A stretch of DNA of 61,100 nt, counting the filler, from Catajapyx aquilonaris (Eukaryota): assembly GCA_000934665.2 (NCBI GenBank). It is 2 parts of 2 records of this genome, joined end to end, with 100 filler letters (N's around TTAATTAATTAA, not from the genome) between each part and the next. Parts side by side here need not be neighbours in the genome. Positions count along the whole stretch, not along the records: positions 1 to 30,677 come from KZ539187.1; 1 more part is not named here. One strand, written 5' to 3'. Of this stretch, positions 1 to 61,100 are shown one piece after another. Within the stretch, counting starts at the first letter, position 1. Each line of letters begins with the position of its first letter. The notes below the pieces were generated by a model. That model was not told where the DNA came from, searched no databases, and saw only the letters and a program-made list of their open reading frames with translations. The position numbers and the translations under genes are program-made.

Positions 1-107
1 CCCTGACATTGGGAGCATGGCCAAGACTTATTCCCTCCCAACCGCCCCCCTGCCTTTCACCACCTTCAACCTACAACAATAGGCAAGAATGATAGGACGG
101 AGTGCAA

Positions 108-185
108 TCCCAAGTGGTCGAGTGGTTAAGACACCTGGATTTTTTGGGATCCTAGGAGACCCGGGTTCGAGTCCCGGCTTGGGAC
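108..185 (+). pseudogene. tRNA-like cloverleaf on a tRNA-Glu-type scaffold with a 13-nt anticodon loop (pseudo-tRNA or SINE-head-like)
   Basis: Acceptor stem TCCCAAG(108-114)/CTTGGGA(178-184) pairs fully. D arm GTC-GAGTGGTTAA-GAC contains an A box. Anticodon stem is CCTGG/CTAGG, variable loop AGAC, and T arm CCGGG-TTCGAGT-CCCGG has a canonical B box. The loop ATTTTTTGGGATC is non-canonical. Confidence 0.65.
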
Positions 186-1288
186 GCTCCAGTACCCATT
201 CCACAGCCAGATCCATGCCCTGGTCCCCTCCATGGTCCCCTCCTGATGATGGCCACCTGCAAAGGTCAGGGCAGTAGCAAGGGGCCAAAGTGCGGGCCCC
301 GGTAAGTCGAGACAGAGTCAACGCCCCTGGTTTGACGCCACCTGAAACCGAAGCTTCCAAACGGGTTCTACACCCCCGAAGACCTGCAGTGTCGATTGGG
401 TGTCGCAAGAGGAGAAGCCCCTGGAAATGTAGTCAAATCAAAAAGGTTGGGTAACCTAGCACCACGGGCGTTTCCAGGGAGCGGGGGGGACCCAGCAAAG
501 TCGACGGGTTCAAAAGCCCCGTCCCCCACTTTCAGGTTTTGCCTTCATTTGTTTTTTTAGGTCTTCACTTCCACGGGAAGCTTGCACAACACGCTAATGC
601 ATATTAGGGGGGGNGGGGGGGGATGTTGCTTAAGAAATACCGGGGTCAGATCCTCCCGATATATAGGCCAGAGTTCGTGTAGCAGGTAGAAAGTCACTGA
701 GGCAGACAACATCAACGACGTGAATTGTGGATGAAAATGAAAGTGGTCGTGTATACAATGTACTGTTTGGGTAATGGTACAAATGATGTTGGCAGTATAT
801 GGTACTTTAATTGCTGTTTTTGAGTGTAGCTTCCGTTCGGGTGGGGGGAAGTAGGTGACATAAATACTTTGAAAGTTCCTCTTCGGGAAAAGGTTCGTAA
901 TCGGCAACTTTCGGCTATATCCAGAGTTTTTATAGGTGGCTGAACCGCTGCTATTAACTGCATATAAAGAACATCCCGTTTTGTGCAAAGGACATTTCGC
1001 AGCAATTCATGGCAACAAGATTTAAGCCGTAAGTATAGATAACTTCAGTTCATACCAGCGGTCAGTTCGGAATTTTTCTGGCGTACCCACGACACGGAAT
1101 CCGTTGGTCGGCGGACACGACCAAATTCAGGGGACCTAACACCTGCGTGTTACCACCCCGGACAAGGGCCCGGGGGGAAGTGCAGCCGTGTGCAGACTTC
1201 ACCTCCGACCAAGTTCGCGGAAATCAATAAGACACGTCCGACAAACCGGGGTGGGCCTCGCTTGCAGAGGACCATTTGCTTACTCGAT

Positions 1289-1292
<4 letters not shown>

Positions 1293-1323
<31 letters not shown>
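1293..1323. repeat. (TC)n microsatellite
   Basis: Direct dinucleotide run. Confidence 0.95.
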
Positions 1324-1326
<3 letters not shown>

Positions 1327-4300
1327 ACTGACTGCACGGATGCAATGACCAGGGGGGTGGTTGACCCGTCCGAGTCAGGTGCGACCCGGCCGGGCAGCGG
1401 CGCCCTTTTCTGACCCCGGCCTGTTACTTTTGGCAGGACGACACTTCCAACTCGGGGGCTGCCAGCGCTGAATTTTTACCCGGTACCTATTTATAGAGTA
1501 ACGATCATTCACTCGATTGCGGCTGGGAGTCCGTTAAAAAAATACGAGGGTGGTGGGTGGTATATCCGTGACGCACTTTTGCAATCATCGATAAGCGCCA
1601 ATTGCTGGGGGAGGTTACCTTTGGACCTAGGGGAGGTTGGCTTCAGGTTCGAGTTTTATGAACCGGATCCAGCCCTAGTGATAAAAATATAATTTGAAAC
1701 GGGGCGCAAGTTAAAACCAATTTGGCGGTATTTCATTGAGTAGAGGCGGCCGGTCATTGTTTCGCACGCTTGCTGGCAGCAGCATCCGCTCTTTTATGTC
1801 CTTGTACTTTTGACCCCGCGCGATATTGGCGTTCGACGGGCATCTCGCAAGCCTTTCAGTGGCGAGTCGCACCGCACCAAGAATAGATTTTTATTTTCAT
1901 TTATTTTATTTTCTTTATTTTCTTTTTTTTTGCGTGCAAGACCCCCGCCTTGATGGAGCGAACCTGCAAAACAGCAGTCAGGAAGTTATAAAACAGTAAA
2001 TTAATACGCAGTTGAGTTGCCGGGCCGGGGATGACGTAACTACAGGGTGAATCTGGGTAGATATTCCGGTCATGCGGAAGTTTTTTGTTGTTATTGTTGG
2101 AAAGGTATAAATTCTGTTTGGTGTTTTTGGCCGGTTCACCCTGGCCTTGGCGTAAGAATGGCCTTTGGCCCTGGTCGTCGCACTGATGCAGCTGCGTTGT
2201 CTTGCGCCTTGCACTTTTAGGGGCCAGGCCTGCACTTTCAAGGCCACTGGCCCGTGCAACTGCACCACGTGCTGGGGGGCTCTGGTGGGCACTACTGTAC
2301 AGTACAGAGTGCTGCTTGAAACCTGTTTCGGGCTTTGAATTTTGATCGAGGGGGTACTGGTTTGGCGGCCAGGTCGGGGCTATATATACCCGGGGAGGTT
2401 TACAGGTACGCGAGAGTTCAAGGTCGGTCCCGAGCAGGTCCCGAGTTGACCCGACTCACACGTGCAGGAGGATGTGCGATAATGGCCGTTTTTATAAATC
2501 GGCTTCCCGCCGGTCTGCGCACTACAGATATATGATTCATGGTCTCCGGCCGTCATACCGATGGACTCATGACCCCTTGGAAGCGCCATACAGGAAGTAG
2601 GCAGGTCGTAAAGCCTCTGCTTATGCCAGTATTGGTTTACATCCTGGAGACCCCTGGGAGCGACCGGCAACCTGCGACACCGTCTTCGGCCGGGTTGAAG
2701 AGGGGATGATGACCGTAGCCTTTTGTGTGTCGCCCACGTGCTGGGGTGCGGTGACAGCCCGGTCCTCGGGCCCGAGGTATAGGGGAAGGCTGGCTGGGCT
2801 GGTGGCGTAATCGATGGGGACCGGCGGGGGGGCAGGCAGGGGAGGAGGCGGGATGGGCGCTGCCAGACAGTCTGCAGATAGCATGTCGGGCCGCCAGACA
2901 GACTACGCCCACGAGATAAATAAAACGGAGCCCGCCACAATTCTTGCCGATTTGCTAACACTGCCAGAATGCCACGTGCGTGCGTACGTCACGCTGGCCC
3001 CTGGCACGTCACGGTCCGTCACCCCGGTGGTTGCAGGTGCAGCGATGCACTTCACACATAAAAAAGGGCCGCCCGCATGTAGCCGGCTGCGTGGGATAAC
3101 GTTGATTTGGAACCGGCGACCCAGATCCTGTACAGTTTATTGCAGGCTGCGAGCTCACAGGCGAGCTTTGCCGATAACGGATTTACTATTTGTTTTCCGG
3201 TCACGACCTGTAATAGTGCCCCATTGTGCAGTACAGTAAAGCGGAAGCTGGGAGGGAGGAAGAGGAGGGGATTTACAGTGTCGCTGACGAAATTAATCAA
3301 GTGTTGAGGTGCGTATAACAGCATGTAGCCGCCACCATTTTATGAGCAATGGTTGGACTGTGCAATAATGCACGTGTGGATACAAAGTCAGGGATGGATT
3401 TTCACGGGCTGGTGCCACGAAGGTAGTGGGTTCATCCTGGGTGTTATGCAACCATTGAGCTTCTCTTGAGCGATGGGAAGTGGATGGGACAGGATCGAGA
3501 GTTTGAGGCAAACCTGCATGCATCGCACTTGTCGTGAAATCCCAAGGCGGAAATAAATGATTTTTGATATTTTTATGTACGGTTCTAGTGAAACGTCATG
3601 TTGGGGCGAACTTTGTACTGCGAGTTTTGCGCAGTAGACGAGAGAAGTCAAGGGAGCGGTCACTAATCGCATTATGATACCCGCTTTTTTAGCCTATTTC
3701 TTGGGGAATTTCGTCAATTAGTTAGGGATATCTGGGAGTAACTAGCGACACGGGAGTGGAAATAGACAGGGCGGAGTAGAATATAGGAGAAAAGTGTGAA
3801 GGAGAGGAAAAGGGCAAGACGAAGCCATGTCTACGCTGGCTAGTTGATTAGACCACGCATATGTAAGGTCTCGGGGAATATATACTCTTTTCGGGAGGGC
3901 TTTTTGTCTTCAGCCGCTTCTGACCATGTCTGGTCTGCACATCGCCGGATGCCCTGCCTAGTAGGTTGCTACATATTACATGCCGTGCTTTTGTGATACC
4001 TTTGTAATGTAAAGTAGGCGAGACAGGAGATTAGAATGAGCTGGTTGGTTCCTCACCTGCGCTGGTGAGATATTAGATTAGGGAATCGATGGGGTTTGTG
4101 CAGGTGTTTCATAGGGTGATGACGAGATAAGCTGGTAAAATCTGAATGTTATACATGCTGTGACAGGTTTGTGTACCCTCGTAAAACGGTGCGGGAGTCA
4201 TACACTTGACTAGTCATATGACATGTAACTGTATGTGCATTCGTCTCAATAGCTTGGGCTCAAGAGTGCCAAGTCCAACAGGTTTCCGGCTACTCAAGGT

Positions 4301-6237
4301 CACGTACGGGCCAAAGTGCGCCAACTTCCAAATGGATTCACTAGTTGTTGCTTTTGTCACTCGATATACCATGCTGGGGCCTGTAGTTTCATCCGAGATT
4401 TTTACGACCGTGATGGTGAGTTGCCGAGGTCAAAGTGCGGGTTTTTATTGACCAACGCCAGAGAACATAATGGGGATTTCTCATTGTGCTAGGTGGTGGC
4501 TGCGGGACACAGGCAGGTACGGCACCCAGTAACGAGGTTGCGTCACCGTCAGGGGCTGAATTCTGACCTTTCGAAGGAGCATGTCGAAGGTGACATGCGG
4601 TACGGGGATGGATTTAGTCCGGTGCACGTCAGGCACCGAATATTACAGGGCTTTGTGAAACGCCCAGCCCGCATTATGACAGACATTATAGGCACTTGGC
4701 AGGGAGTAACTTGAAGAATGGCTAACTGCAAAGAATGTCAAGGGCATTTCTTCTTTCAATTCCAAGTGGAATTTCTTGTGGGAGGAGCCCAAGGCTTGCT
4801 ACAAGGCGTGCATCTTTGTGCAGTCTGTCAATGTGGCTGCTTACTTTGCAGGTCACGGTTAAAATGCTCCCTCTTGGCAAAGTGGTAGATGGAAAGAGAG
4901 GATCAGCGAAATGGCAGTGCTTTCGGTTTCAGATCCGGATAAATACGGATGTCATAACCAACTGTATGGTGAGCGTCTGACAAGTGTTGCTGCTCTGTAC
5001 GCGAATAATAAAATCAAGCGAAATAATAGGGCGTCAAATTTGAACAACTATGTCTGTACTACACTCCAGCTGCCTACAATTTTACAGCTGTTATTCGGTT
5101 TTTGGCACAAAACAGAAACAAGCCCATCAAAATGTATCTGCGAATGCAGGCATGCCATGTATCTTGCAGTCAGTTGTCTATGAGTGGTGTAAGGTATTTC
5201 AGAAAGATATGAAAGTAGCCTGACAGACGTGCCTAGATCGGGCCAGTGGAATGGAGCTGTGACACCCTGAATTTTTTACAGCACTCGGAAGAAAAATAGC
5301 AAATCTTCATTGTGCCTTTTTCGCCAATACATTTAGATGTCTTTTGTGACTTCTGTGCACAAAGCAAAATGACTGCTCTTTTATCCTTCGTGGTGAATGT
5401 CTGAAAGGGCGCCGCCATTTTTTCATGGTTTCTGTCCGGCTCCTCCACCTATCGACAAACTGTCTGAAGTTATGAGTACTATACGAGTTCGCAACTGTCC
5501 CTGTCAAAGCGCATCCCAAACCACTGGTCTATGCATTTTTTATGGCACAATTCTCGTTTTCATTTCATCAAGCTATGTAGTACTGTCATGGTACTGTACA
5601 TCCCTTCCCCCTCCATCAGTTATGAAATCATCGTTATAGCCATACCGCAAAATATACATGTTGCATGCACCGAATTTGAACTTTACCATCACCTTCTGTC
5701 CCATCTGATTCCATCCCTTGTCAGGTACTTTAAAAAATGTACACCTGTTGATGCCAGAATTACATACCCTGACTCAGTTAAGCAAAGCAAGATTGACAGT
5801 TACTAATAAGGTTTACTAGTTGTCTAAAAGCCACTGAGAATTTTATATCAAAAGACACCATATCATCAAATTTGCCACAGAGGTCAGCTTCAGTTACAGT
5901 TGTATACAGTGTTACTTCTCCCAAGTTGAAAAGTTGCTCAGGTACTAAAAAGTGCCAAGAAATACTGATATCAGGAACTTGTTATTGTGCTATGAAGTCC
6001 ATTACTACCTAGCAGTAGCACTAATTTGGAAGTTGTTTTGCTGGTGAAATGCATGGAATGCAAAGCATGTCAGTGCGCAAAACAGGAATTCATTCTAAGC
6101 CCCAGTGACAAGAAGGCAAAGTCTACCAAGTTGTATTTATCTTGCTGCATACTCTTACAAGCATTGCTGTGTTGATGTCTTGTTATTTTATTTCATTGGA
6201 GGTGTCAGCAGTTATGGTGGTGGCGGCATGATTGCAG

Positions 6238-8152
6238 GCGGCGTACATGCCGGCAGCTATGGAGAGGCTCAGCCACGAGTTGGCGTTGCAGAGGGACCGG
6301 CAGGTACGGCTGCAGTCAGTGCAGACGGACCTGCAGTTAGACCTGCCACCACGCTTGCCTCTGCCGGATGGTGAGGAGGTGCCCTATGGAAGTGCCACCA
6401 AGATGCAGATTCGCGACAGCGACCAGGTATGTGATGCATCTCTTTTACACATGTAACTGCATATTTGTCTGGACAGTTGGTTACTGCATATTATGCATCT
6501 TAATGAGGGGAAATGAAATCACTGTGGCTAAACTGCTAAAATTATTAGATACCCAAGATTCTAGTTGGAAAACACATGATCACTTGCTAGACGGGTGCTC
6601 TGAAAATAATAAAGCCACCCTGGAAAAGTAATGAATAAGATGAAGTGCATGACTCAGCACTTAACATGGAGAGACTGTCAGAGTTTTCACACCTAGGTAT
6701 GAAGGACAAATATGATCACAGTGATGTCATTTATTTTTAATGTAGTCATCCTCTATACTTTTATTGGACACATCTACAGTTATAACACCTTGCAGAAATG
6801 TGTTCAAACCTTTAGAAATCTGAACAGAACTCACATGCATGGTTTAAAAAATTGCATTAAGTTGTGTCAGGGACACAAGCCACAGCTTTTACAGGCTCAA
6901 CCTTCATTATGTTTCACTTTTCTCGACTATAATGGCGGGGGCATGCAGGCGTGGATACGTCATTAAAATCAGATCGGGGCATGCAGGCAAACTCGAGCGT
7001 TACAGAAAAGCGTTACCCAGCTGCCCCCCCTGCATGCCCCCACCATGGGGCCCCTGGCAGGGCCCTGACTGTAACGCTTTTCTGTAATGCTCGAGTTTGC
7101 CTGCATGCCCCCTGATCCGATTTTAAAGACGTATCCATGTCAAAATAACATACTTCTTGGGATACCCAGTTGAACTTGTTGGCTTATGGAAGATGGTAGA
7201 GATATTTGTGTGCGAATGCGAATAATACTTTATGCATCTCGGTCATCTTATCTAGGTAGAAAACTTTTTGTACTCCCCTTGTGCCATTTTAGTTAGACAT
7301 TTTCTTGTTGATTTTTAACATAATGTTTCCTACTAACGGTCAATGTGATCCAAACAACCTCATGCTTGTGGAAAGTAAGATTTGATGGTATTTATTCAGG
7401 TAGGATTACTAACATTTCCTTTTCCACAGCAAAGTGAGATATACCGAGAATGTGTTCGTGCTCCGCCAAATCGAACGGTGTTCGATGGTGAACCCCCACC
7501 GCCCTACTGGTCATGTGGAGGTGATTCCACTGCGGTCGTCCGCTGCCACAATCTGGGCAGACTCAGTCCACGCAGCCAGCAATCTTCCAGATCGAGCAGG
7601 AATCTTCCTTGCCTGTCCGGAGCAGTTGGGAGTAAGCAGACTAAAACCAGTGGCGGCATTGTTTCTATTAGCAGCAACAATCATAACAATAACAACAGCA
7701 GCAGTGGTGGCAACAATAATTCAGTGCCAAACTTAGCAGCGGCACATGATCAGCAAGAGGCGGGTGTGTTCGTTTCTGTTGCATCATCATTGTCGCCATT
7801 TCCGTCGCCACCAAGCCCGCCCTCACCATCCAGTGCCACCAGCATATCCAGTCGGCCTAGTCAGCTGTCAGCCTTTTGTGCCAGTGACTCGAGCAGCACC
7901 AGCAGTGGATGCTTGGCCAGCCTCACTCTAGTGCCCTGCATGGACTCTTCCTCCTCTTCCTCCTCGTCCTCCCCTTCTTCCTCCACTGCACACTTTCCTC
8001 AATACCAGAACAGTCACCGCCATCACCGCCATAACTACAACCAGCAACAGCAGGCGCAAGATAATAATGCCGGTGGCATAAGCACCAGGGGTGGCACCAG
8101 TTCCAGCAGCCCCAGGTCCTCTTTGCCGCTTGCTGCCAACCCAAGTGTTTGA
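6238..8152 (+). CDS. PMEPA1: PMEPA1/TMEPAI-LDLRAD4 family protein, last two coding exons (6238-6426, 7430-8152); 5' exons including the TM helix not identified in the window
   Basis: Phase-0 splice (CAG|gtatgt ... tactaac branch ... ttccacag|CAA) gives [56 protein letters not shown]. This matches the vertebrate PMEPA1/LDLRAD4 core as I recall it (DLPPTISLSDGEEPPPY...[27 protein letters not shown]). A Ser/Asn/Gln low-complexity tail runs to TGA at 8150-8152. Confidence 0.85.
6952..7137. mobile_element. Foldback/MITE-like long inverted repeat in the PMEPA1-like intron
   Basis: Arm 6952-7016 is the near-perfect reverse complement of 7071-7137 (about 65 bp, a few mismatches and a small indel), with a 54-bp GC-rich spacer. 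Confidence 0.75.
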
Positions 8153-11100
8153 CCTCTTGTAGCAAGCCTAGTACTCTGGGCTGCCTTCAGTGCTTGCAAA
8201 AAAGCACTAAAAGACTAAAAAGCATGCGATACTAGCATTTCATTCCTAATGGAAACAACAATTGGCTGTTGCAATTAGGGTGACCTTGGGTCCAAGCTAT
8301 TTTTCTGACATGATCATGTATGTGCAGAATTGGCGTTACACTAGCAGCTGATGTGGTTGTTTTTTTTCCACTTGGCACTTGGTGTGACAATTGAGTTTTC
8401 AGCATGTGCCATTTAAAGTCTTGAAAGTGACGAACTTCAGCGATGCTGTCAGTGCAGCACCTTCAAACAAGTTGAAAGATGCAAAAAGGCGTAGGTGATG
8501 CTAAAATCCCAAGCAGGATTGCCGTTTGTTACTGCCACAACAGGGCTTGCAGTTCCCTGAGCCATGAAAGGATGACTATTTTTCTAGCAGTTGCTGTTGT
8601 TCCAAAGAGATCTCATGCTGAGCTGCCACTATTTAAATGGAACACCCTGTACAAAGGAAATCAGATCTGCAGACCAGTGGTATGAACTGTAACCGAAACT
8701 TGTTAAGACCATTGTAATATTCAGTAGTTGGTGTAACAAACTAGTGTAAGTGGTCACGTGAATTGTGATAAGTATTTTATCTTCTGAAAATCCATATTTA
8801 AATATATCATTTTAACTGGCAACTCATTATGTGTGAATGCCGACCAGGAAGTATGACAAGTCCATTTTGAAAACCTTTTGCCACATGGTTTTGTTTATCC
8901 CCAAAAAGAGCAAATGAATGTGACGTGCTGCACTTTGGACATTTGGACCAAGGCATGGAAGGGCAAATTTTGAAGGGGGGGATGAAAAGTGATTTATGTG
9001 ATCGTATAATGTGCCATGAAATTGTCTTGTCAGTCACTATTAGAGAAAGGCAAATGTGTGTATGATCACTCGGAAATGATTTGACTGATAGGCTTGGTTT
9101 GGTAGACTTTGATGATGAAGAATGGTTTGAGAAAAGCAGGAATTATCTCAGGTTGAAGCATGTAGGCTTTGTGCTAGGTGGAGAGTGGTAGTACTACTCA
9201 TATTATTATCAGCAGTGTTAGCAGGGACAGTCCTGAACATTTCAGGATAGGCTGCGGTAAATGTTGTGGGTGATAGGAAAACTACATCCTTGACTTGACC
9301 AGTCCACCAGTACCCTCCGACAAGACTTGATTGTAAACATCCCGCCACCTTGCAACGTATGTATAAGGAGAGCAAGGAGCAAGAACAAGCTAGGTGTGTC
9401 CAAAATGATATGGGCTGGAGAAAAGTGTGTGATGCCAACAAAATCCTGAACACAAATATGGGGATATGCAATGCATGTCAGATCCGAGCCACTCCACAAA
9501 ACAATCCCTTGCTTTCTGGTTTCTCCCATTTTGACAACCATGAACTACTGGCTTGCCTGTAACATTCAAACGAAATGTCTGGCATATCTCATGCCTGCTC
9601 ACAGCAGAAGTTGTATGAATGTGGAAGGTTATGGCTCTTCCAAGATATTCTATTGATGACTTGTGCACTGCCAGTTTGCAAGGGTCTCACAGTTTCATGG
9701 CCTGTTTGTGTGACCTTCGTGTTCAAAATGCATAGTTGAAGCAGATCTGACTTGGTCTGTGTGGTATACTGGACCCATACAATGCAGATTTCTATGCAAT
9801 GCCAATTGTTGTACTTCACTAGGGATGTGCACTGTGATCTATGTTGAGTAAAGGCAAAATGTGTTCAGTTGACTATGTGGGAGAAGGAAGGACGATGGAC
9901 AGTTCATGGACGTGGCGACTTATTGGTGATGCAGAGAGTGTCCAAAGCGCGAGGCCCATCCGTTGCCACGATGGAAAAAGATTAAACTTGGTGCCTGCAA
10001 TGTGAAGAGTGGCAGTGTTTGGTGAGAATGGAAGTGCATGCATGTGCGCAACATTTGACATGCTGCAAAGTACTAGTCGGCTCCAAAGCTGCAAGCCAAT
10101 GGGCGGTTTGCAGAAAATTCCACAAGCTTGCACTTCTGTTCTGCCCCAGACCATGCACTCAGTTGGAATGCACAAATTTACAGTGAGGAGTAGTGTGGTG
10201 ATGTCAAAAGAGCTGCATTGTGATTTGTGGGGGCCAATGGGACAGGGAGGGCTGGGAAGGGCTAGGGTGTGGGAAAAGGGGGGAGCTGCACCCAGGTGGG
10301 AGCTGCAAGTGCCACACACATTTGCCATGTAACAATGCCACCCATTAAAAAACAAATTATCTATGTGAACAAGTAGTGGACTTTTGTGCTGTCACATACT
10401 CCTAGGGCTGTGTTGCAGCTACTCCTCGAGCCTCCCCCCTTAATTCAGAAGCCCCCCCTCCTACAATCTTTCTTTTTTGAGGGGTGGGCTGGGAGGGAAG
10501 GGGGGTAGGTCTGAGGGAAGGGTTTTGCGTATGCCTCCTTCACCAGGTTGGCCACTTGTTGTTATTGTTGTCGTCATTGTTCCTGCCTGGTGGAGAAGAG
10601 GCCGCAAAAGTTGTGATAACCAGAGTAAAAGGTGACAGTTTGTGAATGATTCAAACTCGTGAGTTGTGGGGGAACGAGAATTTGTGTGTTCATTTTTCCT
10701 CTATTTTTTCCCATTTTTATTTCAATGAGGAGGTGAAGAAGAAGCACAGACTTATAAAGCACCTGCACCTTTTATGCATGCATGCCATAGTAGTAGGCCT
10801 ACATAATATACAGAGTAGTCACAATAAGCAATACATGCAAATGAGTCAATGTGTCTTGGTGTATGAGAGGTGAGACAGTGACACATTAGAGAGATTTCGT
10901 AGTTTCTGTGGTGTGCAGGTGTGTGTGAATGTTGAATGACAGTCAAGTCACTGTACTGTGTTCTAAAACCAATTATGTTACACTTCCTGTGGTGATGAGG
11001 CAAGTGTGCAACAAAGTTGAGAGCAGTGTACATGAAGATGGGGTGTGAAACTGTAAGTTACACATGCATATTGTAGCCATGAATGGACATGCCAATTAAA

Positions 11101-11607
11101 GGTACCATACCAAGTTTCGTTTCAAACTAGTTCTTTCCACTATGTATCCAAGACCTTGCAGGGATTCTGATGCTAATTAGATGCAAGAACCACTTTGATC
11201 GCAACCAGGTAAGAGGTAACCTAGTTTTAGGTTGGTGCAGTGAAACCTATACAATAAGTATGTACAGTATAGCAATGTCACTCGATCTGCAAGAATGACC
11301 TGTATGAACAGATTTACATTGTGCAGCAGAAACACACTGAATAACCTACATCAGAATTGCGAGGTTTCCCCTGTATGCAGGGTCTGTAATGACTGGCTTT
11401 ACTGCAATTTGAAGTGCATTCTTTTGCCACCTACTGCCCTCAGTGTTTAATCAGTTACATAATGCCAAGTAAATTGTAATTAATAAATATAGGATGCTTG
11501 TTGGTCAATCTTTGTCAATTTATGGAAGTTTCATACCATCCACAAAGCATCTCTACTAATACATTTACTTTGCACTGAATTTTGTTCAGAAGTTCACTTC
11601 ATCTGCT

Positions 11608-11633
11608 AATAAACTTAACATTCATGCAATAAA
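11608..11633 (+). terminator. Tandem AATAAA polyadenylation signals, candidate end of a ~3.5-kb PMEPA1-like 3' UTR
   Basis: AATAAA at 11608 and 11628 after a long TG-rich tract with no recognisable coding sequence. Assignment to this gene is inference. Confidence 0.45.
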
Positions 11634-12559
11634 GGTATTTAGCATAGTGAATGCCTTTCTACATGTGGAGTACTAAAGCTGTATGTGGGATGGAACGTTC
11701 CAGTCTCCAGTTCAAGTAGGATGTTCGAGAAAATGATATTCTGACTAGTGGTATCACCAAGAGCTGGTATCACCACTGACCTGTATTCCAACATTTAAGT
11801 TAGAATGACCTGTGTACGTAACTTTTCAGGGGACAAGCTGTTCAACAGTATTGCAGCGGTTCAAGGCTTGTGATATGCAAGCATTAGTAACGACTTCAGA
11901 GTTGGGCGACACTTTAGGAATAATGACACTTGTGTCAACTGAAGAGGTAGGGCATGTGGGCTTGGGTCAACTGTTTTGGAGTCGAGCAAGCAGTAGGGCG
12001 GTGGAGTTTGCTTTGGAGCCCTGCTCCAGACGGGATGTAGCATTTTCGCATGGTAAATAGCGCTGGGACAAAATAGCCGGTTACAGGTGCATGTGGCAAA
12101 AAGCGACTCCTATGAATATGGCTGTAATGTACGGTACATTACATTTAGAGTATTTTTCAGTATTTTTTATTCTGATAGTAGATTCCACCATGTTGCTCTT
12201 ACGCCTGTTGGTTCCACTGCCCGTAAGACAAGTATGCGGTTGCATACAGGCCAGGATGGCATCGGTCAGCACAGAGGGGTTGATTGATGACTGATGAGCA
12301 GGTCCATTCTCTATCATTGAATAGAGTGGAATATCCGACTGTGCTTCTAATAATATTACTATTTTCCACGTGAGAAAAAAACCGTCTCTCCGCCCGAGTG
12401 ATAGAATTGGGGACCTCAGAGGTGGAAGGCGGCTTTGGCCTACTGTATACCACTACTAAAAGCTACGATGTTGTCGTTCTCGAGTGCACTCCATAGGTGA
12501 ACACCTCCAAATCTGAGGTGTGGTAAAAAGGTAGCCTACAGATTGTTCATCGCCAACCC

Positions 12560-12572
12560 GTTTCCAAGCAAC
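12560..12572. promoter_or_regulatory. RFX X-box upstream of the LEXM-like gene
   Basis: GTTTCC-A-AGCAAC, 168 bp upstream of ATG 12728. Fits GTNNCC(N0-3)RGYAAC. Confidence 0.55.
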
Positions 12573-12727
12573 TTGACAAACTGTGTATTCCGACTCAAGT
12601 TTTATTCGAGTCGGTTGTATTAATATCACGCTGCGGAGATTTTACGTCTCCCAAAGAGATTTTAACTAATTTACCTTCTTGGAGTCCATTGAGGACGAGA
12701 ACATAGACCTCACAGTAGTTGCGCATC

Positions 12728-15700
12728 ATGGAAAAAGACGGGACAGACAACCTATCCGGCAACAAGCCGTCGAAGCATGTCACCTTCCATACGTCCGATA
12801 CGCCAGTAAGTCGAGCTTTTATAATACTGTATATATTAAATACACTACATTCGACGATTCAGTTACTCATGCCAGTCACGTGATATCAATATTCTTTGCG
12901 TGATTTTTGACATGGATTTTTTTTTTCGTGGGTGTGTTTGGTCTCCTAGGCAACCAATTATAACACTGATTATTTCACCAATTTGGAATTAAGGTGGTAA
13001 GAGTAAGACGAGAGTAGTGTATGAAATGTGGGTTTTCTGGACATTAGGGGCACAAGCACATTAAAATTCCCTAATAAATAAAGACAAGAGTGGATGTATA
13101 GTCTCACCACTAGCACACAGCTACTGCTAACCACTGTCAACAACACTGATGACCATCGTAACCCACGAAAAAGCATATGATTGTGTGAATAGTAGTAACC
13201 TACTTATAGTAGCAGCCTGCTAGCGGTACTATGTTAACAGAGCAGTGGGACGATAATTCGACTCAAGATCGTTTGCTTCTTTATAACATGCCGGCTAAGC
13301 GATCCCACTAACACGCCGATTTTTGATGATTGAAAAATTCCGTCATTTCCACCTGCTCTATAATTATTATATAGTCTACTTTTTTCAAGCGCGGAGAATA
13401 TAGCCTACTGTTTGGATATGTCATTTTTTAAATTATACCGTTGCCAGTATGACCAAGAGCTCTTGGTATGACTTTTCTCCGCAAGGCCAGTCATGAAATG
13501 AGTAACTTAATTTGTGTGAGGTGTCTGTATTCATATACAAATACTAACTTGTACTTATCATGAGTTGACGTTCTTGAACAAGTAGTTTCATAAACTAAAA
13601 AGAGCACTTTACTCAACCAAACACCCCTTTCATGACTTGGTAAAGAACATTCAACGGATTGCCCGGCGAAACAATCTACAAATACAGGGTGGGGCAAAAG
13701 TCATGGGCTGGTTTAAACGACGCAGCATGGCGTAAGTAACGAACGATTATATTTAAAAAAAAAATTACATTACACAGAGAAAGCTATGGATCAAGGTCCA
13801 AAAAAGTCACTTCTTGAAAACAACACCGGATAGATGTCCACCTTTGCGGGCAACACATATTCCTCCAAACGCCGGACGAAACCCTTCATAACGCGCTCCA
13901 GCATGTCCAGGGAAATGTTTCTAACGGTGTGACTTATCTGATCCTTAAAGGGACACTCCACTCAAAAAACAAGTTTGGCTCTAAAAATCGGGCAAAAAAT
14001 CCTGAATCCGACGGGGCAATTAGTTTTTCGCTACGCGGAACGGTAATCCCAGGGCGAGGTGTCAAAGTGTGTCGTCTGCTAATTGGCGGCGCCGCCACGC
14101 GGGGAACAGGGGAACTGGAGAGCTGCACCACTCAGGGATGGGCCTAAGCGCGCGGGCAGGCGGGAGCAGCCCTCCAGTTCCCAAGGTCCCGAGGGCGTCG
14201 CTGGCGGACGGCCAGCTTCTAACGCACTATTTGAATTTCTCCACTTTGACCCATCGCCCTGTGATTACCGTTCCGTAGTGTAGCGAAAAACTGATTGCAC
14301 CTTCGCACCACGCCTGGCACTCCATGATTTTCGGTGCAGCGCAGCGTGGCCATCGCACAGTTAATAATGCAGCGTGCACGCTTGTTTCAGGAACTACCTA
14401 CAGAGACGCAGAGTAGCCAGGTTGTTATGGTTACCCCGAGCGTGATGGAGGTGCCAGAGTGTCTCAAGGAGGACGAAGCAGGCGCCATCGTCTGTCAGGC
14501 ATATGCACCGAAGAGAACACCCTTACCTATCACTCGAAACCTCCCTCAGTATGTACAATCGAACTCCAAGTACGGGATCGACGCTGCTCTGCAGAAGTAC
14601 ACCGAGGTCCTCCCTCCCTTCGTTCTTCGACAGAATAGGCACGAGAAGCAACAGTTGGTCAGTAGAACCGAGCAGCATTTCATTCCAGGGTTGAATGAAA
14701 CATCGCAACCAGTTGCTGATGTCATTCTAATATCTGCAACCAAGAGCTGCTGCAACTCATGTCCTTTACTCAAGAGTCTATAATAATATTACAGGTCGGC
14801 ATAAGAGGTCCGGGCTATTACGACAATGTCTACACGAGTTTCGTGGACGAGGCCAAACCGTGCAGCACCCGGTGTTCCCTCTCAACCCTGGTACCACGCT
14901 TCAAGACTGACATCCAGACTCATCCCGGCCCCGGGGCCTACAACTTATCCTCAGCGCTCGCCGTCGTCTCTAAACCCGGCTCAGTCGTAGGCAGTGCCCG
15001 TGTTCAGCCCATGGACATTAATACCCGTGTTAGCAGCGCAACCCATCGAATCAAGGCCGAGGATTCTGTTGGTCCGGGGGTGTACAACCTGGTACCCCCC
15101 ATGGACAGGTATTTGGCCACAAAGCGCTTCGGACTCATGGACGTGTATCAGGCCCCTAGAGGCAAACATATGGGTACGTGCACTGCTCTAGAGGTAGTCG
15201 CTGGCCATGATAATGTGTCGTTGTCACACTTCTTTTCCGCTCTCTCTAGGTACCATGGAAAGAAATACGTACAAGACGAGGACCGGCCCCGGGTTGTGCA
15301 ACATACCGATCCATGACTCGAGCCTTTCCCACAGGACAAAGGCGTTAGTAGGACGTTTGCTGAAATCTCCCCGGTTTTGTCCAGGACGGAAGTTTGTGAA
15401 TAATGGAAAAGGTTATCTTGTGTACTCTAAGGTGAGTAAGCATTAGGTCTACCTGCCATAGGACAAACAAGAGTAACCCTCTGTACTATCCTTTATTCCC
15501 ATATGGTGTGTGCAGGAGCTGTGTACCCCCGCACACTACCCCATAAGGGAGCTCTCAAGGCCCGAGAATGTCAAAAATGTATCCTTCAATCAAAGCTCAA
15601 CCAGGGATGGACCGCGAATGGGCTACGTAAGTTACTGACTATAATATAGTCACCCGACATGCATTGTTATTGCTCGGCGTGTATGTTGAACAAATGACTT

Positions 15701-16014
15701 GACATCCTTCTGCTCCTATGTAGACCTCCGCCATCCCTCCTTGCCGGTACTTCCCGGACGGCTTCTACGAGGATCGAAATGTCAACGGCCACAGTAACAT
15801 CTTCAAGTCCAAGTCACAGCGTTTCCCAGAGCTCCAGTCACACGAGAAGAGTAGCAAGAAAAGCTTTGAACACCTAAGCGTGAGGAAGATTGTGGGTGAA
15901 CAGTACGGCTCTGCCGATGCGAAGAGGGAGTGGGAGGAGGAGGAGAAGGTCTGGAGGCAGAGGAGAACCTCTGACGCGTCTAGCTGGGGCCGTGGCTATT
16001 ATTATCGCAAATAA
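12728..16014 (+). CDS. LEXM: SHIPPO (PGPGxY)-repeat ciliary/sperm-tail microtubule protein, LEXM/CIMAP2-like, ~435 aa
   Basis: Exons 12728-12805, 14391-14657, 14795-15173, 15250-15431, 15516-15626 and 15724-16014 splice in frame with GT-AG sites. Repeats are GPGYY, PGPGAY, GPGVY, GPGLC, TPAHY and PPCRY, with PRF, GLMDVYQAPR and C-terminal NGHSNIFKSKSQRF motifs. AATAAA follows the stop. Exon 1 is the least certain. Confidence 0.72.
12941..12954. promoter_or_regulatory. RFX X-box in intron 1 of the LEXM-like gene
   Basis: GTCTCC-TA-GGCAAC, about 135 bp into intron 1. Confidence 0.6.
13447..13472. repeat. 12-bp palindrome flanked by 7-bp direct repeats (possible transposon footprint)
   Basis: GTATGAC-CAAGAGCTCTTG-GTATGAC. 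Confidence 0.45.
13685..13948 (-). mobile_element. Tc1/mariner remnant (rosa/maT-like): 3' TIR plus frameshifted transposase C-terminus
   Basis: Terminus is TA|CAGGGTGGGGCAAAAGTC. Minus strand 13948-13807 reads KDQISHTVRNISLDMLERVMKGFVRRLEE/(+2 nt)/CVARKGGHLSGVVFKK*, the typical RL..C....GGH C-terminal motif. Confidence 0.8.
13949..14305. mobile_element. Kolobok-like non-autonomous element inserted at TTAA, right end missing
   Basis: TTAA(13945-13948)|AGGGACACTCC terminus interrupts the mariner ORF. A subterminal inverted repeat pairs 14009-14069 with 14242-14305. Confidence 0.6.
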
Positions 16015-17263
16015 CTCCAACTCTCCAAGCCACAAAGCGGAATGCTTCCTTTTGACGTCTCATAAAATAAATTATTTCGGCTCACTTATAAGAATTTTGT
16101 ATTTTATTATTCTGGCAGGAGGGGTGAGAAGAGGAGCAAGGGCTGGGGGCAAGGTCCGTGATTATGATATGTATATTATAGAAATGTATAGCCGATTTGA
16201 ACATGATAGTTGGAGGGTGGTGGCCTGAGCCGGGAATACGCTTTTGGGGTGTTAGCTTCAGTCGCTTCATAATATGCCACGATATGCCACTTTCACCGTG
16301 AAAGGCCGGAAGCTTCGACCACGCCTGGACACTGGACTAACCCCTCAAGTCATTATCAAGCCCGTTTTTTGGTAGAACAATCATAGTCCTGTAGACAAGT
16401 ATGATTTTAAAAATAATTTATCCTACATAAAATTATGGGGCACACTGCAAACTTCTAACTTCCAACTGTCATGTCTGAGAATGACAAGAAGTTCCAGAGT
16501 TCCACCAGGGGTGGTCCACGAATCACCTGAATGCTAACTTTCGCGCGTGTACTGCAAAATTGATAACAACTAAAGCTCTGGTGTATCAATGCAAAGGGAA
16601 AATATCCGGTTTTGCATTAAATCGGATATTTTCGTTTCATTTTGCTTCTGTGCAACTGGGCCATACAGTCCTCGTATATGCAGCCACTTTTTTCCCCAAA
16701 CAACTTTAGGCAGCTCAATTTTACATGGAAAAATAGACAGCTGAAGTTCTCTTTGGTAAAAGTAGTTTTATGTACTGTAGACCAACAGATTATTATAGGT
16801 ACAGTACGTTGCACACAGTATATGAAACCTGTCTTTGATTCATGAAGAGTTTAATGGTACTGCCAAAGCAGGCCAGCCTATGTTTGACTATATGGATATG
16901 TCCTTTCCCTTATACACATTAAAATAATATTGAAATTCTCTACATCGCGGGGTTTGGGGCTGCGGGATATAAACTCAGCATTCTCTATCTTATTGGACAA
17001 TAAACTAATGTAGATCAAGAAGATTTGTGCCGTCGTCTGATTGAAGAAATATTACTGGTCGATTAGGATATATCAAATTGAGCAAATTAAATAAATGCGA
17101 TTATACTCTGGATCAGTAATTTAATGGGTGATCAGATCACTACTTTATTTTATCTTTATTTTACATTGATCCGTGCCCTGTTGCTAACCGTAAACGTAAC
17201 TTCAACTTTGAGGTATGTTAATACGATGCTCAATATTGGTGTAAATGGCACTGGATATACACT

Positions 17264-17368
17264 TTGTAAACATTTTTATCCCCCCCCCCCCCCNNNNNNN
17301 NNNNNNCCCCCCCCCCCCCCCCATTTGATGTATAAACCTCGCCGGGGCGGGGGTGAGGGTAATAAACC

Positions 17369-17440
<72 letters not shown>

Positions 17441-17453
17441 GTAAACATTTTTA
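17264..17453 (+). mobile_element. 5'-truncated non-LTR retroposon insertion with (TAT)n tail and 15-bp target-site duplication; contains a small assembly gap
   Basis: TTGTAAACATTTTTA occurs at 17264-17278 and 17439-17453. These flank poly-C/N13/poly-C, a short body ending GGTAATAAACCAG, and the (TAT)n run at ~17371-17440. Confidence 0.75.
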
Positions 17454-17645
17454 CTGTACGACACCAACCAATCTTCACAACAACATCGACTTTTTCATCG
17501 AATTGCGCTTTTGCCCCATTGTTACCAAACCCCATTTGGAATTACACTCGACCTTGCAAAGTGATTAGGAGAGTTGAAGTCAGAAGTGATTGCAAATAAC
17601 CCACTCAGTTCACATCGGTCTTGGCTACCGTTCACTTGGTCTACG

Positions 17646-20600
17646 ATGCACCTCCAAGTGGGGTTGCTCTTATTGCTGTCAATCACCAAAGTCAGCAATG
17701 GATTCTTCTCCTCAGCAATGGACATCTTCTCTGGCATGCTGGGTCAACGCCTTACAGGTGAATTAATTTGAAATTTGACTCGAGCAATTTTTTAATCAAC
17801 CCTGTCGCATTTAGACAACGTCGATCATTTGAAAGAGCTGATTTCCGAAAACCTTCAAGTACAAAAGCATAGATTCGATGACACACGCCACTTGTCAAGG
17901 GTGAGGCGTCATATGAAATGGGAGAATTGGACTCAACTGTCTAGAGATCGCGTTGGTGAGAAGGTTCATATCAGTACTTGTGTTGTATTGAACGTAACAT
18001 GTGGGTTTGCATGCAGGTGTGGCGTTCCTGAAGGGTGTGGAACCTATGGTTAGCCTCCCAGTTGAGTCTCCATTGGACCTGGAAATGTTTTCTGTCGGGG
18101 GTGACTGGATGGCCGCTGTTGTTCAGAGTTCATCTGATTCTTTCACGCCAATTTTTAAACTCGAGCAGGTAAGCCTAATATTGGTGTCATTGACTCCTCC
18201 CAAGTTTTGCATAGTTGGGAATATTTACTGTTGGCAGGGTCGTTGTCATTTTACATGTTGAAGATCTGAAATGTGACAGACCAGAACTTGACCCACACTT
18301 GTTTTTAGGTGTATCAGGAAAGCCATGGGAAGTCATTGCAGACGTATACAGCGAGTCTGTCGTACACGCTACAAACCGTGAACGCTACTGTCATTCGCCA
18401 TGTTCACATCTATGGCACGGATTATCTGATAGCTGGCCAATATGACGTGAGTGATGCAGAGGATCTTCAAGCTGGTTCTCCAGTTTATAAGATTGTACCA
18501 CACACGAACGTGGTGGAACATGTACAGACAATTGAAACTCGATTTGTCGCCGATATGGAAGTTTGGTATGACAACCTGCGTCGTTTCTTTCTTACACTGT
18601 TCATTTATGATTTTTAATGCGATTCTAGGAGAGGGGGACGAGAGGAAATCAACGAGCATTTTCTTATTGTTGCACCTGCAGGCCAGGTAGTCAACAATGT
18701 TTTCCAGTATGAAGTCGAATGCCCGGTGTTTAGATGGCAGGGAGCATATTACGACAAGTTCACTGAGGTCAAAGCTTTCAACCCGAAGGCTGTTGAACAT
18801 TTTCGGATCGGAGCAGCTGACTTCTTGGCAGTTGCAAATCATCGCAATGACGAGGGTAAGTGTTTCCGTTTTGTTTTTACTGAAAGGCCAATGTGACAGT
18901 GCAAATTAAGAGAATCTCAAACTATGTAGTGGCTTCACAATTTCTACTCAGATTTTACTTGAATTTAAGTCGTTGCAACTGGGCCTAAAACTGACTTATT
19001 TGTTTCAGATATTTACAATATAGATTCGTTCATTTATCGGTACAACTACAATAAGGACCGGTTCGTCGAATTCCAAAGAATTGCCACAAGTGCAGCTGTA
19101 GATGTCAAATACTTCTCTCTAGGGAGTGACATGCATGAAGAGCATTTTATCGTTGTGGCCAACATGTTTCAGATAGGTACAGTCACGGAATAATATGTAC
19201 AGTACCAGGCGTAGGAACTGATTTTATCGTGTACTACTCAGAGCTCCTGATCCTGTACATCATTTTACTTGTGACTGAACAGTGTTTGTATAGCTAGTTT
19301 ATTTTGAAACATATTAAATAATGTAACATGTATCTTGTAGTCGGAGACAAGAAAGATCATCGAGTCAACAGTATCATCTACAAATTCTCAGAAGATCGTT
19401 TCGTCCCATTTCAAACCATCCTGACCGAAGCAGCAATGCAGTGGCTGCCAATTAAAGTATGTGAAATTGATCAGTTCAATAATTGCATAGTCACTACAAC
19501 TTTTACGTTCCAGGGAAGCCAAGGCGAGTTTTTGCTTGCTGTCGCAGAACGTTACAGCGGGGTCAAGTTGTACCAGTACAACGGCTGGAACTTTGTGGCA
19601 TCTCAGGTCGACTACACACAACACGCATTTGCTCCTGGGGTCATTAAATTGAAGTCATTTTCCACTGATGAAGCCACGCTCATTGGTAAGTTGGATGACT
19701 GTAGCATTGATAAGTATGTACAGTATAAGCCTGGAGTTCACATTTTTTTAGGAGTTGTTAATGAACAAGTCGGCAGCGACGAGCCATGCTTGTACAGTGT
19801 CCTGTACGAGCGTCGTAATGACCTGGAAGAATTTCATAGCCAGATGGAGCTGTGGGCTACCACTTCCCTGGAAAATTTGAATAGTGTCAATCTTACTGCT
19901 CTCGCCGCCGAAATTAGTCTTGCTCCAAAACTGACCTCAGACTCGCTGGTCATTGAAGGTGACCTGGAATTTCGAAACGACGTGGACATTTCAGGCGTTT
20001 TGCACACAGACAACGTAAGACTTGTTTTGAAGAATGGATCTGCTCATTATGAATGATTTCCTTCTGTTACAGTTGACCAACTTAGAAACTAGCCTTGTCC
20101 TGGATCAAGAGCACGCCACGCATCTGTTATCGCTGAGAAATAGACTGACTGCAGGTATACAGAAATTGGCCCGAATAGAAGCAGATATAAAGCGAGCTAT
20201 GAAGAAAAATGAAGACTCAACACTAAACGGTAAAAAAATGTTAACATTTTTTTTTATCGAGATCAAAATCGGTCTGTTTTCTCTAGGTTCAATATCATTC
20301 ACGAATGTCGTCTGCACAAATTGCAACTTGGAGGCTGTGGAAGTGAAAACTTTAAATTCTCAACCTATGGATGAATATTTGGACATGGTGATTTATCTGG
20401 ACTCAAACTTGACCCACGAAGGATCACTCACTTTGTCAGAAGCGACGTTTCTGGACGACGTTGACGTGTATGCGCTGAACAATATCTACTTGAAACACTA
20501 CGCTACATTATCGGGCGATCACATCTTCCAAGAGGATGTGGATATCACAGGGAGCGCCGTTGATGCTTTGGATGGATTGAAGGTTTCAGGCTTGATTGAT

Positions 20601-23600
20601 GGAGTGGATTTCAGAGTGGAAAACATCTTATTGTCTGTGGGAAACCAGACATTCAATGGCAAGTTTTGTTGTTAAAGGGCTGATCTTGTGCTAATTGAAT
20701 TGGTACATTGGGCAGGTACCTTTTTTGCTGATCATATCTCCGTTGACAATCTGCAAATGCAGACAGTGAACACAATCGAGATAGATTCATACTTTGACAA
20801 TGTGATCCAGAAATCTACTGGAGGATTAGTGGATGGCATGAAAACTCTGGAACATGTAGAAGCCAATAACTTGGTCATCAATGGAACCATCAATGGTCTG
20901 GATATAAATGATCTGTATGAAAATGCAATGTACCTGACTGGAGACCAGTACGTGACAGGTATATGATGAAATATCAGCATTTATAATGACTGGTAATTAA
21001 CTAATACGCCTAATTTTAGGAAACCACAATTACATGAATATTTCAACCGAGTCGGTGTTTGTACAAGGCACAATCAACGGATTACTCATTCCGGAACATT
21101 TTGTTCAAATCGACAAAGGCGATTACCACCTGGAGGAAATTCGATTCACTGAAGATGTGAACATCGATAGTCTCACTGTCACAGATCATTTGAATGAAGT
21201 GAAAGTTATTGATGGAAAGTTGGACTTATTGCTTCTGGACAGTGAGGAGCCGCAAGTAGTTACAGGCTCAAAGACCTTTGAGACTATCTACTTGACTGAA
21301 GATTCTACAATAGATGGATTAGTCAACGAAGTTAATCTGCACGAGTGGAATGAAACTATTGTCATAATTCTGCAAAAGGATGTACCCGGTATATCTTGGT
21401 AATAATTTGTTCTAAGCAAAGGCTAATCTATTTTATACCACCAGGGAATGTAACCGTGAATGGTACTGTCGAGATAATAGGAGACTTGAATACCGGAGAT
21501 ATTCGAAGCCAACATTCTTCATTAACACGATTATACCAACATGGAATTAGTCTTGATTCTGATCAACTTCCTTTTACAAAAGTCAACTTTTTGAATGATG
21601 TCGAGGTGAGTTTTATCCAGTCGGGAATATAAAATCCATTGGACTTTTTGATGGTTCCATCCTGTAAACATTGCTATATCAACACTTGGACATTTTTCAG
21701 ATTCACGGTGATTTGCGCGCGTCACTAATAAACGGCAATAGTCCTGACAACTGGATCCAGCTGAATACGACCAGAAAGCAAGTGCTTCAGGGGCGTATTG
21801 TGTTCGAAGATGACATCCACATAAAAAATGATTCGACAGTGGATGATCTGGGTGTGGACCTGGCAGAACTGGAAGCAGACGTCCTGAAGCTACATGGTGA
21901 CCAAGTGATACTAGGAGAAAAAACTATTATCTCTTTCACAGCTGACAAGTGAGTAGCCTCATGCACGATTAAAGCACTATTAGAAAGTACAATCAATATG
22001 CTTTAACTTTTCAGCGTTGTAAGTGACAAGGTGTTTATAGATGGTGTCGATATGAAAACTGCATTAACTAAAGCAGCAGCCCAAGAAATATCTGAGCTCA
22101 AGGAGGTAAATGGCACTTTGAATGTCCTGCATGGAGTAACTGTTGACAAATTAACAGTAGCGGGGTCAATCAATGGTATAAAAATAGAAGAAGTGGTCAA
22201 TGACACACTATTCATAAATAAGCCAGGTAAGAGCAGGAAAGGGGTGGGGAGAGGTCATATTTAAATCATTATGTGAATGACCTTTGCAGATCAAATGATC
22301 ACGGGAAGAAAAGATTTCACGAATATCGTACATGCAAACAATTTCTTTGTGGGAGGAAAGGTCCAGGGATATGATCTGGAAACATTTCGAAACAGCCTAG
22401 TGTTTCGTAATGATAGCGCCGAAATTACCGGAAGCATTTCCTTTACCAATGATGTGAAGCTGGATGGACTCGAAGGTAGTAATAAAATTGAAATCCAGGC
22501 GCTCACTTGTGCAATACTACTTTTTCCCCCAGGAATTGTTGATTCCATTTCGTCGGATGACATCCAGCAATGGCTGTTAAAATCTGGCGAACAAGTATTA
22601 ACAGGCGAGAATGTGTTTCGAGAATTGTACGCGACTGATGGAATTAACGCCGAAAAAATAAATTCCATATCCATAGACAAATTGATCAATGAAAGCATTA
22701 ACATAAATTCTCCCATAGAACTGGAGGACGTGACATTTGGTAAGTATCACATGGATTGTGCAGTAAATGTGTTTATATCTGCGCCTTTTTTTCACAGGCG
22801 ATAGCATAATTGTAACTACGCAAGTGATAGTCGATGGAAAGGTTCAAGGTTGGGATTTGTCTGAACAGGCGGTATCGAAGAGCGACAGTGATCAGTATAT
22901 ATCAGGTCGAAAAACCTTCAAGGATGACGTGATTGTGGAGAACAATATAGAGGTTAATACTCTATCGGGCACAAACTTCGATCAGATGTGCTCATTTTCC
23001 TATGGGCCACAGGATCTGGCGGATGTGCTTGTACTAGGTCAGTTAATTGGCTGTAGTTTATATTTGCACATATTTAAAATTATCATTGCAGGTGATGTCG
23101 CATTTGCGGAAGAACCAGTCATACTCCATTCCGTCAACGATGACAACTTGCAAGAACTATTAGATAGTTTGTGGTTGAAGAAGGCTGATGCTCACTTGAC
23201 AGGTCACATGGAATTTGTTGACGTTCATTTCAATTCAGCTACTGCCAATGTAAGACCCAAGAGTTATACCATGCCGAAACTGAAATACTCACCATAACAT
23301 CGCATTTAATTCCAGGGCTTGTTTGGAAAAGTCAACTTGTCTCACCTGAGAGACTCATACTTTAGTAAATCCAAACCTCAAGATATATTATCGCATTATT
23401 TTATAAGCCATGTTGAAATGAATAGAAACTTGGATGGGTCGATGGCTGAAATTGGCGGACTGATCAACGGCATCAACATTTCGTCATTTGACGAGTCTGT
23501 TCTCAAGGATGGACCCGATCAAATCGTAACCGGTAGCCAGACTTTTGCGACCTTAAAAGCAGGTAAATGAGAATTATCATAGTCAATATTCCAGCACTCG

Positions 23601-25878
23601 ATCTTACTTTTGATTTTGCAGAAACCGTTTCTGTCGATGGAACTGTAAATGGATTAGATCTGGACACCGAAGTCATGCTATACAGTGCCGACAATATCGT
23701 GACAGGGGCGAAGTGTGTCACTGACCTTGTAGCTGACAGACTTTTTGTTGATTCTGGAGTTAAGATTCAAGGTGTGGATATTATTCAATGGGATGCTGAC
23801 AGCGTAAAGAAAGAAGGAAACTTCACATTGCAGGGAAAAAGATTTGAAAACGTCAACTTCCTTGATTACGTTTTGTGAGTGTGTAATTCGTAAAAATGTT
23901 AATGAAATCTAATGCAATTTTTTATTGGCAGGGTACTGGGAGTGGTCAATGGGTTGGAGTTTTCAGAAAACTTTTTGATGACAAAATCAACGTCTCAGGT
24001 CTTGACTGGTGACAAAATATTTATTGATGATGAACCAATGACGATGGACAACCTTGTCATTAATGGCCTTTTCAATGGTGTGAACATAGATCATCTCTTC
24101 AGTGATGTGGTATGTATGGTCTTGTATGCCCGGATATGCATTTTTTTCTTAAAATTTGTTTATTTTAGTACTGGAGAAATGAACCGGTGATAATCACAAC
24201 CTTCAAGACTTTCCTGGCACCCCTGCATTTAAAGTCAGCTACTGTCAGATGGTATTATCAAGGGCACAATATTACCGACCTGTACTTGCGACTAGAAAGT
24301 AACATAGACCTTCTTTCTGTCGATGATTTGTACGCAGAGCTGTACACTACATTGCGAACTATAACCACAGCGCAGAACCGTAAGCACTTGCAGCATTGGC
24401 CCCTCTTGACACAATTACGACTGCTAATTTACTTCAGATTCTCCAACTTACCTGTGGCACTACGATGTTGTGCCGAAACTGGAGGGACATCCGAAGAAAA
24501 TCTCCCCTGTTGTCTTCAATTACAACAGTTCGTCCATGTCAGAACCATACTTGGCAGTAATAACTGAAGAAAGTGTCACTTACTCACGGTTCCGGATATC
24601 CTTGTACACGTGGAACCACTTGTTTGCAAGATTTCAGGAGCGAGGTAAATCAATAGTGCCAAACTCATATATTGTCACAGGATTAGTCTAATCGTAACAT
24701 TTGAATATGCATGTTTCAGTTAATCAAACTGTATTGATGAAGCCCAAAGATGTAGCCGGTTTGGTAAGCGGTGGCTCATTGTACCTGGCCATTACTACTG
24801 ATGAGAAATCGACGTCATCTTCAGTGGATCTTCCCAGACAGTTATTGCCTTCTAGCAGTCCAGAATCCTTCACCAGCCAAAACGGTTAGCTTGAACTGGG
24901 ATAAATGCTGAGCTGGTCCTATTGGCAAACATTTTTCAGATAGTGCAAGTTCAGCTTATGTCGTCAAATTCGACTTAAAGGAACAGAAAATGACTGGTAA
25001 AGCAGCAGGCTATGCCAATTTCACATCCAATGTGGAAGTCCTGTATTTAGTAAATCCAAGGCAAGCCTGTCTCTTCCTGGCGAACTACGAAGGTAGTCAG
25101 TCTGTCCTACTGTGCGATCATCCATCTCAAATAGGTTTTTCTATTCAACAATATTTTCCTACGATTGGCGCCGCTGAGGTTGGTTGCTAAAGTACGTATT
25201 AATAATCATATGGATTTATTGTGGAACATTTTTTTTTCCAGGCTGAATCTGTGATGATTGGGAATGAACTATTTTTGCTGATTGCCTGTGACGGGAGAGG
25301 TTACACTGGAAGGAAGTCGATAGATGTGTGGCAGTTCAACTCGCTGACTCGAAGATTCCAACTGGACCATAGGCTTCCGGGGTCCAGCAACACTAAAATG
25401 GATGTCATTGCATACCATGATGAAGCTTACCTCGCAGTTATTCATTCGCACGTGGTTGGGTCTGTGTATAGCGGTGAAGTTAGGATATACAGGTAAGGAT
25501 GCATGAAATGTGAGATGTAATGGTTTTTGACAATCGTTTTTTCCTGCTTTCAGATATTACCGATATATGAAGCGTTTCTTGAAAGTCCAAGCATTTGAGG
25601 CTGCGTCTCCTTTGGAATGTGAATTTGTCATTCTTACTCCTGGTGACCAATTAGCTTTGGTCATCTTGGATTCGAGCCATATTCATAACATCAAGGTTTA
25701 CATGTACAAGGGATTGTCTATGTTCCAACTGGAAACTATGGCTACTTTGGAGAAGGCTACTTCAATGAGGACATTCAATTCACCTACCAGTTACTATTGG
25801 GGCGGAGATAATTTTATCGTGTCATCATCAGATAATGACAACAAAGTTCTGAGAGCTGTGTTCAAGGGCAGGTGGTGA
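17646..25878 (+). CDS. Large secreted protein (~2000+ aa, ~30 exons): signal peptide, N-terminal EAR/EPTP repeats, helical linker, long beta-repeat rod, C-terminal EAR-like repeats; Closca/fs(1)M3 (Polehole)-like candidate
   Basis: Signal peptide MHLQVGLLLLLSITKVSNG. EAR-type repeats include FLAVANHRNDE, IDSFIYRYNYNKDRFVEFQRIATSAAVDVKYF, NSIIYKFSEDRFVPFQTILTEAA and VKLYQYNGWNFV. The central region has recurring QxxTGxKxF and GxINGxD motifs, and the C-terminus has IKVYMYKGLSMFQL. The junctions I checked splice in frame. Stop TGA at 25876-25878, AATAAA at 26001. Confidence 0.85.
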
Positions 25879-27697
25879 ATTTTACCTGCCATTGCTATGG
25901 AATAGTCAGGCAGAGTTCGATTATTTTATGATCTATATTGTTGAAGTTTTCAGAGATTTATAAATTCAAATATCCTCAGTGACCAGTGTATATTTTTGTT
26001 AATAAATGGCAGTTGCTACGTGAATATTGCATTTCTCTATTTTACCCCGGCATGCCTACAGGGGTTTTCCCCACTTTTTGGAATAACCGAAGCCTGTAGT
26101 TCATGCTACCAAATCGTAATATTGGTCCCATGGGCATTTACTAATTTAGTCTAGGCCAAAGGGAGAAATTCCCCAAGTGCAGCTACTTGATGACTAGAAC
26201 GTTGCCATATTAGACGTTATCACCCTCCTCATCGAAATGCGTGCAGTAATTATGCACTAAATCCTCAATTGATTGGTGGACATTTTTTCTTATCCTGGCC
26301 TAGGTACGTACAAATATTTTTTGTAGGAAAGAAGGGGAGAGGGCAGAAGACATGCAATCATGTGTTATTACTGTAGCTGCGTTTCAAACCCCATTCATTT
26401 TTTCTCTACATAATTTTCTCATCACACAAGGATATACAGCCTGAAGGTCAGGGGTAGGGTTGCAACCAGATTTTCTTTATTTCATTGTTACGAAGCTGAA
26501 GGTATTTTGAAGAAACTGGCAAAAGCATTCAGACATAACATTCCCGTGATGCAAATGAGCTAGCTGGAGGAAAAAAAATTAATTGACTATTTGACAATCG
26601 AAATCGGCATGCAATTCGGGCCAGAATTGGCTGAGTTGTAGGCGAGGTGTGAATTTAATTACTGGGCAGTTATATAAACTCAGTGTTAAATATATTGTCC
26701 TAAACATTTCGTAGATTCATTAAAAATAGGCCTGATATTTTCGATTCAATAAGTAGCAAAAAAATACCTTGACGCGTGTATAATGATAACCACACATACA
26801 TATGTGTACAGTAGGCCTACTCATGTGTGCAGCAGTGCAGGCATACTAATAGGAAAAGTTTGAGCACAATTATCATGGAATTTAAAGGTGTGCGACGACA
26901 TGCAACCTTTAATATTTCAAATTATTCGATGATTTTTTTGGATGCTGAAAGTTCGTGGAAAAGTTCCACAAGTTTGGATTTTTTGGTGGGAACCAATCCG
27001 CCCATGGAGGATTCGAGGATAAATGCCTCCTAGGGTGGTGGCTAGAGAAGGGGGTGGATTTTCCTATATCCCCTCACCTGATGACTCGCCCCAGCTCGCC
27101 CCAAAGAAATCGCTGTATTTTGTATGATAAAATATGAATTTATAGAGAAATGTGACTATATATGTTGGATTATGATGATTACGTGATAAAATATATACGA
27201 GATGGGGTGTTCTAAGGCTTACAGGTACCGGTACCTAAAAGTTTCGAGTTGAACTGCTGATCACGACATGCTGGCCTCTTATTTGAAAACGGAACGACAT
27301 GACAAGTCTAATTATACCGCCTTTTCATTGTCGCAAAACGTTTTTGTGACACGCCCTGAGCATTCAAGCGCCTAAAAACGCCTAAAAATGACGCCACACT
27401 CTAATTGATTTTCTATTCCCACCCTCCGGCTCATTTAGTATTATTAGCCTCATTTGCATAATGTTATAGCTACATGGAGGACACTTGGTTCACTGCAAAA
27501 ATGTTTTATTGACCCACCTTTGGGAGATAATCCACTTTTTTCTATACAGTACGGTAAATGTCCTGGTAAAACTTGAGGTAAAAACTGATATGTAGTACGC
27601 ATAGCTTATGCCAACATTTGAAGCAGCACTGGACGTCTCCTAGACGTCTCCTGCCACCTACCTATGCCCCCTGAACTAGTCTGGATACTATCTCAAA

Positions 27698-27776
27698 TAT
27701 CGATATTTCCACCATTCAAAAATCAGCATTGAGAAAACCCATGAATATCGATATGAGTATAATATTAATATCGATA
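27698..27776. promoter_or_regulatory. Three TATCGATA (DRE-type) palindromes upstream of a GC-rich island
   Basis: TATCGATA at 27698, 27746 and 27769. Could alternatively be hAT subterminal repeats. Confidence 0.45.
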
Positions 27777-29016
27777 CAGCATACATAATATCGGAAGGCT
27801 CGTCATTAGATGCAGTCCGTGGGGCGGGCGGGCAGGCGGCTGTGCACCAGGGCCGCTTGGTTTGTGGGAGTAGAGCGGCTGGCCGAGATAACTCAGGCAG
27901 CCATCCTGCTTGGGGTGGGGTCGGATAGGACAGGTGCGTAACATTGGCCCCGGGGCGTGGGCCGGCGGGCGGGGCGCTAGTGGGCGGACGAGCAGCCATT
28001 GCAGTGATAGTGCTAGTGGACCAGGCGCACGTGAACCAGGAGGATTTGGCCTGAATGGAAGCATGCAGTGATTGCTGTGGTGCAGAGTCTGGCCTGTGAG
28101 CCAGTTTGCTTTGAGACATGGAGAGGGTGGACGGCTCGTTGTTTCTGTACCGTCGCCCAGTCTACCGTGGATTTCAGTATCTGGAAGTGTAAGTATGCTT
28201 CACAGCATGGTTGGAGGTTTTTAAACATTGATGTGTGTTGACAAGCCTAGTTGAGGCTGTTGAGAACGATGTTGACACAATTGTTTGAACCTGTTGCGGC
28301 TAGTATCTTGCTTGAATGTTAATGATGGACAGTAGGTTTAAAATCGCAGGTTCATTGCTGGTAGTGTTGCAAAGTTGGGACACCCATTTGCAAACTAGTG
28401 GACAAGTGCAAAGTTATCTCCAGTGTGCAATCGACAGTAAACTCTTCCTGTACCTCCCACTTGGGTTTGCGGCCATCCACACACATCCCTGGAGGATGGG
28501 CAGAAGTAATCAAATGTGGCAGGAAGTGGTGGGAGTAAGCTCTCTGACTAGCCATTCTTCTGTTTTCTCAAGTACCTGCACCAGAGGCATATTTTAATGA
28601 ATGTTGACAACCATGAGATAGCCCCAGTATTGTGCAGCTTTTAAACAAGATGCGTTTATGACTATATGTTTAATACAGCACTGTATCCCAACTTACAAAG
28701 CCTTGTGTGGTAATGCTGGTAAACCAGGAAGTTGAGTACAAATGTATGATGTGGGCTACACCCAAGTTAGGGACATCACAGCTATTTATAAGTATTGTGA
28801 ATGATAAAAAAGTGTTCCCCACACATAATGCAGCCAAAATGTCAGATAATGCTTTTCAGATATGTACGAGGTTGCGTAATGTTGTGTACTGGTTCATTTA
28901 AGGACTATTTGCATATGTTGGAATTAACTCTTGGTACATTTCTGTAAACAATGAGAAAAGAAATTGACCAGTAGGGAGAAAAATTATGCAGTATTATACA
29001 CGTGTATGCACCATTT

Positions 29017-29243
29017 GAGGGTTGTGTAGTGGTTAGCACCACAGCTGAACCTGCACCTCTGAGGACCTTAGTTTGATCCCTGGATTGGCCATAGTAATTT
29101 CTTGTGGGAAAAGAGTTTTGAGGGGTTCCCTCCGTGTTTGCGTGGGTTTTCTCAGGGTTCTCCAGTTTCCTCCCACTTTAAAAATTAATCACCATTGAGT
29201 ATGAATCAAATGAGAATTAAAAGAGGATCCCTGCAGGGACCAC

Positions 29244-29312
<69 letters not shown>
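29017..29312 (+). mobile_element. tRNA-derived SINE with V-domain-like core and (TAT)n tail
   Basis: Degenerate A box TGTGTAGTGGTTAGCAC (~29023) and B box AGTTTGATCC (~29070). Core 29113-29176 GAGTTT...CCGTGTTTGCGTGGGTTTTCTCAGGGTTCTCCAGTTTCCTCCCAC resembles the V-SINE conserved domain. Tail spans 29244-29312. Confidence 0.75.
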
Positions 29313-29313
<1 letters not shown>

Positions 29314-30677
29314 ACATATGCCAGCAGCAGTAATGTGTTGTTTATTTGTTCAGATATCACATTTTCCTCAGAAACCATTTTTCCACATTCTTTCTCCCTG
29401 GCAATCTCTTTGTCATAAAAAGATTGGGCTCAGTGTTACTCTACTGCATGTACTTGTCATTTTTGACATTGACTTTTAAAATGAAATTTTATCCAGATAC
29501 TCAACATTCTTTATGCTGCATGAGATGACCAAGTAGTATTTTTGACTTGGGGAGGGCCTGATGCTGCCTCCTCCTGAGGGCATTGTAATGAAAAAAAAAA
29601 AAATTGAATGTGAGAGCTTTGGTATGAATCCCTGCACTGCACCTCATGCTTTTTAGTATCACTCTGAAAGCTGCACCAGAGAGTGCTCAAATGGTTGAAT
29701 AAATACATTTAAATGAAAGCTCACAGGCCTCACACGGCATATGAGATAGGGAAGCATCCAAGTTTTTTACTTATTCAATACGTGTACATGTAAAAGTAAA
29801 CAAAAAGTTCATATTTGACTTGTCAGAATTACCATTACTTTGTATTTGTAGAGTAGTGCAAATGTTTTTAACAATTTCGAGCATTGCAATATATACTACG
29901 TGAAGCTTGTTGGCTTTCACCGTATGATGCTTGCCTGCTAGAAAATTTGCATGGCAGAATGCCACATGTATACCCCAGATGGCAGGGACGGTAGTAGAGT
30001 GCATGTGTGAAGCTGGGTAGTAGTTGGTTAACATTGGCTGCTTTGCCTGGGAATGAATATGAGGGATCAATACAGAACAATGTTGAATGGATGGGAGACA
30101 AGTTGAGTGTGGGGAGGAAGTTGGGGAGGGTGGCTGGCAGGGTTGGGGGGCAGAAAGAGAGAGAGGGAGAGAGCCAGTTGGAAGAGGAAGGGAGCGCCAT
30201 TGATTTTCCTGTGAGTGAGATGACCTGACTGGATGCTGCTGCTCTTTTCCCACTTTCTTGCCTCTGACACTAAAAAAGGCATGGTACACATCATCTGAGA
30301 TAAACTGGGTGACACACTGATAGGAACACCTTTTCTGAGAATTTATTCATTTGAAACTTACAGAGAAGTCTTAAAATGCCAGTGACATAATGTAGAGTGA
30401 CAGCTGGCCATAAAGTAGAATTAGTACATGCTAGTCCTTTGAATAAATATAATGATAGTACATTGCATTTTTTAAAGCTGCCTAGCTATGTGACAAACCT
30501 GGTGCAATAGAAAATGGCACTTATTGTATGTATGAGTCATATAATTTCCAGATGACAGACCAATGGCATGTGTGCCAAACTTTCCATACAGTTGTTTTTG
30601 TGTGTGTTGGTCTTCATTGCTGCAACCACCTGTTCTAGCTTTTTTGTTATTAGGCAATGGAAAGTTCCTCTTCCCCC

Positions 30678-30777
30678 NNNNNNNNNNNNNNNNNNNNNNN
30701 NNNNNNNNNNNNNNNNNNNNNTTAATTAATTAANNNNNNNNNNNNNNNNNNNNNNNNNNNNNNNNNNNNNNNNNNNN
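30678..30777. other. Assembly gap with artificial TTAATTAATTAA linker
   Basis: N44-TTAATTAATTAA-N44, exactly 100 bp. The linker gives stop codons in all six frames. Confidence 0.95.
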
Positions 30778-31084
30778 TGTATGACTCTCAATTGTGCGCA
30801 ATCAGGCCTGATGTAACTGCGGCCTTCACCATGACATCACGTCACGACCCTCACCACTTGTTATTTCCTACTTCCTACCCTACCCATTCTATTTGGCAGA
30901 CACGAAGACGGAACCTGTGTCCTATTTAAAGGAGCTAAGGTCATTGCTCCATGTCTATAGAAATGAAGAAATCAGTCTAATCTGGCCGACCAATAGGCGG
31001 TCAGGACCACCTAGATTTATCAAGGGTAGTCCCTCAAGGGCACCACATGTAGATCACACTTAGTAGAGGTGCAACATGCATATC

Positions 31085-33284
<2,200 letters not shown>

Positions 33285-34188
33285 CATAACTAAAACAGGT
33301 TATTATTTCCAACCATAAAATAAATAAGCCCATCACAATGTTTATTCTAGATTTTCTTGGCACCACATCAGCCCATATCCAGTATAAGCTCATATATTTT
33401 CATTATCATATAATTTGATTTTTTCAGGGGATTATGTATCGGTTTCATAAATTGCTCTAATTTGACTGTACAATAATTTATCTCCTAGTCCACTTTCCAC
33501 TACTGTTTTTATGCATCATAACTATTTAATCTGACAGATTCTTTCGAAATATGACCCGATGAACATGTCCTTGGAAACCTTTGGCCTTACTGAGTATTTT
33601 AATCAACGCCAGATATGCTTGATCATTTAGAGATTCCAGCCTGGCATAATTACATAAGTGGCTTAAAGGGTGCACCTATCAAAGGATAAGGTGGGATGCT
33701 TTCCAATTGTGTCTCAAGTTGGACTCGAATGTGATTAGAATGTGTGTCATAGATCAGACGTTTGTTCCTCGACCGATTATATGATACCTGTTGACTAGAT
33801 ACCACTTGGTGCAGTTTGACGCTCCGTCATACTGAAACAGGAGCAATATTGACAACATCAAATAAATTCAATTTCTTGTTTTCTCATGTAGACTTATTAT
33901 GTCATGAAATAAAACTGCATATTGTAACAGATCTGTCACTGTAAGAGGTGCACCCCATCCACTGCACACCCACCCCACACATCGTACGGTCTTGCATAAT
34001 CATCACACCATAGCTAGATAGCATGTGAGTGTAGGCTATACTTGTTGGGACCATATTGTTGCCAGACATAACTGGAACAACTGAAGTGGTAGTGGTGCGA
34101 AGAGATAATCGTATTTACACGTGGCATGTAGTGCACGTGGAATGAGATTGAGGAAACAGAAGTTGGGTAATCAGTTCTGTTTCCCAAG

Positions 34189-36494
<2,306 letters not shown>

Positions 36495-37082
36495 TACCAA
36501 GTGTGTGAAAAATTAGGGTTATTGACTTCCCTTTTTACTGGACAATACTAGTATTGACAATATGAACGTATACATGGGGGGCAAATAATTTGCTTATGAG
36601 GTCGGTGTTCTTAGTATTTATAGGTATATCTGAATTGATAACTCATGACCAGTCACTGAACCCATTGCACATATATTATAGGATATCAATATGTGCTTTA
36701 TAACACAAATAGCTAAAATAGTAGTACTGTAATTACTGCAAATTAAAATTATAAATATTTTAAATATTGGTTGGAAAGTATGCCTCATACTCTACCCTGC
36801 ACGTTATCTAATCTCCTGCGACCTTTTCGATTCGAAAGCCATTCAATGTCCAATCCACATCACAACCGCGACAAGGTTAACTAAAATCCTTAAGTGCAGG
36901 CTGTTGACATTTTCCATTCCTTGAAGATGATTATCACTTAATCCTTGGTTTTGACCAAAAACTAAGTCCCGTGACTCACGAAGTACTCGATTGGATGACG
37001 TACTGTACGGGTCAATACCATATCTAGTCAGTCACATTTTTCCTGCCACCTTTGTCAAGTGTTATCTCTGCAACGCTTCAGT

Positions 37083-39616
37083 ATGAAGCTCGACATGATC
37101 AGAATAGCACTATTCTTCCTTGTTCTGTTGGTTTCCCAAACTTGGGGAGACGATGACCAACCTGTGGTGAAAACTAAGTTAGGAGAAATTCGAGGTTACA
37201 TCCAGCCATCTTCCAAAGGGCATGATTTCTACACCTTCCTTGGAATTCCTTATGGACAACCACCTGTTGGACCTCTTCGATTCAAAGTAAGTAATGTCTA
37301 ATCAAAATTTTATAACCTGATAATATTGACATTTCAGCCTCCATTAGCATCAGAACCATGGGACGATATACGTGATGGCACTAAAGAAGCTCCATTTTGT
37401 CTTCATTACGATTATGTTCAAGCGAAAAGGACAATGGGAAAGGAAGACTGCTTGTACCTGAATGTGTACACCAGAAAGGTAATTATTTGTAGTAATTTCA
37501 GAGCCAATCATAATTTCTTAATATGAACAGCTTCCAACGGAGGACCACAACCCGAGTTTGCCAGTCATGTTTTGGATCCATGGTGGAGGTTTCTCATTTG
37601 GTAGCGGCTCCCCCATATTTTGGGGACCGCAATATATGCTCAACCATGACATTGTACTGGTGGCAATCAACTATAGACTGTCATCATTTGGGTTTTTGAG
37701 CACTGGAGATGAAGCATGTCCTGGTAACATGGGTTTGAAGGACCAAAACTTGGCTCTCTCATGGGTCAGAGATAATATCGCATCCTTTGGGGGCGATCCC
37801 AATCGTGTGACTATCTTTGGAGAAAGTGCAGGGTCAGCCAGTGTCCATTACCACATGATGTCGCCAATGTCCAGAGGTAGGTGACCATGGGCATATAAGG
37901 TGAAGTGGGGTAAGTGCATACACGGGGTAAGTGCATATATTGTGCCGCCATATTGGAATGAAAATGGCTGACGACACCAAAACGCGGGGGATGTTATGTG
38001 CAGCTACACAAAAGAGTGCCTGACGCGTTATGGTGTCGTCAGCCATTTTCATTCCAATATGGCGGCACATTATATGCACTTACCCCGTGTATGCACTTAC
38101 CCCACTTCACCTTACAGCAATCGCAGCAAATGTTCGGATTTTATTATAGGTCTGTTCCATGGAGCCATATCTCAAAGTGGAACTGCACTATGCAGCTGGG
38201 CATGGTTACCTCCATCAGAGACTCTATCAAGGGCCAGACGCCTCGGGGCCGTTGTTGGTTGCAAGCAAGACAAAACTGATGATCTGATTGATTGCCTTAG
38301 GACCATTCAAGGGTCTAAGCTTGCTCAAGCACACCTTAGACTTGTGGTATGCATTCGATTGTATCTATAGGTATGCATTAAAGTGTTTGATGACCAATAT
38401 GTGACCTTTGTAGGAATGGTACCTTGACCCCGTGGTTCTCTTTGGGCCCACTACGGAATTAGCGGGAGATCATAAATTTTTGTCAAATTATCCGTATGAC
38501 CAACTTGTTTCCGGAGATGTCGCTCCTGTACCTTGGATGACTGGCTTTTGTGATTTGGAAGCGGAAATGATGATAGCAGGTATTTTGATATAATTACAAT
38601 CATGACTAAGGTCATTTTATGCTTAAAGCTCATTAAATCACATTTTACAGGCATTTTGGCAGACAAAAATCTTAAAAAGCAAGTGAATCAAGAGCATCGG
38701 AGAATATTTCCTCTAATAATGGCGTACAGGCATTTGACTGATCAAAATGATTATGTGTCAGACGAGGTCTGGCGCACTTTTGTTGGAGAAGGAAAAAACA
38801 TCAGCATGGAAAATCGAGCAAGCTTTATAGAGGTGAGTCAAGGATCTTAAAATCAATCAGCATAGATCTCTATTGTTGTGTATTTCAGGGATATTCTGAC
38901 CGATTTATGAATCATGGCATTATCAAAACTGTAAAGATTCAGGCTGCCACTGCTTCTGCCCCTATTTACTTCTACCAGCTTACGTTCAAGGGTCAGAGCA
39001 GCTTCTCCAAGATTCTGGGGAAAAGTCAGTACGACCCAATAGGTGAGATTGTATGGCACCTCGTAATAAGCCGACAAAAAGTTAATGAAAATATCATTAA
39101 CGAAACGAAACGAAACGAAACGAAAACTGTTTTCGTTTCGAATCCTTCAGTTTTCCAGGAATTCGCTTTGAAGCTACTGTCACATTACCGAATTTTTTAA
39201 ATTACAGGAGTGGCCCATGCTGACGACCTATTATATTTATTTCCACTCATGATATTTCCTCCACTTAAAGAAGGTACTCAAGAGATGCGAATGATGGAGA
39301 TGATGACAGCCTGGTGGACAAATTTTGCATATACTGGGTAAGTACCAGGTCACATGATTACACTAACAAGTAAGACCAAGTGTACTGCAATGATCAACTT
39401 TGGCTGTGCAGGAATCCGACTCCTCCTGGTGGAAAAGAATCGAGCGTGACATGGGAACCGCTACGAAAAGATGTTTTAAATCACTTGAACATGAACTTAG
39501 AACCACACATGCAGACAGAGTATCCAGAAGAGAGAATACAATTTTGGGACAATATGCCTTTGAATGAACACGAAAGGTACAAGCCTGCCTCTAAGAATGA
39601 AAAGGATGAACTGTAA
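37083..39616 (+). CDS. Carboxyl/cholinesterase 3, signal peptide, C-terminal KDEL
   Basis: GIPYGQPPVGPLRF, EDCLYLNVY, WIHGGGF, GESAG, DLEA (Glu), GVAHADD. Ends NEKDEL*, with AATAAA at ~39633. Confidence 0.93.
37898..38112. mobile_element. 215-bp TA-flanked MITE (Tc1/mariner-pogo type) in an intron of CCE3
   Basis: TA|AGGTGAAGTGGGGTAAGTGCATA...TATGCACTTACCCCACTTCACCT|TA. The ~85-bp near-perfect TIRs each contain two GGGGTAAGTGCATA copies. Confidence 0.9.
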
Positions 39617-39889
39617 ATTGAATATCATTGACAATAAAGTAAAATAATGCAGTTTTCTCTCAGAGTACACTTTGAATTAGATTAGAGTAAGTAAATGTTG
39701 TAAGTGAAGGTATAATATCACATTTATCGAATCATAATGTAGACTAAAATTATGTGGTGAACTGACATAATACTGGAAGGAATAATTATTATACTAGTTA
39801 ATCGTGCATAATAGGGTTCATGAAAAGGCATTGCAATAAGTACGTATGTAACAACAAATGGCACTCGTTGATGAATAATTGTACCACTT

Positions 39890-43063
<3,174 letters not shown>

Positions 43064-43136
43064 AATTACCTGTCTGCACTGAATGGAGTGATACAGTATT
43101 CATACCACTAGCAGTTAGCTGTCCTGATGCTGATAC

Positions 43137-43151
43137 TGCTCTCTGGCGGGG
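43137..43151 (-). promoter_or_regulatory. Conserved upstream 15-mer CCCCGCCAGAGAGCA (CCE4)
   Basis: Identical to 49299-49313, 74 nt upstream of the ATG. Confidence 0.5.
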
Positions 43152-43891
43152 ATTCTTCACAGAATAATCTATGCTGAAATACGATAGCATTTTCTTCCGT
43201 AACATCAGGTACGTAAGATGCAGAAGCTACGTCAAACTCTGTATTCACACGGTCGTAAATATTTTCACACATGAATTTTCACATACCCTAAAAATTCACA
43301 TTGAATAACTCTGCGAGAGTGTAGTATTTTTCTGCATTTGTTTATAGAACATTATTTTGGTCACATAACTATCAAGGCATTATGAGTTATTAGTGTTGTT
43401 ACACATTGTCCGTGATTTGTGTCCTTCACATAATATCACCATCTGTTGTCATTGACATTGGTCAGCCAACTGTGTTGAATTACATACGTAAAGCAAGTTC
43501 TTTCTAGGCACCTTGTCGTGTTTGCAGAGCCTTGAAAATAAAAAGATCGCAGTAGTGCAAAAGGCTAGTCTTTTCCTGACTATGAAGTCATTTATTGCCA
43601 TAGTTTTTACATGGTTGAATGATATTACGTACAGTACATAACTGATCTTGAGAGCAGTATATCTAATGTCATTTGAGTTATGTGCCATCTTTGGAAATGA
43701 CTAGTCATTATGGTTGGTGCCGATTAGTTTTAATACACCACGCTCATAAGTTACGTGTATATGTTACAGTAGAACCTGTAACTCAGTTCTTTACTTTTAA
43801 ATCCATCCTCTGAAGACGGCACAAATTATTTTACTGAGATTACTGCAGAATTTGCCTATACCTGGTGATTGAGCTACTTCAGTCCTGTACC

Positions 43892-46223
43892 CTAAGGCAA
43901 CCTCAAATAGCTCCATAATGCAACTCTTTCATGGGCATCAAATTCCATCATTTTTGAATACGGCAAGTCGATATTTAATAGCATGACATTGTTAGGGTCC
44001 ACACTTGTCCATGTGCCAGCATCAGGGGTTGGGTTCCTGAAAATGACTCGTTGCACTAGCCAATCATGCGATTCAAAATGTAAAATAGTATTCCAACTCA
44101 CCCTGTATGCATGAAGTTTACAAACATTGAAACGATCATCTCCGAAAGAAACTTCTCCGGCTGCTGCAATCTCGGGAAAAGGTTTATGTCGAACAAGTAC
44201 TGCAGTTCATCAATGTGACTTACACCAAAATCTTCTGTAGTATTTGCAAATACTTTTGCATAACTATTGTTGGACACGTGAGAGAGACGGTAGAAAAACA
44301 CAGGTTCTGGTGAAGTTTTAGATATTCCAACAACGCAATTGTATGTCTCTGCCAAGTAGTGACGATCTGTGATCATCTGAAAGATATGGATGTTCGAGCA
44401 GCTGACCAGTAATTAGTTAAGGTGTATTTACCTCCGTCATGCTTGAAGCATCTTCTCGGCCAATTTCTCTGTATGGATCTCCAAAATAGAAATTGCGAAC
44501 TACTCGATTGATTTCATCCTTCCTTTCTTGCTTCAGCAGATCGTAATCCAGAGCATGTTCTATTGCATTGTCCGGGTCTCTTTGCAGTTCATAGAACATA
44601 TCTTCACTTGTCATAAAGTCTGTTGACAATATAATTATAATGATTGTTTATACAGTATGAGTTAAATTAATGTACCTGCAACTAGATTAGCCCCTTCGTC
44701 CCTGTTATAACCAACCAACCAGGGCACCTTGTTGTAATGTCCACTTCGTATAATTCGAGCAGGAAAATCAGGAAGAAATGCATCAGGTGCATATCCTTCT
44801 ACAACCGGTCGTATAATTTCACTTGGATAGTACTTCCACCTCTGGAAAATCAGGAAGTCATAAAGTCGTTTTCTACAACATAATCAGTGCAATCATATTA
44901 CGAGAAAGGCTGGATTCTGAGTAACAATCTTTGAAGCAGGTCTACTTTTGAGGCATTCCAAAAGTAATTCCGATGGATGTGTTGGGCATTCAAGTAGAAC
45001 AGCCAGTTTTTTAGATTTTCGTTGAATCTCTCTAAATGTGGATTCAACTGCCCAAAAAGTAGTTGCCACTCCGCTCTCGGAAATCGCTCGATGAAATAAT
45101 CCTGCGTAGAATGAATATAAAACGAAGTCGTAATTTGGAGCGTCGTAAAACAAAACATACCTTTTGAAAGAGGTGATAGCATATGGAGGTTAACGCTAGA
45201 CCCTCCGACACTCTCTCCGTTAATGGTGACACTATTTGGATTTCCTCCGAAGTAAAATATGTTGTCTTGCACCCAACGAAGTGCCATGGTTTGATCCTTC
45301 AGCCCCATATTTCCAGGGCATGTTTGATCACCCGTGCTGAAAAAGCCTGTACAAAAACATTGTTAGTGAAGCATATGACGTGTAAAGTAGTACGAGAAGA
45401 AAATATTGTTTGGCGACCAACCGTGACCTAAATATTGACCTTGAAATTGGTTGGAAAACGAGCTTTCTCAATATACGTGAAAGTATAAATTTTCTGCAGT
45501 GCATGATTCAGAAAAAAATAAAAGCAACGTTTTAGACATATTCAGGTCACTTGGTAGAAAAGGGACTTTAGATCATATGATCATACCAAAAAATCCAAGG
45601 CGATAGTTGATAGTGACCATCACTATTTCCCTGTCCATCATGATGCCTGGACCATACAAATCTCTATTTCCCGACCAAACTACGTATGATCCTCCGTGAA
45701 TAACAAAAAGGACATCCAACATGGGATGATACTGCAGGTTGGGTAACTGATGGATGTCATATAATTATAATTTAAGAGATGTATTAAATTTACACTATCT
45801 TGTTATGGGTAAGAAACTGTCACCGACCTTTCTGGTGTAGACATTTAGGCAGAGACAATCTTCGGACCCTTGCGGTTCTCTTATTCTAGGAACATAATCT
45901 TGCTGGAGACACACAGAACATTCATTTCGGGCATTAAATATTTCGAATTTACCTTTAAACGGCACAGGAGGCTGCAAAATAAATCCATCAAAATAAACGG
46001 GAAAATATGTCCAACTTTTCTGACTCACCTCGAAACGTAATTCGTTGATCGGAGGTTCTGCATATGGGATTCCAGAAAAGGCGTAAAATTCATGACCTGC
46101 ATGTGACTGGAGGGTGCACCCTTGAATGATCCCCAGGTGAGGTGTGTATGCCAGTGGAATTGAGTCAAACTGGGAGTCATAACCATTGACCACCACGCAC
46201 AATAAGAGCAGTAGATGCAGCAT
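43892..46223 (-). CDS. Carboxyl/cholinesterase 5, predicted secreted, GESVG type
   Basis: Signal [52 protein letters not shown]. Ends LWSYLRLP*. Confidence 0.92.
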
Positions 46224-46912
46224 GATGTGTTTATCTGAGCTGAAACGAAAAAGATGAATACCACTTACTACATAAGAATTTTCTCATACTGTAATTGGTA
46301 GATGCTACCCAAGCCTAGATTGCATAACGAATAATTCTTCATTTTACAATTAGACAATTAAAACATCTCCTGGTAAATGATGAAAGTACATTTACCTTCT
46401 CACCTCCTCCTGTTTGCATTGCATGTCGTCTCCAGGCACGTTCTTTTAACAATGAGTCGATCTCACGATAGTGCCACGGACTACCGCTGACCACACATGA
46501 TGAATTACAAGGTCATTAGAACGAGGCTGTAGAAAATTTTATAACGTGTATAGTTCATGAAATGGAACCTGTTTTAGGTATTATTTTCACAAGATCGGCG
46601 CATGTTTTTTGTCACCTGCTATCGTTTGGACCTATGCAAAATGCACAGCGATTGTTTCGCAACTAAATGTGCAACGTGTTTTCCTTCAGGCGTTTCGTAC
46701 CAATACGGTCATAAATAGTCAAAAATGACTTGATTACCAATGTTTTAAAATTTATTGCGCCAACTATACATGCCGCCAGAAGGAGAGTAGTTTCATGATA
46801 AATTAATCGGGTAAAGTGCGTGTGGAGGGTTTTTAGGTTGTTATTTAAGCACTGAAGGAAATTTACTGCTCTGGATATGGCCAATACTTTATTAGAACCT
46901 CATTACGGACAT

Positions 46913-49224
46913 CTAATGCAAATCCAGAGAGTTCCAAAGTTCGACACGTTCCATCGCATCAAATTCTGTCAGTTCTGGAGTTGGTAGATTGATCTCATAC
47001 CGCATTACGTAGTCTGGGTCCACTTTCTTCCATTCTCCGGTCTTTGGTGTAGGATCTCTGAAAATTCAAGCAGTACGAATAGTGAGTTACATACGTATCG
47101 TACAACTAAATTAAAATGGCGGAAAGAGTCCATACTTTTTCGTGACAAAGTTGATCCACAGATCGACCATTATTTCTGATACTTCTTTTTCTGGTTGACC
47201 ATCTACGAACTTGGGAAACATGTTTGTCCTAAATGTATACATTAACTCATCCACGTGACTAACACCAAAGTTTTGAGAGGTATTTGCAAATATTTTTGCA
47301 TAACTGTAATTGGATTGATAAGAAAATCGGTAAAAGTAGACCGGTGAATATTCAGCTATTCCAACTACACAGTTGTATGTCTCCACCAGAAAGTGCCGAT
47401 CACTGATCATCTGAAAGATATGGATACATTTGAAATTGCCTGAGTTGGTAATGACTAATGAGTGACTTGATCACATTACCTCTGTCACATTTGCGTCAAA
47501 TTTATGATCAATAGCTGTATTTGGATCTCCAAAATAAAATGTGCGAATCGCTTCATTACTTTCATTCCTCTTTTCTGGAGTCTCGAGGTCGTAATCCAAA
47601 ACGTGCTCCAGAACCATGTTGGGGTTATTTTTAAGTTGGACATACAATTTATCCCTTGTCATCAAGTCTGTTGGGCAAAGAAATTTTCACTTATTTTGGG
47701 TACAATTAACTTCAACAAATGTGTCCTCTTTTCAACATATTTGGCCACAAAAGTCATTGCACCTGCAGCTAGGTATGCTCCTTCGTCCTTGTTACAACCA
47801 ACCAGCCATGGAACCTTGTTGAATATGCCACTCTTTATTATGTTTGCTGGATAATCGGGAAGAAACGCACCAGGTACATATCCTTCCACAACAGGACGTA
47901 TAATTTCGTTTGGGTAGTATTCCCACCTCTGAAAGAAAATCATACAATTGCTTATTGCTTCCATAGGCTACAACCAAAATATGATAATTATGGGAGCATG
48001 TTACGAGAAATTTTGGGTTCAGGTTGACAATATCCGTGGCATTTTTCTTTTTGAGGCATTCAATGAGATTATTTGATGTGTCATTTGGGCATCCAGCAAG
48101 ATAAGCCATTAAGTTCTTCTTGCGTGTGATTTCAGATTTTTTGAATTCCAGAGACCAAAATATTGTTGAGACGCCGCTCTGAGATATTGCGCCATGAAAC
48201 AAACCTATGCATTGGAGATATAATGTTGGTAATATTTTTCAAACGACCACAAGTTACTGTCGTACCTGCGGATAAAGGTGATAGCATGTGATGGTTACAC
48301 ATTACTGCTCCCACACTTTCTCCGAGTATGGTGACTCTGTTAGGGTCGCCGCCAAAGTACCATATATTGTCTCGTACCCAACGAAGAGCCATGGTTTGGT
48401 CCTTCATTCCCATGTTTCCAGGGCATACCTGGTCGCCGGTACTAAAAAATCCTGTAAAAATGTAGTTGTAAATCACCAGATTATTCATACAGTGTTTCAA
48501 TTTCACGTCACTTTATACCAAAAAAGCCTAGGCGGTAGTTGATAGTGACCATCACTATGTCTTTATCCATCAAAATGTCGGGAACGAAGTTTTTTTTGTT
48601 GCCAGACAGAAAGACGTACGATCCTCCATGTATGACGAATAAGACCGGTAAGTTCGGATGATATAAAAAACCTGGCAACTTTGAGGAATATATTAGATCG
48701 AGTTTATTTATTTAAAAATACTCGTGAGTAATCGATCAGATTGATTAAATCTGCTCTTCAAGCGCTGTTGCTGTTATTTATGACTTTCCTGTACATTTCA
48801 AGTTACAGAAGGCTTTTTCTTACCTTTTGCGTGTAGACATTGAGGCATAGACAATCTTCTGATCCTTCCGAAGGTGATTCCAGATCAGGAGTCACGTAAT
48901 CTTTCTGAATACATATGTTACATTCTTTGGTGGCATTAAATTTTGAAAACCTTCTATTGAAGGTCTTAGGTGGCTGCAATACAAAACAATAACTCCTTTA
49001 GTACAGTAGTAGTATGGTAAAGTACGGTATCCTACCTCAAACCGAAGTTTGCCTACTGGAGGCGCAGCGTAAGGAATACCAGAAAAGACATGAAACGTAC
49101 GACCAGAGTCAGATTTCAGGGGATACCCTTGAACTGTTCCTAGCGTGTGCGTCCATGTCGTCGAGTCTCTGGATGAGGACAGTCCGACATTGACAAGCAG
49201 AAACAGCAATATGCCTCTGTACAT
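46913..49224 (-). CDS. Carboxyl/cholinesterase 6, predicted secreted, GESVG type
   Basis: Signal [62 protein letters not shown]. Ends WNSLDLH*. Confidence 0.92.
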
Positions 49225-49298
49225 GTTTACCTGAGCTCTACTGAGCGAGTGCCTATTCGTTATTTGCACAGGTGCATCCATTATATACGGTCTAAAGG

Positions 49299-49313
49299 TG
49301 CTCTCTGGCGGGG
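49299..49313 (-). promoter_or_regulatory. Conserved upstream 15-mer CCCCGCCAGAGAGCA (CCE6), followed by TATATAA
   Basis: Identical to 43137-43151, 75 nt upstream of the ATG. A TATA-like TATATAA lies at ~49287-49281 on the coding strand. Confidence 0.5.
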
Positions 49314-51318
49314 GGTACAAAATAGATCAAGAGCTGCTGATGAAATCCTTGTGCATGGTAATATAATTTCCATCTGGTATAGTAGCAAATAAAAACGGCA
49401 TGTGCCTGGGTATCAAAGGCCGCTCACTTCGACAATACGTGTTGTTTTTCCATGTTTTCACTGTACGAGTACATCTGCTCACAAATCAAGTTGAATGTAC
49501 TGAATGAATTTTCAAGTGATATGCAAATTTATGCATTTCGAATTGTGAAAAGATTGCTCCACCAAGGGATATGCAATACTTCGTGCCGCTCTGCTAATGT
49601 CATAGTTTCACAGACTATCCGTATTTTCTTATTTTACTCTATAGACTGCTCATGAGTAATTGAATCAAACCAAACTCTAATATTTGGCACTCCAAACATA
49701 CTGCATCAGTTGGCATGAACGTGTATGGTTGTAGGCCTTTGAAGCATTAAATGTTAAAAATATAGTCAGCATTGTGTAACGAACGTGATATTTAAATGCT
49801 AACTTATTATTATTTAGTAGCGTAAGCACTGTATATAATCAGCTTGATTAATCTCTCTAACATTTTGTATATTTTAGCATGCATAATGTTGCACGTGTTC
49901 AATCAGTATATTTTATTCTCACTCGAGAAGGTGGCCAGTTCCAGCCTCCTCGCACATGGTGAGGTAAAAAATCAACACCTGGAACTCTACATCGCTGTCA
50001 TTAATATTACTGATGTTTGTCAGAGTCAAAGACTTGGAAAAACATTTGAAGGGGATTATGTAACAGTAAGCCTGCTCGATCTCTGTTGGAAAAGAAAACA
50101 ACATATGTGGAGGTATGAACACACATATCCAACATATTCACTTTATGCACTGATAAAATGCAGATGTTAATACAGTATGCTACCTGAACACAGCAGTTTC
50201 ATATTTGCACATATGCTACCGGCCTTTGTCAAAATGACGAAAGACGGGATCATGCAGGTTGTCACATTACATTGATGCAGTCAAATTATTGTCTGCACTT
50301 GCTCCCTCTCTTTTCATGGCAGCAAATAAAATAACCTTCGATATTCGCATAATCACATTCCCAGATGTTCCAATTATGATTACTGTGTTAGGCTTCTGCT
50401 ACACTCCTACACATACTGTATACGGAGCATGAAAATACTAACGCAGGCAAGGTTACCTCCAAGGTGTGCACAGACCCTTTCGAAGTGGCGAATATTGTGT
50501 TCATTAATTGGTGTGCTGGAAAAGTAGGCTGGATGTGCTTTCCACATATTAAAAAGGACTGATAAGAGATGGCACTACTTTTATACCCACCATCTTCTAG
50601 CATGTAGTGTGGGGTGCCTATACCTCAGGATGCAGTGGTGTTTTATCCTGAAAGTCAAGCATGCCTGAGAACATGCACGGTTTGTGGGTTGCCTGAACTA
50701 TTATTACGTCATAGAATGGTACACAATGGCTGCAAAGACACTAAAACATGTTGTTATATAACTTTTAAACCCCGCACAACAACCGGTATATCTCAGTAGT
50801 TATCGACATTTAATATAAGTTTTTTTTTGTGAATAGTATGTGACATTGTAAAGTGGGTATTATCAACATCTGCTTTAGATATCAGAGTGAAAATTATGCA
50901 AGGGGTCTACTGTAGGGATACCCCTGCATGTGTTTCAGAATTAATGTGAACTCTTGGATAACCATTTGTGCCACAACAATGTCCGTTATTTTATTACACA
51001 AGAAGATCCATCACTCACTATCAATCAAAGTTGCAATTGAATATTAATCGTAGGACTTTTGCTGATAGGTCACTTAGGTATGGTTGTTGGGTAGAGCCCA
51101 GTTTTTCCATGCAAACTTGTACCACTTCGACTAATCAACACGGTCCTCTTAGCCCTTTCATTACTGTATTAAACGTCAGTCGTGCTTAGGGGTATTAGCA
51201 CCCCAATCTTGTCAATCTTGTGTACATATTTTATGTGCTGATGTCATGGTTCCACTTTACCAAATGAGTACCGGTGATAGTGATTGTATCACCACGGTCA
51301 TCGGCATAACATGGCATA

Positions 51319-53784
<2,466 letters not shown>

Positions 53785-54481
53785 GACTGAATACCACCTA
53801 AGTACAAAAGACGCAATGGCTTGATAAAGTGGAGTGGCTTATCCGAAGGTCAACAGCAAAGGTTGTAAATGATGTAATCACTCCGTGTCTGACTTGTTAC
53901 TCCCTCTTCCTGACATTAGTTATACTACTTCTCGTGTGTAGTAATACATTAAATCCTTCTCATCCTTCCAATATTAATTTCCGAGATAATTATAGCCAAC
54001 CTCGGCAGTTGCGGATCATGGAACTAATAATGAGGTCTTTACAACTCTGAGGGATTACTAAGTACCATATTGCTCTCGTTGATATATGGTTTGTACACTT
54101 CTAGAGCTTTAAAGCTTATATCGGTATCCAAGATTGTGAAAACAATAGCTTTATTAAACTGCAACTTACACAAAATTATTTACATAATACAGTTTGAAAC
54201 ATATAACACTAAGCACATCGAGCTTTTCAAGATCAATTTCGCAACCCATTCTAGCCCCATGGCAAAAAATAATAATTTCACAATACATTTTATACTGGCT
54301 AGTGATATCTAAACATATTCAGTAATGGAGTTGGCTAGATGATTATTTTTTGTAAATAATGCATTCCAGGCACGAATAATGGCATGATATTCGAGGCAAC
54401 TAACCAACATTAGCCAATGAGACGGTAGCCACAATTCCGATAATGCACGGTTTGATATAATAAAACATTTGGTCTTAAATA

Positions 54482-57400
54482 TTAAGGAGACTGGTCGAGT
54501 GAACTTTTAAGTTTTGCTTTGGAAAGAGAATCCATAGCTATCCCTTCATCATTTTCTGGCAGCTCATGAACCTGCACAGTGATAGTAAACTGACTGTTTT
54601 CACTCGGTGCTTCTGCCTTTTTAACTACAGAAGAATAGTTCCTACCACTTTTTCTCCCACACTTGTGATGAGTTGGTATCGGAAATGACCAGTCTTTGGT
54701 CAATCTAGGAAATGTATGGGTATGAAATTTCGGAAATGTGCTTTTACGCGGTAGTGACAACGAGGGCACATTCTGTGGAATAAAATTACGAGTACACAGA
54801 CTAGAAAGCCTCATGAAAGGTACAAAGCTCCTCCTTCTCCCTTTGGTCTGCTGATGTCCATCACACTTGTTCCTAATACACACATCCACCGTGTCCCCTC
54901 CCACACACTCTTGGCCCCCTGTTGCTTCATTCTCCCTGAAGAAATACAGCACAGAAGGTGCCGAAACCCTCCTGGCCATATAATATTCTCTAAATCTGTG
55001 CGGATGACTGGTCTGTGCCTCACAGTCACTGTCTGAGTCAGATGCTGACATCACAGCACCTGCGAGAAAATTCTATTAGTACCACACATTACATAAGTTT
55101 ATGCGGTATAATTATCCGTAATCACCTGAATCTTGGCTTGGTTTCCGTCCGCCATATTCCATATCTGCCAAGAGGTGAGTGGCACCCAACATTGCGCTCT
55201 TCTTGACACTACTGGTTGTGCTAGACCTTGACGGATGCTTGACAGCACTTTCCTTCATCCTTAGCCGCTGAGGTACGTGGTCCAAGAAACTTCCTGCAAT
55301 GTGTGTGGTAAAATGTGGTAAGTGGGACACTTCTGTCAGAGCTGGCTGGGTGTTCAACCTACCAGAATTTCCGGAAATACTGGATTTCCTGGAGTTCCTC
55401 CGGGGCAGTCCTCGGGTCGCCTTGCCACCCGAGGGACATATGCAGGCCTTGAGTTCCTTCCGTATGGAGCGATTGTACAGGCCATAGATGACTGGGTAGC
55501 TAATTGCAGCAGAATAGAAAAGCCATGTCGCAAGTCGACTGTACCATGGAGGAAGGCCGTTTGGTCCATGAAACATTTCCCCTAAGATGAGTCCCACATA
55601 GGGGAACCAAGTGACCACCACTGCACCCAGGACCAAACACACCGTCCTCATTCCTTTGGCAAGAGATGTGTGGAACGGGAGCCACTGTGGACGCCTCATA
55701 CTGAAAGACACTTTGTGGTGAAGACTAGACAACTTTAACCCCAGAGCGGATGTGCTGGAGAAAGGAGATGTCTTGAACACTGTTATTGGAAGGTTTGGCA
55801 GGCTGCTCTTCTCCTTAGACAACCTCACTCTGTCCTGCTCATTGAATGAGAGTCTGAGAGACTTCCGAGTCTCACTAGATCTCTCCTTCCTGTCTCTCAA
55901 CCTCTCCTTTGGCACTGTTAACTCACTGTGGCCACCTTCGTCGGTGACCAACTCTGACACTGTCCCCACGTGGATCTTCCTGCACTTCTTTCGCGCTACT
56001 TGCAGGATAGAATAGTAGCATGTGGCCATCACTATGCAAGGCACGACGAAGCATGACACCAGGAGGAAGATGCTGTACGACATACTGGAGTACCACGCCA
56101 CCATGCAGGAGCTCTGGGACGGCCTGAATTCATACCTGTGAGAAAGAGTATTAGACTGTTTATTTGCTTACAAAAAAGGTGATTTGGGACTTACCTTGAC
56201 CAGCCCCAGAATGGGGGCAGCGCACAAGCCATGGCATACACCCAGATAGCTGCTAGCATGAATGAACACCGTGCCTGTGTAATAACTCTGGCGTATACCA
56301 TTGGTCGCACAATTGCGAAATACCTGAAAAGAATGATGAGTTAATGATGACAACAATCACGATGTGATTGACAACTTTCATTTACCTATCTATAGCAATG
56401 AGTGCTAGAGTTAGAATACTGGAGAGGGGCATAAGCAGCCCTAGAAATGCTGATAAGTGACACCACGTGTGTCCCAATGGCCAGTCTCGCTGGACAGCGC
56501 TGATTATCGCTAGAGGAAGCACCATGACCACCAACATCAGGTTTGAGGCAGTCAGGCTGAACACCAACCTGAAAATACACCACTTGAAGTTAGTCCTAGC
56601 AATAGAAAAAGAGCAGTGCTTATTTTGGGAGTCTAGGATCCCTTATTCTCAAAATTTCCATGCACAAAGACACCGAATAATGTAGGGGCGTCCTTCACGT
56701 TATTCTGGCTTTTACTCGAAGCGGAAACTTTATAGTTTGCACGTGATGCTGAGGGTCTTTGGATCGAAGCCCAAAAGAAATTGGCACTTGCTAATTATCC
56801 GTCACCAGACGAAGATGCTCCTATTTTGGGTTTCCAGAACATGTTGTATGAAGGTTGAAGGGAACAAACAGGACGGATGCAATGAAAGTTTTACCTCCGG
56901 GTGAGCAAAGAGCGGACGGTTCCAAAAAATGCTTAGACGTCCATAACATATTTTATGATAATAACAATAGCAGTTTTAAAATTACAACGCGTTTAACAAT
57001 TACTTGCTAGAGCCAAAACTGTTTCTGCTGTTCTCATATACTCTGGTTGTGTAACGTATGTATCGCGCGTGCAAAGCATGAAATACAACTCGGAGACGCA
57101 GGAGCGTTATTTTGGACCACATAACTTAATACTTATTGCAATTTTGACCTTGCAATTTTGGAGTACAAGGTGAACCTACTCACAAAATTACGCACTCAGG
57201 AGCATATTGGATTTAATATTCTGCCTTGTACAGTACCATTGAGCTTATTTTGGAAGCCCCTGAGTGTAAACACCAGTCGTGTGAGCAGCTAAGCCCAATC
57301 TGATAAGCTAATGACACCATGAGTGACTTGAGACCTTTAGACAACAACTCTATCCTTGGCTCTGCAAGAATCATGATAAGATAAACATCAGGTACCTCCT

Positions 57401-60400
57401 GTTTGATATCGCAGTTTGAACCACATGAAATATATTGCTGATCTGAATAAAATACACAGACTTCATAACTTCTGTTGTTTCCCACATTTTAAAGTGGCAC
57501 TCGAATGACGCCATCGGTTTTAAAAATTAACGTCATTCGACACTTTCTTCTCGTATGATAGGTAATAACTACGACGAATGTTGCCCTTTTCTAAAGCCCG
57601 TCAATATATCAGTTGAGAATGACTAGTATTATTGCGACCTAGGCATTGAGAAGAGCCAAGTTATAGCCATAAATCTTAAAAGCCCGTTAACTTTCGTTTC
57701 GCTCTCTTCCCAAGGAACACTCGGTGCCCTTCACCAAATGCAAGCTGCGAACTCATGTGTCGTAACGAACCTCGACTTACGAGGTGGTCCAACACTCTGG
57801 AACAACATTAGAGGGTGGCAATAAAGCAACGCAATCATGAATTGAAACGGATGAGTACGTTTTTATCTTTCGAACCTGCTCATTCGAATCGCTTGTGTCT
57901 TAATCTGTAGCAAAAAAAATGTGGCATGGGATGCGAAGAATTTATTTACAATTCCTTCTGCATAGTATCATACCAGTTCAGCCTTCATACTATCTGTCCT
58001 ATAGTATGTACCCTACCCGAAACAATTCATACTTAGTCCCATCTCATTACAGGACACCCTTGCACATGCGAACCATTAATCTCCCATCTTTTGGCAACCA
58101 GTCCTCCGCAGTATTGTCCTTCAACTTTCTGAAGTGAACGCACCTTTGCTGAGCTGGCAAGTACCTTCGATATATCGGAATGAAACCGATCCCAGCATCC
58201 TGTTTGGGCGATAATACGCAGGTACGGAGACCATGCAGTGTATGCCAACTCCGTGGTTCCCAAGGCTGAGTGTTTTCTGTCTTCGATGGTCGCAAGGGGG
58301 TGGAAGGGGTGTGGTAAATAGGGAACTTTGTGCCAAGACAAAGGCCCTGCTCTAATCTCAAGGAGATTTACGGGACGCTGAGCCTTCTGAAATGAGGTCT
58401 CTTCCCAGGGCTTTGAACTGGTTTTGTAATCTGGACGAATACCCCCCGACCATTCAACTCCGGACACTTTCCGTATTGCCCTCGCCTCCTCCTACCCCCC
58501 GGAAGTGACGACGCCCCGTAGTAAAGACCACTTGAGTGCAGGGTGCCTGCTAAATGAAGCTATCAAGGACCTATTTGAGTAGCTGGCAGATTTATGTGAA
58601 GGGTCCATGAGCGTGTGTAAGAAGCGGTACGCCAAGGTCTTCATCGGTTTATTTATTAATTTTAGACATAATATTTTGATTGGTTATATTACTTATTTGC
58701 ACAACCCGCCAACTCCATCTGCTATAGTACAGCATTGTTACAGTTTCGCAATTTATCTGACCTTCCTGACACGAATCATATTCTAAAAGATGAAAACACC
58801 CCAGCCAGCTATATCTTTCGCATATTTTTGCCACAAGGGCAACGCACTCTAGACACTTGAAATTGAGGTTATCGAAAATTGCCGATTGTTATTTTTGCAA
58901 TGGTAATATGGGCAGGACTGGGGAGAACCCATATTCAGTAGCCTCATCGTGACGCGGGTGTTGCCTGATTACCAGGCGGGGAAAAAAATCACTCCTTTCT
59001 CTCTTAACCTACCCAACTTGGTCAAAAGTTGTACGCAACAAGAAAATTGGGGAGTTTATTGGGCGTGTAGTCACGACAATTTTCAGGCCAAGAATGTCCT
59101 GGCTTCTCCCAAAAGTAGCCCAACAGTGAGCAAACGAAATTAACAGGTGACCGTTTTTCGCAAGTGTAAACTCTCAACAGTGGAAACCTTGCTGATGGCT
59201 CTTTAGGTATCTAGGTTGGGCAAGAGTAATTTCAGCTAGGAGAAAACAAGTAGGTACGTGCCATAACCGGAATATTGGGGACAAACTGGACTAATTCTCG
59301 AGCTAATAACCATTCCATTGAACTTGCCATCGGCCATAAAATCTGAATGTAAATAGACGACCAACAGTGCCCTAGCAAGAATTTATTGCGGGTGTTACAT
59401 CATGTACGTTTCACGTGGCTGGCAAATGTTACGCTACTGGCTTGGCAGTAAACGTCTCTTTAAAAATTGTTGTGAGAAAGGCACCTTCCAGACGAAACCT
59501 TTTGTACGGAAAGGTCGTCGTACGGTCGAGATTCGTATTGTATGGATTATGGTCGTTATTCGTCTTATTTGCGACACCGGTTCAAGTGGAAAGGGAGTGT
59601 CTTCATTTGGTAATGCAATATGTTGGGCAGAGTGCAATAAACAGTGTAGAAAGTGCTTAAGAAACGAAGGCCTGAACTATCAGTCACATTTTTTAGTATA
59701 TTACATAATATAGTCCTTGACACATACTTTCTGATTGTCATTTTTCAGATAATTACATACCCCCTAAGTAATTTTTGAAGAAAAAAATGCATACAGTAGA
59801 AATCAGTCTATAGGTTCTTTACCTTTCATAGCACATAGATGTGTCAAGATTAATTAGAAAGCTCCTATTAATTGTGAGTTAATCCGCATGTACATGTACC
59901 GTACCGGCTTGAGGAACCCCAGACCTTGAAAGATTTATTAGACCGTGGGGTATTCGCCCGTTTCACTTTTTTTTTAAAGGCACGCTGATTGCTTTTGGAA
60001 TTTGGACTTGCAACCCCTCTAGTCTGACCCTAGTAGAAAACAGCTGCCCAATTAATGCGTTTCGTGTAGTAAATTTTTTTGATTTCTATCACGATACCCT
60101 ATATAAAACTGTTTTCGCATTTTACATTACGGTACTTTTAAAAAAAATTTGCAACTGGAAACTTCCGCAAATGTCACGACTCACGCATTTACTCCACCCA
60201 TCATGGCAATGCTCGACCTTTAATTTAAATATTCTATCCGAATATTCAGCTGACCCTGACCTGTTGGAAGGTGCGTTAAGCTGGTCCCGTTTGAAGAGGG
60301 CAAAAGGCACCAGGAAGTTGCCAGCAGCCGCCAGCACACACACCAGCGCCATGGTCCCTCCCTCCACAGCCGCCTCCCAGTCCGGCCCCGGGGCCACCCA

Positions 60401-60436
60401 CGGGCCGGTCCCATTCAGACCCATCTCACATGTCAT
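54482..60436 (-). CDS. GPR161: Class A orphan GPCR, GPR161-like, ~691 aa
   Basis: Exons 60436-60261, 56568-56386, 56323-56195, 56135-55126 and 55059-54482 splice in frame. GN...SNRLVFSLTASN, AIDRYFAIVRPMVY, LPPFWGWS, VARKKCRKIHVG and YPVIYGLYNRSIRKEL match vertebrate GPR161 as I recall it (SNKFVFSLTLSN, AIDRYYAVLYPMVY, VARVKARKVHCG, HPLIYGLWNKTVRKEL). Confidence 0.88.
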
Positions 60437-61100
60437 ATCACATGGGCTTCCTCCACCACCGGGCACTCCATATCACGGGCCGATGAGCATCGGTGCCATA
60501 CCCACTTTCACTGTTGCTGGCCCGGAACACGGTCTTTTGTTTCCTCCTCAAGGGTCTGTGGAGCTCTGGGCCGCAGCTTCCCCTTCCCGCGACTCATATT
60601 TTCGACCCTTGGCGCCGCCCACTCAAAGGGGGGGTTACACTGGCGCACAGCCAATGGGGATAGCCCCCGTGGTTCCTTCAGGGATTTTAGGCATATCTTG
60701 TAGACAAAGAGGTGTAAAAACAATGGGGCAATTAAAATAATCAAAGATCAAGTTCCTCCCCCCCCCCCTTTTTTTATGTGGTGTCAGCTGTTGGCGTGTC
60801 AGCTGGTGAAGATTCTAGGGGTCAAAGTGACTTCCGTTTCCCACCTGGAATGTATTGGATCAGGCCGACAGGTGCTGAGAATGTTCGATCAATTCCAACT
60901 GGACTTTTGCCCACATATTTTGCAGGTCGTGTGAAGGGGGTACTGATAATTTAAATATCGGACAGCACGTTGCAAAATCTATGTATAAATAGATCTTATC
61001 TATTACCAGCCAGACTATGAGCCAGACTGATTTTCCGTGTTTTTCTTAGTGTTTGGGACTGGCTTAGGATTCCCACGAGGTGGAGGATGGGGGTCCTCCT

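Follow-up and report, generated by a model that had tools for sequence, protein, structure and literature searches.

What kind of protein is encoded by the long split gene at positions 17646-25878 of the Catajapyx aquilonaris window (61,100 nt in total; assembly GCA_000934665.2), and what does the repetitive middle of that protein build? The gene lies inside the part derived from KZ539187.1 (positions 1 to 30,677). On balance, and with moderate confidence, we read its product as a secreted protein of the Closca branch, within an animal-wide family of ~2000-aa secreted proteins, in which two propellers are joined by a rod of 42-aa units that probably assembles as a parallel three-chain fibre with a putative role in the inner egg coat.

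The interval 17646-25878 on the plus strand is a single split gene, modelled as 29 exons encoding 2075 aa (2075 codons plus the stop). The model was obtained with our own dynamic programme, which chains splice sites and codon bias, and was later refined against a profile of 24 relatives, which lifted its score from 1184 to 1236 bits. The preliminary description had placed the gene at the same positions, and the ATG at 17646 and the stop codon at 25876-25878 agree with the ends of the model. Exons 1-5 occupy 17646-17757, 17815-17955, 18017-18168, 18318-18565 and 18629-18855; exons 6-10, 19009-19176, 19341-19456, 19514-19685, 19752-20014 and 20073-20229; exons 11-15, 20287-20658, 20716-20958, 21020-21388, 21445-21605 and 21701-21948; exons 16-20, 22015-22226, 22290-22475, 22533-22739, 22798-23037 and 23092-23249; exons 21-25, 23316-23562, 23622-23874, 23932-24109, 24169-24379 and 24438-24644; and exons 26-29, 24720-24884, 24940-25178, 25242-25492 and 25554-25878, all on the plus strand. 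The 28 introns of this model are short, most commonly 57 nt, and the gene is therefore not carried by any single open frame. One of them, at 20659..20715 (plus strand), is probably a GC-AG intron with a GCAAGT donor: the GC donor gives the best family-profile score (1236.4 versus 1230.4 for the best GT donor), and the resulting length of 57 nt is the commonest one in the gene. Least certain in the model are a few of the junctions and exon 2, which adds no more than +11 bits. The start codon opens a hydrophobic, signal-peptide-like stretch of ~19 aa (17646..17702, plus strand), as read off the translation. No paralogue was found in the window, all 239 tblastn pieces falling inside 18-26 kb on the plus strand. 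The gene is intact and an ordinary member of its family; the gene itself, its architecture and its family place are demonstrated by the observations presented here.

Both ends of the protein are LGI1-like seven-bladed EAR propellers, the fold being predicted on relatives. The N-terminal EAR/EPTP region (about aa 86-470, exons 3-9, 18019..19825, plus strand) is recognised by Pfam EPTP matches, the family profile and the model of a relative, and the C-terminal EAR-type region (aa 1685-2075, exons 25-29, 24449..25875, plus strand) by profile comparison and a second relative's model. Pfam EPTP (PF03736) matches four of the six N-terminal ORF pieces, two of which reach the cut-off of 21 bits (26.6 bits on 18618-18896 and 33.1 bits on 18969-19193), the other two being weaker; none of the five C-terminal ORF pieces is matched by EPTP. 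The EAR nature of the C-terminal end follows from three observations: the N-terminal and C-terminal regions match each other in profile comparison (probability 98.8%, E 6e-17, 256 columns); LGI1 is hit twice by the family profile (E 1e-25), the second time at profile positions 1786-1945; and the ends of relatives are modelled as propellers. The N end of relative P0002 folds into a propeller of 27 strands (pLDDT ~80-95) and the C end of the spider relative P0024 into 28 strands (pLDDT ~80-93), with the LGI1 EPTP domain as the best structural match in both cases (TM 0.81 and 0.79, respectively, normalised to the target). LGI1 EPTP chains occupy the top seven Foldseek ranks for both models. The placement of EAR propellers at both ends, made earlier from the sequence alone, is thus borne out by the EPTP hits at the N end, the match between the two ends, the LGI1 matches and the folds of relatives.

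Between the propellers lies a rod of ~1000 aa (aa 587-1626, exons 11 to the start of 24, 20289..24216, plus strand), recognised by the unit profile and by motifs. Its unit of ~42 aa consists of GxVNGxDL, a short helix and QxITGxKTF. A unit profile derived by iteration from the window protein and 12 relatives finds 16 units in the window protein, and 14 are found when it is run over all fetched proteins; the rod is long enough for ~24. The eight GxI/VNGxD strings, five QxxxGxKxF strings and two helices listed in the preliminary description are all present in plus-strand exons at the positions given there, the GxVNGxD strings running from 20589-20612 to 24065-24088 and the QxxTGxKxF strings lying between 21253 and 24022. 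That description was right about the existence of a repeat unit, while its length of 35-40 aa has to be corrected to a measured 42-43 aa, and the extent of ~20250 to ~24300 narrows to 20454-24216 (aa 642 to 1626) for the detectable units. Two motif patterns occur nine and seven times in the rod slice, against means of 0.07 and 0.04 and maxima of 2 and 1 in 2000 shuffles; this excess is far beyond chance, although the contrast is inflated since the patterns were composed after the motifs had been seen. At the DNA level the rod is not a tandem repeat, and none of the 11 window rod exons matches any Pfam family. Among the relatives, 4-27 units are detectable and the rod mostly spans 900-1170 aa, its span and C-terminal flank being kept across the family.

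Two predicted helices border the rod. The first (aa 548-573, 20115..20192, plus strand) maps to helix 575-600 of the P0002 model, a low-confidence part of that model, and shows heptad-like hydrophobic spacing in our own reading of the translation. The second (aa 1659-1679, 24313..24375, plus strand) maps to helix 757-777 of P0024, which makes contacts at a spacing of 3-4 in a three-copy fold, and the window residue is hydrophobic at six of the seven corresponding core positions. The helices noted initially, at 20133-20195 and 24319-24363, are contained in these mapped ones.

The repeat motif recalls the stem and neck of lactococcal phage receptor-binding proteins, and the sequence comparisons place this link at the level of motif and profile only. 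Pfam BppL_N (PF18338, cut-off 25.8 bits) scores above its cut-off in four of the 25 relatives scanned (52.9, 44.5, 33.5 and 30 bits) and below it in seven more, and precomputed Pfam annotation flags it in 11 of the 48 proteins of our second search; it matches none of the 11 window rod exons, even at E up to 10. Solved BppL chains are matched by the family profile (E 0.001-0.008) and by the rod profile (E 0.0099, chain residues 21-56), and they account for seven of the 11 matches listed for the window's own unit profile (E 0.29-1.6). All three profiles land on one place in these chains, every match being weak. In the TP901-1 protein, that place is described as a helix bundle at 17-30, a linker at 31-39 and an interlaced trimeric beta-prism with a six-residue repeat at 40-63 (PMC3893620). 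In PHROGs, one of six window rod exons matched an unannotated family (E 0.0083) and the other five matched nothing, and tblastn searches of 50,697 phage records, with a 747-aa rod relative as query at an E limit of 1e-3 and window exon 13 at an E limit of 0.1, returned no match. The proposed likeness to phage tail fibres accordingly holds for a short motif or profile in relatives (E about 0.001-0.01), whereas the window exons stay below threshold and BLAST finds nothing.

Modelled as single chains, the rods of P0002 and P0024 gave pLDDT of about 25-55; such low values could equally stem from the shallow alignments of 41-43 rows. A confident monomeric globular centre, named beforehand as the outcome that would speak against a trimer, is absent from these models. 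Three copies of P0024 residues 450-780, which correspond to window aa 1354-1682 (87 of 323 aligned residues identical, 27%), reached 0.70 in three of three runs, the best of three controls scoring 0.00; contact agreement between the runs was at least 89% and the partner pLDDT at least 63. The best contacts pair residue i with residue i+6 of the next copy. The fold tool had been calibrated on two copies, where our test used three: the mark was reached by 21 of 30 proteins whose solved structure is a pair of one chain, by 0 of 23 solved as single chains and, among eukaryotic proteins lacking an older solved relative, by only one of seven; the fold was run without our own alignment. The three-copy pass may also reflect solved phage fibres that the model has memorised. 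The trimer suggested earlier thus has in silico support from the rod end of a relative, with the reservations that this spider protein is 27% identical and that such memory is possible.

The same gene and family could instead carry a single-chain rod, built of beta-solenoid or loop-helix modules, maybe calcium-binding, and acting as a monomeric spacer between the propellers. Bactofilins are a single-chain beta-helix family, and Pfam Bactofilin scores above its cut-off of 27.9 in relatives P0008 (29.3 bits) and P0025 (33.9 bits). Dockerins have a calcium loop-helix similar to the GxVNGxDL segment of the unit, and they fill the top two rows for the window unit profile (E 0.13), and Dockerin_1 matches relative P0063 at E 0.00098, below its cut-off; moreover, structure predictors often place chains side by side regardless of binding. 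However, the matches to dockerins and bactofilins are weak and extend over part of the unit only, neither single-chain model is a confident solenoid, and the three-copy fold lies far above its controls with a regular i to i+6 register. We regard the monomeric spacer as rather unlikely, while giving it real weight; the rod probably assembles as a three-chain fibre, as judged from the modelling of the relative.

As to family, the best match of the predicted protein is a beetle relative (blastp E 9e-148), collinear over aa 51-2060 versus 58-1979, and identity to every relative is about 24-27%. A search with one rod stretch against 1.84 billion representatives gave 15 matches, none below E 1e-10, of which 14 carry the unit. 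A second search, seeded from P0010, collected 48 proteins from spiders, horseshoe crab, mites, decapods, a centipede, a beetle, a fly, echinoderms, amphioxus, a hemichordate and cnidarians; family members across animals are nearly all labelled 'uncharacterized'. Over 100% of its length, the fly relative shares 42% identity with proteins of Cochliomyia and Lucilia that bear the name Closca in NCBI and UniProt. In two trees (FastTree, 50 rows, support 99; IQ-TREE, 26 rows, SH-aLRT 99) the window protein is sister to, and branches outside, a group of beetle and flies in which two fly proteins carry the name Closca from the source databases; this label is a database annotation of blowfly proteins rather than a tested function, and the searches returned no Drosophila melanogaster sequence. 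Judged by sequence, the window protein belongs to the Closca branch of a family of ~2000-aa proteins, and it is a new member of an already known family. The original guess of a Closca/Polehole/Nasrat-type protein gains from the end-to-end beetle homology, the 42% link to fly Closca and the support of 99 in both trees.

Nasrat, the product of fs(1)N, and Polehole, that of fs(1)M3, are, like Closca, insect oocyte-secreted vitelline-membrane proteins, and the window protein might be the counterpart of one of these two rather than of Closca. Other arthropod branches (lobster and mites; two spiders; centipede and decapods) share its architecture, and they are unlabelled in a tree containing no named Nasrat or Polehole sequences. 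This assignment is nevertheless improbable, because both trees join the window protein to the sequences named Closca with support 99 and separate it from the other arthropod branches with support 98-100. Orthology to vertebrate TSPEAR is more improbable still: three spider relatives are named 'tspear' by their sources, another spider and a sea-cucumber relative bear the name 'Thrombospondin-type laminin G domain and EAR', and EAR repeats are shared, but the Pfam laminin-G/thrombospondin N-terminal domain is absent from 23 window ORF pieces and 25 relatives, and the window family combines two propellers with a 1000-aa rod, features that TSPEAR is not known to possess. A recent phage or bacterial origin of the rod, or contamination of the stretch, to which the motif-level matches of relatives to phage baseplate and tail families might point, is extremely improbable, since at least 12 short spliceosomal introns split the rod like the rest of the gene, the rod also occurs in cnidarians, arthropods and deuterostomes, no BLAST-level match exists in the phage genomes searched, and the single bacterial-looking hit (P0015) lacks the unit.

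For the three-chain reading that we prefer, the chain would run from a signal peptide through a seven-bladed EAR/EPTP propeller, a helix, the ~1000-aa rod and a second helix to the second EAR propeller. Each unit would comprise a short helix, a linker and short strands with a six-residue rhythm, as in the lactococcal phage stem and neck. Three chains, either identical copies or paralogues, would most likely lie parallel, wound into coiled coils at the flanking helices and interlaced along the units into a triple-strand rod. The result would be a stiff fibre carrying three propellers at either end. On the analogy of Closca, Nasrat and Polehole in flies and mosquitoes, this fibre would be deposited by the oocyte in the inner egg coat, keeping that coat together and presenting its propellers to other proteins for docking. 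We infer this egg-coat role and docking in Catajapyx aquilonaris, as well as the cross-linking through propeller heads proposed at the outset. The analogy draws on two accounts, in which the Drosophila proteins are secreted by the oocyte and mutually dependent for entry into the eggshell (PMC6303783), and the Aedes counterparts are mainly expressed in the ovary and required for eggshell melanisation and egg viability (PMC10576393).

A bolder and rather doubtful extension, to which we assign a low probability, is that Closca, Nasrat and Polehole are themselves the three chains of one heterotrimeric fibre, with rods of equal length intertwined in register. The triple-strand rod would then repeat ~24 times a module whose other known occurrence is in phage receptor-binding proteins, with three different EAR propellers at each end. 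If true, this would account for the mutual dependence in eggshell entry and for the tethering of Torso-like and Nudel. Since the ~2000-aa architecture occurs in several paralogous branches from cnidarians to amphioxus, such a fibre would be an ancient and undescribed component of animal egg coats or matrices.

The genetics of Closca, Nasrat and Polehole goes back decades, and these proteins anchor the Torso-like and Nudel cues in the fly eggshell. We found no account of what these proteins look like, and no description of a two-propeller-plus-rod architecture for them, in the open literature searched. If they are propeller-tipped three-chain fibres, their mutual dependence and scaffold role become testable by ordinary biochemistry, and the spread of the family across animals suggests a general matrix element rather than an insect speciality.

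Among known systems, LGI1 offers the closest likeness for the end domains. The seven-bladed EPTP/EAR propeller of LGI1 has been solved with ADAM22, and it is the structure on which the two end domains modelled from relatives fit best, at 10-12% identity in the structural alignments and with a sequence match at E 1e-25. The window family differs in lacking the leucine-rich-repeat domain and in having two propellers per chain, ~1200 residues apart. TSPEAR shares EAR repeats and secretion, and some spider relatives carry its name; in the window family no laminin-G domain was detected, whereas a second propeller and the rod are present. Phage BppL (the receptor-binding protein of TP901-1 and Tuc2009) has the QxITGxKTF motif in common, its stem and neck follow the order helix, linker and strands of each window unit, and the predicted three-chain packing of the spider relative has the six-residue register described for the TP901-1 neck (PMC3893620). 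Nevertheless, the phage protein has one copy as opposed to ~24 in tandem, the window family ends in an EAR propeller in place of the phage-type C-terminal receptor-binding head, and with window exons under the Pfam threshold and no BLAST-level similarity the likeness does not amount to demonstrated common descent. Closca, Nasrat and Polehole differ from the window protein in that identity is only ~24%, yet they share its length class (about 1900-2100 aa), a signal-like start and EPTP matches, and the proteins that databases name Closca are homologous to it, collinearly and over the full length.

The region at 17.6-25.9 kb on the plus strand, a eukaryotic genome region, contains open pieces in changing frames with short gaps between them. 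Exons were chained by our own dynamic programme using codon bias and splice-site scores, and the chain was then corrected against a profile of 24 relatives. The resulting gene, a model from sequence and family profile, comprises 29 exons and 2075 codons, with the ATG at 17646 and the stop codon at 25876-25878. Most of its introns are short (54-75 nt in 24 of 28, with a modal length of 57 nt), and one of them, at 20659-20715 (+; 57 nt), is probably of the GC-AG type, its GCAAGT donor being preferred by the family profile over weak GT donors. Exon 2 of the predicted model has a profile-score support of just +11 bits. The gene is intact and codes for a secreted-looking protein of the Closca branch with two EAR-type regions, named for propeller-forming EAR/EPTP repeats, and a repeat rod; it is the single member of this family in the window. 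All peptides quoted in the preliminary description were recovered at their positions.

Several other features lie in and around this gene. A 20-nt unit occurs in two copies (90% match) at 17692-17731 in exon 1. Just upstream of the gene there are an N gap at 17294-17306, the flanking C-runs of which translate as proline runs, and a perfect (TAT)23 microsatellite at 17371-17440. An Rfam scan of 16000-27500 gave no match. Further upstream, an ORF piece at 14720-15316 (+) matches the sperm-tail PG-rich repeat (SHIPPO-rpt, 30.8 bits) and is probably part of a separate gene. The JYFJ02004651.1 part of the window contains exon pieces of the carboxylesterase family (PF00135) on the plus strand at 37522-38370 and on the minus strand at 40098-40718, 44898-46283, 47792-49326 and 52503-53511; this cluster, lying on the two strands, points to several esterase genes in tandem. 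The same record carries a 351-aa ORF at 55112-56167 (-) that matches rhodopsin-family 7TM receptors (56.2 bits).

Relatives of the encoded protein were sought in a representative set of 1.84 billion proteins using the rod stretch 22292-22738, which includes one in-frame 57-nt intron read through. This search gave 15 matches (best E 6e-9, 28-37% identity), 14 of which contain the repeat unit of the rod, the remaining one being bacterial-looking and devoid of it. A search seeded from one of these matches, P0010, returned 48 proteins, mostly of 1850-2300 aa. Their arthropod sources are spiders, mites, a horseshoe crab, a centipede, decapods, a beetle and a hoverfly; the others are crinoids, a starfish, sea urchins, a hemichordate, amphioxus and hydrozoans. 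Several paralogous branches share the architecture of ~2000 aa, which spans cnidarians, echinoderms, a hemichordate, amphioxus and many arthropods. Of the 48 proteins, nearly all are labelled 'uncharacterized', and several spider proteins are labelled 'tspear'; one hemichordate relative carries the misleading name 'outer membrane protein A-like'. A word-index search with the exon 19343-20014 among proteins of 393-2000 aa gave no match, most full-length relatives being longer than 2000 aa. In the ESM Atlas, the beetle rod gave no usable match, and the matches of a spider paralogue were all 'hypothetical protein' clusters with EPTP.

The best match of the window model is the beetle protein (E 9e-148, 24% identity, aa 51-2060 versus 58-1979), and blowfly proteins named Closca in NCBI and UniProt are 42% identical to the hoverfly relative over its whole length. 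A FastTree phylogeny was built from 50 rows, namely the window protein and 49 of the 64 fetched proteins, the 15 omitted being fragments, near-duplicate spider proteins and the bacterial-looking match. It places the window protein as sister to the beetle protein plus a fly group, in which sandfly is sister to hoverflies plus the Closca-named blowfly proteins (support 99), and this whole assemblage as sister to the chelicerate 'tspear' group (support 100). A fast IQ-TREE analysis of 26 rows recovered the same topology with SH-aLRT values of 99 and 100. The assignment to the Closca family, put forward in the preliminary description as a guess, was borne out by two trees, in which the window protein falls with Closca-named proteins at a support of 99. 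Judged from its sequence, the window gene is a new Closca-type member of a known family. An identity with TSPEAR was rejected because Pfam detects no laminin-G domain in the window pieces or in 25 relatives. Further arthropod branches with the same architecture, comprising lobster and mites, two spiders, and a centipede with decapods, may represent the counterparts of Nasrat and Polehole.

The 'dumbbell' outline proposed for the protein, with an EAR-type region at each end of the rod, also holds. Among six N-terminal ORF pieces, four match Pfam EPTP, two of them above the 21-bit cut-off (26.6 and 33.1 bits); none of the five C-terminal pieces does. The two end regions were compared as profiles of sub-alignments with the window protein as master, and the N region (aa 86-520) matches the C region (aa 1682-2075) with a probability of 98.8% (E 6e-17, 256 columns). 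In addition, a profile built from 41 members of the family hits LGI1 in the PDB (E 1e-25) in two stretches, one per end region. AlphaFold2 models of two relatives show end propellers at a pLDDT of about 80-95, with 27 strands in P0002, an N-terminal half of 1111 aa, and 28 strands in P0024, a spider C-terminal half of 1170 aa. In Foldseek, ranks 1-7 for both models are occupied by LGI1 EPTP chains (TM up to 0.81 for P0002 and 0.79 for P0024). From the mutual profile match, the double match to LGI1, the propeller models and the Foldseek ranking, the C region is concluded to be of the same kind as the N region, and 7-bladed propellers are predicted at both ends on the basis of relatives. Each propeller is linked to the rod by helices, and the two amphipathic helices noted earlier as bounding the rod correspond to helix 575-600 in P0002 and helix 757-777 in P0024.

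Along the rod the motifs GxVNGxDL and QxITGxKTF take turns, ~19-23 residues apart. This spacing gives a unit of 42-43 aa and corrects the earlier estimate of 35-40 aa. The two motifs occur 9 and 7 times, compared with means of 0.07 and 0.04 in 2000 shuffles, a contrast inflated by the fact that the patterns were written after the motifs had been seen. After iteration on the window protein together with 12 relatives, a unit profile detects 16 units at aa 642-1626, a span that could hold ~24, and a profile run over all fetched proteins detects 14; in relatives the number ranges from 4 to 27, with the fewest in flies and the beetle. No tandem repeat was found in the rod at the DNA level, and its units are old and diverged. 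Of the 13 rod exons (exons 11-23, 20287-24109), six code for 80-83 or 122-123 aa, equivalent to two or three 42-aa units, which hints that the rod may have grown by exon duplication. The rod span (mostly 900-1170 aa) and the C-terminal flank (~440-450 aa) are kept across family branches and phyla.

Other likenesses were observed in this part of the family. The GxVNGxDL half of the unit with the following short helix (for example, 22343-22468 and 23445-23561) weakly resembles the calcium-binding loop-helix of dockerins and can serve as a lead only; dockerins are the top two PDB rows for the window unit profile (a weak E of 0.13), and the relative P0063 has a weak Dockerin_1 match (E 0.00098). 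Pfam Bactofilin, a single-chain beta-helix, scores 29.3 and 33.9 bits in the rods of the amphioxus and horseshoe crab relatives (P0008 and P0025), above its cut-off of 27.9. The amphioxus protein also has fibronectin type II and F5/8 type C matches.

The preliminary description had envisaged the rod as a trimeric fibre, a reading at odds with a confident globular fold of a single chain. Modelled as single chains, the rods of both relatives reach a pLDDT of about 25-55, a result that a shallow alignment could also give, and thus no confident monomeric fold was seen for the rod. Residues 450-780 of the spider protein P0024, covering the last units and the flanking helix, were then folded in three copies. 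All three runs scored 0.70, versus 0.00 for the best of three controls, with at least 89% contact agreement and a partner pLDDT of at least 63. The mark used was reached by 21 of 30 proteins solved as same-chain pairs and by none of 23 single chains, a calibration based on two copies, not three; among eukaryotic proteins lacking an older solved relative, just one of seven did so. The surest contacts link residue i in one copy to i+6 in the adjacent one, and the terminal helix shows a coiled-coil-like contact spacing of 3-4. The folded stretch corresponds to aa 1354-1682 of the window protein (87 of 323 aligned positions identical), in which hydrophobic residues occupy six of the seven core positions of the helix. 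This three-copy prediction, obtained without our own alignment as input, supports a three-chain rod for a relative, with the reservation that the pass may reflect the model's memory of phage fibres. The trimeric reading is supported in prediction for the rod end of a relative, which passes its controls, and is putative for the window protein.

Published studies on Closca, Nasrat and Polehole provide a possible context for such a rod. In Drosophila, the three proteins are described as secreted by the oocyte, mutually dependent for entry into the eggshell, and needed for holding Torso-like there (PMC6303783). In Nasonia, orthologues were found and subjected to RNAi knock-down (PMC6777369). All three proteins of Aedes are reported to be mainly ovary-expressed and required for eggshell melanisation and viability, and are said to make a heterotrimeric complex that tethers Nudel (PMC10576393). 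A polehole-like transcript of a shrimp is described as ovary-specific (PMC7040003). On relatives, a parallel three-chain rod nucleated by the flanking coiled coils is predicted, and a stiff fibre that ends on either side in protein-binding propellers would by analogy suit a scaffold role; cross-linking via the propeller heads is a guess. In-register assembly of different chains would need the conserved rod span and C-terminal flank. A heterotrimeric Closca-Nasrat-Polehole fibre, ancient in animals, is on balance improbable in our estimation and can be tested.

In the open literature searched (subscription journals being outside its scope), we found no description for these proteins of the two-propeller-plus-rod architecture, the 42-aa unit or a link to the phage stem-neck, nothing joining closca with TSPEAR, and, among the papers listed, nothing tying nasrat or polehole to repeats, a propeller, EPTP or AlphaFold; among those listed for it, PF18338 occurs in a single paper, on polinton-like viruses. 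Databases already label relatives as EPTP and BppL_N, so that automatic annotation shows these parts to some extent.

BppL_N (PF18338) is a 25-residue Pfam model from the lower baseplate receptor-binding protein of the lactococcal phage TP901-1, and it bears on the likeness to phage tail fibres noted in the preliminary description. This likeness is retained as a short module in relatives and profiles, whereas direct search did not detect it in the window rod exons: none of 11 matches BppL_N even at E up to 10. With tblastn against 50,697 phage records, neither a 747-aa rod relative (E limit 1e-3) nor window exon 13 (E limit 0.1) gave a match. PHROGs returned no match for five of six window rod exons and a family of unknown function for the other (E 0.0083). 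Among relatives, BppL_N exceeds its cut-off in 4 of the 25 scanned (52.9, 44.5, 33.5 and 30 bits), with seven more below it, and is flagged by precomputed Pfam on 11 of the 48 proteins. With PHROGs, five relatives were scanned: three match families of the phage tail, virion-structural or baseplate kind (E 3e-9 to 7e-4), and the other two, from the beetle and a spider, have no match. The family profile matches the solved BppL chains of Tuc2009 and TP901-1 (E 0.001-0.008), and a rod-only profile matches Tuc2009 BppL residues 21-56 (E 0.0099). For a profile of ten window units, 7 of the 11 rows listed are TP901-1 chains aligned at this position, at just E 0.29-1.6. In low-confidence single-chain models of relatives, the unit has two short strands at GxVNGxDL, a short helix and then an extended stretch, with a strand rhythm of six in places. 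According to a review (PMC3893620), the matched stretch of the TP901-1 protein consists of three bundled helices (17-30), a linker (31-39) and, at 40-63, an interlaced trimeric beta-prism whose repeat is six residues long. Common descent is not established by this likeness; the matches in relatives and the part order of the rod unit, which is that of the TP901-1 stem-neck stretch, argue that the likeness itself is real as a short module.
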